Made by a program: the position numbers and the translations under genes | Notes under the pieces: generated by a model | The model's database searches: none | What the model was told of the DNA's origin: nothing | What the model saw: the letters and a program-made list of their open reading frames with translations, nothing else | Shown here: positions 1 to 64,000 of the stretch, piece by piece | Position numbering within the stretch: position 1 is the first letter of the stretch | Layout of the letters: each line of letters opens with the position of its first letter | NCBI GenBank assembly: GCA_963720565.1 | Contig: CAVRFW010000008.1 | Span: forward strand, 32,001-96,000 | Source: Candidatus Bathyarchaeota archaeon | Lineage (GTDB): Archaea; Thermoproteota; Bathyarchaeia; Bathyarchaeales; Bathycorpusculaceae | Reading direction: 5' to 3' | Length of the DNA stretch: 64,000 nucleotides

Positions 1-2127
1 CACTATAACCTTTGCCACACGGGAAATTCGAACTCAAAAGGACCTGAGATAAATCAAACTTTGTGGAAGTTTAACACAGGTGGCCAAGTTGGATCGCCCG
101 TCGTCTCTGGAGGTTTAGTTTACGTAGGTTCATATGACCGAAGAGTTTACGCATTCAACGCTTCCGACGGAACGATAAGATGGAATTACGTTACAGAAGG
201 CATCGTGATTTCTCGCCCCGCTGTAATCGACGGAATTGTTTATGTTGGTTCAGAAGACAACAACCTCTACGCTTTGAATGCGTCTAGCGGCATGCGTATA
301 TGGAACTACACAACGGGCTACTATGTGGATTCAGACCCGTTTCTCTATGATGGCAAAGTCTACTTTGGGTCAGAAGACGGAAACGTTTACGCCTTAGACG
401 CTTTGTCGGGAGCTCACCGATGGAACTACGCCACGGGTGGTCCAATAATGCTTTCCTCAACGGTCGTTAGCGATGGCACGGTCTACATCGGTTCATTGGA
501 CAGCAAAGTCTACGCCTTAAACGCAACAAATGGCAAACACATATGGAACTACACGACCGGGAACGAGGTAGTCTCTTCGCCAACTGTTGTAAAGGGCATA
601 GTCTACGTGGGTTCATCAGATGGCAAAGTCTACGCCTTAAACGCAACAAATGGCAAACACATATGGAACTACACGACTGGCGATAGCGTGTTTTCTTCTC
701 CTACCGTGGTTGCCGGTGTTGTTTATGTTGGATCGATTGATAACAGAGTTTACGCCTTAGACGCAACAAACGGTAAACACATATGGAACTACACGACGTC
801 GGGCAGCGTTTCTTCCTCTCCGGTTGTTGCTAACGGAATTGTTTACATTGGTTCTATGGATAACAAGATTTACGCTTTGGATGCCTTCAACGGCGAGCTC
901 GTTTGGAATTACGCAACCGGCGATTTCGTGATTTCTTGTGCCTCAGTTGCAGAGGGCATAGTGTACGCAGGTTCTTGGGATGGTAAGCTCTACGCTTTGA
1001 ACGCTTCCACCGGCGATCTTGAGTGGAATTACGCGACGGGCGGAAAAGTGGATTCCTCTCCAGCTGTCGCAGACGGAATAGTATATGTGGGCTCACATAA
1101 CGGTAAAGTGTACGCTCTTAACGCTTCCACCGGCATGATTGGCTTTGACTGGGAGCAACACAACGATGCAATATGGAGTTACACAACTGGAAGCTACATT
1201 CTGTTTTCTTCGCCAGCCGTTGCAGATGGAGTGGTTTATGTAGGCTCATATGACTACAAAGTCTACGCCCTAAACGTAACAACGGGAGCTTACTTGTGGT
1301 CTTATCCGACAGGCCGTCCCGTAGTGTCTTCCCCTGCAGTTGCTGATGGCATCGTTTACGTTGGCTCACAAGACCATAATATTTACGCCCTAAATGGTCT
1401 CAGCGGCGAACTATTGTGGAACTACACGACTGGAGATGTTATCATGGTTTCTTCCCCCGCCGTCGCCTACGGAAGAGTGTACATTGGCTCAAATGACTAC
1501 TATGTTTACGCGCTAAACGCTTCAAACGGAAACCTTGCCTGGAAATTTCCAACAGGAGGCTTTGTAGTTTCCTCGCCTGCCGTGGCGAACGGCTTAGTTT
1601 ATGTGGGATCATATGACCATACATTATATGCTTTGAATGCTTCCAGCGGAACTATGGTCTGGAAATACGCAACAAACGGCGAAATAGCATCTTCGCCAGG
1701 CATAGCCGATGGCGTAGTATATGTTGGCTCAGGAGACGACAACTTGTACGCTTTAGACGCTTCGACGGGCACAGTTGTTTGGAATTACGCAACAAACGGT
1801 GACGTTGCTTCTTCCCCTGCTATAGCAGACGGAATTGTATACGTTGGGTCCTATGATGGCGAGTTTTATGCCTTGAACGCTAGAACTGGCGCGTACTTAT
1901 GGAGTTACGATACTGGCGACATGGTAGTCTCTTCACCAGCCGTAGCCAACGGAACTGTTTATGTCGGTTCATATGACCACTTGATCTACGCGTTTGGTCC
2001 CTCAACCAGTGAACAGGGCAATACGGAACCTTTTCCGTGGACCGTGTTTTCACTGTTCTTAGGGGCGACCGCGTTGTCAGTTGTGCTGCTCGCCATAATA
2101 TTCTACAGAAGAAAACACCAAGAATAG
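1..2127 (+). CDS. PQQ-like (BamB/PQQ_2) beta-propeller repeat surface protein with C-terminal membrane anchor; 5'-truncated by window edge
   Basis: About 16 repeats of SSPxVxxGxVYxGSxDxxxYALNAxxGxxxWxY; frame open from base 1 (HYNLCHTGNSNSKGP...); C-terminus EPFP + hydrophobic helix + RRK. Confidence 0.9.
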   Translation, partial: HYNLCHTGNSNSKGPEINQTLWKFNTGGQVGSPVVSGGLVYVGSYDRRVYAFNASDGTIRWNYVTEGIVISRPAVIDGIVYVGSEDNNLYALNASSGMRIWNYTTGYYVDSDPFLYDGKVYFGSEDGNVYALDALSGAHRWNYATGGPIMLSSTVVSDGTVYIGSLDSKVYALNATNGKHIWNYTTGNEVVSSPTVVKGIVYVGSSDGKVYALNATNGKHIWNYTTGDSVFSSPTVVAGVVYVGSIDNRVYALDATNGKHIWNYTTSGSVSSSPVVANGIVYIGSMDNKIYALDAFNGELVWNYATGDFVISCASVAEGIVYAGSWDGKLYALNASTGDLEWNYATGGKVDSSPAVADGIVYVGSHNGKVYALNASTGMIGFDWEQHNDAIWSYTTGSYILFSSPAVADGVVYVGSYDYKVYALNVTTGAYLWSYPTGRPVVSSPAVADGIVYVGSQDHNIYALNGLSGELLWNYTTGDVIMVSSPAVAYGRVYIGSNDYYVYALNASNGNLAWKFPTGGFVVSSPAVANGLVYVGSYDHTLYALNASSGTMVWKYATNGEIASSPGIADGVVYVGSGDDNLYALDASTGTVVWNYATNGDVASSPAIADGIVYVGSYDGEFYALNARTGAYLWSYDTGDMVVSSPAVANGTVYVGSYDHLIYAFGPSTSEQGNTEPFPWTVFSLFLGATALSVVLLAIIFYRRKHQE
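503..797 (+). repeat. Near-identical 120-bp-period intragenic repeats of propeller blades
   Basis: 503-557 is identical to 623-677 (gcaaagtctacgccttaaacgcaacaaatggcaaacacatatggaactacacgac); third copy at 743-797 has a few substitutions. Confidence 0.85.
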
Positions 2128-2365
2128 TCTTAGAGCAATGTTTGCGTGCGGACATCCCGCGGGAAACTTGACGGTTTTTATGGCAAAACTATCGATCTGT
2201 CAAAACAGCCCCCCCAAAAAAACCAAAACATGTCTCGGGCATTGTTCGGTCAAAGCTTATTAGTTCGCAGAAAGTTAAAATTGCCCAGCGATGTTAAACA
2301 AAACCTCGTCAAAACGTAACAGGATAACTAATCTCGCTCTGAAAAATAAAGCCAGCTGATAAACT

Positions 2366-3772
2366 ATGGAAAAACCAAACAAGCCAAAGGTAGCACTTGT
2401 AAACACTCCGCTCATAGAGGGAATTGGTCACCACCCGCTTTTTCCTCCCCTGGGCTTAGCGTACATAGCAGCTGTGCTAGAGAAGAACGAGTTCGAAGTG
2501 AGAATAATTGATTGCCCAGTTTACGGAATAAACCATGATAAACTCAAGTCGGAACTAGCTTCTTTCAATCCCGCAATAGTTGGGGTTGGATCGATGACTC
2601 CGACAATAGAGTCAGCCCTGAAATCTGCCCGAGTAGCCAAGGAAGCATGCCCAGACACAATAGTCGTCATGGGTGGACCGCACGCTACCTTCATGGGTAG
2701 GCAGATTCTTTCCGACGAGCCAGCAGTAGATTTTATTGTTAGGGGTGAAGGGGAGGAAACACTGCTAGAACTGGCTCAAAAGTTACTTGCTAGGCGGTCC
2801 CTCGAGGAAGTCAAAGGCATAGTCTTCAGGAAAGATGGCCAGATTGCGGAGACGCTCGCTAGACCCTTCATTCAGGATCTGGACGCTTTGCCTCGTCCCG
2901 CTTACCACCTTCTGCCAATTGACATGTATCGCATTCATGGTCGAAAGCTACTCCCAATAATGAGCAGCAGGGGATGCCCTTTTCAATGCTCTTTCTGCGT
3001 TGCAAGCCAGATGTTTGGAGCTGGATTCAGGGGAAGAAGCCCAGAGAACGTGCTTGACGAGCTTGAGTGGTTGAGAGACGAGTACGGAGCCGAGGCAGTG
3101 ACTTTTCAAGATGACACCTTAACATTTAGCAGGCAAAGGATACTTGACATTTGTGATGGAATTTTAGAGAGGGACCTGAAGCTTGCCTGGGGTTGTGGAA
3201 CCAGAGCCGACGTCGTTACCAAAGAAGTCTTGGCCAAGATGAGAAAGGCACACTGCAACGAGGTGTGTTTCGGCGTAGAATCTGGCTGTCAAAGAATCCG
3301 CGACGCCCTTAAGAAGAAAGTCACAACTGAACAGTGCGAAAACGCAATCAAATGGGCAAAAGAAGCAGGCATATTCGTGACCGTTTCCGTGATTCTGGGA
3401 TATCCTGGAGAAACAAAAGAAACATTGGAGCAGACTCTTGATTTCGTCCGCAAGGTAGAACCTGATGATGTCTACTTATGTCACGCTACTCCCTATCCCG
3501 GAACAGAATTACGTGCCTTAGTGGAGAGAAACGGGTGGAAAATGGTTGAAGACTGGACTCTCTACAACACTATGAATCCTATCTTTGAAGACCCACTTTT
3601 GCCTGCGGAGGAGATTACGAAAATGAGAAAGGCTTTCTACAACAAGTTCTATTCTCCACAGTATGTCCTCCGCCAATTCGTAAAAGGTTACATTAAGGGT
3701 AATTTGTACAGTAAAATTATGGCGCGAACCTCTGCGAATTACTTGCTCTGGCGACTCAAATCCGGGGAATAA
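2366..3772 (+). CDS. Cobalamin-binding (class B) radical SAM protein
   Basis: N-terminal B12-binding domain (PPLGLAYIAA, GGPHAT, RGEGE), SRGCPFQCSFC motif, GVESG. Confidence 0.9.
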   Translation: MEKPNKPKVALVNTPLIEGIGHHPLFPPLGLAYIAAVLEKNEFEVRIIDCPVYGINHDKLKSELASFNPAIVGVGSMTPTIESALKSARVAKEACPDTIVVMGGPHATFMGRQILSDEPAVDFIVRGEGEETLLELAQKLLARRSLEEVKGIVFRKDGQIAETLARPFIQDLDALPRPAYHLLPIDMYRIHGRKLLPIMSSRGCPFQCSFCVASQMFGAGFRGRSPENVLDELEWLRDEYGAEAVTFQDDTLTFSRQRILDICDGILERDLKLAWGCGTRADVVTKEVLAKMRKAHCNEVCFGVESGCQRIRDALKKKVTTEQCENAIKWAKEAGIFVTVSVILGYPGETKETLEQTLDFVRKVEPDDVYLCHATPYPGTELRALVERNGWKMVEDWTLYNTMNPIFEDPLLPAEEITKMRKAFYNKFYSPQYVLRQFVKGYIKGNLYSKIMARTSANYLLWRLKSGE

Positions 3773-3924
3773 ACTTCGACATTTACGTCCGCAGCCCAGA
3801 AAATTTTCCGACCGAAAAAAAGGTAACCTCAACATCCAATCGAAAGAGCGAAAGAAAACGGGATCTGACGGAAACTTTATTACGTTATCGAACGGTTTCT
3901 AAACCTGCAAACTGAGGAAAGATA

Positions 3925-5226
3925 ATGGAAAAAGGTGTTCCTGAGGCAATCAAACCCGATGCTTACGATTCAAGGTCAAACTGGCCGCCGTACACATACC
4001 GCGATTACCCAGACATCAACCTTGAAACCTACGAGGCATTTATGGAATTTCTGACGACGGAAAACACATCGAAAAGACTGATGGAGTTACAACCGTGGAT
4101 ATCAATATGCGACTCCAGATGCGCTTTCTGCTATTTCCCGACCACAGCCACCACAAAAATACGGATAGAACCATACCTTGACACCTTGAAGAAAGAACTC
4201 GAAATGTACGCTAAAACAAAATACGTTAAAACGAGTGTTTTCGACGAAATCGTGCTCGGAGGAGGAACCCCCAGCGTGCTCGCCGCTGAGCAGATGATTG
4301 ACCTTATAGAATTCTGCAAAGCACGATTCAACATTAACGACGAGTACTTCATCAAAGTCACAGGCTCATCGAAGACACTAGCACTTGAGAAAATCAACAA
4401 ACTTGCCGCCTACGGCGTCTACCAGATGGACATGGGCGCACAAACCTTCGATGATAAACTTAGAAAGACAATGTGTTTACCTGACTCAACTGCCAGCGTT
4501 GAAAAAGCTATACGCCACGCCAAGAAACTGGGCTTATGCGTATGCGTGGACCTCATGTACAATCTTCCAGGCCAAACCATGCAAAGTTGGATAGACACAT
4601 TGAAGAAAGCCGTCGAATTGGATGTTGAGATCGACGCTTATTCATTGCATGTTGATCCGGGCACACCGCTTGAGAAAATGATCGAGAAAGGAGTGTCGCC
4701 TCCGCAGGGAGATGCTGAATACGAGAAGCAAATGTACCTTGCGGCATATAATCTATTGACTGAAGCAGGATACAAGGCCGTGGGACACGACCGTTACAGT
4801 CGAGTAGAATGGCACATGAGAGAAAACTGCCTGAACGGTTGGCCATGGGGGGGAATACTCACCACCGGAGCAGGCTGCTTCATGGGATACCTACAAAGAT
4901 TTTCGTATTCTAACTTAGAAGACATAAATCAGTACATGGAAACCGTCAAAACTGGAAAACTACCCATCAACAGACTATCAGAATCCACAGACGACGAGAT
5001 GATGCGAAGGGAAATGAGCAGGCTGTACTTGCGGCTGCCAGTAAGCAAGCAGGAGTTCATGGAGAAATTCGGGAGAATACCTGAGGAGGTTTTCCCGCAA
5101 CAACTTCAAAAACTAAAAGAGAAAGGCCTCATAGAAATTGACGACAAAGAAGTCAGGATAACAAAACTGGGCGAAGTCTGGAAAGGCAATATTGCCTGGG
5201 AGTTTGCGGAAAAGAACACGAACTGA
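3925..5226 (+). CDS. HemN/HemW-like radical SAM protein
   Basis: CDSRCAFC, GGGTPS, DLMYNLPGQT, HemN_C-like C-terminal domain. Confidence 0.85.
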   Translation: MEKGVPEAIKPDAYDSRSNWPPYTYRDYPDINLETYEAFMEFLTTENTSKRLMELQPWISICDSRCAFCYFPTTATTKIRIEPYLDTLKKELEMYAKTKYVKTSVFDEIVLGGGTPSVLAAEQMIDLIEFCKARFNINDEYFIKVTGSSKTLALEKINKLAAYGVYQMDMGAQTFDDKLRKTMCLPDSTASVEKAIRHAKKLGLCVCVDLMYNLPGQTMQSWIDTLKKAVELDVEIDAYSLHVDPGTPLEKMIEKGVSPPQGDAEYEKQMYLAAYNLLTEAGYKAVGHDRYSRVEWHMRENCLNGWPWGGILTTGAGCFMGYLQRFSYSNLEDINQYMETVKTGKLPINRLSESTDDEMMRREMSRLYLRLPVSKQEFMEKFGRIPEEVFPQQLQKLKEKGLIEIDDKEVRITKLGEVWKGNIAWEFAEKNTN

Positions 5227-5385
5227 CAAATGCTGAATTTCGCATTCTGCCACGCTTTTCCGTTCAAAAGAACAAGAACAATCAGATTCATGATTTAACT
5301 GGTCTCTAAAAGATTAGTTCTGATGTTCAATGAAGTTTAGAAGCTGATTGATTTCTAAAAAAACTAAAAAAAGGGTAAGGTGATT

Positions 5386-6018
5386 TTAAGAGTGTCCGCC
5401 GCCGAGTCCGTACCAAGTGAAGACTTTAGCAATGACAGGTATTAGAATTCCAAGAATTACTTGTGGGAGCATCGTCAAGAAGAACGAGTATGCTGGATCT
5501 GCAGTAGCCATGTTTCGGCTTACTTCAATTGCCAACGCAATGTTAACCATGAACATAATTAGACCAGTGGCTATTGACGCGGTTAGACCTGCTCCTAGCA
5601 TTCGCTTGAGTTTGGTAGACTTGTTGTTCAAAGCGCCACCAACGTAGCCCATCAATATTCCAGTCACTATGTACACGATCAAGCTTGCATCTGCATAGAA
5701 GTTCACTGTCATTCCATATTGAAGGTAGGTGACAGTAGAGTAGCCAGCCATGCCAAGGTAGTAGAGTGTTCCCATTATGAAACCGGCAGCACCGCCTGCC
5801 CATTTGTTCCAAATCAAGCCCAAAAGCAAAGGAACACCGAAAAGAATCATTTGCGCGAAGCCGAATGTGAGTATGTGGGGTATTGGCGAGTCCATTGGCA
5901 AGTTAGTCACAAGAAAGCCTCGAATTACCGTTGCAAAAGCGACGATCACTAGACCAATAATTATTGGGAGAACAGCACCGTAGAGTATGTCAGACATTTT
6001 GAATTTTTCTGTTTCCAT
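5386..6018 (-). CDS. Multi-pass membrane protein, possibly ECF S-component-like
   Basis: 210 aa, about 6 hydrophobic helices, LLLGLIWNKWAGGAAGFIMG segment; function inferred. Confidence 0.6.
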   Translation of the reverse strand: METEKFKMSDILYGAVLPIIIGLVIVAFATVIRGFLVTNLPMDSPIPHILTFGFAQMILFGVPLLLGLIWNKWAGGAAGFIMGTLYYLGMAGYSTVTYLQYGMTVNFYADASLIVYIVTGILMGYVGGALNNKSTKLKRMLGAGLTASIATGLIMFMVNIALAIEVSRNMATADPAYSFFLTMLPQVILGILIPVIAKVFTWYGLGGGHS

Positions 6019-6332
6019 CGATTTTCACCGTTTTCATATTACGCTTGCACATGTTAATAAATTTAATCCCCATATTCGAAAGCTCATTTCAGTTACACAA
6101 AATAACGCAACACTATTAGCAAGTATTGATTGCAGGCTATCCGTCGAGAGAATCGAATATGGAGGAAAGCAAATTTTCCATGCCTTCGTTTTATCTTGAA
6201 AAACAATATGACCGAATGCATACTAAGGATGCGCCCCTGAGGCCTCCCACTCAGACAATTCAGTCAGAAAGCACAGAATAATCGATACAAATAAATTTTT
6301 CACCACACTCAGAAATGTAGCTATCTCCAAAG

Positions 6333-7319
6333 GTGAAATGTATCCTAACCGCGCTGATGTCTTTTGCAGTTCTGGTCTTAGCCATTGCATTAGATGTTGT
6401 TCTTGGTGACCCTTCTCCAAACTATCCTGAAAAACTCGGTTTCAAACTGCACCCGACCGTGCTAATGGGCAGATTCACCAAAGCCCTTGAGCCCCACTTG
6501 AAAAGCGCAAACCCTAAGACAGCAAAAATAAAAGGTGCAATTTTAGCCTTGACGGTGATACTTGTCTTCACGGTTCCCGTTTTTCTCTGTTTGTGGGCTC
6601 TCTACGTATTCGCAGGCGTCTTCATTTATGCCTTGTTTGCCATCATCCTCTTGAAGTTTACCATATGCATAAAGCTTGAAACTGACTGGGCGAAAGCTGC
6701 TGCTAAAGCCATTCAACAGAATGACCTGGCTGAAGCAAGAAAGTACGGGCACTTCAGCCGAAGAGACAACAAAGACTTGACTGGCGCACAAATCAGTTCT
6801 GCAGTCATTGAATCCATGGCCGAAAACCTAATAGATTTCAAGCTAAGCCCCATTCTCAGTTACGCGTTTCTGGGGGTTACGGGCGCGTTTGCTTTCAGAG
6901 CTATCAACACGCTCGATGGCATGGTTGGCTTCAAAGACAGTGAGCACATTAACACTGGTTGGTTTAGCGCAAACCTAGACCACATAGTTAACTTCGTGCC
7001 TTCCCGCTTAACAGGCATCTTGATTGTTGCTGCCGCAGCGGTTCTAGGTGAAGACTACAAGAATGCCTGGGTGATTGCACGCCGTGACCATTCGAAAACC
7101 CAGAGTAGGAACCATGGTTGGCCTATGGCAGCTATGGCTGGAGCCTTGCGTGTCCAGTTGGAAAAACCAGGGCGGTATGTTCTTGGAGACCAGACTGATT
7201 TGCTTTCTTCTGACAAAATACTGCTCGCACTGAGAATCCGAAACGGTGCAATAATTCTCTGCATACTGCTAAGCCTGCCCATAATCTTGCTTACGCGATG
7301 GTGCTTCTTCCCTTTCTAG
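6333..7319 (+). CDS. cbiB: Adenosylcobinamide-phosphate synthase CbiB/CobD
   Basis: LDVVLGDP, HP, ESMAEN, RAINTLDGMVG, GWFSANLD, GWPMAAMAGAL motifs. Confidence 0.92.
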   Translation: MKCILTALMSFAVLVLAIALDVVLGDPSPNYPEKLGFKLHPTVLMGRFTKALEPHLKSANPKTAKIKGAILALTVILVFTVPVFLCLWALYVFAGVFIYALFAIILLKFTICIKLETDWAKAAAKAIQQNDLAEARKYGHFSRRDNKDLTGAQISSAVIESMAENLIDFKLSPILSYAFLGVTGAFAFRAINTLDGMVGFKDSEHINTGWFSANLDHIVNFVPSRLTGILIVAAAAVLGEDYKNAWVIARRDHSKTQSRNHGWPMAAMAGALRVQLEKPGRYVLGDQTDLLSSDKILLALRIRNGAIILCILLSLPIILLTRWCFFPF

Positions 7320-7482
7320 ACAAGGCACTCGCTTTTAACGCCATAAAAGAAGAGAGTGCAAGAAGTATTTTGAAGCTGTTTTTCTCATTGATTTCGGTTT
7401 TCGCATTCTGTGTTTGGGCTACGAAACATTTAAGCCTCGAACGTTTGTGTATTTGTGGAATAATTAACATAAGTGACGAAGA

Positions 7483-8877
7483 ATGAAGCCGCATGTGACT
7501 CTAGTTAATCCAGCTGCTCCGAGCGGAGCTACAATGCATTTGCCTTTCGCGTTGCTGGGTTTGGGGTATCTGGCGGCGGTTTTGGAGAAGAATCAGTACA
7601 ATGTTGATGTGATTGACTGTCAGGTTCTCAAACTTTCAATGGAAGAATTCCGAACCGAGATAGGCAAACGGCAACCCGACATAGTCGGATTTACTTCGAC
7701 GACGCTCACCTACCAGTCTGCGATAAAGCTAACAAAGATAGCCAAAGAAGCCTGCCCAAATTGTGTGACAGCTTTGGGTGGACCTCATGTTACTTTCTGG
7801 GACGACAAAGCCTTAGATGAATGTCCAGAATTGGATATTGTCGTGAGGCGAGAGGGCGAAAACACGTTTTTGGAGATAGTTCAGAGAATAGAAGCCGGAA
7901 AGAGCTATCATGATGTGGTAGGCACAACTTGCAGAAAAAATGGTAAGATTGTAAGGAATCCGGATAGACCATACATAGAGAATTTGGATGAGCTTCCGTT
8001 CCCTGCGCGGCACCTCTGGCCTTTGGAGAGACTGAGAGAGTATGAGGATATTCTCTACTTGGCGATGAGCAGAGGCTGCGTCTTTTGGTGTGAATTCTGT
8101 GCGACAGTCAGAATGCATGGACGAAAATACCGCATGAGAAGCGCAAAAAACGTGGCGGACGAGTTAGAGTACCTTCACAAGACGTTCAACGTAGACAAGT
8201 TTACGTTTTGCGACGACGCATTCACCGTTGACCAAGCTAGAACTGAAGAATTGTGCAGGGAGATCATGAAAAGGGGATTGAAGATTCAGTGGAACTGCGG
8301 AACTCGAGTGGACATGATTACAAAGGAACTGCTTCTTAAGATGAAGGAGGCAGGTTGCATCTCCGTTTGGTTTGGGGTCGAATCAGGAACCCAGCAGGTT
8401 CTTGATTCCATGCACAAAGGAATTTCAACTGAACAAACGATTAGAAGCCTTGCGCTGGTTAGAGAGGCAGGGCTGAAACCGGTTCCGAACGTGATTCTCG
8501 GCTTCCCCGGAGAGACTAAGGAAACCGCCTGGAAAACCATAAAGTTTGTAGAGAAAATAAGCCCAGATGACGTGGGTTTTTATAATGTTGCAACGCCTTT
8601 TCCAGGAACACCACTGTACGATTTAGTCAAAGAGAAAGGGTGGCTGAAAGTAACTGACTTCGACAAATATGACACCACGACACCCATTTTTGAAACTCCC
8701 TGGCTCAGCATGAGCGAACTTGGAAAACTGCGAGAGGCAGCCTTTCACCATTTCTACCTGCGACCGGGCTATTTTGTCAATAATTTTCGAAAGCGCAGTT
8801 TCTGGACACTCTCAACAGCCCTCACGATTCTAGCCCATCTAAAAGGTTCATTACAACTAAAACTAAGACCTAACTAG
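7483..8877 (+). CDS. Cobalamin-binding (class B) radical SAM protein, paralog of 2366-3772
   Basis: LGLGYLAAVL, GGPHVT, REGE, SRGCVFWCEFC, GVESG. Confidence 0.9.
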   Translation: MKPHVTLVNPAAPSGATMHLPFALLGLGYLAAVLEKNQYNVDVIDCQVLKLSMEEFRTEIGKRQPDIVGFTSTTLTYQSAIKLTKIAKEACPNCVTALGGPHVTFWDDKALDECPELDIVVRREGENTFLEIVQRIEAGKSYHDVVGTTCRKNGKIVRNPDRPYIENLDELPFPARHLWPLERLREYEDILYLAMSRGCVFWCEFCATVRMHGRKYRMRSAKNVADELEYLHKTFNVDKFTFCDDAFTVDQARTEELCREIMKRGLKIQWNCGTRVDMITKELLLKMKEAGCISVWFGVESGTQQVLDSMHKGISTEQTIRSLALVREAGLKPVPNVILGFPGETKETAWKTIKFVEKISPDDVGFYNVATPFPGTPLYDLVKEKGWLKVTDFDKYDTTTPIFETPWLSMSELGKLREAAFHHFYLRPGYFVNNFRKRSFWTLSTALTILAHLKGSLQLKLRPN

Positions 8878-9086
8878 CCACACGGCAGATAGAAAAGACG
8901 CGTGGTTTTCTAAACCAAAGTTGACGACGAAAAGAGAGCACTTTTTTCAAAATAGTCTCTTTCAAAAATATGATCTGCCTTCAACTCCGCTTTGAAAACT
9001 GTTAGCACAGCCAAAACACTGCAAACAAACGTGAATCTGCTTCCAAGGGAACTATCTTTGAATGTATGTTAAATGCAGATTCGCTT

Positions 9087-9103
9087 GAGAAAATCTTATA
9101 AAA
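9087..9103 (+). promoter_or_regulatory. Putative BRE/TATA promoter
   Basis: gagaaaat-cttataaaa about 50 bp upstream of the rnfD-like start. Confidence 0.45.
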
Positions 9104-9153
9104 CCCCCCAGACTAGATTGAAACCAGATTAAATCGAGGAGAAATTGCAAAAA

Positions 9154-10524
9154 ATGTCGAAACCAAAGGAATACGCTTCTATGACCAAAGACAAACTTAT
9201 GACATACACTTTTGGAGCTCTCATAGTACTCGCAGTAATTTCAGCTGTTATGTGGTCTCAAGTTACACCGATAGACGCATTGACCGGTCAACCACTCATG
9301 AACCTGGGACTCACTGTTGCCATTGTTTGCCTAATAGCTGTTGGAGTAGCAGTCGGAACAGACTTCTTCCTCTACAAAGTTGTATCTGACAGCCCTCTAA
9401 ACACCATGTCTGCAGCGGTCTTCGGCTTGATTGTTGCTCTCTCATACAGCCTTGGCATTCCCATAATGGCTCGTGTTGACGTTGATGCATCTGCGTTAGG
9501 AGTTGCGGCTGCACCAGGAGCATTCATCTATGTTGCTCTAATATCTTTCATCGGTCTGGTGCTTTTTAAGAAAGTATTCAGGGGACGCGTAAACCCAGCT
9601 GCAGCAGCAAAACTCATAGTCTTGCTACCATTCATAAACAGTGCGTTTCTAGCCAAGGAACACTTCGCCACATTGGAAGGGGGAGGACTAAGCATGCCTC
9701 TGCTGGCAGGGCCCATAGGCCGTGAAGTAATTGGAAATAACGGACTTATCTCGTTTGTTGAATACTTGCAGGGATGCTATGACCTTCCAAGCGCAACAAC
9801 TTATGCTGACTTTAACTGGCTAATGATTGTTCAGAAGTTTCACGGATGGGTTGGCGGCGCTTCAGGCATAGCTGTAATAATCGTCGGCATAGCTTTGTTC
9901 GTTCTTGCTCGCAGATTCATCAAATGGAGAATCACATTGACATACTTTGCATCTGTAGCTTTAATGGCATTGCTCATGGCAGTAGTTTACGGAGGAGCGA
10001 TCGACGTAAGGCTTCTGTTCTCACTATTCGTAGGCAGCTCAATATTTCTAGGATTCTTCATGGCAACCGACCCTGCAACCACGCCGCTAACGTATAAAGG
10101 ACAGCTCTTATTTGGCGTTGGAGTAGGCGTTTTAACAGTGCTGATTCAGACGTACATGAACTTCTTTGGCGGTTCGATTCTAGCATTGGTAATAATGAAC
10201 CTGTTTTCGCCGCTAATAGACAGAGTTGGAAAACTAAAGCCCAGAGTAGAGAAGAAAGAGCCAAAACTGCCCAAGGCAAAAACGTTTACCACCGTCAAGA
10301 CCTACGACTGTATGAAATGCGGTGCATGCCTGCGCGTTTGCTGCCACAATTTGAGCCCAATCTACATCAAGGAAGCATTTGACAAGATGAACGTCGAAAA
10401 AATGTCCAAACTCAATGCGGACTACTGTACAGGATGCGGACACTGCAGTTATGTATGCCCATCTAGAATCGACTTGAAGGGAAGCGTACTCAGAGCAAAA
10501 TCAATGTTGCGTGGAAGCGCATAA
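9154..10524 (+). CDS. rnfD: RnfD/NqrB-family membrane protein fused to RnfC-like 2x[4Fe-4S] C-terminal domain
   Basis: NPAAAAK, HGWVGGAS, IKWRI, FFMATDPATTP; C-terminus CMKCGACLRVC and CTGCGHCSYVCPSRIDL; ATG at 9154 preferred over TTG at 9145. Confidence 0.85.
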   Translation: MSKPKEYASMTKDKLMTYTFGALIVLAVISAVMWSQVTPIDALTGQPLMNLGLTVAIVCLIAVGVAVGTDFFLYKVVSDSPLNTMSAAVFGLIVALSYSLGIPIMARVDVDASALGVAAAPGAFIYVALISFIGLVLFKKVFRGRVNPAAAAKLIVLLPFINSAFLAKEHFATLEGGGLSMPLLAGPIGREVIGNNGLISFVEYLQGCYDLPSATTYADFNWLMIVQKFHGWVGGASGIAVIIVGIALFVLARRFIKWRITLTYFASVALMALLMAVVYGGAIDVRLLFSLFVGSSIFLGFFMATDPATTPLTYKGQLLFGVGVGVLTVLIQTYMNFFGGSILALVIMNLFSPLIDRVGKLKPRVEKKEPKLPKAKTFTTVKTYDCMKCGACLRVCCHNLSPIYIKEAFDKMNVEKMSKLNADYCTGCGHCSYVCPSRIDLKGSVLRAKSMLRGSA

Positions 10525-10628
10525 GCAGTTAGATTCCACCATTTCCCCATCTCTTCTTTTCTCTTCTTAAGAGACTAGTTTGTCGTGTAGGCGCCCACTG
10601 GAACCTATGTGCACCAATCTGAATTGTG

Positions 10629-12215
10629 CTACACGGTTTTTTTCGAAAAGATGTTTCCGGCTACTATTGTCATCTCCACGTTGATGTTCGAAATTTGGTT
10701 TGGTGCAGTGGTAAGCGGATCATTTGATAGAACCGTCAAATCTGCCAGTTTGCCCGCTTCAATTGACCCTTTGCTGCTTTCTTCATTGGTTGAATATGCA
10801 GCGTCGACCGTGTACATGCGCAAAGCCTGTTCAATACTTAGCCGCTCTTCACGAAAATACTCTCTTAACACAGCGTCTTGCATCCCCAGAAGGGGATTAA
10901 GAGGCTCCATTGGACAGTCGGAGCCACCGATGACTCGTACGCCCTTCCCGATAAGGGTTTTCAGCGGATAAAGCCACCTAGCTCGCCGTGCACCTAGGCT
11001 GTCTGTAGCAGACCATACCGAGAATTCTGAGAGCATGACACGAGGTTGAACTGACACGATTACCTGCTGCTTTTCCATCCTATCAATAAGGGATTCATTA
11101 AGAACCGCGCCATGCTCAATGCGAAAACGAACGGTGTTACCATGCGATTTTGTGTTTCGTTCAATGGCGGTCAAGGCAACATCGATAGCCCTGTCACCTA
11201 CAGCGTGTATTACAGGCTGAAGCCCAGTTTCGAGTATTCTATATGTTGCGTTGATCAATTCATCTTGACTGCAAAGCAGTTTTCCGGTGTCGCCTGGTTT
11301 GTTCTGGTAGGGTTGAAGCAGCGCCGCGGTTTTCGAGGCTAAATACTCATCTGCTGAAAGCATTACGCCGCCAATTCGCAACCAAGGATTACCGATTATG
11401 TTAACCATTGCAGCCTCATCCAGCAGATTGACCGGAATTATCACGTATACTCGTATGGGAAGATTTCTGCTGGACCTCAGTTTCTTGACTATTGAAATCT
11501 CGTTCTCTGAAGAAAGCAGCCAATGTATGCTGGTAAGTCCGACTTCGGCCATCTTGTTGAGGGCTAATCTAGTGGCTTTCAAGAGTTCATCTTGGCGTGG
11601 TTCAGGCACTGCTTTCCAAGCTAAATCCGTCGCTGTGTCCCGCAGTATTCCTAAAGGTTTCCCCGTCTCAGGATCTTTGTCTATCACGCCACCTGCAGGC
11701 GCTACTGTCGACTCTGTTATTCCAGCTAACTCTAAACCCCTGCTGTTCACCGCACAGATCATGTCGCGTTCATGATAGAGAACCACGGGGTTGCTCGGAG
11801 AAGCAGTGTCAATTTCAGAGAGATGGGGAAAGCGCTTTTCTTTGAAGCATTTTTGGTTCCAACCGCGACCTAAGATCCACTGACCTACCGGAGTTTTCTT
11901 GACGCGTTCGCTGAGGCGACGCTGCATTTCTGCAACGGATTCCGCACCCCGCAAGTCAAGCCACATGAGGAAACGACCAAAATCCACAACATGAACGTGC
12001 GCATCAATAAACCCTGGGAATACTGTCTTTCCCTGGAGTTTGACGATTCGAGTTCTTTTTCCAATGAACTGGCCAACTTCAGCGTTCGTGCCAACCTTGA
12101 TGATTCTGTCCTTTTTTATGGCAATTGCTTCAGCAAGGGGCTGAGAATAGTTCATGGTTCGAACGTTCGCTTCAACGAGAGCCAAATCCGCTAACAAGGC
12201 TACCAATTTTCCCAA
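10629..12215 (-). CDS. Amidohydrolase family 3 (YtcJ-like) metallo-hydrolase
   Basis: PGFIDAHVH, HAVGD, RIEH, GSDCP, GSIEAGKLAD. Confidence 0.9.
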   Translation of the reverse strand: MGKLVALLADLALVEANVRTMNYSQPLAEAIAIKKDRIIKVGTNAEVGQFIGKRTRIVKLQGKTVFPGFIDAHVHVVDFGRFLMWLDLRGAESVAEMQRRLSERVKKTPVGQWILGRGWNQKCFKEKRFPHLSEIDTASPSNPVVLYHERDMICAVNSRGLELAGITESTVAPAGGVIDKDPETGKPLGILRDTATDLAWKAVPEPRQDELLKATRLALNKMAEVGLTSIHWLLSSENEISIVKKLRSSRNLPIRVYVIIPVNLLDEAAMVNIIGNPWLRIGGVMLSADEYLASKTAALLQPYQNKPGDTGKLLCSQDELINATYRILETGLQPVIHAVGDRAIDVALTAIERNTKSHGNTVRFRIEHGAVLNESLIDRMEKQQVIVSVQPRVMLSEFSVWSATDSLGARRARWLYPLKTLIGKGVRVIGGSDCPMEPLNPLLGMQDAVLREYFREERLSIEQALRMYTVDAAYSTNEESSKGSIEAGKLADLTVLSNDPLTTAPNQISNINVEMTIVAGNIFSKKTV

Positions 12216-12710
12216 ATTCTCTATGCGACAAATCGCTATTAAGAATCTGACATAAAAAACCTTGCGTATAGCTTAAGCAACCGGAATGCGCACAGAATAT
12301 TCTAGAAGTAAGTTCAATCCGGTTTTGGCAGGTATATTTCTAATCACAATGTTTGGACATTAATTCCAATTCATAAGTGATAAATCAAGAATGGGTCGAC
12401 ATAACGACGATGAAAAATGGAATATGACGTGGAAATTCCATGCTCCGCCTGCCAGCTTTGGGATCAAGAAAAGAAGAGTTTTTCCTGCGACCCAAACAGG
12501 TGCGAGAAACTTTCTCTTTGGTTGCTAAAGCATGCTCAAAACACGACGTTAGATTTGAACAAGACAGTCCAATATGTAGTGTAGTGTCAACAAACGCTTT
12601 TCCAAGCGAACCCGTGTATTGTCCTAGTATCTTTTCTTGGGAGAAATATGTCGATATTGGAAATAACCGAAATTATAGTCACAGACAGAAAGCTACTCGG
12701 TTGAAATAGT

Positions 12711-12992
12711 ATGCAAGAACCGGGAAACGGACAATCGTCAGTTAGCCCACAGAGTTTCATGGAAATAAAGGATGCTTTAAGGAAGACTCTTCACGTTATG
12801 ATAGATCTTGATTTTGAGGATGGAAAACTGGACGGAGTGATAAACAGTTTTCTTGACGCCAAGAGATTTCAAATAAGCTTGACCTTTAACCTTAACCCGA
12901 ATGACGTTATTTTTGTTAGAAACCTGACTAGAAACGAAGTTACAGATGAAGTTCTGGAAAACATAAGAAGACTTAGAAACGGATTGAGCTGA
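12711..12992 (+). CDS. Small hypothetical protein
   Basis: 93-aa ATG ORF with protein-like composition; no recognised motif. Confidence 0.5.
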   Translation: MQEPGNGQSSVSPQSFMEIKDALRKTLHVMIDLDFEDGKLDGVINSFLDAKRFQISLTFNLNPNDVIFVRNLTRNEVTDEVLENIRRLRNGLS

Positions 12993-13206
12993 AGTCTCAC
13001 ACTCTCATTTTGAAGACGAAAGCAAAGCGCACTCAGCAATATTTCACATGGGGTGTGCTTAGCGTTCTAGACATCATTAACAGGTATACTCTGGATAAAT
13101 TGAGCGTGAGTTCTCCATTGCAATCAAAAAAGGGATATGAAGCGGAGTAGATTTCTGCTTTCGGTACGTTTCACGTTTAGCTAGAGGAGAAAGCCGGAGG
13201 TTACGT

Positions 13207-13569
13207 TTATGGAACAACAACCGTTGCCCGGAAATCATATCCGCCGTTTTGAGTTACTATGTATTTGGCCTGTGCGACACCAGCAGTATCAGTGAGTCCA
13301 GTTGCAAAATATGTAAACTCTCCACCGCTAAGTGAATAGTAGAAATCGACGCTAATGCCAGCTCCGACGGCAACGGCGTTGTTTGCGACTGCAGCGTTCA
13401 ATGTTATTTCACTACCTGCGACTGAAGAAGTTAGAACAGCTGCATATTGCATATCCACATGTACAACGTTGCTTTGGGCGTACAAAAGTCCATATGCAGT
13501 TAGGCTACTTCCAGCTAAGCAGAGAAATACGGCAACAATCAATAATGGTTTTCTATAGGTCTTCAACAA
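13207..13569 (-). CDS. Small secreted or membrane-anchored Ig-like beta-sandwich protein
   Basis: GGAGGTGA SD upstream; signal-peptide-like N-terminus; beta-rich body with TDTAGVA motif. Confidence 0.7.
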   Translation of the reverse strand: MLKTYRKPLLIVAVFLCLAGSSLTAYGLLYAQSNVVHVDMQYAAVLTSSVAGSEITLNAAVANNAVAVGAGISVDFYYSLSGGEFTYFATGLTDTAGVAQAKYIVTQNGGYDFRATVVVP

Positions 13570-13863
13570 GTTTTTTCACCTCCATCAGACGATAGTTCAA
13601 GTAACAACTTGGTCACGCGTGCCAGCTGTGAACGGGTTGAATATGATTTCTGGATAGCCCTATTGCCTCACAGAAAACAACAAGCCGGCGGTTGCGTGCA
13701 CGGGTGAGAAATCCCGCAAGGTATTCCCTGTCACTCAGATTCGTTCACCTTGAAAACAGTCCTTGTTGGAAGATAAGTGATTTATGAACCAAAAATAACT
13801 ATTCGGTATAAGGGAACGTCAAAATACGCGTCTATTACGGAGCTCCCACGGCTCGCCTTACCG

Positions 13864-15267
13864 TTACTTCTTGCTGAATCTGGGGGTTTTTTCCCACTTG
13901 GGTGTAGTTGTCAAATTCTTGACCAATGCGGATGTTACACAAGGAATCCAGTGGTATGTATAAGCAGCCGCTATAAACACGAGAGGTATTATTTGCCACC
14001 TTGGATACTCTTTCCTTTCTTTCCATAAACCATATCCAAAAAGAGGGGCAAACGAGAATCCATTCGACATCGTAAAGGCAAATGGAAAAAGATTGGCCAC
14101 TTCAATTATTCCCAATAGGCTTAATCCAGTCCAAGCCCAACATACAAAAACAAAAACCGGCAATATAACATGCACTAAATATATGGAGATGTCAAGTTTG
14201 GTTTTGAGACTAATTTTTGTCCGCCAGAAACTTGGGTTAAGAACAAAGCGGTTCAGAGTCTGAATTGTTCCCCAGGCCCAACGTTCTCTTTGACGAAACA
14301 TAGTAAGCAAAGTCTCCGTACCCTCTTGCGAGACGTCAGTGTTGTCGATGTAAACGTTTTTCCATTGGTTGGTTAGCAGACGGACCCCCAAATCCAAGTC
14401 TTCAGTCAAAGCTCCGTTGTTCCAATATTGTTTCTGATGCTCCACAGCAATAGTATCTAGAGCAGACGCTCTAACAAATTGACCGTTTCCTCCTAGTGCA
14501 ACAGATCCCGCAAAGTTTGTTCGAGCGAATTGTATGACTCTGGCGAAAGCCAAAAACTCTATGTCTTGCATTTTAGCAAGAAATGAAGTCTTGCAGTTTT
14601 TGATACGCACAAGTGTTTGAACACCTCCAACCTTAGGATCATTGAACTGAAACGAAACTTTCTTGAGCATATCAGGTTTGGGGCACGCATCGGAGTCAAA
14701 AACACCGATTATCCAGCGATGCCTGGGCGTGATTTCAATTCCACGCCAAGTGAGAAGAAAATCAGCAAATCCCAAATTCAACGCTACACTTTTTCCTCTA
14801 CCCCCGTTAAATGGTTGGACATTCATCAGTTTAAGCCCGGGATATTTTCTTTGGAGATCCTTCACTACCTTTTCAGTTTCATCTGTTGAACCGTCATTGA
14901 CAACTACGACTTCAAAAAGTTCAGGGGGATAATTCATGTTCAAAACGCGCTCTAGAGTTGCACGTATTACTTTCCCCTCGTTATGTGCAGGAACGACAAT
15001 ACTGAAGTAATGCCCGAAGTCTTCACCCTTCTTTGAATGCCCCCTGGCAATTATCGCTAACAAAAAGATGTTGTACAGAGTGCATGTTATAATGAAGTAA
15101 ATTGTCAAGAGAGTTGTGTCAATAACAAGACCGGGGATCATTAAACCTACAATTAAAGTTGCACCAATAATGAATAGGGGAATAAGAAAACTCACCCCCA
15201 AAGTCACTGTGACGTAGGCAAGTCGGTCGAGTATGCGTTTAGCAGAGTAGCGAGTTATTCTCTGCAA
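13864..15267 (-). CDS. Processive GT2 glycosyltransferase (cellulose synthase/PgaC-like)
   Basis: PAHNE, NDGSTD, DSD, TEDLD and QRERW motifs; N- and C-terminal TM helices. Confidence 0.9.
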   Translation of the reverse strand: MQRITRYSAKRILDRLAYVTVTLGVSFLIPLFIIGATLIVGLMIPGLVIDTTLLTIYFIITCTLYNIFLLAIIARGHSKKGEDFGHYFSIVVPAHNEGKVIRATLERVLNMNYPPELFEVVVVNDGSTDETEKVVKDLQRKYPGLKLMNVQPFNGGRGKSVALNLGFADFLLTWRGIEITPRHRWIIGVFDSDACPKPDMLKKVSFQFNDPKVGGVQTLVRIKNCKTSFLAKMQDIEFLAFARVIQFARTNFAGSVALGGNGQFVRASALDTIAVEHQKQYWNNGALTEDLDLGVRLLTNQWKNVYIDNTDVSQEGTETLLTMFRQRERWAWGTIQTLNRFVLNPSFWRTKISLKTKLDISIYLVHVILPVFVFVCWAWTGLSLLGIIEVANLFPFAFTMSNGFSFAPLFGYGLWKERKEYPRWQIIPLVFIAAAYTYHWIPCVTSALVKNLTTTPKWEKTPRFSKK

Positions 15268-16652
15268 GATACCACGCTTTCATCTTTTCCCGTTTCTGCG
15301 ATAAGTTCAAGGTCGTCATGTTCTGTGGCAACAGCTGGGTCTGGATTCAAGGTTTTTTCGTCTGCTACTGATGTTTTGAATTCAATCTTTCCCGCCGCTT
15401 TAATTGAACCATGAACTACAGAATCCGCACCAATTACGACGTTTCCACCAGAAACTATGTTGCCTTCAATCACTGTTTCAGATCCTACTATTATGTCACC
15501 TAGAGCTTTCAGTTTTCGTGACATTCGGCATCTGTCGCCGATTTTTAGAGTTCCCTTAACAACTAGCAATTCATTCACATTTGTTCCTGAGGGTATTTCT
15601 AAATCTCCAATTACTGCAGTCACGTTGTCGCCGACAGTAAAAACTTCAGCTTTGATATCGGCTGGAAAATTGGGGATTTCTTCACTCTCGGAAACGCCGT
15701 CTTTGTGAGGCTGATAATTATTAACTATCGGCGCCTTCTGTTGAACATCTTTAATTTCAATTGGGCTGACACTCACAGACTTCTGCGGAGGATTGCACGC
15801 GTTTTGCTTAGTGAATATTTGATCAGTTGGATAGTTTGGGTGAAACGATACGCTGGGTTCTCTCGATGTTTTGTTTGTGTCTTTCTGGCAGTATTTCACT
15901 AAAGCTGTCTTGCCGCTGACGCCGTCAATTTGTAGGGCGACCTCCTTTGAGGTCTTCGAGTCTTGAAATGTAAGCTCGTATATTGGTTTGTAGATTAAGG
16001 TACGTTCTGTGATCTCGAATACTTCTCTCATAATCTCTGCAATGTCTTTGGGTCTTTGAGCGATTTTTGCACGGAGAAATTCTATATCAGCTTCTGTTGA
16101 ATTGTTACATTTCCTGAAACTCAGGTTGGCGTTTTTCGGATGTTCCAGCTGATCTTCACAGGGAGCAAAAGAAAATGTTTCAGGTGAAACCTCTCTTCTG
16201 AATCTGTCAAGAACAAAATAGGTTTCTTTTTCGTAATGGACGATTTCTTCGCCTACGAGTTTTATGATTCTGGTTGGTTGATCACCTTCGCTTGAAGGTT
16301 CGCTCTTAAATTTTTTGCCGCCAACAAAAATCTCTCTGGTATTTTCCTCCACTTTAACGTTGCATACGTGTTGCCTACAATAATCAATTGAATAAGTTCC
16401 GCCGATGACAATATATGGCTCATAGTACTTCTCAAAGCCAACAAGCTGAACGGCTTCGGCATTTGGTCTTAGGAAACCGTAGTTTCTGAAGAGGGTTCTC
16501 TTCATTTGTTCGCCTTGGCTTCTAGCCATTCTGGAATCAATCCGAGACTTCAAGACTGCGGTCTTTGTGTCAACTACTTTTTGCGGCAGAACAGCTATCT
16601 CTGTCATTTTAACCCACTTCCATTCTGGTTTCCCCGATTGACTAATTAGCAC
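15255..16652 (-). CDS. Hypothetical protein with C-terminal bactofilin/beta-helix-like repeat region
   Basis: Repeating VxGxLxIG/IxGNIxSGGNVxIG units at C-terminus; overlaps the GT2 start; true start may be about 16607 (MTEIAV). Confidence 0.65.
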   Translation of the reverse strand: MLISQSGKPEWKWVKMTEIAVLPQKVVDTKTAVLKSRIDSRMARSQGEQMKRTLFRNYGFLRPNAEAVQLVGFEKYYEPYIVIGGTYSIDYCRQHVCNVKVEENTREIFVGGKKFKSEPSSEGDQPTRIIKLVGEEIVHYEKETYFVLDRFRREVSPETFSFAPCEDQLEHPKNANLSFRKCNNSTEADIEFLRAKIAQRPKDIAEIMREVFEITERTLIYKPIYELTFQDSKTSKEVALQIDGVSGKTALVKYCQKDTNKTSREPSVSFHPNYPTDQIFTKQNACNPPQKSVSVSPIEIKDVQQKAPIVNNYQPHKDGVSESEEIPNFPADIKAEVFTVGDNVTAVIGDLEIPSGTNVNELLVVKGTLKIGDRCRMSRKLKALGDIIVGSETVIEGNIVSGGNVVIGADSVVHGSIKAAGKIEFKTSVADEKTLNPDPAVATEHDDLELIAETGKDESVVSCRE

Positions 16653-16819
16653 TTATGAATCAGTACTCCACATCTGGTTTTAGCATCCTTTTCTGAGATC
16701 AAAACATGCCATTCAGTTCACGTTCAGACTTTACAGAGCGAGAAAAAGGGCATAAATTGGAAAAAATGAATTAGTGAAGCGAGCATTTGCTCGTTTCTTC
16801 ACTTTTCGGGTTTCTTTCT

Positions 16820-17122
16820 TCACGGTTTAGAAGATTTTTGGTCCTCTGCGCCTCGAAGGTTTCTGTTGCCATGTGGGAATGTTGGAACAGTGTAGACTTC
16901 GGTGACGCCGGTCATGTCTTTTACCTTTTTCTGGACAAATTCAAGTGCTTGACCACTGTCTTCAGCGTTGATCCAAATACCAACGTCCCAAGCACCGAAA
17001 ATGTTCATAGTGTAGCAGAGGTCTACGCCGGAAACCGGTTTTTCAGAGAGATTGCGTATAGCGCCCAAAGTGTCCATTATCTTTCCTGGATTGAGTTTCA
17101 TCAGAACCAAATAGTCAGTCAT
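16820..17122 (-). CDS. Stand-alone Lrp/AsnC ligand-binding (RAM)-like domain protein
   Basis: FGAWDVGIWINAED and VKDMTGVTEVYT pattern; no HTH. Confidence 0.6.
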   Translation of the reverse strand: MTDYLVLMKLNPGKIMDTLGAIRNLSEKPVSGVDLCYTMNIFGAWDVGIWINAEDSGQALEFVQKKVKDMTGVTEVYTVPTFPHGNRNLRGAEDQKSSKP

Positions 17123-17259
17123 TTTCTTAGTTTTCCTCCCGTTTTTTGTTTGAATGCTGATTCTCGTCTGATTAACTTAACATTTATGAAGCATGAATAT
17201 TGATAAGCCGTCCAACTTGTCAAGAAGCCAGATGCAAGCCATTGCCGATTCTTACGGGT

Positions 17260-18219
17260 TCAATTGAGCGTCTTAATAATCGTCTCGGCGAACAGTCTTA
17301 GTCCATCTGTGCTTGGAAGGTCTCCGAAGAGCAACATGAAGAAGGTAACGCCCAGGTCAACATACTGTTGTATTGAACGAAGGCATTGCTCAGGGGTGCC
17401 CGCAAGATTTGTCTTCGCGAAGTCACTCATGGACATATTTCGGGGTTTTCGCTGAGAGAGGCTTTCATCCAATTCTCTTCGCTGTGACGCGATAAACACT
17501 TGACCTCCAGGCCAGCATGACTTCTCGATTTCCCGATGGTCCCGGCCTATGGCTTTGCAGTACTTCTGCAGAACTGCCAGTTTATGCTTGTACTGTTCTA
17601 TTGATGGCAAGTATCCCCAATCGTACCTGTCTGCGTGTTGTGCCGTTACCTTTAACGTCAGTTTTTCTCCCCCGCCAGCTATCGTTATTGGCGGATGTGG
17701 TTTCTGTACTGGCTTGGGTTCGCAAAAAGCCTCGTCTATTTTGTAGTGTTTTCCCGCATAACTTGTTTTTTCCTGAGTCCACATTTTCTTGAGTATTTCC
17801 ACGGATTCGTTAAGTTTGCTTGTCCTGTCGCTTGGTTTCGGGAAGGGTAATCCATAGGATACGTGCTCGGTTTGTTGGATGCCTGAGCCGATGCCTAGTT
17901 CTAACCTGCCTTGGGATATGTTGTCAATGGTTGCAGCCATCTTGGCAAGCAAAGCTGGGTGTCTGAAAGAATTGCAGGTCGCCATGGTTCCTAGTCTGAT
18001 AGTTCTGGTTTTGGAGGATAGAGCTGAGAGAGTAGTCCAGCATTCAAGGATAGGGCTGTCTTTGAACATTAAATGGTCGTCTATCCATAATGAGTGATAT
18101 CCAAGGCGTTCACATTCGAGGGCAATGTCCTGAATATAACTGAAGTGCTGCTGGGTCTGGGGTCCTTCATGACCGAAAGCATAAAAAGGAAGAAACACGC
18201 CGAACTTGAGTTCTCTCAA
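17260..18219 (-). CDS. LLM-class (probably F420-dependent) oxidoreductase
   Basis: SLWIDDH, ECWTTLSAL, RHPALLAKMAATID, GRLELGIG, PKPVQKPHPPI, GGGEKLTL. Confidence 0.9.
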   Translation of the reverse strand: MRELKFGVFLPFYAFGHEGPQTQQHFSYIQDIALECERLGYHSLWIDDHLMFKDSPILECWTTLSALSSKTRTIRLGTMATCNSFRHPALLAKMAATIDNISQGRLELGIGSGIQQTEHVSYGLPFPKPSDRTSKLNESVEILKKMWTQEKTSYAGKHYKIDEAFCEPKPVQKPHPPITIAGGGEKLTLKVTAQHADRYDWGYLPSIEQYKHKLAVLQKYCKAIGRDHREIEKSCWPGGQVFIASQRRELDESLSQRKPRNMSMSDFAKTNLAGTPEQCLRSIQQYVDLGVTFFMLLFGDLPSTDGLRLFAETIIKTLN

Positions 18220-18335
18220 CCGTTTCCCTAGTTAGAGTATTATGTGCAATATAATATTTAGTTGCAGAGCCCAGCCCATGGAAGAATACCGAGAATAGAC
18301 GTCTTCAAGAATAGACTTTTAACGGAATAGGATTT

Positions 18336-18366
18336 AAGAAAAAAGAAAGTTTGGAAAAAGAGAAAA
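18336..18366 (-). terminator. U-rich archaeal terminator after cdhE
   Basis: Minus-strand T-rich tract immediately after the stop codon. Confidence 0.45.
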
Positions 18367-18368
18367 GG

Positions 18369-19805
18369 TTAGGGCTGCCACTTTTCTATGAGATACTTCG
18401 GGATTTCTGAAGAGTCGCGTGGTCCCACTTGAACTTTCCAGCCGCTGAGCTCTTCGATTTCTCCGCTTATTCTTGAAGCTTTGCCGGGGATTATGAGTTT
18501 TCTGTGTTTCACTTTGCCTTCAATGCCTGTGGTTTTGATGGAGTCCGCGACTTTTTCTGCTGTCAATTTGCGTCCGGCGACTCCGCTGTCCACGGCTGAG
18601 CCTTCAGCGTCTACAACGATCAGGTAAGCGTTGAGTTTCGAGCTTTCAAGGTCTGAAGCTACCGTGTAGTAGGTTAAAGCAAAGTTTGTAGTGAAGAATA
18701 CCGGCGAGTTTTCGTCTGGCGTGCCGAACACTTTCAATCCTGGATCTACAGCAACTGGCTTTCTTGGGTCAGTGTAAATGTTTTGTCGAAGCACTGCGTT
18801 GGGGAGAAGTGACCATCCGTCTGCTCCATGCATGATTAAAACGTCTGCATAGCGGACGATGAGCATGCCTGCCAGGTATGCTTCGCGCCACTTGATGATT
18901 TCGTCTGCAGCGTCACCCTTGCCCACCCAAGCAACCATCGGAACGCCTAGTAATGGAAAACCGGCGAGTTCTTCGCCTGCCTTGCAGGCTGCTCGGCGGA
19001 GCATCGTGAAGTTGTTTAGTGTGTCAGCCATTCCTTCGTTGGCGAATGTTCCGGGGTCTAAGACTATGTCTTGTACTCCGTAGTCTTGGAGAGTTTGGGC
19101 TAACGTCACCAGCATGTCCAGGTCGTTTGGTGCCGAAGCTACTATTGGGCAGTTGTACATTAAGGCTAGTTCAGCCATTTCTTTCCAGTTTTCCATGTTT
19201 GCCGCGTACAATAGTGGTCTGGCTTTGGGCACTGCCATCAAACCTGCTTCAGCTATGATGGAGTTCAGAGTGCACAGTATTAGTGGGAGAGTCGTGTTTT
19301 CAGAGACTTTCTTGACGGTTGCCTTGAATTTTTCTGCGTCACCTGAGGTTGATCTGACCGCGATCATGTCCAGTTTTAGTATGTAGCCTATGTATTCGTA
19401 GCTGAATTTTTCCGTGTTCTTTATGCGCTTTAGAACTTCTTCTTCAGGCATCTCGTCTGTGACGTCAATTGCAATAGCGGTTGGATTGAAGTATGTGAAC
19501 TCGTGGCGGTACATGACGAGTTTGCCTCCAAGCTTGACGGCCTTCTCACCGACGCCAACGACTACTTCTTTTATTGCAGGTTTCAGCATTTCTTTTAGTT
19601 GTTTGTAAGCTTTCTCGTGTTCCTTCTTCAGCAAAGGCGGACACTGATCGATGTTTACTTCGCGGTTAACGATTTTTGTGGCGAAAGCCATACAGTTCTC
19701 TTGACCGCATTCTTTGCAGTTTGTCTTGGGAAGCAGTTTGTAAACGTCTATTGGACTGAGTTCTTTAACTCCGACTCTACCTTTTTTTCCACTCATTTCA
19801 TCCAC
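18369..19805 (-). CDS. cdhE: ACDS gamma subunit (corrinoid Fe-S protein, large)
   Basis: LPKTNCKECGQENCMAFA...CP cluster, RQNIYTDP, TNFALTY, VGPRDS. Confidence 0.97.
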   Translation of the reverse strand: MDEMSGKKGRVGVKELSPIDVYKLLPKTNCKECGQENCMAFATKIVNREVNIDQCPPLLKKEHEKAYKQLKEMLKPAIKEVVVGVGEKAVKLGGKLVMYRHEFTYFNPTAIAIDVTDEMPEEEVLKRIKNTEKFSYEYIGYILKLDMIAVRSTSGDAEKFKATVKKVSENTTLPLILCTLNSIIAEAGLMAVPKARPLLYAANMENWKEMAELALMYNCPIVASAPNDLDMLVTLAQTLQDYGVQDIVLDPGTFANEGMADTLNNFTMLRRAACKAGEELAGFPLLGVPMVAWVGKGDAADEIIKWREAYLAGMLIVRYADVLIMHGADGWSLLPNAVLRQNIYTDPRKPVAVDPGLKVFGTPDENSPVFFTTNFALTYYTVASDLESSKLNAYLIVVDAEGSAVDSGVAGRKLTAEKVADSIKTTGIEGKVKHRKLIIPGKASRISGEIEELSGWKVQVGPRDSSEIPKYLIEKWQP

Positions 19806-19810
19806 ATCCT

Positions 19811-21037
19811 CTATGGTTTTGCAGAAATCCAGTCAGCGAAGCTGCTAGCGTCAGCTTTCTTGCCGCTTACTAATTGACGGGTCACGTCTTTTAGTGTCTT
19901 CACTGCAGCTGGATGCATCATCATAAAGAGGTCTACACCTGCAAGCAGAAGTGTTAATGCAGTAGTGACTTCCCATAAGGGGCCTCTTAGCTCACGTGGT
20001 TCCCATTCGGAAGACATTTTCAGCCATGCCTCTCGTGCAGCCCAAGCGTTAGTTGTGCCAGAAGACATTGGATGTGCCAGTTCAGCATCACCCATCAATC
20101 CGCCTATTCTTGCCCTTTCCATGTTTGTGAAAGCGTAGTCTAAACCGTAGCCGAGAGCAGCCGTTGTCAAGTCCATAACTATGTCTTCTCTGCCTAGATA
20201 ATCATATAATCGCCTGTTAAGCTCGCGGGCTAAGTTCAAGTCCATTGGAGTGAAAGACAAAGCCACGTGCCCGTTTTTCTTCACGAATTTTGCGCAACGT
20301 TCGACATCCATGTCAGCAGTTAACGAACTAATTAGGAAACGCTCCCCAGCAAAGGTTTCAGTGATCTCTGCGAAAACAGCAGCGTCCTTTACTGGGTCAC
20401 CGCAACCGCCTATAACGAGCGGCACATCAACTGCTTGGGTGATTGCCTCAACAGTCTTCACAGCATCCTTGGGAGATGCATTCTTTAACAATGGATCAAT
20501 GCTGATTAGATGAACCGTTACCATGTCTGCTCCGAACTTATCAACTGCAAGTTTTGCCCAGGCTGCAGGATCTCCGACTACCTCCTTCACGTGCATCTTT
20601 ACAGCCTTGGACAATGGAACTTCCATGTCGAAGACGTCCAAGGTGACTACTGGAGGATGCGGCATTGTACTCTCAAACGAGTAGAAAGCAGGAGAGGTTT
20701 CACCGCCGATTGTGATTGATCTTCCGCGCGTTCCACCTTCACCTCTGGTGGCGCCCAGTTTTACTTCAGCGATTTTACCGGAATAAGTCTCGATAGGGTA
20801 AGCAAATTTTGTTGAGACAAGTTGTGCAGGTTTTCCCTTCAGGGCTGCGGCTCTTAGCTGAGGCATTAGTTGCCTCGGCAATGAGCCAGATTCGAGCCAT
20901 AGTTCTAGGTCTTTGACTTCTAGCTCGAAGTCTTCAAGCTCGATCTCCTGAGCCTTCGCGAGAAGGTCAAGAAGGTCTGGGCTGATTGCTAAGCCGGAGC
21001 CTTCGTCTTTCTTCTTTTTTTCGGCCACAGGCTTCAC
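19811..21037 (-). CDS. cdhD: ACDS delta subunit (corrinoid Fe-S protein, small)
   Basis: EVKLGAT...GGTR, TTAALGYGLDY, NAWAAREAW, MMMHP. Confidence 0.96.
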   Translation of the reverse strand: MKPVAEKKKKDEGSGLAISPDLLDLLAKAQEIELEDFELEVKDLELWLESGSLPRQLMPQLRAAALKGKPAQLVSTKFAYPIETYSGKIAEVKLGATRGEGGTRGRSITIGGETSPAFYSFESTMPHPPVVTLDVFDMEVPLSKAVKMHVKEVVGDPAAWAKLAVDKFGADMVTVHLISIDPLLKNASPKDAVKTVEAITQAVDVPLVIGGCGDPVKDAAVFAEITETFAGERFLISSLTADMDVERCAKFVKKNGHVALSFTPMDLNLARELNRRLYDYLGREDIVMDLTTAALGYGLDYAFTNMERARIGGLMGDAELAHPMSSGTTNAWAAREAWLKMSSEWEPRELRGPLWEVTTALTLLLAGVDLFMMMHPAAVKTLKDVTRQLVSGKKADASSFADWISAKP

Positions 21038-21038
21038 C

Positions 21039-22460
21039 TTAGTTTTTCTTCTCGCTTTTCGCCGTGCGGATTATGACTTTTTTGGCGTATATTTTTGCGT
21101 CCTTTAGGATTATCTTGAAACCGCCTGCCATTATTGGCAGAGTAGCTGCTGTTGCCACGGGCATCATTACGCCTTCCTCTTTTGCTTCTTCAGGTGCGGC
21201 CTCTTCAACTGCTGCTGTCTCGGCCCATCTTTTCACGACAGGGTGGTTCTTCTCTTTCAAGAAGGCCTTCAAGGAATCGATGTTTTGCGCGTCTTCCTCA
21301 GTAGCTATTTTGTCCACAACTTCTGCTGGTACGAATTCTTTTACGCGTTCCTTTACTTCTTTTGGCAACCAGACTACACGGTTCCATCCGTCGTCTGCTG
21401 CAAGGAACTTCTTTGAGCGCATATACTCGATTGACATTCCATGGAAACCGTCTATCTGCCGTCCGCCAGCCGTTGAGTCAGCGAGAGTCGAGAATGGCAG
21501 ACCGTTGACCGTCACACCTTTGAAGCTTCTGTTGACCACGCCAAAACCGTCGACTTCTGGAATGTAGAAAGCTACCGCTTCAAAGCAGCCGCATGAAGTG
21601 TGTGGATGGTCAAAAGCTGTGTAGAGCCAGACTTGGTTAACTTCGCCCAAAGTGCGTTTCTTGACAGTTTCGTTTATGCCTGAGAACTCGCCTTTTTCCG
21701 CGTTAATCAGTTGGCCTCTTTCAATGGCGAAAACTGGTCCTTTGGGATCTATTTGTGCTGATGCTCGGCCGTCAAACCAGCTGATTGCACCGCAATTGGA
21801 GTAGCGTTGAGGTGTGATGACACATACGTGGCTAGGAGCGAATGATTGGCATAGAACGCAACCGTAGAATTTGTCAACTTCCTCATCTTTGAGGCCTCTG
21901 GCTTTGGCGTCTCTTGTCTCGTAGGCTTGCATGGCTTCGGGATACATTTCTTGTACTTTGGCTGGGTCGGTGATGAAGGTTATCTGGACTTTTTCGATTA
22001 TTGGAAGTTCGCTCTTGAATAGTGTGTGAAGAACTTTGCCGATGTACTCGAAAGAGTTCAGGCCCTTCTGGAAGGCTTTCTTGCCTAAGCGCATCCAGAT
22101 GTCGTAGCGCTGGTTAAGGTGCATGAAGCCTTCGATGTAGTTCAGATAGCCGTGTATACGCCTTTCGATTACTCCTTCAAGCTGCGGGTCAAGCGTTGAT
22201 CCAGCGGCTTCTACTAGAATTCCAAGAGGTGAGACACTACCTTCTTTCATGTCTTTGATGTCAGGGCCGATTATCGTTACTTTTCCATCTTCAACTTCGT
22301 CTAGGGGTCTTACTTTGGCTAATTCGAATTTTTCTTTGACTGTTGGACCACCGAGTTCTACTTGCATGTCGTTTCTGCGGATGCGTTCGCCCTCGTATAT
22401 TACGCCAACATCTACTGGTATGTCTTTAAACATTGACATTTTTTTATTGTCCTCCTTCAA
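21039..22460 (-). CDS. cdhC: ACDS beta subunit (acetyl-CoA synthase)
   Basis: YEGERIR, ERRIH, CVLCQSFAPSHVC, HTSCGCFE A-cluster ligands; likely start about 22439 (MSMFKD). Confidence 0.97.
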   Translation of the reverse strand: MKEDNKKMSMFKDIPVDVGVIYEGERIRRNDMQVELGGPTVKEKFELAKVRPLDEVEDGKVTIIGPDIKDMKEGSVSPLGILVEAAGSTLDPQLEGVIERRIHGYLNYIEGFMHLNQRYDIWMRLGKKAFQKGLNSFEYIGKVLHTLFKSELPIIEKVQITFITDPAKVQEMYPEAMQAYETRDAKARGLKDEEVDKFYGCVLCQSFAPSHVCVITPQRYSNCGAISWFDGRASAQIDPKGPVFAIERGQLINAEKGEFSGINETVKKRTLGEVNQVWLYTAFDHPHTSCGCFEAVAFYIPEVDGFGVVNRSFKGVTVNGLPFSTLADSTAGGRQIDGFHGMSIEYMRSKKFLAADDGWNRVVWLPKEVKERVKEFVPAEVVDKIATEEDAQNIDSLKAFLKEKNHPVVKRWAETAAVEEAAPEEAKEEGVMMPVATAATLPIMAGGFKIILKDAKIYAKKVIIRTAKSEKKN

Positions 22461-22986
22461 ACTTTGAAGTCATGACTGTGAGATTGTTCGCCCACTCTTC
22501 CAGAGAGGCATTTGGGAAAGACCAACTTGCGTGAGCGTGGAACAAGTTGTCCAGAGTTATGGTTTTGAGGTCTGGAGCGAAGTGTTTGAGCCCACAGATA
22601 ATCAGTCCCTCCATGTAGTAGGGCATACCTACGAACAATGCTAGGTCGTATGGTCCTTTGCCGTCTAGTCCTTGCCATTCTGGGTCTACAAGCCTGTTGC
22701 CTATGTCCATTGCGGACATGAAGCCAGCCGGGGTGTAGCCGCGTTTAAGGAATTCGCCTACCATGTGGGCTGTAGCGACGACTGGAACTTTGGATGCTCT
22801 TGCGAAGTCAATGAGGTATTCGATGAGCGGTTTGCCTTCCATGAATCTTTCAACTGCGTAGCTTCCGACCACGAGAATTGGGCGTTTGGCTCTTTTCACC
22901 ATGGCGACTACTATTTCTGGTTTCTGAATCGCGTTTGCTTTCTTTGTGGCTGCTATTTCGGCACATTGCCAGGGTTCACATGACAT
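22444..22986 (-). CDS. cdhB: ACDS epsilon subunit
   Basis: KRAKRPILVVG, WQGLDGKGPYDL, LKHFAP; position in the cluster. Confidence 0.95.
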   Translation of the reverse strand: MSCEPWQCAEIAATKKANAIQKPEIVVAMVKRAKRPILVVGSYAVERFMEGKPLIEYLIDFARASKVPVVATAHMVGEFLKRGYTPAGFMSAMDIGNRLVDPEWQGLDGKGPYDLALFVGMPYYMEGLIICGLKHFAPDLKTITLDNLFHAHASWSFPNASLEEWANNLTVMTSKFEGGQ

Positions 22987-22992
22987 TCATTA

Positions 22993-25341
22993 TCACTCCT
23001 TGATTTTTCTAATCATTCTTGGAAGCAAGGTCGGATCCGGAATCACGGTTTCTTTCCAGCCTTTTTCATCAAGTATCTTTGTTATTTCATCTTTCATGGT
23101 CATCGGCACATCTGCCATGGTGCGTACGAATCGGTGCACGTCTTCCGGCATGACTCCGTAGAGACGCTTGCTCAGGTCAATATAGTGTGAGAGTTTGATG
23201 CTGCGTCCTTTCCAGGTGTCGTTCGGTCTGATGCATAATTTCGCGATGGCAACCATGGCTTCTTCAGGCGTTTCAACGGTTTGGAACAAGTGTTCAGGTG
23301 CAGGACCGATGTTGACTTTGTCGCCTGTGCGGGCGTCGTAGACTTCCCAGTCTTCGGGCTTGTCTTCTCTGCCAAGGAGCATTCGGCGATATTTGCTGCC
23401 ATGTGGGCCGACTAGGACTGGAATTCCTAAGCGCCAGAATCCTGCTGCAATAGCTGCGGCTTTCTGTGAATATGCGCCCCATGCTAGACCTACTGCGCCA
23501 ACGCGGTTGTATATGTAATCTGCTATTTCTTCGTAGTTGCCTCGGAGGCTGCGTTTAGCGAAGATATTTGCCACTTTAATGGCTGCGCCTGCAATGTGCG
23601 CGTTGCTGACACAAGAACCCGTATTAAGTACGCCTCCAGCTTCGAAGCCACCAGGGAATTCCTCATAAAGACCCTGACCGTCCGAATTCTTATAGGAACC
23701 TGCTGACATGGCTGCACACCCTGAAGTAACTACGATGTAACGTCTTTTTGCAAACTCTCTGCATATGTCATAGACAGCCTTGCCGCCTTTCGGGTAGTTG
23801 CTGCATCCTACGACAGCAAGAATACCTGGGATTTCCCCGAGAACGATTGGGCTACCAACATTTCGGATTTCTGTGTCTTGAACAGCTCCGCGACCGCAAC
23901 GACACAAGTTCGTTTCTTCGGTCATTTGTTTTTCTCCAGCTTTCACAATGAAGCTGTGTATCATAAGTTCCTCTGGACATGCTTCTTCACAGCGTCCACA
24001 TCCGATACAGTATTCGTACAAGTCTGTCAGTTCAGCCATTGACCCCTCCGCTGCTGCTTTCAGGGCTTGCGGTATTTTGAGGTCTTGAGGACATGATCTT
24101 CGGCAAAGGTTACATTGTTTGCAGGTTTTGGCAAGGCTCTTGATTTCCTGAACTTCTGGGAGATTCTTGAATTTCTTGCGAATTGGCTCCATCTTTTGAG
24201 CGACTTTAACCGCAACCTCCCCAACTTTGTCTGGGTCAAGAATCAGGACACCAGGGACTTTGCCACTTACTAGGTCGGCAACTATTTCGTCTGCGGGGTC
24301 GTTTGTGCGATTCTTGAAGCCCATGCAGTTTTTCTCTGATGCAGCTATAACCGGGGCTCTAGCACGAGTTGCTTCGTCGGCAACATCTGTTCTGACGCAT
24401 TGCTCGTCCAAAACCACTACATCAGCAAAACCACTTCTCAAGAAACGCAGTTGCCAAGAGATTGGACCGACGATTCTTCCTCGGTTGTGGTATCTTGTGA
24501 TATCGTGCGCGGTGCAACACAAGCCAACAACCTCTATCTTATCATCTATTTTGTTGTCTCTTGCATAGTCAATAATTGCTATCGAGGGAACAACATTGTG
24601 ACCAATGCACATAACCACTGGCTTTGATTTGTCTACTGTTCCGATACCCAGTGAAACAAGAGGAGCTTCAGGTTCGGCTTTGGGAAAGCCAAGAGTGGAA
24701 ACCTGAGCGATATCGCCGACTTCCATTCCCACATGGTCAATCATACCAACATGGAATGCTTTTGATTCAAAATCTAAATTGTTACCTTCCTGCCCAGTGT
24801 GAGCAACAGCAACTGTCTGAGTAATTTGCTCTTCGGCGTATTCTAAGACTTCGTCCAAGTCTCCAAGGGTTTCAGGTTTTATGCCTGTAACAAGACGGGT
24901 TATGGGAGCTTCAACTTTCACGTTTAAGCCACCGATGTCCAAGGGATATCTTCGACCGTATTTGTCGATCAAGTGATGAAGCATGTGCCGAGCATGAGCC
25001 GTGTGAGTCGCGGCGCCAATGCAACAAGCTATGAGCACGATACGTGATGACTGGGCAGCCATGTCTAAGCCACAGGCGCCACGCTTTCCAGCTGTCAAAT
25101 CGCATTTGCCAAAAGTGCATAGACAGCACAAATCACAATCAGGCATGTAGAATGGTTTGTATCTGTTTAGGAGTTTTAAATCCCAATCTCTAAGGGTTGA
25201 GAGTGAAGGTTTAGGTGTGGGACCCATAGGTTCGGTCCAGCTGTCGTCGACAACTTTGCCGATGTTTAGTTCAAGATTTTTAATAAAACTAGTGTTGGTC
25301 TTCATTTCGCCTATTTTTACGCGCACATTTTTAGTGGTCAA
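22993..25341 (-). CDS. cdhA: ACDS alpha subunit (CO dehydrogenase)
   Basis: MGPTPKP, CDLCCLCTFGKC, GHNV, GLCCTAHD, two ferredoxin motifs, GSCVSNAH, SQKAAAIA. Confidence 0.97.
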   Translation of the reverse strand: MTTKNVRVKIGEMKTNTSFIKNLELNIGKVVDDSWTEPMGPTPKPSLSTLRDWDLKLLNRYKPFYMPDCDLCCLCTFGKCDLTAGKRGACGLDMAAQSSRIVLIACCIGAATHTAHARHMLHHLIDKYGRRYPLDIGGLNVKVEAPITRLVTGIKPETLGDLDEVLEYAEEQITQTVAVAHTGQEGNNLDFESKAFHVGMIDHVGMEVGDIAQVSTLGFPKAEPEAPLVSLGIGTVDKSKPVVMCIGHNVVPSIAIIDYARDNKIDDKIEVVGLCCTAHDITRYHNRGRIVGPISWQLRFLRSGFADVVVLDEQCVRTDVADEATRARAPVIAASEKNCMGFKNRTNDPADEIVADLVSGKVPGVLILDPDKVGEVAVKVAQKMEPIRKKFKNLPEVQEIKSLAKTCKQCNLCRRSCPQDLKIPQALKAAAEGSMAELTDLYEYCIGCGRCEEACPEELMIHSFIVKAGEKQMTEETNLCRCGRGAVQDTEIRNVGSPIVLGEIPGILAVVGCSNYPKGGKAVYDICREFAKRRYIVVTSGCAAMSAGSYKNSDGQGLYEEFPGGFEAGGVLNTGSCVSNAHIAGAAIKVANIFAKRSLRGNYEEIADYIYNRVGAVGLAWGAYSQKAAAIAAGFWRLGIPVLVGPHGSKYRRMLLGREDKPEDWEVYDARTGDKVNIGPAPEHLFQTVETPEEAMVAIAKLCIRPNDTWKGRSIKLSHYIDLSKRLYGVMPEDVHRFVRTMADVPMTMKDEITKILDEKGWKETVIPDPTLLPRMIRKIKE

Positions 25342-25385
25342 TATGGAACCTCCGTAAAGGTTTCGATTAGTACCAACAAGACAGT

Positions 25386-25400
25386 CTTTTTAAACTTTTC
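25386..25400 (-). promoter_or_regulatory. Putative BRE/TATA promoter of the cdh operon
   Basis: Minus strand gaaaag-tttaaaaag upstream of cdhA; cggaggt SD-like sequence before the start. Confidence 0.5.
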
Positions 25401-25484
25401 CAGAAGCCATAAACAAAAGCTATGATGGGTGAATCGAAAAGGAGTCTAAGTCGGAAGAATGTGAAAGTTGCAGACGCCTTGGAT

Positions 25485-26249
25485 TCACATATAGCCTGCG
25501 GCTTTCAAAATCTTTTTTACAGAAAGATACGCTGGGTTGTCAGAGGGCAGATCAAGCAAGGACTTGCCGGTAAGAACATAATCGTCTAGTTGCTCGTCGG
25601 CAAATATTTTTCCGAGATACTTGAACTTCAATTCGGTTTCTGCTTTGCTACCCAGATTTGCAGGGAATCTATAGCCACCTACGAGGTAGAAATTCTCAAA
25701 CGTCATATCAACCTCTTTGGCAATCCGGTGCGCTCGTCTAACGTGATCCAATGATTTCTTTGAGTGGTCTAGAATGTCAAGAATGTCATCGACTTTTGAT
25801 GTGATGCGCCTGTTAAGATGCTCAAGGCCGGCAGGGGAGTCAATCAAAACATACTTGTAGTTCTTGGTCAAAGATGCTAGTGCTCCTTTCAGGGCGGAGT
25901 TTGGCATGCAGTAGCAACCTTCGACCCATTTTGTGCCTACAGCTAGAAAATCGAAGTTGGGGCTTTCAAACAGACCGTTACTCCATATCTTGCTCTCTAT
26001 CCTTTCAGTTGGCGCTACTCCTACAGTTGTACCTCCTTGCTCGATGAACGTGGTCACAAGCAGTTCCGAAATGGTTTTTTTGCCCGCTTCTCTAAGGTCA
26101 ATTCCAACCATTTCAGCGAGATTCTGGTCGGGATCAGCATCTACCAGCAGTAGCGGAGAGTAACCAGCTTCAACAAAGCTCTTTGCAACCAAAGCTACGA
26201 AACTGGATTTCCCAGTTCCTCCCCTTCCGATTGTTACGATGGTTTTCAT
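25485..26249 (-). CDS. cooC: CooC/AcsF-like nickel-insertion ATPase (paralog 2)
   Basis: GRGGTGKS, DADPDQNL, GCYC, DSPAGLEHLNR. Confidence 0.88.
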   Translation of the reverse strand: MKTIVTIGRGGTGKSSFVALVAKSFVEAGYSPLLLVDADPDQNLAEMVGIDLREAGKKTISELLVTTFIEQGGTTVGVAPTERIESKIWSNGLFESPNFDFLAVGTKWVEGCYCMPNSALKGALASLTKNYKYVLIDSPAGLEHLNRRITSKVDDILDILDHSKKSLDHVRRAHRIAKEVDMTFENFYLVGGYRFPANLGSKAETELKFKYLGKIFADEQLDDYVLTGKSLLDLPSDNPAYLSVKKILKAAGYM

Positions 26250-26285
26250 TCAAACAACCTCTAATCATTATGTGCTAATTCAATT

Positions 26286-27065
26286 TTAGATGCTCTTTTT
26301 AATAAACGCCTCGCATAGCCCGTCGATGACTTCTACGGCTTCAATTTCTTTTTTCATAAGAGGTGTTTCTCCGCGCATATCCGCGTCAGTCACTCTTGGG
26401 TCAAATGGGATGAGAGTGAGGAGGGACAGACCGTTTTTCTCAGCGAAAGTGCGGATAGCGGTCTTCTGAGCTTCATTCATAACCCTATTCCCAACAAGAT
26501 AGAGCTGCTTCATTTCAGCCTTTGAGGCTAGGTCATAAATGTGCTTGGCAATCTCCAGAGATTTTAAATTTGAGTCAGCCACTATGAGCAAGGCGTCCAC
26601 CTGTTTTGCAGTACCTCGACCTATATGCTCCACGCCCGCTTCCAAATCTAAGACAACAGCTTCATTTCTGTCGACTATCAAATGGCGCAGGAGAGCTCTA
26701 ATAACAGCGTTTGGAGCGCACATACAACCCGATCCCATCGACTTCACCGTGCCCATTACAATCAAATTCACGCCAAAAGGAGTACTTACAGAATATTCGC
26801 GGACTATATCGTCAACTGTAAATGATAAGCGGTAAACTCCTGAATAGCCTGTGCTTGTCTTGGAGTCAACCAACTCTTTGTTTTCCGATATGGGTACTAT
26901 CTTACGGGCTTCTTCAGCGGATAAGCCCAAGGTTAAGGCAAGATTCGGTGAAGAATCAGCGTCTATTGCTATAGTTTTTAATCCTCTCTGAGCGAAACCG
27001 CGCGCAAGACCCGCTGCAATCAGGGTTTTGCCGACTCCACCCTTACCGGAAACTGCAATTTTCAT
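26286..27065 (-). CDS. cooC: CooC nickel-insertion ATPase (paralog 1)
   Basis: SGKGGVGKT, DADSSPNL, GSGCMC, DLEAGVEHIGRG. Confidence 0.92.
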   Translation of the reverse strand: MKIAVSGKGGVGKTLIAAGLARGFAQRGLKTIAIDADSSPNLALTLGLSAEEARKIVPISENKELVDSKTSTGYSGVYRLSFTVDDIVREYSVSTPFGVNLIVMGTVKSMGSGCMCAPNAVIRALLRHLIVDRNEAVVLDLEAGVEHIGRGTAKQVDALLIVADSNLKSLEIAKHIYDLASKAEMKQLYLVGNRVMNEAQKTAIRTFAEKNGLSLLTLIPFDPRVTDADMRGETPLMKKEIEAVEVIDGLCEAFIKKSI

Positions 27066-27431
27066 ACGTTCTCAACATGAAAAGGTTCTTTGTTAAGGTT
27101 TATTTACATTTCCATCTGAAGCAAAGACATGCTTTAGATTGATTTGTTCATTCTGAATTAGTTCTCTTCAACATCCTCTCAGGATTACTGAACCAGTTTC
27201 AGTCTGTTTCGATTATGTTCCAGTAACAGAACTTACATTCGAAAGCTATTCTCCCCAACGAGTCTGACCAGCTTTGTCAAATCAAGAGGTAGAGTTTTCA
27301 ATGTACTTATGATAATTAGAAGGCTTGTTTGGCAGCGAAGAAAAATGAGCAAGCAGAAATGGAAACCAACTTCATGCGGGCACAAACACTAGACAAGAAG
27401 GCAAACCCATTCGATTTGATTAAATCTTAAC

Positions 27432-28181
27432 CTACTCTATCAGCAGAAGAAGAAGCATCGGGACCACTCCACAAATGATAGAGGCCAGCTGCAATGCGGC
27501 TTTTTTTGGTTCAGGGGCGTCTTTGCGAATTTCCGGAATTAGATCCGACCCTGCGATATAGATGAAGTTACCCGCAGCAAAAGGTATCAATAATGGTACG
27601 AAACCTTCTATGGCTGAACCCACAACAAAGGCGATCATGGCACCAAGTATCGCCGTCAACGCAGTCAGGAAGTTGAACATCAATGCTTTTCTCTTATTGA
27701 ACCCACCATAAATCAGCACACCGAAGTCACCAAGTTCTTGAGGTATTTCATGGAATATAACGGCTATAGTTGTCGCTATTCCCAAGGGAATGCTGGCTAT
27801 GTAGCTGCCACCTACTATTAGCCCATCTATTAGATTGTGAACTGCATCTCCGAAGAGATTCATGTACGCAAAGGAATGCGGATGCTCTTCAGACGTTGGA
27901 ATATGGCAATGCCTCCACTGTAAAAAGCGTTCTACAGCAAAAGAAGAAAGAATGCCCAGAATGATAACGAGGGAGGAGGTAGTTTGGAAGCCAGTTTCCG
28001 CCATTGCCTCTGGAATGAGATGAAGGAAAACATCTCCAAGCAAGCCTCCGGCAGCGAAACTGACCAGGTAGATAAAGGCTTTTTTCAGCTTTTTATCAGC
28101 TAACCACATGGTCAGAACGCCAGCCATGGAAATGGTGCTGATAACTGTTACGCTTAATAGGCCTATTATCCAGGCTTCCAT
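27432..28181 (-). CDS. ZIP-family divalent metal transporter
   Basis: FAAGGLL, HLIPEA, His-rich loop WRHCH...HPH, HNLIDG, HEIPQELGD. Confidence 0.93.
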   Translation of the reverse strand: MEAWIIGLLSVTVISTISMAGVLTMWLADKKLKKAFIYLVSFAAGGLLGDVFLHLIPEAMAETGFQTTSSLVIILGILSSFAVERFLQWRHCHIPTSEEHPHSFAYMNLFGDAVHNLIDGLIVGGSYIASIPLGIATTIAVIFHEIPQELGDFGVLIYGGFNKRKALMFNFLTALTAILGAMIAFVVGSAIEGFVPLLIPFAAGNFIYIAGSDLIPEIRKDAPEPKKAALQLASIICGVVPMLLLLLIE

Positions 28182-28279
28182 TAATTATCACGAATAGCAA
28201 ACGCACGCGGAGTTATTAAGTCTTGCCAATTTCCTATTATATTATACATATTTAAGAGAGATATCTTAATAAGATAACT

Positions 28280-28666
28280 ATGAACATCTTGAGCGTTTCA
28301 ATTCCGAAAAGCCTGTTGGAGAAGGTTGACAACTACATAAGCGAGCAAGGTTTCGCGAATCGCTCTGAAATCATCAGACAAGCTCTAAGAGCCTACATGG
28401 CTGAAGGCCTAAAACTCGGTGAGCTCCAAGGAAAAATCACAGCTACAATAACAATCATCTATCAAAAAGGGGCTAGGGCAGGAAAGATACTGGACATTCA
28501 GCACAAGTACAGTAGTTTAGTCTTAACATTCCTTCACACACATGTGGAAGAAGCTTATTGCATCGAAATCATGGTAGTCAAAGGAGACGCCCAAGTCGTG
28601 AAAGCTTTCGTATCGGCCTTGAAGGCAAATAAACAAATCTCAGAGGTCAGAGTTACGCTTTTGTAA
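28280..28666 (+). CDS. nikR: NikR-family ribbon-helix-helix metal-responsive regulator
   Basis: SVSIP...NRSEIIRQA RHH domain; QH...HTH...C nickel ligands. Confidence 0.85.
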   Translation: MNILSVSIPKSLLEKVDNYISEQGFANRSEIIRQALRAYMAEGLKLGELQGKITATITIIYQKGARAGKILDIQHKYSSLVLTFLHTHVEEAYCIEIMVVKGDAQVVKAFVSALKANKQISEVRVTLL

Positions 28667-28924
28667 AGAAGCCACGACCAGAAAAAAGGGCTACATCGAA
28701 CAAACCTCGCTATGATTGAAGCCCATTGTTAATCTCAGAGTTGTATGCTGACAAAGGCTCAGCTTCTTAGGCTCAAAGAATTGACTATTTTTCGCGTAGA
28801 ACTTTAGGTTTGTACATGAGCTTGTGGAAAAAATAATGATAGAACCAAAATAGAGAGGCGTCGCACTCATGCAAAAGATATTTTAGTCCAGACCTATCTC
28901 ATCATTACCCAAGATGATGTCTCT

Positions 28925-29650
28925 ATGAAAATATTAAACGAGTTTGTTCCAACACGCAAATTTCTGAAGCTAGCGGAAGAAATCAACGGTCTGGTAGACG
29001 GATGGAACGTAACTGACAGCGCAGCTGGATTTCCAGCGCCCAGCGGCACAGTTGTAAGCTGCATTCTCAAGTCTAAGTACCCTGAAAAAATAGTCGTGCC
29101 GATATTCATACTGCACTACAAGGGTCCGGTTGAAGTGGGAGGCTTGGCTTTAGCGTCAGACATAATTGGTCTCGACGGTTTGGCAGTGACCATGGGTGAC
29201 AACCCGAAGTACGGAGAACCGATAAAAATGCTAAAGTCATCCGAAGAAGCCCGAGACTTCCTACGCACATCAGTGAAACTTAAGAATCTAAAGCTAGGCT
29301 GCTTGTTGACAGCACGACGATCTGTGGAAGAGACCCTAGAACGCGTAAGGGGCGCTTGGGACTTTATCTACTTCATGAGGCTAGAAGAAAAAACTTTTCC
29401 GATACTGGAGCAAGTCGCTAAGGAATGCAAACGACTAAACAAGCCAATATACTCTTACTTCCTGGTGGGAACGCCTAAGAACGTGGAAACTGTGAAGATG
29501 ATTGGTTGGCCAGTCACCACAACTATGGACAAAGTGGAAGAAACCGCTGCAAAATTGGACGGCCTCGTCGACGGCATAATAGCAACATGTGCTGGAGATG
29601 CTGAAGGCGACAAAGAGATGCTGCAAAAACTGCAGAAATTCAGAAAGTAG
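28925..29650 (+). CDS. Short MetF/methylenetetrahydrofolate-reductase-like TIM-barrel protein
   Basis: NVTDS, LAVTMGDNPKYG; 241 aa, divergent. Confidence 0.6.
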   Translation: MKILNEFVPTRKFLKLAEEINGLVDGWNVTDSAAGFPAPSGTVVSCILKSKYPEKIVVPIFILHYKGPVEVGGLALASDIIGLDGLAVTMGDNPKYGEPIKMLKSSEEARDFLRTSVKLKNLKLGCLLTARRSVEETLERVRGAWDFIYFMRLEEKTFPILEQVAKECKRLNKPIYSYFLVGTPKNVETVKMIGWPVTTTMDKVEETAAKLDGLVDGIIATCAGDAEGDKEMLQKLQKFRK

Positions 29651-29942
29651 AACGAAACCTTAACAGTATCTTCATAAGCGGTTCATCTTTCCTTTTTTCT
29701 TCATAATTGTGCGATTCAAGATTTTTTGGGAATAGGCGAAGAATACGCTTTAGAAGCATATCTTGCGACAATACCACCATTTTTTCTGCGACCCGAACCG
29801 AAAACCACAGATACAGTTTCCCAGTGAATGCTAAAGCAAAACAGGATTAACATCAGGCGCAACATTCTTCTTCCAGTATTGCAACCCTAACCCTTATCAA
29901 ATGACTTAATCGTGAACTCATAACAAGAGAAGAGGGGTCTGA

Positions 29943-30707
29943 ATGAGATCTGTAAACGTAATAGCCGTCGAAAACTTACCTCTTATAAAGAAGGGAGATG
30001 ACATTGCTGGACAAATTTTTGACGCCGCTAGAAAGCAGAAAACGCCTATACAGGAAAAAGATGTTATAGTCATAACCCACGTTGCTGTTTCGAAATCAGA
30101 GGGAAACGTCGTCAATCTTGATGAAATTTCTCCGTCGGCGAGGGCAGAAGAAATAGCGCGTCAAACGGGGAAGGATCCAGCGTTGGTCGAGGTAATTCTG
30201 CGCGAAACCAAAGACATCGTACGTTTAGGAAATAACAGCCTCATCACAGAGACTAAGAGCGGAATTGTCTGTGCGAATGCCGGGGTAGACAAGTCCAATA
30301 TTGAGGGCGAAAGGAACGTGGTTTTGCTGCCTGAAAACCCTGACGCTTCTGCCCAGAGAATTAGACACGAAATCATGAGGCTATCAGGTTGTGACGTGGC
30401 GGTAATTGTTTCTGATACTCACGGGAGACCCTTGAGAATGGGAGAGATAAACGTTGCAATAGGAGTAGCCGGATTGAAGCCAATAAGGGATAGACGCGGA
30501 GAAAAAGACCTGTTCGGATATGTCATGAAGATAAAGCAAACTGCAGTGGCTGATGAATTAGCATCTGCCGCTGAACTTGTTATTGGACAAACAAACGAAG
30601 GGATACCCGCAGCAATCATAAGAGGATATGACTATCTCGCAGACGAAAACGTCTCAGCAAGGTCGCTCACAAGACCGAAAGAGAAAGACCTGTTCAGAAG
30701 AACTTGA
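29943..30707 (+). CDS. cofE: Coenzyme F420-0:L-glutamate ligase
   Basis: SKSEG, CANAGVDKSN, SDTHGRPLRMG, DLFG, ADELASAA. Confidence 0.95.
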   Translation: MRSVNVIAVENLPLIKKGDDIAGQIFDAARKQKTPIQEKDVIVITHVAVSKSEGNVVNLDEISPSARAEEIARQTGKDPALVEVILRETKDIVRLGNNSLITETKSGIVCANAGVDKSNIEGERNVVLLPENPDASAQRIRHEIMRLSGCDVAVIVSDTHGRPLRMGEINVAIGVAGLKPIRDRRGEKDLFGYVMKIKQTAVADELASAAELVIGQTNEGIPAAIIRGYDYLADENVSARSLTRPKEKDLFRRT

Positions 30708-30756
30708 CATGAAGACTGATAACTTGAAAAATAGCTAATTCTCCAAAAAGAAAAGC

Positions 30757-31435
30757 ATGTTGACAAATATCAAGGGGAACAACACGACAAAGGAAACAAC
30801 GAAATCGATCAAAAGAATCAGCGGTGATTTAGCTGAAGCTGGAAGAAGACTTCATCGGACAAGGATTAGTTATAGGAAATAGCGGAAACATCAGCGCTCG
30901 TATACCGGGCACAAATACTCTCTTGATAAAGCCTTCAGGAGTTAGCCTAGAATCGTTGAAACCGGAAGAACTAGTTGTCGTAGACCTTCAAGGAAACAAG
31001 GTTAAGGGAAAAGCAGCTGTTTCTAAGGAAACACCCATACATACTGCAATCTACAGAACTCGAGAAGATGTTCAAGCGGTGGTCCACACGCACCCACCTA
31101 CAGCTACAGCGTTCGGAATAGCGAAGATGGAAATTCTTCCACTACAGATCGAGATGTTCATCCAACTTCCAAATGGAGTCCCCATTATCCCTTTTGAAAC
31201 CCCAGGCTCAAAAGCGCTCGCGGAGAAAATTCAGAAGAAAATTGCGAATTACGACGCTTTGATTCTGGAGAACCATGGAATTGTGACGATTGGCTCAACC
31301 ATTGAAGCAGCTTGCAACTTGAACTTAATGGTTGAGGAGGCAGCAAAAATCCAGTTTCTGGTAATGTCTCTGGAAGGCAAGACCGAAATGAATCTGGCTT
31401 CGCTGAAGAAAAAATTCAAAAAACAGAATCTCTAA
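30757..31435 (+). CDS. Class II aldolase/adducin family protein with an apparent +1 frameshift near 30858
   Basis: DLAEAGRRLHR in one frame joins QGLVIGNSGNISAR in the next; SKETPIH, HTHP, LENHG zinc motifs. Confidence 0.8.
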
Positions 31436-31465
31436 GAATAGCACAGTATGGAAGACGGATAAAAT

Positions 31466-31795
31466 ATGGAAGCTAAAACCCCTAGAGAGTTTTTCGAGAA
31501 AATTCTGCCGGGAAGATTCAAACCGGATAAGGCAGCAGGTATCGAAGTGACCGTTCAGGTTAGTATCGTCGGAGAAAACGGAGGCGATTGGGTAGTTACA
31601 ATAAGTAACCAGCAGCTAGAAGTGAAAGAGGGAACGCATCCATCTCCCCAACTGCTAGTTAAAATGAAGGAGAAAGACTACCTAGATGTTGTTAACGACA
31701 AGATGAGTGGACAAAATGCCTTTTTCTCCGGCAAACTTCAACTCAAGGGCGACATTATGCTGGCGCTGAGATTGAAAGACATGGGATTTCTCTAG
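31466..31795 (+). CDS. SCP2 sterol/lipid-binding domain protein
   Basis: GGDWVV, AFFSGKLQLKGDIMLALRL. Confidence 0.9.
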   Translation: MEAKTPREFFEKILPGRFKPDKAAGIEVTVQVSIVGENGGDWVVTISNQQLEVKEGTHPSPQLLVKMKEKDYLDVVNDKMSGQNAFFSGKLQLKGDIMLALRLKDMGFL

Positions 31796-32020
31796 AATTC
31801 AGGAGCGAACGCTTGCTAAGCAATGATTTTTCGCCTTAGACATCACTACGGACATGAAATGTATTACTCAGAAATTACAGCTTATAGAGGCTGCCTCCAG
31901 AATCCGTCACTTCTTAACTTTCGAACAATTTCTGAAGCTTACATCAAGGGGCCAATAACCAAACATAAAGAACAAGAAGCGCCTAATCTTCAAGGGATAC
32001 CAGATGGTCGAACGCAAACG

Positions 32021-32521
32021 CTAGTAAAGCGAAGCTACGATCGCCGTTACCGTTCCTTGAATATTGGGAACTTCATCTTGTATCTGAGAAATGAGGAGTT
32101 TAAGGTCATGCGTATCATTTGCTCGGACAGCGCATATTATATCATAGAGGCCGAAGACGGTCTCAGCCGACAAGACTTTTGGAATACTCTGCAACTTTTC
32201 CTGCACCAACTCGAGATTTCTAGGCTGAGTGTTAAGGAACAAGAAGGCATATGGTTCCTCTATGAACTCTTTGCCTTCCGAAATGACGATGAGAGTCTGG
32301 GTCTTCTCAACTAGCGGGTCTTGAGGAGTTATTGTTCTGATACGATCAAACCATTCTTTGATGAACTCATCAAGGTCTTTCAAGTTGTCAAGCCGAATCA
32401 GAATATCAACGGGTCCGAAAAGCAAAAAGACATCTTTCTTAGTAAGGTTCATTTTTATTAGCTCGTCAAGCACCCTGTTAAAAGCACCCGGTTTGCAGGC
32501 TAACGTCATGTAGGCTTTCAT
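32021..32521 (-). CDS. Tandem Lrp/AsnC ligand-binding domain protein (no HTH)
   Basis: Two copies of the (L/V)FGxxDI(L/I) motif. Confidence 0.75.
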   Translation of the reverse strand: MKAYMTLACKPGAFNRVLDELIKMNLTKKDVFLLFGPVDILIRLDNLKDLDEFIKEWFDRIRTITPQDPLVEKTQTLIVISEGKEFIEEPYAFLFLNTQPRNLELVQEKLQSIPKVLSAETVFGLYDIICAVRANDTHDLKLLISQIQDEVPNIQGTVTAIVASLY

Positions 32522-32647
32522 GGTTAGTCATAGAATTATTGTTTCTTCTCACTGATAAGTTTAGCGTGTTTCGAACCGACGAGGCGCCAGTTGGAGAAAC
32601 ATCTCAGACATCGCGAGTAAAAGAAGCGAATACACGACGACAAAAAT

Positions 32648-32935
32648 TTATGGATTGATAGCTGACGGTTCTCTGAAGAACTCCCAAGCTATGTTGAATC
32701 GCCAAGGGTTGCCCTTCAGTTAAGACTATTTTTGCATCTTCAACGTCGATTAAGCCTCTCTGTTTCAGGGTTGCAATAGCTCGAGGAAATGCTTCTTCAT
32801 GAAACTTGCCGAATCTGCTCCTGAAACTCTCGCGTTCCACAGGCACTCGAATGTAGATAAGCGTGGCCAATGTTCAATTGTCTCAAACGGCCAACCATTG
32901 GGTTCTCTCGTGTCAATTCCTAGCCCACCTACTGC
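32648..32935 (-). pseudogene. Decayed C-terminal remnant of a HemN-like radical SAM gene
   Basis: Fragments TREPNGWPF, IYIRVPVERESFRSRFGK...LKQRGLI and, after a frameshift, GNPWRFNIAWEF match the C-terminus of 3925-5226. Confidence 0.75.
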
Positions 32936-33042
32936 AAGAATACGTCAGATTAATTTAAATCCTGCTCGCGTGCATTGCTTATTTCGACACCTATTTATTC
33001 TGACTCAAATAATGGAAAAGCGTAGATTGGAGAAAAGAAGAG

Positions 33043-33981
33043 ATGCTCAAAGACGCGATAAAAGATTACGAGTTCAAAAAAGAAATGTCGGCAGACGAGC
33101 TTGTCAACCAGATGGAGGAAGCCTGGGGCTTCACCGCAGGAAAACTTGCTGTTGCAGTGAAGATTATGGAACGCATGATTCAAACGAAGAACTGCAAAAA
33201 GTTTCTTTCTTTCACTGGAAACCTCGTTGCAACCGGCACTCGAGGCGTTTTCAGGGAGCTTGTGAAGAGGAAAATGGTCGACATTGTTATAACTACTTGC
33301 GGAAGCCTAGACCATGACATGGCGAGGTGCTGGAAAAACTACTACAAGGGCTCGTTCATCATGAACGACGCTAAATTGCATGAACAAGGCATAAACCGCC
33401 TTGGCAACGTGCTGGTTCCAAACGACAGCTACGGCACAATAATAGAAGAGAAAATGCAGGCAATGCTGCAAGACTTGTGGAGAGAGGGAATAAGGGAAGT
33501 ATCAGCCAGTCAACTTTGCCGGGAGATAGGTTTACGATGCTGCAACGAAAGCTCGATTCTATACTGGGCAGCCCGAAACGATATCCCAGTGTATGTACCA
33601 GGCATCACCGACGGGGCAGTAGGTTATCAGACGTGGTTTTTCAGCCAAGACCACGACTTCAAGCTCAACTTGCTCAAGGATGAAGGAGAACTAAGCGATT
33701 TGATGTTTACAACTAAGAAAACAGGCGCCCTCATAATCGGAGGCGGAATATCGAAACACCACACCATATGGTGGAACCAATTCAAAGACGGCTTAGACTA
33801 CGTAGTGTACATTAGCACTGCAGACGAGTGGGACGGCAGCCTTTCAGGCGCAAGACCACGCGAAGCAGTTTCATGGGGCAAAATTAGCGAAAAAGCTAAG
33901 AGGGTTATGGTTGAAGGTGACGCTTCGCTGATACTGCCATTGATGACAAGCGCACTACTGGATCGGCTCGGAAAGACTTAG
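33043..33981 (+). CDS. dys: Deoxyhypusine synthase (canonical type)
   Basis: SFTGNL, GINRLGN, TDGAVG, GGGISKHH, DGSLSGARPREAVSWGK with catalytic Lys. Confidence 0.93.
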   Translation: MLKDAIKDYEFKKEMSADELVNQMEEAWGFTAGKLAVAVKIMERMIQTKNCKKFLSFTGNLVATGTRGVFRELVKRKMVDIVITTCGSLDHDMARCWKNYYKGSFIMNDAKLHEQGINRLGNVLVPNDSYGTIIEEKMQAMLQDLWREGIREVSASQLCREIGLRCCNESSILYWAARNDIPVYVPGITDGAVGYQTWFFSQDHDFKLNLLKDEGELSDLMFTTKKTGALIIGGGISKHHTIWWNQFKDGLDYVVYISTADEWDGSLSGARPREAVSWGKISEKAKRVMVEGDASLILPLMTSALLDRLGKT

Positions 33982-35039
33982 GACACGTTTTTGAAGAGCC
34001 AAGACATGTCTGGCGCTTTGCGCTTGATTTTCACTCTTTCGTTGAGCGCGTGCGTTATTAGAGGCAGAGCAATCGTGGCATCGCAATAGCAAACCGCCCG
34101 TTTACCACTTTCACTGTTTATCTTTCCCCAGCTTATCGCCTCTTCCAGTGTACAGCCGCTTAAGCCACCCCATTGGGGCGAGTCAGTTGTAATTTGTATG
34201 GCGTATTTGTGCGGGTAATAGTATTCTTGGAGGCCGTCGCGCAAGTGACCGTTTCTGCCTGGAACGCCTTGATCATTTGTCTTGGGCGATACTGATATTG
34301 CTATTAGTTGCGTAAGGTCCTTGGGGACACCGCCGCCGATGTAGACTACACCGATATCCTTTGTTTTCTCGCCGATGCTTACGAACTGTTCAAACTCTTT
34401 CACAGAATCCAGCATTACAGTGCGTCCGCGGTTCTTTGCAAGTAAGAAGGTTTCTCCATAAGCGCTATCGGTCATGGCTGGGCTGAAGATTGGAACTCCG
34501 TTTGCTGCGGCAACTGCCGTTATGCTGGGGATATTCTTCTTGCCGAGGTATTTTCCCAGCAGGTGGAGAAATTCGGTTGAAGAGTAGGGAAAATCGGATT
34601 TGAGAGTCATGACAAAGTCTGTGACGAGATCTTCCATTTGCCGGTAGTCGGTTTCCTTTCCGAAGACGTCGTAGTACCTGTTCACGTCTGCTTTCAAGAG
34701 AGCCTCATCGTCAACCATGTGGCTACCCTGCCAGTAGCCAAGTCCCATAGCATCAACAATGTCTTCTGAAACATTGGCACCCGTGCTTACGAGAACATCG
34801 ATGAAGCGGTTTTCCATAAGCCAGTTGACTATTGTCCATTGCCCAGCAGTACTTAATGAGCCTGCTATGCCCATAACAATTGTGAGGTCTTTTTCTTCAA
34901 TCATATTTTCCCAGACATCAACTGCTTCACCGAGTTTTCTGCCCTGGTAAGCCGTTCTACCCATTTCAGACAGAAGTTGTGAGACGCTCTTCTCTTTGAC
35001 TTTAATGGGTTCGAGTTTCTTGTTGAAGTATTTGCTCAT
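33978..35039 (-). CDS. Deoxyhypusine synthase-like protein (second paralog)
   Basis: STGANVSED, NRYYD, GGGVPKD, WGGLSGCTLEEAISWGK. Confidence 0.88.
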   Translation of the reverse strand: MSKYFNKKLEPIKVKEKSVSQLLSEMGRTAYQGRKLGEAVDVWENMIEEKDLTIVMGIAGSLSTAGQWTIVNWLMENRFIDVLVSTGANVSEDIVDAMGLGYWQGSHMVDDEALLKADVNRYYDVFGKETDYRQMEDLVTDFVMTLKSDFPYSSTEFLHLLGKYLGKKNIPSITAVAAANGVPIFSPAMTDSAYGETFLLAKNRGRTVMLDSVKEFEQFVSIGEKTKDIGVVYIGGGVPKDLTQLIAISVSPKTNDQGVPGRNGHLRDGLQEYYYPHKYAIQITTDSPQWGGLSGCTLEEAISWGKINSESGKRAVCYCDATIALPLITHALNERVKIKRKAPDMSWLFKNVS

Positions 35040-35166
35040 TAGTTTGCACCTCGTTGTAAGTTAATTGACTTGTATTTGAAATTTACCTTCTCATACTGAT
35101 TGGGTACAATAGAAAACTGTTGAAAAGAGGACTACTGATTTGGAAAATGAGGATTTTAGGAGAATT

Positions 35167-36147
35167 CTATATTGGGTAGGCTCCGCATATCTTGCAGAAC
35201 TGTATTTTTGTTTTTGTGTAGCTCTTGCAGTATGGACATTGTATTCCTCCGTTGTCAGGATAGACTTCTGAGGGTTTTCCGAATATCTTCCTGAAGTGCT
35301 CGTAGTAGAGTAGCTGTTCTTTGTCCTGGATTTTCACATCGTCTTTTTCTACGATCGCTTTCTTTTGCTCTTCAAAGTCTTCATCCGAGAGCATGTCATT
35401 GAAGAATGTTCGGAGGATTTCAGTTCCTGTTCCCTGTTCAAGAGGAGCTTTTGGACGCCAGATGATGTCTTTGGGTATGACATCCTCGTATGCCTTGCGA
35501 AGTATCCATTTGCCGTATTTTACGCCTTCGCGCATGTTTATTTTGAGTTTGATTGGGAGTTTCTTAGCCCAGTCCATGAAAAGTTGATCCATATAGGGTG
35601 CTTTGATGCTCATACCCATAGATTGAGCCATAGGGATTGAAGAGAAACCCATTTCGGCCCACATTTCTTTTTGTTTTTGCTGGAACTCAGTCTCGGAAAG
35701 GTGGAATTGCCAAGGGTATCCGAAAAGCTCGTCAAGGGCGTCGCCTGTGAAGACACTTTTTAAGCCTTTTTTCTTCAGCAGGGTTAGGCCTATGTACACA
35801 GGCATGCTGTTTCTAATTTCCATGGGGTCAAACTTTTTTAGCGCCCCAACCACTTTGGGAGCGAAATTTAGGACGTCATCACGGTCGAAGACATGTGTTT
35901 CCTGATTCAGTTTCAGGAAAGCGACCATTTTTTCGACGTATTCTGCGTCTTTCGGGTTTCCATGTTTGAAAGCCATGGTTAGGCATGGAAGGTTTGGGTT
36001 GTGCTTCACTGCTTCATAAGCTATGATTTGCGTGTCGGTTCCTGCTGAGAAGAGCATGGCGTCAGCCATGTTTTTCTGCACGACCTTGTGTACTAAGATT
36101 CTGGTTTCTGGCAAGAGGTTGATGTATTCTTTTTCATCCAGTACCAT
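35167..36147 (-). CDS. Asparagine synthase C-terminal (ATP pyrophosphatase) domain protein with C-terminal zinc ribbon; no glutaminase domain
   Basis: LFSAGTDT PP-loop variant, TGDALDELFGY, KWILRKAY, WRPKAP, CPYC...CKICG. Confidence 0.85.
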   Translation of the reverse strand: MVLDEKEYINLLPETRILVHKVVQKNMADAMLFSAGTDTQIIAYEAVKHNPNLPCLTMAFKHGNPKDAEYVEKMVAFLKLNQETHVFDRDDVLNFAPKVVGALKKFDPMEIRNSMPVYIGLTLLKKKGLKSVFTGDALDELFGYPWQFHLSETEFQQKQKEMWAEMGFSSIPMAQSMGMSIKAPYMDQLFMDWAKKLPIKLKINMREGVKYGKWILRKAYEDVIPKDIIWRPKAPLEQGTGTEILRTFFNDMLSDEDFEEQKKAIVEKDDVKIQDKEQLLYYEHFRKIFGKPSEVYPDNGGIQCPYCKSYTKTKIQFCKICGAYPI

Positions 36148-36349
36148 TACGTTTCCCCTGCAACAACCAAGTTTGTTGCCTATCGCGTATATAAATTTAT
36201 CCGTATGCTTACAAAATCATTAAAATAGTAAACATATGTGCTGAAATTAAATCCAAAATTGGACACACAAACCGTTAGGATCCCATTGATGCGCTTTTGG
36301 TTTAATTAGGTACATTTAAAAGTTTTAGCATTTCGTTCATATCAAGAGT

Positions 36350-37183
36350 TTGATGTCGGTGACTGTGCCAGAATCTTCAAACCCAGAAGCGTACGTTTTG
36401 CGGATAAGCATAGTTCACATGAAAATCCGCGATACACTAGACGAAAACCTAAAGGCGGCGAAGGCGGGAATTCTCAAAGCTGCAGCACAGAAGCCAGCAT
36501 TTATCGCCCTCCCAGAGTATTTCTCCGTGCCGGGTTGCATGCAGAACTTCACGGACGCAGAAAAAATCTTCCAAGAAACCTGCAAAGACACTTTGGAATT
36601 CCTGACGGAAGTCTCCAGAGAAATTCCAGGAATATACCTCCTCGGCGGAACAGTTCTGGAAAAGGAGGAGGAAAAACTCTACAACACAAGTACTCTATGG
36701 AAAAACGGTGTGCTAATAGGAAAGTATCGGAAAAAAAATCCTATTGCAGCCGAAATAAAAGCGGGAGTGGCAAGAGGCATTCAGGCTGTTGTCATAGAAA
36801 CGGAGCACTGTAAAGTTGGTTTGATTGTCTGTGCAGACATGTTTGACCCGAATCTAGTAAAGCAAGTTGTCAGTTTAGGAGCTGAAGTGATTTCTCTTCC
36901 TGTAGCGGCGATGGGAACACACCCCAGCGTTAAGGGACATCCTTTGACGGAGAAGGTAGCGACTGACAATGGGGTGTTCGTGATCAAAGTTGGGAACGTC
37001 TGTTCCAGCACCAAGGGAGGAAGAAGTGCGGTGATCGCGCCCTGGGGCATACTCGAAGAGGTATCTGACGCGGAGGAAGATTTGATTATAACGGTTGACT
37101 TGGACATGACGAGACTTGATGAATACAGAAAGACTATCAGTAAACCTTGGCCCAGTCATCCACGATCTGGCTCATCTCATTGA
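36350..37183 (+). CDS. Carbon-nitrogen hydrolase (nitrilase superfamily)
   Basis: Glu-Lys-Cys triad: LPEYF, YRK, IVCAD; GRSAVIAPWG. Confidence 0.9.
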   Translation: MMSVTVPESSNPEAYVLRISIVHMKIRDTLDENLKAAKAGILKAAAQKPAFIALPEYFSVPGCMQNFTDAEKIFQETCKDTLEFLTEVSREIPGIYLLGGTVLEKEEEKLYNTSTLWKNGVLIGKYRKKNPIAAEIKAGVARGIQAVVIETEHCKVGLIVCADMFDPNLVKQVVSLGAEVISLPVAAMGTHPSVKGHPLTEKVATDNGVFVIKVGNVCSSTKGGRSAVIAPWGILEEVSDAEEDLIITVDLDMTRLDEYRKTISKPWPSHPRSGSSH

Positions 37184-38021
37184 ATTCATATGTTTTTAGC
37201 CAAGCTCGAAAATCTGTGTTTTTCACTGCAAAGCGACAAATCTGCTTCGCATTCTCGGAATCGTGAACCAAAAATAGAACGCCCTTGAGGTTTTGCTTGG
37301 AAACATAAGCCACAGTCTTCAACAAGGCATCCAGCTTTTCATTGGTTGGCATTTCTGCGCTTAATTCTAGAACAACAGGTTTCTTCAAGATGCGTGTGAA
37401 GTCTCTCGCTAGGAGGTCCACCCAATAGTTTGTTGTATAGTCTCTTGCAGAAAGGGGCACATGGAAATAGTCCACCAGTTCCGCTATCTTTTCAAAGTCT
37501 ATTCCGAAGCGTTCCTTAGCCAGGACAGGGTCGGGGTACATTTCAACCGCAAAGGTTCCCTTAACTAGATCCTTTGACTGTTTTAGGAAACTCGTTATTT
37601 CTTGCGCACGCCATCCCGTCCAGTTTAGTCCGCTTTGCCTCCAGAGTTCTACGCATCGGGGACAAACACAGAATTCTTCTTCTGGGAAGTGGTAAAGGTT
37701 GAGAGTAACGCCTTCAATGTTTTCTTTGTTCAGTTCTTTGATGTAGTCAAAGATTTTTTTTCGGTAGTCAGGGTTTGTTGGGCAAACAAAATCAAAGGGC
37801 GTGTTTACTTTCCGGTTTTTCCTCAGGGCAGGACCGTTTTTTGAAACTGCAACTAAGTTGGGGTTTTCTCGAATGGTTTTTGCGTCACAAAAGCATGTGA
37901 CATCATTCTGCATTTCTTTCGCTGCTGGAAAAACTGAGCCGTCTACCCACTTTGAATAGTAGACATGCATATCGAAACCCTCGACTTTTTCCGGAGTGTA
38001 CGTAACTAAGCCCATTTTCAT
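37137..38021 (-). CDS. Glycoside-hydrolase-like TIM-barrel protein with CxCxxC motif, function unknown (paralog A)
   Basis: CPTNPDYR, FCVCPRC, WRA, KERFGIDF; start set to MKMG at 38021 by alignment with paralog B. Confidence 0.7.
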   Translation of the reverse strand: MKMGLVTYTPEKVEGFDMHVYYSKWVDGSVFPAAKEMQNDVTCFCDAKTIRENPNLVAVSKNGPALRKNRKVNTPFDFVCPTNPDYRKKIFDYIKELNKENIEGVTLNLYHFPEEEFCVCPRCVELWRQSGLNWTGWRAQEITSFLKQSKDLVKGTFAVEMYPDPVLAKERFGIDFEKIAELVDYFHVPLSARDYTTNYWVDLLARDFTRILKKPVVLELSAEMPTNEKLDALLKTVAYVSKQNLKGVLFLVHDSENAKQICRFAVKNTDFRAWLKTYEFNEMSQIVDDWAKVY

Positions 38022-38082
38022 GCTCTTCAACTCATTCGCGCAACAGATATATTCACGCGACTTATTTAGCTGTTGAATCACA

Positions 38083-38289
38083 ATGGAAAAGCACGAGTCG
38101 CCTGTTCTTATCGACTACAAAAAATGCCCGCCGTGTTCAGGACTTATTTGTGTAGGGGTTTGTCCCTTGGGTTTGTTTGAGGCTGGAAAAGGTGGTAAAC
38201 CTGAAATCGTTGACATTGCCTCTTGTACCCGATGCGGCGTCTGTGCGAACTTGTGCCAGAAAAAAGCCATAACAATAAGAGAAAGATGA
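38083..38289 (+). CDS. 2x[4Fe-4S] ferredoxin
   Basis: CPPCSGLICVGVCP and CTRCGVCANLC. Confidence 0.88.
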   Translation: MEKHESPVLIDYKKCPPCSGLICVGVCPLGLFEAGKGGKPEIVDIASCTRCGVCANLCQKKAITIRER

Positions 38290-39422
38290 CCAATCCCTAT
38301 ACGGATAATGGTGATTGCATGAAACAGTTTGATCTGGAAGCTCCTGGAGTAAAATTGATTCTGGAAAAAAATGTGCTTGCAGTGCTTTCCGATTCTCCGC
38401 TAAACACTATCAGTTCCGCCTTTCACAATGGCGGTGGAATAAAGAAGACAAATGCAATACTCAACGTTGAAGTCTTGAAATCGTACAGTGATCGAACCCT
38501 CCACGATGACCCCGAAGCCTACATAATGGAATCCTCAAAAGTTATTGGACTCAACGAAAGCTTCATAGGCATGGTTACTGCAGCTGCAGTCGAAAACTTT
38601 TCAATGGTCTCGAAAAGAGAAGAGGACCTCGGCGTCAACGTTATTGCCACCGCAGCAGATAACGAAGGTCACACCTGCAATCATGCTGAGTCAGCGGGAG
38701 AAAAAATCGAAGTTAAGGTTATTGAGGGAACAATAAACATCATTGCCGTGGTAGACGGGAATCCGACTGAAAGTTGTCTTGCAGGATTAATAATCACCAT
38801 AACCGAGGCTAAAATGGCCGCGCTAAGGGAGCTTGACATCAGAAGTCGATACTCCGGCGATCAAGCAACTGGAACAATTACGGACTCTGTGGTTGTGGCT
38901 GAAACAAACCGGGGAACTCCGCTAGTTTATGGAGGTCCAGCCTCAAAGCTTGGACAATTGGTCGGGTACTGCACTAGAGAAGCAGTGAAAGAAGCAGTAA
39001 TGAAAGCAAGTGAATGTATGCCGGGCAGATCCCTGATTTCAAGGCTAAGAGAACGAAATTTATCAATTGAAAAATTAGCCTCCGAATTGTCGAAAAGTGA
39101 AACCCTGAACCTCGACAAAGAAACTTTAGAATACTACATAGAAAGAACCTTGAGAACCAAACCGGAAGCTGCATGGATTTTAATGGCGGCTGCAAAAATG
39201 GATGAGGACGTAAAAAACAATCTTATCCCGCTCGAGTTCGGCAGAATTGAAGCAGCAAGTAGAAAGTTCGGAGAATTCGTGTTGTACAGCAAGATGCAAA
39301 GTAGTGCCAAATCCGACGTTTCGGAGAATGACGAAGTTAGTTTGTCTCCATTCCTGAAGCAGGTTCTAGTAAATATGGCAAAAGAAGCTCGGAATGAGTC
39401 TAAAACTGAAAACCTTAAATAA
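38286..39422 (+). CDS. cbiZ: Adenosylcobinamide amidohydrolase CbiZ with C-terminal extension
   Basis: SSAFHNGG, GMVTAA, GTINI, TEAK, ATGTITDS; ATGA overlap with the ferredoxin stop. Confidence 0.88.
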   Translation: MTNPYTDNGDCMKQFDLEAPGVKLILEKNVLAVLSDSPLNTISSAFHNGGGIKKTNAILNVEVLKSYSDRTLHDDPEAYIMESSKVIGLNESFIGMVTAAAVENFSMVSKREEDLGVNVIATAADNEGHTCNHAESAGEKIEVKVIEGTINIIAVVDGNPTESCLAGLIITITEAKMAALRELDIRSRYSGDQATGTITDSVVVAETNRGTPLVYGGPASKLGQLVGYCTREAVKEAVMKASECMPGRSLISRLRERNLSIEKLASELSKSETLNLDKETLEYYIERTLRTKPEAAWILMAAAKMDEDVKNNLIPLEFGRIEAASRKFGEFVLYSKMQSSAKSDVSENDEVSLSPFLKQVLVNMAKEARNESKTENLK

Positions 39423-39470
39423 CATGCAAAATTTATTCCGTTAACAAAACAATGGAAAATGGTGTAAAAT

Positions 39471-40370
39471 TTGAAATTCGGTGTTTTTCTATATCAACCA
39501 GAACCCGTTGAGGGAGTTGATTACAATTTCTACCGCATCAAACCAGAATCTGGAACTGTTGGGACGCCAAACCCGAAAATGTACACTAACATCGCATGCT
39601 TTGGCGATAATGCCCTAGCTGCGAAGCGCCCAGAATGGATTTCAACTAGCGCGAACGGCCCAGCTTTCCGCACTAACAAGAAATTCAATCTTCGCTGGGA
39701 TGTGCTGTGTATGACGAACCCGGAAGTCCGAGAGTACAATTTGAAGCTAATTGAAGACTGCGCTAGAGTTACCCCAGGCATAAGCATAAGCAGTCAGCAC
39801 TTCGCTGAACATGCCTTCTGCACATGCCCCCGCTGTGTTGAACTGTGGCGAAATAGTGGATTAAACTGGGTTGATTGGAGAGCCAAGACCGTAACTGAAT
39901 TCCTGGCAGAAGTCCGAGAGCGTGTCGTTAATAAGCCACTGTTCGTAAACTGCCTACCGGACCCATTGCTTGGCAAAGAGCGCTTTGGCTACGACTTTGA
40001 TGCCATGGCAGAATACACGGACTACTTTGTCATTCCGATGTTCTCAAAAGCTTATCCCACGCCTTGGTACTGGGAAACCATAGCCAGAGGGTACAAAAGT
40101 TTCCTGAAAAAGCCAATGTTCGTTAACTTTTACGTCCGAGGACCAGGAGAAACATGGGAAACCGTTGCGACGACTAAACAGATACTCACGGTTGCCACTC
40201 GCGCCGCAAGAACAGGGGTTGACGGAATAATCTTCCTCGCTGAGAAAGCACAGTGGATACAGGAATTCCAGAAGAACGCAGTTGCAGACAAAGAAACCCG
40301 TGAATTTCTCAAAGACCACGGCGGCGACGAAGTTCTAGAGCTTGTCAATCGATGGGAATCGCTGTTCTAG
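39471..40370 (+). CDS. Glycoside-hydrolase-like TIM-barrel protein with CxCxxC motif (paralog B)
   Basis: CMTNPEVR, FCTCPRCVELWRNSGLNW, KERFGYDF; colinear with 37137-38021. Confidence 0.75.
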   Translation: MKFGVFLYQPEPVEGVDYNFYRIKPESGTVGTPNPKMYTNIACFGDNALAAKRPEWISTSANGPAFRTNKKFNLRWDVLCMTNPEVREYNLKLIEDCARVTPGISISSQHFAEHAFCTCPRCVELWRNSGLNWVDWRAKTVTEFLAEVRERVVNKPLFVNCLPDPLLGKERFGYDFDAMAEYTDYFVIPMFSKAYPTPWYWETIARGYKSFLKKPMFVNFYVRGPGETWETVATTKQILTVATRAARTGVDGIIFLAEKAQWIQEFQKNAVADKETREFLKDHGGDEVLELVNRWESLF

Positions 40371-40424
40371 GCGAATCCTCTATTTCTTTCTTTTTTGAAA
40401 AGACGCCAACTATTCTTTTCTTGC

Positions 40425-40841
40425 TTAAGGTTCTTGGTTCTTTACCTTAAGGTAGTGGATTTCCCTATTTTTCATTAAGAACGCGACGAACGATAGAACT
40501 GAAACTATCACAGTCAACGAAATAGTAATTGAAGTAAAGTTAATCCCTATTGGCGAGAGACCTAAGATTAAGCCCACAAGTCCTGCGATGCCAAAACTCA
40601 AAGCAACGGACAACACGACTTCTTCTACTAATTCGAGTTTGTTTTTCTTTGAGAACAGAACGGTGACAAGACAGTAACCGGGCAAAATTGCGATGAATAA
40701 GAAACTAAACACGTAGCGTACAATGAAAAACGAAGAGTCGCTTGGAACAAAATATGCAATCAGCATAGTCAAAACTGTAAATAGAATGATAACGCCGAAC
40801 CAGAGAAGAGGTTTCACTGTTTGTCCTTCATAAAGATTCAA
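40425..40841 (-). CDS. DUF1616-like small membrane protein
   Basis: LPGYCLVTVLF...LELVEEVVLSVALS. Confidence 0.75.
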   Translation of the reverse strand: MNLYEGQTVKPLLWFGVIILFTVLTMLIAYFVPSDSSFFIVRYVFSFLFIAILPGYCLVTVLFSKKNKLELVEEVVLSVALSFGIAGLVGLILGLSPIGINFTSITISLTVIVSVLSFVAFLMKNREIHYLKVKNQEP

Positions 40842-40875
40842 TATTGAGATTTAAGAAAAATAAAGAAAGGAGGTT

Positions 40876-41784
40876 TTAGAGGAAGTTTTTGAAGATTGGA
40901 TGTGTCTCGTCGAGCGGTCTAATATCTAGGTCAGCCATCGCAGATGCAATGTAAGTATCGACTATGGCTACTGCGGGGAAGACCCATTCAGCTTGCTCAG
41001 CGGGTCCGAACATAAGCCAGTTTGCACCTACTGTCTGCATAATCGCGTTTGTGGCAGTAACAGGACCTTTCCTATACTCTTTCGCTACGTTTGCCTTAAC
41101 CCAGCCCATCGTTGTAACGACGTTTCCAGTTCCGAGTCCCGTTGGATGACCAAACCTCTCTTTTATCAGAGGAATAGCTCTGACCGCTGTGCCCATATCT
41201 GGCGCAAATGCCGGAATGGCAGTGTCAATTAATGGTTTGGTAATTCCTGCTTTGTCGGCTAGAGCCAATGCTTCCTGCAGAATTGCAAATTTGCCTTCTA
41301 AGCTGTTGTCTCTCGGGTTGTCGGCAAGAACTATGGACATTTTAATTCCGCTATCTTTCAGTTTTGCCAGCTCAATATCTGTGACGCCTTTGTAGACCGA
41401 GTTGTACAAGCATCTGTCCTGCAGACCCATGTCCTTTGCAAGAGCTGAAGCAGCCATTCGGACTTTGGGACTCATCGCGTCCAGCATTAGTGGAGCGTCG
41501 CTGTGCTTAGCACAGAAATCGATGTATTTTCCAAAAGCCTCTTCGGTGGTTCCGACAATGTCGAAACCGAATGGAACACCACTAATGTCGCTCTGAATCT
41601 GCATTCGGTTAATTATGTCTTCAGCTTGCTGTGCATCAAAAATGCCTTTGTTGGCATCTTGCACCATTTTCTGACCGAGCCAAAAGATAGAGCCGATAAG
41701 AAATGTAGGCAATTCTCCAGGCTGACCGCCAACTTTTACTTTTCCCACATCATAGATGTTTTGTTTCGTGTTGAACTTATTCAT
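40876..41784 (-). CDS. mtrH: MtrH-family pterin:corrinoid methyltransferase
   Basis: VGGQPGELPTFLIGSIF, GIFD, YNS, KPLIDTA, GANWLMFGP. Confidence 0.9.
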   Translation of the reverse strand: MNKFNTKQNIYDVGKVKVGGQPGELPTFLIGSIFWLGQKMVQDANKGIFDAQQAEDIINRMQIQSDISGVPFGFDIVGTTEEAFGKYIDFCAKHSDAPLMLDAMSPKVRMAASALAKDMGLQDRCLYNSVYKGVTDIELAKLKDSGIKMSIVLADNPRDNSLEGKFAILQEALALADKAGITKPLIDTAIPAFAPDMGTAVRAIPLIKERFGHPTGLGTGNVVTTMGWVKANVAKEYRKGPVTATNAIMQTVGANWLMFGPAEQAEWVFPAVAIVDTYIASAMADLDIRPLDETHPIFKNFL

Positions 41785-41804
41785 CTTGCCTCATCTGAAC
41801 GAGT

Positions 41805-42239
41805 TTATTTTTTCTTTCCGGCCATTGCTTTCTTGGCGATTTCAACGCCTTCTTCCTTGTTTTTGCCGAAAAGTGCCCCCATTGCAGTTGCATCTTCCTT
41901 CTTGATTGCAGCGCCGCCCATGATAAGCATAACTTTGTCTTTGAGTCCAGCTGCTTTTAGTGCTTCATCTAGTTTTGCCAAATTGTTCTTTGCCGGTACT
42001 GTGTTTACGGAGAGTGCGATTATGTCAGCGTTTGTTTCTTTTGCTTTGTCAATGAAGACTTGTGGAGCAACACTTTTGCCGACGTCAATAGTCTTGAATC
42101 CCGCTCTTTTTAGTGATCTGCGGACTGCTTCTTTTGCTGTGTCGTGCATGTCTGGTTCGATGTTTCCGATGACAACTGTGCCGATTGGGTTTTCTGGTTC
42201 AGGAGGTTCTTTTTCCATCATAGATTTAAGCCATGACAT
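41805..42239 (-). CDS. Stand-alone cobalamin-binding (corrinoid) protein
   Basis: DMHDTAK (DxHxxG variant), ADIIALS, MGGAA. Confidence 0.88.
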   Translation of the reverse strand: MSWLKSMMEKEPPEPENPIGTVVIGNIEPDMHDTAKEAVRRSLKRAGFKTIDVGKSVAPQVFIDKAKETNADIIALSVNTVPAKNNLAKLDEALKAAGLKDKVMLIMGGAAIKKEDATAMGALFGKNKEEGVEIAKKAMAGKKK

Positions 42240-42365
42240 TTAAACACCACTTTTCCTTGGTTTTTTATACCCTCGCTTTTTATACTCGAATAATGTATTT
42301 AAACTTTGACTCTGAAACGTCCCCATCCATTCAATAACAAAAATGATGATTCGGGAAGACGAGAA

Positions 42366-44694
42366 ATGTCCAAAACGTCGCGTCACTACCTTTTACTGTT
42401 TCTGATTTTTGCATTCTCATTTAGCTATCGCATGCTTCTCATGCACTGGGAAACATACCCGCCCGGAGCAGACATCGGTCTTCACGAAAGTGTAATCTAC
42501 TCGATAATTGGGTCAGGAAATACGAATTTTGCATATAATAACTACCAGATGGGAGGAGGGTTGTCTCTAACCTTCCCAGGATTTCACATATTCGTTTCAT
42601 ACGTGATGATGATGACGGGTATGCCTGACTACTTGGCACTCTCAACAGTTGTTTCATTCTTCTCTTCGTTTATCGTCCTGTGCGCATACCTAATTGCACG
42701 AGTCTTTCAAGGAGAAGCAGCTGCATTAACGGTGGCTTTCCTAGCAGCGATTTCACGCTTTGATATAGAAATGCTGCTTTGGGGCGGTTTCCCCAACGTG
42801 GTAACGCTCATGCTTATGCCCTTAGCGTTCTATCTGTTTATGCAAAGAGAAAGATTCTCCCTAGCTGCCTTTTCTTGTAGCAACCACAATATTGTCAGGA
42901 TCAATCTTTCTGACCCACTCTATTAGCGCAGTTCTCTTCGTTTTGATAACAATTCTCACCGCAGCGTTAGCGACTATTTTTTCGAGACAAGTCGGCGTTT
43001 CAAGAACACATGCTCTATCCTGGGTTTTGCCTCTTTTTCTGGGGGCCCTCATTGTTTTGCCATTCTTGACAGAGGCTGCTGGAGCATATCTGACTAATGC
43101 CAGTCAGCTTAAAGTTGTCATGAGCGACATTCAAGATGCGCTTCTCTCAACGAGAATTCTGCCTCTAGAGTACGTATTGCCTAGTTTCATCTGTATTCCC
43201 CTGTTCTTTCTTTTCTCAAGAGAATACAAAAAGCGGTTTTTCACAGTGCCTTCTTTGCTTCTTGCAGTCTGGGTAGCAGTACCGCTTCTTCTCACCCAAG
43301 GATACATTGTGGGATTCTACACAGATTACAACAGATTTCTGTATTACGTTATTCTCCCAGCCGTGATTCTAATCGCTATGGCAATCGATCACGGTTCCAG
43401 CTTTTTTGCTGAAATGGTAGACATCTATTTGTCCGTGAAAAAGCGAGTAACTACTGCAATAAGCAGCAGCGAATACACTTGTTGGTTAATGCCTTCTCGG
43501 TCACGCAAAACCCTCTATGCATGTTTCTCTTTGGTTCTACTTATCTTAGCATTCTTCGCTGTGCCCATCTTCTTGACCCCCGTTCAAGGGGTAACTATCC
43601 AGAGCTTTTACCAAACTATGAATAGTCCAGAGTATGAAGCCATTGAATGGGCGCGAAAGAACACCGCAACTGATTCGATTTTTGTTTCCGACGCGCTTTA
43701 CGGGTGGTGGTTCTCAGGCTTCGCACAGCGGTCCGTAATAAGCGCCGTTGACCCCCAGTATCTAGCGCTTGCACGCGAGGTTGGACCCGCAGAGTTTGCC
43801 AAGAATTTGCTCGACACAGACTATGTTATAGATAACGGATTGATTCAAGTCCGAGAAGACGGGGGATATATTGGAAGACATAACCCTATGTTTTTGACCA
43901 AGCTTAACTGGACTTATTTTCCTTACGCTTTCCTAAATTTCAACAACGCTGAAACACAAATAACATATCAAGTAAACGGGAATCCTCAGTCTATATGTTT
44001 AGATCAGGTTCCAGTGCGCGAGATGTGGATTGAAAACGACAGCAAACAAGCGACCATTGTTGTAAAAAAGGGAAATGATTTCGTCAATTATACTCAGCTA
44101 GTGTCAATTTACCAAGGACTTAATTTTGTAAACATGTCAATTTCGTTGGAAAGTCAATTAGACTATGTTAGCCTAAATCGGATCGATTTCACGATACACA
44201 GCAAAGGCAGAGTTGTCGGCGAGATAGAATGCAAGACTGTTGGTTTGTTGGATGAAGGCGTGAAGGCATTTAGCCAGTTGATTTTCGATAAGAGACTGCC
44301 TAATAGAGTTGACTGGGATAACGAAGAAAGCCCTGGCATAATAGAACTAGAGTACTACTTGGAAAAATCATCTAAGTCAGAAATCCAGATTTCAGTAGGA
44401 ACCTACTCGGTTACAGATGATTTGAAGTATTACCTAGACAAAGAGATAACAGAGGAATACTTCAGAGAAATAATCAAGAGTAATTTAGATTCGCCTAGAA
44501 AGGGTGGAAACCTCACTATTGCAGCCTTTGACTACAGAAGCGCTATGAAAAACAACTCAGTCACCTATGTTGCGCTTCGCGATTTCGATTTAATCCCCAA
44601 GTTTGTCAAGGATCCGGTTTTTGGTTTGGTCTTTATTAATGATTATGTTGCAATATTTGCTGTGAAAGAAGCTCGACTAAGTGGTGCAGAATAG
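42366..44694 (+). CDS. Large polytopic membrane protein, GT-C-like, with an apparent +1 frameshift near 42865
   Basis: PPGADIGLH loop, many TM helices, soluble C-terminal domain; ORFs 42306-42926 and 42892-44694 join (FSL|PFLVATTILSGSIFLTH) and align with the downstream paralog. Confidence 0.7.
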
Positions 44695-44696
44695 TC

Positions 44697-46997
44697 GTGT
44701 TGCAATTGCCTCCTTTGAAGGAGAAAACTGTTGAGATTGCGTTTGCAGCTGTTTTTTCAGCGGTGATTATGGTTGTTTTCTACGCGCTTATTTCGATGAA
44801 TGGGTTGGTTTTGGGTAATGATCCGGCTGTTCATTTGGAGAAGGCGCAGATTTTCTTGCAAACGGGCAAAATACCGTTGGAGAACTTGGGTTGGACTCCG
44901 CCTCTCTTCCAGCTTTTGCTGGCTGCCTTGATTTCTTTGACGGGAGCTAGTAGTCTTGAGCAGTTGATTTTTTTGGAAAAAACGTTGGCCGTACTCGTTG
45001 ATTGGTTGTTGTTCTTCTCTGTCTACTTGATTGGTACCAAGTTCTTCGGTAAGAAAGTCGGCGGGATTGCTGCGGTGCTGTTGCTCTTTTGTTTTCCAAT
45101 GTTCGAGATGAACCTATGGGGGGGTTACACCAGTGTGCTCGGGTTAGCGTTTATGTTTTTGTTGTTCCTGTATTTACCCTTAGCAGTCAAGGATTTCGGA
45201 CACGTTGTAGTTGCTTTTTTGGTAGCGTTTTCTCTGGTTTTGTCCCATCAACTCGCCATGTTTCTGACGGTGCTGATATTGCCCCCTATCCTTCTGTACA
45301 TGCTAATGAAGTTCAGAGGTAGGCAGCTTAAGGCTTTAATCGCGGTGGTGCTGGGCGGAGGAATCGCTTTTTTCCTCTACTATTTTCAGGCAATGATACC
45401 TTACCTGGGCGTTCTCATTGAGCATGTTTTCTTCATGCAGAAAACGACACTCTACCAGATTCCGGCGACAACGCTAAATGCTTTCATGGTAAATTTCGGT
45501 TTCGTGTTCATAACTTCTATATTCGGCATCTTCATCGCGTTCTTCAACTTGAGGGCAAGAAAAGAGCCTCTGCTGTTTATCATCCTGCTAGTGAGTTTTG
45601 TTGTTCCTTTAGTTTTGGCGGAGTCTCATTTGTTTGGGTTATATTTGCCTTTTCACTGGTTTGTTTACTACCTCATGCCGGGAATGGTGATTCTCGCAGC
45701 TGTTTCCTTGGATTTTGCCTTTAACAAGTTCTCAGAGTTCTATCTTAGAAACAGGAAGAAGTGGAGTAAGCTTCGGTTGAGGGCAGTAACCATCTTCTTA
45801 ATCACAATGGTCTCTCTGCTGTTTCTGGTTCGCTTTGGAACTGTCTACGGCAAGATAATGGAAGCTAGCGTGTACTATTCAACATCTGACCTGAAAGCGT
45901 ACGATGCGGGAATCTGGCTCAAAACCAATTTTCCCGGTGAAGCAACTGTTGTGGTGACAGAGGTTCCTGGGTTTTGGTTTAGGTTGTTTTCGGGCAAAAC
46001 TGTGATCGCTGCCACTGATCCAGTTGTGGAAAGAAACAAGATTGCAGAGTCAGTTCTAGACTTGTCCTACGAGCTGGATCACTCTGTAACAATGATCAGG
46101 GCTTACGAGTCAAAAGGTGACATTTCTGACGAAAACTATGTTTCAATTAATGATGTCTGGAATAGAGTTTCCTATTCGGCTGCGGACGGAGACTTCATAT
46201 CCTACAGTCAGAACGGTGTCGAAAAAGATAGGATGGCCTTGGCTACTTTTGACAGAGAGATAGTTTTTGACGATGGGAGCATGCCTAAGAAGGTTACGAT
46301 AAGCTACTCTAACGTAGATGTAACCGTGACTAAAACCATGGTTATGCAGAATGATAGTTACCCAATAAGCGTTACTTGGACGTTATCTCCTAATGCAAGC
46401 GAGATTAGGAATGTCGTCTTGAACATAACCACCTTCTTCGATCTCCACTTCTCCTTCAATAGCGCATATGTTCCAGGTGTACTGGATTGGGAGAACCCTT
46501 GGGACAGACCTTCTGACTCTCAAGGAACCGATTGGGCAGTCGTCAGTTTCACGCCATCAACCTTAACAGACAACTATTTAGGATTCTACGATGAAGAGGA
46601 GGAAGTCGCTCTTGCAGTAAAGTTCGGAGAACTTCCGGATTGGGGTAATGTGGGTGCCTTAGGTAGCAGGCAGATTGACGCGATGAGGTTCCGATACAAC
46701 TTTGACGTCATCAGTGTTGGCCAAGCTGCATCCTTCGGATACAAGATACTCACCTTTTCCAAGAGCAGCTATCCTGGGATGCAACAGTTAAGTGATCTAA
46801 AAAGCCTGCTTGACGTCAAATCTGCCACCACATTCATCATTGATAGTAGGAACTACCGAGATTACATCGAAGAAAACGACATAAAATTCATCGTTTATGA
46901 CAAGAACCAACTTGACACTAAAATAATCAACTGTAGATTATTAGAACTTGTTTACTCGAACGATAGATACGTCATCTTCAAAATAAAAGGCGACTAA
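44697..46997 (+). CDS. Large polytopic membrane protein, GT-C-like (paralog)
   Basis: LGNDPAVH, WGGY, LSHQL, a dozen or so TM helices, then an extracytoplasmic domain. Confidence 0.75.
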   Translation: MLQLPPLKEKTVEIAFAAVFSAVIMVVFYALISMNGLVLGNDPAVHLEKAQIFLQTGKIPLENLGWTPPLFQLLLAALISLTGASSLEQLIFLEKTLAVLVDWLLFFSVYLIGTKFFGKKVGGIAAVLLLFCFPMFEMNLWGGYTSVLGLAFMFLLFLYLPLAVKDFGHVVVAFLVAFSLVLSHQLAMFLTVLILPPILLYMLMKFRGRQLKALIAVVLGGGIAFFLYYFQAMIPYLGVLIEHVFFMQKTTLYQIPATTLNAFMVNFGFVFITSIFGIFIAFFNLRARKEPLLFIILLVSFVVPLVLAESHLFGLYLPFHWFVYYLMPGMVILAAVSLDFAFNKFSEFYLRNRKKWSKLRLRAVTIFLITMVSLLFLVRFGTVYGKIMEASVYYSTSDLKAYDAGIWLKTNFPGEATVVVTEVPGFWFRLFSGKTVIAATDPVVERNKIAESVLDLSYELDHSVTMIRAYESKGDISDENYVSINDVWNRVSYSAADGDFISYSQNGVEKDRMALATFDREIVFDDGSMPKKVTISYSNVDVTVTKTMVMQNDSYPISVTWTLSPNASEIRNVVLNITTFFDLHFSFNSAYVPGVLDWENPWDRPSDSQGTDWAVVSFTPSTLTDNYLGFYDEEEEVALAVKFGELPDWGNVGALGSRQIDAMRFRYNFDVISVGQAASFGYKILTFSKSSYPGMQQLSDLKSLLDVKSATTFIIDSRNYRDYIEENDIKFIVYDKNQLDTKIINCRLLELVYSNDRYVIFKIKGD

Positions 46998-47101
46998 CAG
47001 CTTGAAAACCGTTTAGACCAAGATTGCCTTCTCATTACTTGAAGCCTCAAGCTTAACGCTTACTCTTTAAGAAGAAGTAGAAAAGGGATGTTGTTGCTGG
47101 T

Positions 47102-48160
47102 TTATTCTTCTCGGAGAACTTTGGGTATGTATGCGCATGCTGGGTCGGATTCGAACAGGTCGCCAGTGTAGTACTCAGCTCGTGTTCTGCAACCGCCGCA
47201 AATTTCGCGGTACTCGCATACACCACATTTGCCCTTAATATTGCTCTTGTCTCGGAGCTTAAGATGCAAGTCGCTGTGCTGCAGTTCATCCCAGACCGTG
47301 GTTAGCTTTTTGTCTTTCAAGTTTCCTAGTCTGTAGCCTTCATGGAAACCACATGACCTATAATCACCGTTCTCTGTTACGCTCACATAGTTTCCGCCGA
47401 TTGTGCATCTGCCTAGGAAGCCATTTTGGAACCAATCCCAAAAGTCTACTGGGTTTCTTTGGCGCACGATTCGGGCGTAAAATGGCGCGTAAACGTTGAT
47501 TTTGACTTTTCCTGACAGCTTCACTTGGAGGTCGTAAATCTCGTTGAATGCCGCTTCATACTCTTCCGGTGTAGGCGCCAAATCAGGCATGTTAGAGCCA
47601 GCGCGTCCCACAGGGACCAGGTTATGGTAGACAACCATTCTTGCTTTGTATTCTTCGCCTAATGCGGCTGGGTGAGCCATGTCCTTGATGTTGTACTTGG
47701 TCATGGTCGTGACTATGCAGTCCAAGAGACCGTTCTCAGATAGTTTCTTCATGGCGTAAAGAGCTTTGTCGTAGCTTCCTTTGCGTCTGATTATGTCGTT
47801 TGAGTTTCTGTCACCATCCACGCTCACAGCAGTGTGCACTTCGTACTTTGCAAGCTTGTCAAGACGTTCTTGATCGAAGGCGAACCCGCTTGTAATGAGG
47901 CTTACTTCCATGCCGTATGTTTCCTTGGCATATTTTATTACGTCAAAAATGTCTTGTCGCACTAGAGGTTCTCCACCGCTTATTCCGAACCATGGAGAGC
48001 CGAAGTCGTGGATTTCATCAACCATTTTGTAGGCTGTTTTGGTGTCTATTTCGGTGTCTTTGGCGTATTCAGGAGTGTAACTGCAGTATAGGCAACTGCC
48101 CACACATCTTCTGGTGCACCGCCAAGTCACCATGTATAATGGTGCCTTTTTCGAAGCCAT
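47102..48160 (-). CDS. Radical SAM/SPASM protein (AhbC/AhbD/NirJ-like)
   Basis: CVGSCLYC, SGGEPL, SPASM CGVCEYREICGGCRTRA...DPAC; start set to MASKK. Confidence 0.85.
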   Translation of the reverse strand: MASKKAPLYMVTWRCTRRCVGSCLYCSYTPEYAKDTEIDTKTAYKMVDEIHDFGSPWFGISGGEPLVRQDIFDVIKYAKETYGMEVSLITSGFAFDQERLDKLAKYEVHTAVSVDGDRNSNDIIRRKGSYDKALYAMKKLSENGLLDCIVTTMTKYNIKDMAHPAALGEEYKARMVVYHNLVPVGRAGSNMPDLAPTPEEYEAAFNEIYDLQVKLSGKVKINVYAPFYARIVRQRNPVDFWDWFQNGFLGRCTIGGNYVSVTENGDYRSCGFHEGYRLGNLKDKKLTTVWDELQHSDLHLKLRDKSNIKGKCGVCEYREICGGCRTRAEYYTGDLFESDPACAYIPKVLREE

Positions 48161-48329
48161 CAATTTCACAAGCAAAGCTAGATAAAACTTCGCGATATAA
48201 AACTTGCTCCTATCAACCGAGTTTTCAAGTATCTGCGAAGGGGGACAGTGTAGGCTGCCAAACCTTGTGGGTGTTTCCAAGCAGGTGCCGTCAGCTTTGT
48301 TCTAACTGAAGCAGGAAGACGTGTCAGTT

Positions 48330-50276
48330 TTACATTCGTTCTGGGGCGACTATCCCGATTAGATTGAGTGCATTATACAGTACTGTGCGGATTGAATCAG
48401 TCAGGGCTATTCTGGCGTCGCTGAGTTCTTTCGGTTCGGCCCTAATGACTGGCAAGGCGTTATAGAAAGTGTTAAACTTGTCAGCGAGTGCATTGGCGTA
48501 GTCAGCAATTAGGTTGGGTTTTAGGTATTCCGTGGAATCTATGAATGTATCGGGGAAACTGGCTAGAGATAATACGAGTTCGCGTTCCAGTTTTTCCGTT
48601 AGGAGTTCAAAGCCTGGATTGCCGGCTTTTCTTGCTGCTTTGCGGAGGATGCTGCAGGCCCTTGCGTGGGTATATTGAACGTAGGGCGCGCTGTTGGTTT
48701 CGAAGTTTAGCACTCTGTCCCAGGTGAAAACTACAGGTTTTGAAGAGTCAACATCGACCAGGGCGTATCGTACAGCGCCAATGCCGACGAAGTTTGCGAT
48801 TTGGCGTTTTTCGTCTTCGGTTAGTTGTGGTGAGCGTTTCGAAACCTCTTCGTAAGCTCGTTGAACTGCTTCGTCTAAGACTTCGTCGAATGTGATGTAG
48901 TGTCCCCGGCGGCTGCTCATCTTGTAACCCGGTAGCGTGACTAGGTTGTATGCGAAGTGAACGAAGTTGTCTGCGTATTTGTCGTAGCCTAAGGCGTAGA
49001 GAGCTATTTTCAACTGTAATTGTGCCAACGACTGTTCCATTCCGATGACGTTTATGACTTTTTCTGCTTTTGAGAACTTCCATAAGGAATACGCAACGTC
49101 TCGAGTAGTGTAGAGTGTTGTGCCATCAGCCCGCCCCAGTGTTAAGGGGGGAATTTCGTGGTCTTCTTTTAAGCCCAGTTTGCTTTTCAGGTTTAAGGTG
49201 TGGGCTACTTTTTCAGCGTCAAACTCGAGGACGCCGCCTTCGCTGTGAACATATGGTGAGGTTTTTAGTCTTTGAAGAACCTCGCTGACTTGACCGCTCC
49301 AAACAAAATCGCTTTCCCAGTCCCATGAATCGTAGGATATTTCCACTCGCTCTTGCGTTTTCCTGAAGCCTTGGAGACATAACTCGCTGACTTCGCGGAT
49401 AACACTCTTGGCCTTTGGTTCTCCGTTTTCGTAGGCGCGGTTCAGCCGGTTGATTTCTTCCTCTGGATCTTTGTCGGCGGTGATTTTTTCAAGGAGTTTT
49501 TCGAAGAGCTCGGGGAATTTCTCCTTGAGCTCTGCTGCGATGGACATCCACTCATCAATGTCTTTGGTGATCTTGGCTATCTCGTCAGGTGATGAAGTGG
49601 TTTTGGCGAGGTTGAGTGCTTTTCTTAGGCGTTGAAGCTCCACTATGCAGCTGGTTACCGTGTAAATTTTGCCAACAAAACTGTCGCTCTTTTCATCGGG
49701 CTTGGGTTTTCCAAGCTTGATGTAGCCGTAGGCGATGACTGAGGATTGACGTCCTACGTCGTCAATGTAGTAGTGCCGAGAAACGGTATGACCTCTCTGC
49801 ATCAAAATTCGAGCTATTGCATCACCAAGCATTGGGTTTCTTGCTTGTCCTATGTGGATAGGGTGCAAGGGGTTAACGCTGGTGTGTTCAACGATTATTT
49901 TCAGGGGTTGTTTGATCTTGATGAAACCGTAAGATGAACGCAGTTTCATAATCGACTCAACGGTCAGCAAAGAAAATTTGGGAAAATTCACGTGAAAATT
50001 CAGGTATCCGCCTGCAACGGTGCAGGATTCTATTAGGCGGAATTTTTTTTTGTTAATGGACTTGACCAGGTGTGCTGCTAAATCGGCTGGTTTCTGGTTT
50101 AGTTTTTTAGCAAGTTCAAAGCACAGGGAAGAGGAGAGTTGTCCAAACTCGAGGTTTGGAGGCTTAGACAAGGGTAGTGCCTCAATTCGGATTTCAGGAA
50201 TGGTTTTCTTTAACGCTTCCGCTAGGATGAGCTGGCATTCGTTGCGGAACTGAGCGAATGGGTTTTCCGAGGTCAT
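48330..50276 (-). CDS. argS: Arginine--tRNA ligase
   Basis: EHTSVNP, HIGQARN, KMSSRRG, YVQYTHARACSIL, C-terminal ERM. Confidence 0.97.
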   Translation of the reverse strand: MTSENPFAQFRNECQLILAEALKKTIPEIRIEALPLSKPPNLEFGQLSSSLCFELAKKLNQKPADLAAHLVKSINKKKFRLIESCTVAGGYLNFHVNFPKFSLLTVESIMKLRSSYGFIKIKQPLKIIVEHTSVNPLHPIHIGQARNPMLGDAIARILMQRGHTVSRHYYIDDVGRQSSVIAYGYIKLGKPKPDEKSDSFVGKIYTVTSCIVELQRLRKALNLAKTTSSPDEIAKITKDIDEWMSIAAELKEKFPELFEKLLEKITADKDPEEEINRLNRAYENGEPKAKSVIREVSELCLQGFRKTQERVEISYDSWDWESDFVWSGQVSEVLQRLKTSPYVHSEGGVLEFDAEKVAHTLNLKSKLGLKEDHEIPPLTLGRADGTTLYTTRDVAYSLWKFSKAEKVINVIGMEQSLAQLQLKIALYALGYDKYADNFVHFAYNLVTLPGYKMSSRRGHYITFDEVLDEAVQRAYEEVSKRSPQLTEDEKRQIANFVGIGAVRYALVDVDSSKPVVFTWDRVLNFETNSAPYVQYTHARACSILRKAARKAGNPGFELLTEKLERELVLSLASFPDTFIDSTEYLKPNLIADYANALADKFNTFYNALPVIRAEPKELSDARIALTDSIRTVLYNALNLIGIVAPERM

Positions 50277-50371
50277 TGAGGGTATCTCCGTTCAGGTATT
50301 TTTGGGAGAGCGCTAAACCTTTAAGGGTAGGTTGTATTTTAATGTGAAAAACGTCGCTTATCTACATATGG

Positions 50372-51232
50372 ATGCAGCAGACAATGAGAACAAAAATAAT
50401 TTTTTCAGAAAAAAGTTTACGTTATGGTGCATGGCACATCGAAGGACCGACAAGAGTGAAGATAGCCGTCGAAACGCTGAAAGGGAAAGGATACGATTTT
50501 ACTGAACCTACCCCTGCTTGTGAAGATGATTTGCTCAGTGTGCACGATCCAGATTACATTTGGAACCTCAAAAAAGGTTTGGTGGAAGACCCGGATACTC
50601 CGGCTTACGATAATATTTACGAGTACGCTCGGCTTTCGGTGGGAGGGGCATTGCTTGCTGCAAAAATCAACGGTTTTTCGCTGATGAGACCCCCCGGTCA
50701 CCATGCTGGAAGGAACGGCGCAGCTTTGGGAGTACATACGCGTGGATTCTGCTACTTGAACAATATTGCGATAGCCGTGAGAATTCTAAACAAGAAAGCA
50801 TTGATTCTGGATGTCGATGGTCACCATGGAAACGGAACACAGGAGATTTTTCAAGGTGACAAGAAGGTAACGTACGTTTCGTTGCATCGGGTTCCGCATT
50901 ATCCTGGCACGGGTTTGCGCTCAGAAGGCAATTGCCTGAACTTTCCTTTACCCGCTGACTGTGGTGAGCCACTATACCTGAAAACCCTAGATCAAGCGTT
51001 GAAAGCGGTTGACGCAAACAAGTTTGAAATTCTAGCTGTTTCAGTTGGTTTTGACACTCACGCGGGGGACTTGGCATCGTTAGGCTTGACAGAAAACAGT
51101 TTCAATGAGATAGGAAAGAGAATCGCCTCACTTAGGAAACCTACATTCTTCATAATGGAAGGCGGATACATTGGTGAGGCAAACGGAAAAGATATTGACT
51201 GCTTTCTGAAGGGTTATGAAGGAGAATCGTAG
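50372..51232 (+). CDS. Histone deacetylase/AcuC-family deacetylase
   Basis: RPPGHHA, GFC, DVDGHHGNGTQ, GFD, EGGY. Confidence 0.93.
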   Translation: MQQTMRTKIIFSEKSLRYGAWHIEGPTRVKIAVETLKGKGYDFTEPTPACEDDLLSVHDPDYIWNLKKGLVEDPDTPAYDNIYEYARLSVGGALLAAKINGFSLMRPPGHHAGRNGAALGVHTRGFCYLNNIAIAVRILNKKALILDVDGHHGNGTQEIFQGDKKVTYVSLHRVPHYPGTGLRSEGNCLNFPLPADCGEPLYLKTLDQALKAVDANKFEILAVSVGFDTHAGDLASLGLTENSFNEIGKRIASLRKPTFFIMEGGYIGEANGKDIDCFLKGYEGES

Positions 51233-51295
51233 ATACAGGTAGCCTGCAAAAACTGTTACCCTAAAGATTCTGGTTTGAAGCAGGTTTGAAAAGAG

Positions 51296-51913
51296 CTATT
51301 TTTGTTTTTGAGATTGCGCCTTCTTGTTGAGCGCTTCGAGTTTTTCGGTGACTTTTTGCGATCGTTTCTCAGCGTCGGCCAGAAGTGGTTTCCAGTCTTT
51401 GTTTTTGATTGTGTTGGTTAAGCGTTCAGTTTCTATCGGAAGCCTTTCCAGTGCCCCTGAGAATCGCTGTTCTGCTTCTTCATCCGTGGTAATCGTTTCC
51501 AAGGCTTCTTCAGGGCAGGCTTCGACGCATTTTGGTTCGCCTCCACAGAAATCGCATGTTGTAGCTTTGCCAGTGTCGGGGTGTATTGTAATTCCTCCAT
51601 GGTCGCACGCTTGGACGCACCAGTCGCAGCCTTTGCATTGTTTTTCCTTGAGCATTATTATGCCAGTATTTTCAGATTGAACCAGAGCTTTTTCCGGACA
51701 AGCTTTAACACATTTAGCATCTTCGCAGAATCTGCAAGCGAGTGCGAAATTGAACAACGGCGTCATGCGAACGACGCGAATGCGGGAGCGTATTGGGTTC
51801 CAGATTGTTTCGCCTTTCTCCAAAGTGCAGGCATATTCGCAAATTCCGCAGCCAGTACACTTACTTGGGTCAACTGAGACAAATTTTCTGGATTCAAACT
51901 TGGAAGGTGACAT
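51296..51913 (-). CDS. 4x[4Fe-4S] electron-transfer protein (DmsB/HydN/CooF-like) with helical C-terminal tail
   Basis: CTGCGICEYAC, CRFCEDAKCVKACP, CKGCDWCVQAC, CDFCGGEPKCVEACP. Confidence 0.9.
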   Translation of the reverse strand: MSPSKFESRKFVSVDPSKCTGCGICEYACTLEKGETIWNPIRSRIRVVRMTPLFNFALACRFCEDAKCVKACPEKALVQSENTGIIMLKEKQCKGCDWCVQACDHGGITIHPDTGKATTCDFCGGEPKCVEACPEEALETITTDEEAEQRFSGALERLPIETERLTNTIKNKDWKPLLADAEKRSQKVTEKLEALNKKAQSQKQK

Positions 51914-52131
51914 TTCTGATATTTGAGTTGTTTGGAGTATCTAAATATTTCTGTATTTTCGACTTATTTTCTTTGAGTTACTCTGGAAAATCCGCGTCCA
52001 ACCATGTTCCTGTGGAAATTCTGAGTCTCGGATTTGGCTTTTCCGTTCTGAGAGAAAATGCCATTGCTAAAGCTTCTGTGTTTGGGAGAGACAGGGTATT
52101 CTAAGCAATGAGAAGGAAAAAAGGAGAGGGA

Positions 52132-52809
52132 TTATTCTCTGCTTGATAGGATTATTATGTAGTCTGCGGTGTCTGCACACATGTCTGCAGCATGTTCGAT
52201 GAATTCGATGAGATCGTCAAAAATCACCATTGCGCCGCAGTTTATTTGTTCGCCGTATTTCACGAACAGTGTTTTGGCTTTAAGGTATTCGGCGTCAAGG
52301 TCGTGTTCGATGTCTCCTACTTTCTTAGCTAGTTCTATAGCCTCGATGGGGTTTAAGGACATTTTTTCGATGCTGCTCCGCAGGGTTTGGGCGGTCTCTA
52401 CAAGTTTTTCAGTCATGAAGACTGTTTTTTTGCATAGTTCCTCGGGGATTTTTGTTTCGCCGAGCATGACTAGACAACGTGCTGCATCTTTGGTGTGGTC
52501 TGCTAGAGTATCAAGTCTTTTTACGAGATGCAGCAGGTCTTCGCGGTAATCTGCTACGAGGGCTGCGCCTTTTGAAAGCTCTGTAAATACGTCTGTTCGT
52601 AGCTTGTCAACTTCTTCTTCTGCAAGGAAAAGGTTCTGTATGTACCGGTTAGCTTCTGGGATTTTGCCCTCAGAAAAGCTTTTCATAGCTTTGTTGAGCC
52701 AGGTTACTGTGTCGAAGGCTTTTGTTATTTGCTCATGGGCAAGTTCAAGCCCTTTTGTTTTGCGACGTTTTTCAAACCATCCGTAGCTTCTCTTTTCCAC
52801 TGGGTGCAT
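52132..52809 (-). CDS. DUF47/PhoU-like phosphate transport regulator
   Basis: EEEVDKLR, REDLLHLVKRLD, EHDLD, ADMCAD. Confidence 0.88.
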   Translation of the reverse strand: MHPVEKRSYGWFEKRRKTKGLELAHEQITKAFDTVTWLNKAMKSFSEGKIPEANRYIQNLFLAEEEVDKLRTDVFTELSKGAALVADYREDLLHLVKRLDTLADHTKDAARCLVMLGETKIPEELCKKTVFMTEKLVETAQTLRSSIEKMSLNPIEAIELAKKVGDIEHDLDAEYLKAKTLFVKYGEQINCGAMVIFDDLIEFIEHAADMCADTADYIIILSSRE

Positions 52810-52931
52810 CTCCGTTTGTAACTATTTGGGGAGGTTCACATATAACCCTTATCTTGTTGTTCGAGCAGACGAAACATATGTCAAAGGTTTTTTTGTTGGT
52901 TCGGTCTTTCGGTGGCTTCAGTCTGTTGGAT

Positions 52932-53846
52932 TCATGTTCTAAGAACGGTGTTTGCCAGTTCGATCTTGTCTTTTAGACTCTTCATTATTGTGTTTGTGGC
53001 TACGGTTTCGATGCCCAAGTTTTCTATCTGATCCTTTTCTTTGGCATCAACCTTGTCTAGAATGAAAGTGTCTAGGAAGTCAGAATAGAGCTTGGCCACG
53101 GAAAAAGCGGAGACTTCTAGACCTAGTCCCTTCATCAGTTTGTCCGCGGGGCCTTTGATGGGCTTACCCGAGACTATGGGGCTGATCGCCACTTTTCTTG
53201 CTTCAGTACGTTTCAAGGCGTCTCTGACTCCTTTCACAGACAGGATGGTTCCGATGCTTACTATCGGGTTGCTTGGGCAGATTATCACCAATTCAGAATC
53301 TAGGATTGATTCCAGGACTCCGGCGGCCGGTTTCGCGCTTTCTGAACCTGCGTATTCGACACCTAGTACTCTGTCTCTTGAACCTCTTTTTACCAGGTAT
53401 TCTTCGAAGTGGATCGGGCCGACGTCTGTTATGACTCTGGTTTCAAATTTGTCGTTTGTCATGGGGATTATGTTTTCGCGGAGTCCCAAGAGGCAGCTGA
53501 TGTTTTTGGTGACTTGTGATAGAGTTAAGCCGTTTTTGAGAAGGTTTGTCCTGAAAATGTGCGTGGCAAGGTCTTTGTCGCCTAAATGGAACCATACTTC
53601 CTCCATTTTCGTGAGCTCTTCTATGCAATGGAAAGTGTCGTTTTTTATGCCCCATCCTTTTTCTTCGTCAACGATTCCTGCCAGCGTATACATGACGATG
53701 TCTATGTCTGGGCTTATGTGCAAACCAAACAGTTCGATGTCGTCGCCTGTGTTCACAACTATGGATAAGTCGTCTTCGCCGATGACTTGCGACAGCCCCG
53801 TGAGGAAACGCGCCGCCCCTGTTCCGCCGGCCAAGGCCGTTATCAA
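52932..53846 (-). CDS. cofD: 2-phospho-L-lactate transferase
   Basis: LAGGTGAARF, NTGDD, SPDID, WFHLGDKD, HFEEY, PSNPIVSIG, GPA. Confidence 0.95.
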   Translation of the reverse strand: MITALAGGTGAARFLTGLSQVIGEDDLSIVVNTGDDIELFGLHISPDIDIVMYTLAGIVDEEKGWGIKNDTFHCIEELTKMEEVWFHLGDKDLATHIFRTNLLKNGLTLSQVTKNISCLLGLRENIIPMTNDKFETRVITDVGPIHFEEYLVKRGSRDRVLGVEYAGSESAKPAAGVLESILDSELVIICPSNPIVSIGTILSVKGVRDALKRTEARKVAISPIVSGKPIKGPADKLMKGLGLEVSAFSVAKLYSDFLDTFILDKVDAKEKDQIENLGIETVATNTIMKSLKDKIELANTVLRT

Positions 53847-53879
53847 ATTGGTGACCCCGAAAAAACTGTTTATTGCTTG

Positions 53880-54345
53880 TTACGGTCTGTGAGCCTCTTT
53901 CTCAGAGACCCAGTACTCGTTGGTTGAGCCTTTTGCGTCGGTGATTCGTTCTTTCTTGAAGACAGGCGCCTCTTTTTTGTACCTTTCCACGGCTTCTTCT
54001 AGGACGGGGAAAACGTCGGTTCTGATGCGAGCCGGCGACTGAAACGTAAACCATGTCTTCGGTTACATCGAAGTCTCCCAGCAAGTGGTGAATTTGAACG
54101 TTAACTATTCCGGGTTTCTTGGATAGGTCGTCGCATATTTTCTCGAGGACTTGGTTTGCTTTTTCCTCGTATGCTTCCAAGGTGAGTTTCTGGACTTTTT
54201 CGCCGGTTAGGGTTTCGCCGCGGGCAACGCCGATGAATAGGGCTATTGCCCCAGCTTTTTCGAAGCCATCACTCGTTTTGACGCTGCTAATCACGTCGGA
54301 GAGGGCGAATTTTCCTTTTTCGTGGACTCCAGCATTTGTGGTCAA
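53880..54345 (-). CDS. moaE: Molybdopterin synthase catalytic subunit with an apparent +1 frameshift near 54024
   Basis: GAIALFIGVAR, LEAY, VAGSH|RTDVF...YKKEAPVFKKE after removing one base. Confidence 0.88.
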
Positions 54346-54478
54346 AATTGTCGCTTCCTCAATCTAAGATCTCAATTTAACCTAAGTAATCCGTCTCTAA
54401 AGACGTTTCGCATAAAAGACTGCAATTAAGATGGAGTGAAAAGTAGGTTGTGTGCTTTCGAAGCAAGAATCGGGCGTG

Positions 54479-55090
54479 CTATGCTGTTTGTTCTTGCGTT
54501 GGGACCTGTTCTGGTGCGGACAGTAGTTTTGATTTTCTTATGCCTACGTGTCGGAGAGGAGCTACTTTCTTAGCTTCGTTGTATATGTCTGAGGCTATTT
54601 TTCCCAAGACCACTTCTTGTACGAAGCTGTCTAGGTTTAGTCCAGAGGATTTCTCTTTAACGGTTCTGTCCATGATTTCGCGAATAATCTTCTCTTGAGA
54701 TGTTTTGATTCGTGAGAGCGTTAGGGCTGAAACGGAAATTCTGAGTTTATAGCCGTCTTTAGTTGTTAAGTTGAAAAGGCCGTCAACTTTTGTGGTTCTT
54801 CGCCTTACCAAGCTTCTGAGATAGTCGCGGCTGTACTCGTGTCCTTTGAACAGTGTTTTGGCTGTTTTGCCGTCGATTTCATTTATCTGGAAGAACATTT
54901 TCAAGTACATATGTGAAAAGTCGCCTGTAATGTCGTAGAGAGTCGCTTCGACAACTCTTCCGATGAGCTGCTCTGGTTCTTCTGCTGGAACTGCGCCTAG
55001 CTCTACGTTTCCGAAGAAGGGAGGCGCGATTACCATGTGCCAGGCTTTGCCTCGCCATTTGTCACGCATCTGTTTTGATTTTGAAGACAA
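54479..55090 (-). CDS. rps3ae: 30S ribosomal protein S3ae (eS1)
   Basis: DKW, GRVVEATLYDITGD, RDYLRSLVRR, PLRHVGIRKSK. Confidence 0.97.
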   Translation of the reverse strand: MSSKSKQMRDKWRGKAWHMVIAPPFFGNVELGAVPAEEPEQLIGRVVEATLYDITGDFSHMYLKMFFQINEIDGKTAKTLFKGHEYSRDYLRSLVRRRTTKVDGLFNLTTKDGYKLRISVSALTLSRIKTSQEKIIREIMDRTVKEKSSGLNLDSFVQEVVLGKIASDIYNEAKKVAPLRHVGIRKSKLLSAPEQVPTQEQTA

Positions 55091-55140
55091 GTATATCCTC
55101 CGAATGCGGCTTGAACATTCTCAGAGATGTATTAAAAGGT

Positions 55141-56431
55141 TTACCGTTTCTGATTTATCTTCTCGATGTCGCCCATGTATTTTCTTAGTACTTTTGGGAT
55201 AGATATTGTTCCGTCTGCTTGTTGGTAATTCTCCATTAGGGCAACTATTGTTCTGCCCGTGGCTATGGCTGTCGAGTTCAGTGTGTGGACGAAGCCTTTT
55301 GTGGGTGCACCTTCTTTTTCTCTGTACCTTATGTTTAGTCTTCTTGCCTGATAGTCTGTACAGTTGCTGCAAGAAATGATTTCTCGGTAAGCGTTTTGCG
55401 CGGGCATCCACGCTTCGATGTCATATTTCTTGGCTGCGACTGTTCCTATGTCGCCTGTGCACACGTTGACTATTCTGTATGGAAGACCGAGTTTTTGGAC
55501 GATGTCTTCGGCATTGTGCAGTAGTTCTTCGTGGATTTTCCATGAGTCTTCGGGTTTGCAGAATACAAACTGCTCTATCTTGTTGAACTGGTGGGTTCTG
55601 AAGATACCGCGTGTGTCCTTGCCGTGGACTCCAGCTTCTTTTCTGAAGCACGGGCTTACCCCTGCAAGTTTTATTGGCAGATCGTCTTCTTTGAGCACTT
55701 CGTTCATGAACATTGCGGCCATGGGATGCTCGGAGGTTGCTATTAGGTAAAGGTCTTCGTTTTCGACTTTGTATAGCACGTCTGCGAAGTCTCCGAGGGA
55801 TGTTACGCCTTCGTATGGTTCACGCCTCATCAAGTATGGGGGTTCAATGGGCACGTAGTCCTTTTTCACCATTTCTTCCATGGCAAAACTCATTAGAGCC
55901 ATATCCAGAAGGGCTCCTTGCCCTTTCAGATAGAAAAATCGGGCTCCGGCGACTTTTCCAGCTCTTTCCACGTCGATCAGGTTCAAGGCTAAGGCTAAGT
56001 CTGTATGGTTCTTTATGGGAAAATCGAATTTTGGCATTTTTCCCCATGTTTTCGTTTGTACATTGTCATTTTCATCTTTTCCGAAGGGTACGGAGTCATG
56101 CAGTAGATTGGGTAGACGCATCAAGAATGAGTGTGTGGTCTCTTCTGCTTGAGTTACTTCTTTCTCGACGGCGGTTATTCTGGCGTCGATTGCTCGCGCT
56201 TCTCCGAGTTTGCTGCTGGCGTCTTTTCCGGACTTCTTCAGGGTGGCGATGTCCATGGTTATTAGTTTTCGCTCGTGCCGCAGGTCATTGAGTCTTGTAA
56301 GGTCTTCACGCCATTTCTTGTCTGTCAAAATTAGTTCTTCGAGCATTCTGACGTGTTTCAGGGTTTCCTCGTTTGGACAGATTGGCCCTTACAAAATCGG
56401 GGTTTTCGCGGATAAGTTTGATGTCTAGCAT
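55141..56431 (-). CDS. serS: Serine--tRNA ligase with an apparent +1 frameshift near 56355
   Basis: MLDIKLIRENP N-terminus lies one frame off from the body (ATSEHP, FRKEAG, HQFNKIEQF, SCSNCTDYQARRL, HTLNSTA). Confidence 0.95.
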
Positions 56432-56586
56432 TTTGCTCACGGAGTTGGTTGAGTAGTTTTAGATTTGCCTCATTATATAAACTTGCTACGTGGGGCATAC
56501 AATTTTTTTTCTTCCTGCAACGGAGGCTAACTGAGAAAGATTTAATTCTGCGCACGCTCGTGATTGGAATAACAGGTTGAAACGGA

Positions 56587-57636
56587 ATGGCTAGGCTTTC
56601 AGAGTTAAAACTTGCTATGGGAACCAGCATTCTAATCGCGGGTTTCGTATTTGGCATTTTCATAGTGGCTGTGCTATTCCTCTTGCAGTTTGATTACGTA
56701 ACGGGGGCAATTCTATCCTTAGCGGGCGTTGGTCTCTACATACTCGTTCAATACTTGATCGGACCAATGGTTGTAGCCTCTTCGACGCGCTTGAATTACG
56801 TTAAGCCGGGAGAGAATCCGTGGCTCGAATCGACGGTTAAGGAGCTTGCAGACAAAGATGGTTTGCCGATGCCTAGAGTAGCCGTGGTTCCCAGTAGTGC
56901 TCCTAACGCTTTTACTTTTGGCAGGACTTCCAGCAACGCTACTTTGGCCGTTCATGAAGGATTGCTAAACAACCTGAACAAAGACGAGATTAAAGGTGTA
57001 ATCGCCCACGAGCTGGGTCATATTAAACACAAGGATTACATTGTTATGACGGTTCTGTCGGCGTTGCCGTTGATTGCCTATATCGTAGCCAACTTGACAT
57101 TGCGGGCTGGTATGTCCAGTGCCAGGTATGGACGGAGAGGCAAGAAAGACAATTCAGGCGGGGCTTTGGTGATAATTGGTATTATCTCGTTTGCAGTTTA
57201 TATTGTTACTTTCTTGAGTGTTATGAGGCTTAGTCGTTTGCGGGAGCATTTTGCAGATGCCTATTCTGCGTATTTGACGGGGTCACCCAAGAGTCTTGAG
57301 AGTGCCCTTACGAAAATCTCTTACGGCTTATCCGTTGCTCCTCAGCAATCTTCCCAGGTGCGGGCTTTCTATATTGAGGATCCTGCGCGTGCTAAGCAGG
57401 AAACGCAGGCCATAACAGAGAAGAAAAATGAGTATGACCTGGATCAAGACGGCGTTTTGGATGAGCGAGAGTTGGATCTCGCCATGGAGAAAGAAGCCAA
57501 GTCTACATGGAACCAACTAAACAGCCTATTTGCAACTCACCCCTCAACTTTCAAGCGGATAATGCTTTTGAGAGAGATAGGGAATGAGATGCAAACCGGG
57601 AATTATTCGAGCGACCGCATCTACTCGCATATATAA
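56587..57636 (+). CDS. htpX: Zinc metalloprotease HtpX (M48)
   Basis: PNAFTFG, AHELGH, SRLREHFAD, THP. Confidence 0.93.
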   Translation: MARLSELKLAMGTSILIAGFVFGIFIVAVLFLLQFDYVTGAILSLAGVGLYILVQYLIGPMVVASSTRLNYVKPGENPWLESTVKELADKDGLPMPRVAVVPSSAPNAFTFGRTSSNATLAVHEGLLNNLNKDEIKGVIAHELGHIKHKDYIVMTVLSALPLIAYIVANLTLRAGMSSARYGRRGKKDNSGGALVIIGIISFAVYIVTFLSVMRLSRLREHFADAYSAYLTGSPKSLESALTKISYGLSVAPQQSSQVRAFYIEDPARAKQETQAITEKKNEYDLDQDGVLDERELDLAMEKEAKSTWNQLNSLFATHPSTFKRIMLLREIGNEMQTGNYSSDRIYSHI

Positions 57637-57711
57637 GGGACTCATTTGTTAGCGCGTTCTTTGAGCGTGTGAAAACAAAACTTTTTATTAATTCAATAGA
57701 AATCTAAGCTC

Positions 57712-58122
57712 ATGAAAGAATCCTCTGGGAAGTACGAGGACATTGACCAATACGAACTGAAGGCGCTAAAAGAAATAAAGGAAAATTTGGATCGTGACGA
57801 GGGAAAGACAGGGTACGTTGACCTTGTGAAAGGCGTTGCGTGCGGTTTAGTCTTTGGAATAGGCGGGATCCTGTTTGCTCTATCTCTTTACCCCGTTGTT
57901 GAGACGCTTATGGAGGGAGGAAATATGACAGGGTTTGTGGGAAACTTGATCGTGTGCGCAGTTTGCCTTGTCTTGATTGTCTTGTTGGGCATATATCTGC
58001 TCCGACAGCTTTCTCGAGTGAAGAGCAAACCGAGACTGTCTAGAGAAAGCGCAGAAGTTTTAGATTATGCAATAAGACGCCGCCAGCATACCCTTGAACA
58101 AAGAGAGACGCAAAAACTGTAA
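57712..58122 (+). CDS. Hypothetical two-TM membrane protein
   Basis: Two hydrophobic helices; TATA-like tttttatta upstream. Confidence 0.65.
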   Translation: MKESSGKYEDIDQYELKALKEIKENLDRDEGKTGYVDLVKGVACGLVFGIGGILFALSLYPVVETLMEGGNMTGFVGNLIVCAVCLVLIVLLGIYLLRQLSRVKSKPRLSRESAEVLDYAIRRRQHTLEQRETQKL

Positions 58123-58386
58123 TCGAATGTGAGTTAATCGCGCATTGCGGGAATCGTTTAGTGTATCAGTGAAACCGTGCAGCCCAAGAATAGATAAAGA
58201 ATCATAATACCCAAGTTGGTTCTACGCGCGAAGGTTATCGCGTTTGTTTGCTATTTGGAGGGTTCAGACTTTCTTTTGCCCGATGCGATGCTTATGATGA
58301 AAAGGGCAAGTCCTATCAAAATACAGATTTGCGCGGCAGCGGCGAAATTCAATAGATATAAGGAAGCCCCAATACATAGGACCAAG

Positions 58387-58938
58387 ATGCCCAGCAGCAA
58401 AACACTTGAAACCAAAAATCAGTCTCCTCGAAACATTATTCTCTACATCGTTGCCGCAGCTATAATTATTTTGGCGTTATATTACTTGCCAAATTATTTC
58501 TTTCTTGAAAAAGCAACGGCTGAACACACTGCTGTGTTGCTTAATTCGCTTGGAATGAACGTGCAGACAAAGATTGTTGGCGAAAGCGTTTTTCTGGAAG
58601 ACATCAAAATAGTGAAGGATTGTACTGGAGTGCAAGTTATCGCAGTTTTCTTTGGACTAATTATTCCTGTTCCAAAGGCTTCTTGGAAAAACAAGATTCT
58701 CACTCTTGCGATTGTTTCCACGATTCTTTATGTTGCAAACTTGTTACGGATAGCTCTTGAGTTTGGTTTGGTTTACCTCAAAATACTGCCTTGGTCTTTA
58801 GCGCACTATCCTCTTAGCCTCTTGCTGGGCATTATAGGAGTGTTTGTACTCGTGTTTGTTGCTAATCGTCTGTTGCCTGAGTTCGGGGATTTCCTCTTCG
58901 GTATTACTCGCGGCCGGATTGCCTACTCATCGAAGTAG
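58387..58938 (+). CDS. Archaeosortase/exosortase family protein
   Basis: IVKDCTG (Cys), ANLLRI (Arg), AHYP (His) in a multi-TM protein; start set to MPSSK. Confidence 0.85.
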   Translation: MPSSKTLETKNQSPRNIILYIVAAAIIILALYYLPNYFFLEKATAEHTAVLLNSLGMNVQTKIVGESVFLEDIKIVKDCTGVQVIAVFFGLIIPVPKASWKNKILTLAIVSTILYVANLLRIALEFGLVYLKILPWSLAHYPLSLLLGIIGVFVLVFVANRLLPEFGDFLFGITRGRIAYSSK

Positions 58939-60036
58939 AAGGCAGAGATATTGCGGATCTTTTGCGTGTGAGGAAATACAGTGCTGCGAACCCAAGAATC
59001 AAGCCGATAAGTATCGATTCAATTGGAAAACCCGGAATCTCTATCCCGGTTTCGCCTCCTACTGTGTAGGAGTAGGTGGTGGAGTCTGAAACGTTTCCTT
59101 CTGTGTCTGTTACTGAGGCATAAAACTCCACATTTGTGCCATCTGCTTGTTGGGGTATGGTTGCCTTGTATGACGATCCTTGCCGGGTCATGGTAATTGT
59201 TCTTTGTGAGCCTCCATCTATCGAGTAGTGCAGTACAACTTGGCTAATGGAGCTCTGGGTATTTACTGAGACGGTTACGACTACGTTGTCTTCTGCTTGC
59301 GGATTCAGTGGGAGAATAGCTGATGTTGGTTATCAACGAGGAAGAACCTATCGGGTAAACTTCAAAGTTCTCCGTCAGTGTAGTCTGGAGGAGTCCAGCC
59401 TAAAGGATTGTTTTCTCCCGTGGCTTCGACCCATATCCATCCTTCGCCTTTTCCATCGTTCAGGTTCCAGTAATAGTTGGCGTTTGAGTATTCTGGGAGC
59501 CAAATCATCAAAGCGACGTGCTCGGGCGGGGAAATTATAGCCACATCGAAGCCTGCAGCTAGGTAGATTGTGGAACATAAGAAAGCCATGTCTTCACAGT
59601 CCCCGGTTGCCACGGCTAATGTGTTTTGGTTAAACATGTGTGCCATTTCGTCTGCGTTCCAAGCCCATTCCGCTTGGGCTTCTCCTTCGACAAAGACATT
59701 TTCTTCGTCGTAGCCATAATCAGTCCATCTTTGGACGTATGAGAGGATTGCTTCGGCTCTGTCCACTTTTTCCGGATAGTTGGTCTTGAACGATTCGCCA
59801 ATGCTGTAAGCTTTTTCCTTGTATTCTCCAATTGATTCAAAAGCGATATTAGGGAGAAAGCCGCTGCTTCCGCCGTAATAGTCTCTATAAAATCCAAAGC
59901 TGTCGTACCAGTCTCCGTTTCGGTACGTAAATTCCGGAGGATAAACATTGCCGCTTGGAATTGCGTAGGTTGAGCTGAGCAGGGAAAAAGCGAATAGTAT
60001 TATCATTCCCGTTGCGAGGTATCGCGGCCAGATCAT
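58904..60036 (-). CDS. Secreted transglutaminase-like protein + Ig-like domain + IPGF-type C-terminal sorting signal; two apparent +1 frameshifts (about 59370 and 59311)
   Basis: Signal peptide, GDCED...HVAL...VEAT triad; read-through joins ORF 58904-59191 ending IPGFP-TM-RKR. Confidence 0.8.
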
Positions 60037-60548
60037 ATCTCTCCCCCTTCTAAGCCTAGCGGTATCATGAGGCTTCCGTAGACAATTAATCCGAGGAATA
60101 CTTCATAGCCAAAGAGGTATATTCCAACCGCCATTGGAGATTTATTCACATCATCTAAATCTATGCCAAAAGGTGTTAGTTTAGCAAAAATGACGTAGAA
60201 GAGCCATCCGAAGAGTAGGCTTACAAGCAAGCTCAGAACGACAACTAGTAGACGTTGAATGTTGAAGAAAGAACTGAATATTACAGATTGACCTAGGAAG
60301 AAAGGGTTAACCATTGATCCGTAGACAACAAGACCAGCAAAAACTAGGAACCCGCTCACGAAGAGACCTGTGCCAATCGGATCTCCTTTGATAGTTTTAA
60401 ACTCGGAGATTTTTGTTGTTATGCGAGTTAGGCTCTTTATGGCTATAAACCCAAATGCTAAGCATATGGTGCTTGAGATAAAAGCTCTGACAAACCAGAG
60501 CAGTAAAGAAGTAAGGAAGTCTGAGGGTATTGCGGACATACATCTCAC
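60033..60548 (-). CDS. DUF350-like membrane protein
   Basis: Internally duplicated two-helix unit (RITTKISEF...GDP / KLTPFGIDL...KSP); stop overlaps the downstream start. Confidence 0.65.
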   Translation of the reverse strand: MRCMSAIPSDFLTSLLLWFVRAFISSTICLAFGFIAIKSLTRITTKISEFKTIKGDPIGTGLFVSGFLVFAGLVVYGSMVNPFFLGQSVIFSSFFNIQRLLVVVLSLLVSLLFGWLFYVIFAKLTPFGIDLDDVNKSPMAVGIYLFGYEVFLGLIVYGSLMIPLGLEGGEI

Positions 60549-60731
60549 CGTAATTGTAGTAGTTTAGCTTTAGTCTGTTTATAAGCGTGTTGGCAACTCA
60601 AGCAGAAAAGTTACGTGTGAGCTTCTCCTACAGTCCGGGAGAAATTGTGTGAAGCAGTGTTGAATTCTGGGCGTAAACTTGTCAGACATGGATTTTTTTG
60701 AAAAAGAAAAAATGGAAAGTCGTTGGCTCTT

Positions 60732-60932
60732 CTACAATTTCTTCTTTACGGTTTTGGCGGCTTTTTTGGCTTCTTTGGCGCCTTTGTTTCCAGCTTTCTT
60801 TACATCTTTGGCGCCCTTAGCTCCGGCCTCTTTTACTTCTTTAGAACCCTCGGCTCCGGCTTTTTTTGCCTTCTCAGCGACTTTTTTGGCGCCTTCTTCA
60901 GTCTTCTTCTTCGCCTTATCTAGAAACGACAT
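60732..60932 (-). CDS. Small Lys/Ala-rich protein with 11-residue repeats (LEA-like)
   Basis: MSFLDKAK then KKAGAEGSKEV/KEAGAKGAKDV/KKAGNKGAKEA; GGAG SD upstream. Confidence 0.75.
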   Translation of the reverse strand: MSFLDKAKKKTEEGAKKVAEKAKKAGAEGSKEVKEAGAKGAKDVKKAGNKGAKEAKKAAKTVKKKL

Positions 60933-61026
60933 GTTTTTCTCCAAAATAGAGATTGAAACTACTTTGTTTAAAAGTCTTATGTTAGAAAGGAAAAAAGAAA
61001 AAAGTGGAGTTTGTACTAGGCTCAGT

Positions 61027-61215
61027 TTATTCTTTTTTTGCCTCGACTATTTTGGCTATTGGAGCGTTCTTCTTTACCGATTCGATGCCGCCTACACAGC
61101 CATCCTTTGAACCATATCCTTCGCTTGTCGCTATGATTTCGCCGTTGCCTGCTTTCAAACGGAACCTGTACTTACCCTTCTTGTCAACATACCATTCAAA
61201 CACTGGTTCAGGCAT
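61027..61215 (-). CDS. YegP/DUF1508 (UPF0339) family protein
   Basis: FEWYVDKKGKYRFRLKAGNGEIIATSEGY...GIESVKKNA. Confidence 0.92.
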   Translation of the reverse strand: MPEPVFEWYVDKKGKYRFRLKAGNGEIIATSEGYGSKDGCVGGIESVKKNAPIAKIVEAKKE

Positions 61216-61348
61216 AAACTATACCCGAATATTCATTTTGAATCATTCTGCTTAAAAGCTTATCCGAGTCCTTTCCACGCCGACGCTGAAGGCGGTGCAA
61301 AGTTTTAAATATGATTTTTGTCGAAACGAGTATTTGGAGGAGATCTTA

Positions 61349-61567
61349 TTGGCAGAGAAAGCAGCGTCTGTTATGAAGGAGCTTGTGATTAGTTTCATCG
61401 GGTTAGCGATTGCGTTGTTGTTCAGTGCTTTGGCTTTGGGCATTGCGAACTGGGGCATTGGGGCTTTTGGCATTACTGGCGATGCGTCTAAGGCTGCGGC
61501 GATAATAGCTGTGGCTATCGTGATTGGCCCGACGATTGCGGCGTTCGCTACAAAGAAATACTTCTAA
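61349..61567 (+). CDS. Small two-TM membrane protein
   Basis: GGAGG SD before TTG at 61349; two hydrophobic helices. Confidence 0.6.
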   Translation: MAEKAASVMKELVISFIGLAIALLFSALALGIANWGIGAFGITGDASKAAAIIAVAIVIGPTIAAFATKKYF

Positions 61568-61726
61568 ACTCTAAAACCGCAATTGAGACAGAACAACAAT
61601 ACGCCTCCCCTTTTTTCCTTTTCCCAAGACATTATTAGCCGCTTTGTTTTGAAAACGAAATTGCTTAAACAAGGGGCGAAGACTAATATCTCACGATTTA
61701 TGCTTATTTTGCCAAGTGATTAAGGA

Positions 61727-61933
61727 ATGCCCTATTGCCCGGAATGCGGCGGAGAAATGCATTACGTCATTGGCACCAAACAGAATGTCTGCAAAAGCTG
61801 TGGCTTGTCTGTAACACAGCAGGAACTATGGGAGCTTAGAGAAAAACTAAGGCCCAAAACGGAAACTGCTGAAGAAGAGAAAGATAAGCAGAGAAAAGAG
61901 TACCTGAAATGGTGGCTTAGCAAGAAGAAATAG
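61727..61933 (+). CDS. Small zinc-ribbon protein
   Basis: CPECGG...CKSCG, charged helix, YLKWWL. Confidence 0.8.
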   Translation: MPYCPECGGEMHYVIGTKQNVCKSCGLSVTQQELWELREKLRPKTETAEEEKDKQRKEYLKWWLSKKK

Positions 61934-62030
61934 CCGCGAAGTTAAATCCTTTCGTGTCAAATTGTTAGTAAACAGTATAGAAAAAAATAATGCGTGTTTC
62001 TCTAATTTGTGATATGGAGAGAGTGTTGCT

Positions 62031-62834
62031 GTGACGGCGGATATGGAGATAGTTTGCATTGGAAACGAGCTCTTGATAGGTAAAGTTCTGAATACAAATG
62101 CACAATGGTTGTCTAGCCAAGCTACTCTGGCGGGTATTAGCGTTAGGCGGGTTACGGTGGTGCGGGATGAGATCAAGGAAATCGTAGCTGCGATTAGGGA
62201 AGCCTTGAGGCGAAAACCCCGTTTTGTCATAACCACTGGTGGATTGGGTCCGACTTTTGATGATATGACGATGGAAGGAATAGCGAAAGCGTTGAACCGA
62301 AAACTTGTGGTTAACAAGAAAGCGCTCAAAATGGTTAAGGAGAAATATGAGGCATTTGCAGTTGAGAATCGTTCAGAATTTGAATTGACGCAGCCACGGG
62401 TTAAGATGGCGACGTTGCCCCGAAATACCAAACCAATTTTTAACCCTATTGGAACCGCGCCAGGAGTTCGTGTTGAAATTGGGAATACACTTCTGATAGC
62501 TTTGCCGGGTGTGCCTAAGGAGATGGAGGCCATTTTCAAAGAGTCTGTGTTGCCCATGCTTAGACAGGTTTCAGGTGATTTAGCGTTCCACCAAAGAAGC
62601 ATGTACGCGAATAACATCATGGAGTCGAGTCTGGCACCATTAATAGATGCTGTGATGCATGATAACCCCGGTGTGTATGTAAAATCCCACCCGAGAGGAA
62701 GGGAAAACCAACCCAATATTGAAATTCACTTGTCCACCACGGCTGGAGAAGCTGAAAAACCCGTAGAGACGCTTCAGAAGACAATGATACAGCTCTCAAA
62801 GGCCATAGAAGAGGCTGGCGGCAAGATCGTTTAG
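62031..62834 (+). CDS. CinA N-terminal-like molybdopterin-binding domain protein
   Basis: IGNELLIG, NTNAQWL, TGGLGPTFDDMT, GTAPG, LPGVPKEM. Confidence 0.9.
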   Translation: MTADMEIVCIGNELLIGKVLNTNAQWLSSQATLAGISVRRVTVVRDEIKEIVAAIREALRRKPRFVITTGGLGPTFDDMTMEGIAKALNRKLVVNKKALKMVKEKYEAFAVENRSEFELTQPRVKMATLPRNTKPIFNPIGTAPGVRVEIGNTLLIALPGVPKEMEAIFKESVLPMLRQVSGDLAFHQRSMYANNIMESSLAPLIDAVMHDNPGVYVKSHPRGRENQPNIEIHLSTTAGEAEKPVETLQKTMIQLSKAIEEAGGKIV

Positions 62835-62925
62835 GACCCATAACGACGCATGCGCAATATTATGAGTAATAATTGGGTCTTCACAAAGTCAATAAACACG
62901 GGTCTTTTTTAGTTGTTTGAGATAT

Positions 62926-64000
62926 ATGAAGCCACGAGTTCCAAGAGTAGTCTTAACATTACTGATAGTTTTGGCTGTTTTTTCCACGGTCTCAGTTGGC
63001 TGGGGGCAGGATCGTCAGATTTCCTATCAGCTCTTGAATGAGTTGAACGGGAATGTGGCTTACGAGTTAAACGTTGTAGTTCCCCAGAGCTTGCTCGATT
63101 ATTATGAAGATAAGAGAACCGATTTGCGTTCGAGTAGTTTCCCGGACTATGTGACTCCTTATGCTTTAGAGCCCGTAGCTGATTGTTTGTGGCAGATCTA
63201 CGAGACTGATGAGGAATTCACCAATGGTGTGCTTATGCTTGTTCATCAAATAACCTATGAGGAGACTGCGCCATCGAAGTATCCTGTTGAGACCATGGTT
63301 GATGGTAAGGGAGATTGTGATCTTTTCTCGTTTATTGCTGCTTCGATACTCGAGGCGGGAGGGATTGATGTTGTGTTGCTTCATTACGAGACTCTTTCTC
63401 ACATGAATATTGGAGTTGGCCTTTCCAGTCCTCCGGAGTATGCTAGAGACTCAGTCTTCTATGTGACGGATGATGGTGTTAGATACTATATTGCGGAGTG
63501 TACGGGTGGAAATTGGAAAGAAGGGTGGAGAGTGGGGGAATGCCCAGAAGATTGCAAGGAAGCTTCCTCTAGAATATACTCCTTGGAAGGTGCTGAGGCG
63601 GTTGCTCCTGGTCAGGTGTCTGCGAGTTTCTCTGCTCTTGATCCCAGCACGATGTCGCTTCAGATTTCATCATTCGTTGTGCTTCAGGACAGCGGAGTGA
63701 CTTTTCGGGGTCAGATTTCTCCGGGAGCAGCAGACAGAGAGGTCACGATTTATGCAAAGTTTAACCTTTCAACGTGGACAGTCATCGGATCAACAGCTAC
63801 CCAATCAGATGGAAGTTTTGAGTACTTCTGGATAGCTGAGAATGCGGGTTTATGCATGGTCCAGGCGAGTTGTTCAGGTGACGACCAATACACAGGAGCT
63901 ATCAGCTCAACCAAGAATACGGTTGTGATACCGCTTTTTGTTGGTGTCTTGATTGCCGTAGCAGTCATAGCGGGATTCATTGCTGTAATCGCTTCTCTAG
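62926..64000 (+). CDS. Secreted transglutaminase-like protein with Ig-like domain and C-terminal TM helix; runs off the window end and is absent from the ORF track
   Basis: Manual translation: MKPRVPRVVLTLLIVLAVF..., KYPVETMVDGKGDCD, HMNIGV, YYIAECTG, then VVIPLFVGVLIAVAVIAGF; no stop before base 64000. Confidence 0.85.
   Translation, partial: MKPRVPRVVLTLLIVLAVFSTVSVGWGQDRQISYQLLNELNGNVAYELNVVVPQSLLDYYEDKRTDLRSSSFPDYVTPYALEPVADCLWQIYETDEEFTNGVLMLVHQITYEETAPSKYPVETMVDGKGDCDLFSFIAASILEAGGIDVVLLHYETLSHMNIGVGLSSPPEYARDSVFYVTDDGVRYYIAECTGGNWKEGWRVGECPEDCKEASSRIYSLEGAEAVAPGQVSASFSALDPSTMSLQISSFVVLQDSGVTFRGQISPGAADREVTIYAKFNLSTWTVIGSTATQSDGSFEYFWIAENAGLCMVQASCSGDDQYTGAISSTKNTVVIPLFVGVLIAVAVIAGFIAVIASL

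Follow-up and report, generated by a model that had tools for sequence, protein, structure and literature searches.

The classical methyltransferase 1 (MT1) enzymes include MttB, the URO-D-fold MtvB/MtoB-type proteins and MtaB. A further MT1, MtgB, with which sediment Bathyarchaeia demethylate lignin fragments, was described from Ca. Baizosediminiarchaeum ligniniphilus (Yu et al. 2023, mLife, PMC10989822). It comes in two forms, MtgB_1 and MtgB_2. These are ~300 aa long, 44.85% alike and without homology to known MT1s, and their genes cluster with mtgC, mtgA and a membrane gene, which in the published Table S3 (NODE_47_349-353) sits between mtgA and mtgB_1. MtgB_2 is the form assayed in vitro: when guaiacol or vanillin was supplied, this single purified protein, without its paralog, was reported to convert Co(I)-MtgC to methyl-Co(III). 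Yu et al. found no corrinoid activator for the system, and described MtgB as Bathyarchaeia-only, with groups 1 and 2 for the two named enzymes plus a “group 3” (PMC10989822). The reported guaiacol loss was 14% of 2.3 mM with 79 µM MtgC present as acceptor; by our own arithmetic this is 0.32 mM, four times the MtgC, and thus not a clean single turnover.

The window analyzed here, a stretch of 64,000 nucleotides, carries two genes for related barrel proteins, barA and barB, which a sequence-only reading had taken for paralogs bracketing a ferredoxin and cbiZ. The two proteins do align end-to-end (34% identity, E 2e-67) at the positions it had assigned, Pfam confirms both bracketed genes, and all of the quoted motifs are present (TCFC/ACFG, CPTNP/CMTNP, GVTLNLYHF/GISISSQHF and FCxCPRCVELWRxSGLNW). 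The MtrH-family and corrinoid genes that it placed next to the pair both follow, but a DUF1616 gene that it omitted separates barB from mtrH. By strand, the genes from barA onward fall into three sets (barA; ferredoxin-cbiZ-barB; DUF1616-mtrH-corrinoid) rather than a single operon. We place the likely barA start at the ATG where the alignment with barB and with orthologs begins; the divergent ferredoxin gene starts 61 bases away from it. Genes for the CODH/ACS complex lie at 18369-25341 of the window. Two additional paralogs, one of them split over two frames, are found in the genome outside the window, and the genome’s MtgB_1-clade copies are on another contig.

Table 1 Features of the barrel locus (positions in the window)
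Feature	Position	Strand	Description
Nitrilase-family hydrolase	36350..37183	+	PF00795; convergent on barA
barA	37137..38021	-	MtgB-family barrel by sequence; 294 aa from likely ATG (38021); longest ORF runs to 38081
Ferredoxin	38083..38289	+	68 aa; two Cys clusters, 4Fe-4S; PF13187/PF00037; divergent from barA
CbiZ adenosylcobinamide amidohydrolase	38319..39422	+	PF01955 (E 1.7e-43); C-terminal extension; longest ORF from 38223
barB	39471..40370	+	Putative MtgB-family methyltransferase 1 and probable ortholog of MtgB_2; 299 aa from a TTG start
DUF1616 membrane protein	40425..40841	-	PF07760
MtgA (MtrH-family methyltransferase 2)	40876..41784	-	PF02007 (E 1e-77)
MtgC (corrinoid protein)	41805..42239	-	PF02310; 144 aa, B12-binding domain only, 15.4 kDa

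To compare the locus with the published system, we used as a stand-in for MtgB_2 the ORF L123:10856-11758, both ends of which are matched without mismatch by the MtgB_2 cloning primers. Of 220 loci, the forward primer matches 4 and the reverse one a single locus, and the bounded ORF is 44.850% identical to its neighbor. The stand-in is the best BLAST match of barB (53.5% identity, E 1e-128, versus 47% for the neighboring ORF), and the position of barB behind cbiZ agrees; barA is more distant (34%, E 8e-62). The published MtgC forward primer matches positions 42216-42239 with three mismatches (0 of 100 shuffles match), and the corrinoid protein is close in mass to the 15.2 kDa implied by PMC10989822. 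The MtrH-family protein, which falls short of the TIGR01114 and NF047990 cut-offs, is 50% identical to the product of the mtgA-position gene of L123, and across 53 aa the DUF1616 protein is 38% identical to what the gene at the corresponding place encodes there. The two systems share a barrel at 47-54% identity, the mtgC-mtgA-membrane gene block, a 15-kDa corrinoid protein and the lack of any RACo activator found; they differ in that the second barrel of the window is the distant barA rather than MtgB_1.

On phylogenetic analysis, a clade with 100/100 support unites barB, MtgB_1, MtgB_2 and the C copies, which are unlinked, while barA falls outside it in a sister clade (100/99). An exclusive pairing of barB and MtgB_1 can be rejected (p 7.7e-5). 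The best tree joins barB and MtgB_2, but with support of only 73/52, so that strict orthology between them is at most probable. From these comparisons, the locus is likely a copy of the known Bathyarchaeia O-demethylase cluster, in which barB likely does the job of MtgB, the removal of methyl groups from lignin fragments. The MT1 role that the sequence-only reading had guessed for the pair therefore matches a described one; its novelty does not survive, the family having been published in 2023, and with it falls the claim of a new, uncharacterised system. An initial interpretation of our own, as a B12-salvage or glycosidase-like enzyme with little credence given to an MT1, was dropped on the strength of the MtgB paper, the primer matches and the identities.

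Like the classical MT1s, the barrels are proposed to transfer methyl groups to a corrinoid protein in the Co(I) state, yet neither Pfam nor NCBIfam matches them to any of these enzymes. The genome (89% complete) yielded neither MttB nor URO-D-type methyltransferases, a profile comparison of the barrel with the neighboring MtrH gave a probability of 0.2%, and a classical MT1 fold is absent from the best 50 fold matches of barB, which is not exclusionary. A PDB sequence search returned no convincing match (best E 0.07 for barB alone, 0.14 for alignment A2).

The predicted structure of barB (pLDDT 96.9) instead most resembles glycosidase-type folds, as the earlier reading had supposed: the top matches are Cwp19 (5oq2; Z 20.6, rmsd 4.1 over 257 residues), PgaB (Z 20.4), a fucosidase and GH42 enzymes, all at ≤15% identity. 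With the GHL10 protein Cwp19, the GH153 C-terminal domain of PgaB (6au1, 4f9d) and GH42 β-galactosidases (3tts, 1kwk), the model has in common an eight-stranded barrel, which aligns across 240-270 residues at Z 15-21, whereas identity to this group is 9-14% and barB is predicted to lack the helices after strands 1 and 2. It also passes the Pfam DUF4015 cut-off (31.5 versus 27 bits), and ESM Atlas matches comprise Bathyarchaeia clusters and one GHL10/DUF4015 cluster. We found no literature tying DUF4015 to cobalamin, and none of the matching papers reports an MtgB structure in its title or abstract opening. Longer fused forms of the barrel were absent from 8000 candidates in the alignment A1 search, which is weak evidence.

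Four cysteines, C80, C117, C119 and C122, are the only invariant ones, present in 278 of 278 aligned rows. The Cys of the “CF” motif, one of those listed by the earlier reading, is present in the window pair but not conserved among relatives, where Val replaces it in 43 of 82 barB-group and 39 of 76 barA-group sequences. The C...CxCxxC motif of GH42 3tts aligns with that of the barB family. Since the Cys4 site of GH42 enzymes binds zinc, the four invariant cysteines may, by analogy, hold a zinc ion as well. Conserved residues of the candidate barrel pocket include His110, Asp46, Arg137, Asp164, Arg171 and Tyr195, and barA deviates from barB at many pocket positions in the alignment.

Enzymes of the GHL10/GH153/GH42 type use an acidic residue close to strand 4, and their strand 7, as in PgaB and GH42, often bears a Glu (PMC5765458). 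Both acids, at positions assigned from strand order in the barB model rather than by superposition, are absent from 82 of 82 barB-group rows, with S107/S108 and N219 in their place; barA has N/L at strand 4 and keeps the strand-7 Glu in 76 of 76 barA-group rows. The strand-4 loss noted by the sequence-only reading is thereby borne out, and the intact acid pair that would mark a glycosidase was looked for and is missing from barB. A reading of the barrels as conventional members of the DUF4015/GHL10/GH42 glycoside hydrolases, with corrinoid neighbors only by incidental synteny, would fit the fold matches, the DUF4015 score and the synteny of the wider region across related genomes. Given the Ser and Asn at the presumed catalytic positions of barB, the low identity of the fold matches and the methyltransferase activity reported for the family, we regard it as extremely unlikely.

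Among related loci, the cbiZ gene adjoins barB in 67 of 68, and barA accompanies barB in 67 of 68 with enough flank. Linkage to mtgA is looser: where 7.5 kb of downstream sequence is available, 39 of 55 loci have this gene, its median distance is 3.2 kb, and in 9 of 48 it lies no more than 1 kb away. Across 80 related loci, the ferredoxin is found in 75 and CbiZ in 77. Three related genomes (G190, G258 and G169) have jointly lost barA, the ferredoxin and barB. This co-occurrence and co-loss could point to an obligate heterodimeric MT1 with one catalytic and one structural subunit, and the barB model, in which strands 1 and 2, and likewise 2 and 3, are joined without an intervening helix, leaves a predicted exposed face that a partner might cover. 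We nevertheless consider such a heterodimer very unlikely: MtgB_2 was reported active alone (PMC10989822), copy numbers of one, three or four occur in other genomes, and barA and barB are transcribed in opposite directions.

Another explanation would make the barrels, or only barA, enzymes of cobamide handling that process imported B12 or remodel its lower or upper ligand with CbiZ and the ferredoxin, O-demethylation being confined to one clade or a side reaction. The barrel family occurs in 15 of the 36 genomes searched, all 15 with cbiZ, and cobS flanks the cluster in L121, L123 and L127. Two genomes without close MtgA or MtgC (G037 and G069) encode a single homolog in a btuF-like > barrel > radical SAM > btuC > btuD cluster, divergent from cbiB-cobT-cbiZ-cobS-cobY; at L125 and L126 the homolog has its place within B12 uptake or salvage operons, and four of 84 bacterial and halophile loci stand beside an adenosylcobalamin mutase and MeaB, one of them with CobA/BtuR. 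The homologs in B12 clusters, however, keep the strand-4 and strand-7 acids, of which barB has neither and barA only the strand-7 Glu. The cbiZ gene stays where the barrels were lost and occurs without them in 4 of the 36 genomes, 42 of the 84 loci have a pyrI-like neighbor with no B12 gene seen, most halophile copies lie outside B12 clusters, and three annotated halophile plasmid regions contain no corrinoid gene. Together with the methylation of MtgC by MtgB_2 in vitro (PMC10989822), these observations make a cobamide-remodeling role unlikely overall, although it has some support for the distant homologs and may hold for barA. All 13 genomes among the 36 with at least three barrel copies carry close MtgA and MtgC orthologs, and barrels are missing from 3 of 16 genomes with close MtgA/MtgC, as in Bathy-6B (PMC11697101).

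Compared with the main text of PMC10989822, our analysis adds the predicted glycosidase-like barrel fold with four invariant cysteines and the existence of haloarchaeal and Bacillota homologs. The latter, at 30-37% identity, run counter to the Bathyarchaeia-only description and keep both acids lost in the MtgB clades. An MT1 role is unlikely for homologs in haloarchaea or beside mutases, and loose mtgB searches will gather barA and acid-bearing homologs whose functions are putative. The methyltransferase MtgB might have arisen by recruitment from a zinc-binding family of glycosidase fold, in which the ancestral members, bearing the acids, carry out a so far undescribed B12-processing step in archaea and Bacillota, with barA and the divergent ferredoxin as the missing corrinoid activating or repair component; we hold this combined scenario to be rather doubtful.

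An O-demethylase copy is the reading we consider probable. In it, barB would take the methyl group from a methoxylated aromatic and place it on the neighboring corrinoid protein, from which the MtrH-like protein would pass it to tetrahydromethanopterin for entry into the CODH/ACS complex. The aromatic would bind at the barrel's C-terminal mouth, and the conserved pocket residues named above, which lie there, would activate the ether oxygen for Co(I) attack. CbiZ would supply salvaged cofactor and, because no RACo activator was found, the ferredoxin may help to re-reduce oxidized cobalt. A second module member with another substrate or a helper function is the most likely role for barA. Since the MtgB paper gives no structure, the high-confidence barB model and its candidate pocket residues should be useful, and barA and the ferredoxin are concrete candidates for the activator that Yu et al. 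did not find.

An Rfam scan of six loci returned only T-box and tRNA, with no cobalamin riboswitch. Each of 18 RNA runs contained ≤12% of the words searched for; four of them represent contigs of relatives over scattered parts, and we draw no expression reading from them. A nitrilase-family gene travels with the barrels, being present in 59 of the 80 related loci and absent, together with the ferredoxin, where the barrels are absent (L221-L223).

The sequence-only reading had claimed two paralogous Cys-rich barrel proteins, and both are present as it described, with BarA and BarB sharing 34% identity across 300 residues in a pairwise alignment. Their genes lie in the order nitrilase (+), barA (-), ferredoxin (+), cbiZ (+), barB (+), DUF1616 membrane gene (-), MtrH-like gene (-), and corrinoid protein gene (-). 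An NCBIfam profile search returned no name for either barrel protein.

Features of the window, with positions in window coordinates
Feature	Position	Strand	Remarks
two B12-binding radical SAM genes and cbiB/cobD gene	2366-8877		
CODH/ACS genes, two CooC-like ATPases, luciferase-like gene	17260-27065		10-20 kb from the cluster
two deoxyhypusine-synthase-family genes	33043-35039		convergent; different subfamilies
barA	37137-38021	-	barrel paralog; likely start 38021
barB	39471-40370	+	barrel paralog; Pfam DUF4015, score above family cut-off
DUF6541 membrane gene	42306-44694		divergent from mtgC; split into two ORFs

The Bathyarchaeia literature (PMC11697101, in the text available) points to Yu et al. 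2023 (PMC10989822), whose available text describes MtgB_1 and MtgB_2 as methyltransferase 1 (MT1) enzymes of ~300 aa with a mutual likeness of 44.85% and without homology to known MT1s. The gene order given there is mtgC (corrinoid protein), mtgA (MtrH-like MT2), a membrane gene, mtgB_1, and then mtgB_2. The published MtgB_2 forward primer matches in 4 of 220 loci and the reverse primer in one of 220. Because both primers match the ends of one ORF in a related locus (L123:10856-11758) with zero mismatches, we took this ORF as a stand-in for MtgB_2 and the adjacent barrel gene as a stand-in for MtgB_1. These two are 44.850% identical, and L123 has its genes in the order of Yu et al., after which come cbiZ, ferredoxin, and a barA ortholog. 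The MtgC primer of the same study matches the corrinoid gene of the window. BarB shares 53.5% identity with the MtgB_2 stand-in and 47% with the MtgB_1 stand-in; the corresponding values for BarA are 34% and 31%. In a tree of 31 rows (a subset of 88; LG+G4), BarB, MtgB_2, MtgB_1, and unlinked MtgB-family paralogs (C copies) form one clade (100/100) whose sister is the barA clade, at a fork that carries a long-branch warning. BarA and BarB are members of the already published MtgB family. BarB joins MtgB_2 in this tree with a support of 73/52, and the topology that pairs BarB only with MtgB_1 is rejected (p = 7.7e-5). The available text of PMC10989822 also names a distant group 3 of MtgB, without an assay.

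The predicted BarB model (mean pLDDT 96.9) contains eight strands, the first two of which have no following helix, and its best fold matches are Cwp19, PgaB, a fucosidase, and GH42 enzymes (Z 15-21, identity ≤15%). Cys80, Cys117, Cys119, and Cys122 are invariant across 278 distinct aligned rows and line up with the Cys motif in the GH42 enzyme 3tts, a motif type that we take to bind zinc. Catalytic residues of the fold neighbors lie close to strand 4 and where strand 7 ends (PMC5765458, in the text available), to which positions 107 and 219 correspond by strand order rather than by superposition. Position 107 is Asp or Glu in 72/75 halophile-type, 3/3 Bacillota-type, and 4/4 single-copy Bathyarchaeia rows; its commonest residue is never acidic in the barA, barB, MtgB_1, MtgB_2, and C groups. 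Glu219 is retained in the halophile-type, Bacillota-type, and single-copy Bathyarchaeia groups and in all 76 barA rows, and is substituted in 82 of 82 barB rows and in MtgB_1 as well as MtgB_2. The acid-less clades were seen in Bathyarchaeia only. Every row of the barA, barB, and MtgB_1/2 groups has His110, as do 6 of 12 C rows; no halophile row does. The main text of PMC10989822 makes no mention of zinc, barrel, AlphaFold, glycos-, or cbiZ, a point on which its supplement and figures could bear, and the words structure, zinc, and AlphaFold are absent from the available text of the preprint.

Linkage was scored in the best 80 of 115 confirmed relatives from GTDB genomes, a sample of kin whose counts are not independent: barA and ferredoxin each occur in 75 of 80 loci, cbiZ in 77, nitrilase in 59, mtrH in 48, and the corrinoid gene in 45. 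Among loci with sufficient flank, barA and cbiZ are each present in 67 of 68. The mtrH gene occurs in 39 of 55, a median of 3.2 kb away, and lies >2 kb off in 39 of 48 loci. In most relatives (loci L004-L080), the barB-DUF1616 gap (window 40370-40425) is filled by 1.5-6 kb of unrelated genes, which suggests an insertion hot spot.

Across the phylum, 20 of 301 genomes match the MtgB family, 15 over its full length. Of the 301, we re-searched 36: the genome that holds the window (G000, at C8:32001-96000), every sampled member of families f1-f5 of its order, and f8. Thirteen carry at least three barrel copies, all 13 with close MtgA and MtgC orthologs; two carry one barrel, and the MtrH and corrinoid genes they have are all distant ones; three have MtgA and MtgC with the barrel absent. 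cbiZ is present in 19 of the 36, including all 15 barrel carriers. Barrel-less loci hold DUF1616, cbiZ, and asnB (L221, L222) or cbiZ and asnB (L223). Since the three barrel-less genomes belong to the same genus, their joint lack of barA, ferredoxin, barB, and nitrilase may reflect a single event. A search of G000 (89% complete) found no member of the RACo, MttB, or URO-D families. This genome encodes two further MtgB-family paralogs: one (G000:C5:389530-390492, +) falls on the MtgB_1 side of the tree, and the other (G000:C5:180877-181798, -) spans two frames with a shift near residue 167, through pseudogenization or an error in the assembly. A second, short, unlinked MtgC-like corrinoid gene (57-62% identity) occurs in 5 of the 36 genomes (G077, G155, G300, G162, and G176).

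BarB is most likely an MT1, a role whose direct basis in the window consists of family membership, predicted fold, and gene order. A methoxylated aromatic would dock at the mouth of the BarB barrel, Co(I)-MtgC would take its methyl group, and MtgA would hand the methyl to tetrahydromethanopterin, feeding the CODH/ACS complex, whose genes lie in the same window. Support for the activity comes from a single in vitro study, which assayed MtgB_2 and named methanol as its negative control (PMC10989822, in the text available). By our own arithmetic on that text, the reported guaiacol loss is ~4 times the acceptor concentration, an excess that calls for an explanation. BarA and the ferredoxin are most plausibly assigned to the module that contains BarB, their role in it being unproven.

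The luciferase-like gene near CODH/ACS is probably Mer. The DUF6541 gene is a single 790-aa ORF in L221, and its split in the window is possibly a sequencing frameshift. In roughly half of the loci of the best 80 of 115 relatives, mtgC is followed by this gene with a 766-aa gene behind it, and 50 of the 80 contain an ORF similar to the B12-binding radical SAM genes (label read from sequence).

Judged by sequence, the barrel family extends beyond Bathyarchaeia, as named homologs come from Halobacteria, Kyrpidia, Bacillus thermozeamaize, and Dethiobacter. The bacterial or halophile set comprised 84 loci, four of them plasmid regions and the others the best 80 of 436 metagenome matches. In four of the 84 the barrel adjoins adenosylcobalamin mutase and MeaB, whereas in 42 its neighbor is a pyrI-like gene (so labeled from its sequence), and no B12 genes were seen there. 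Two further loci, L125 and L126, place the barrel gene inside a cluster for B12 uptake and salvage. For the outer family, a connection to B12 is thus real in six loci but not general. Two halophile loci (L180:2405-13254 and L091:10025-18643) have in common a mutase-MeaB cluster that includes the barrel gene, a thioesterase-like gene, and others; that of L180 additionally carries CobA/BtuR. A small radical SAM gene lies directly behind the barrel in the uptake and salvage cluster of L125/L126 (L125:10439-11200), and one adjoins cbiZ in such a cluster without a barrel (L224:5676-7289).
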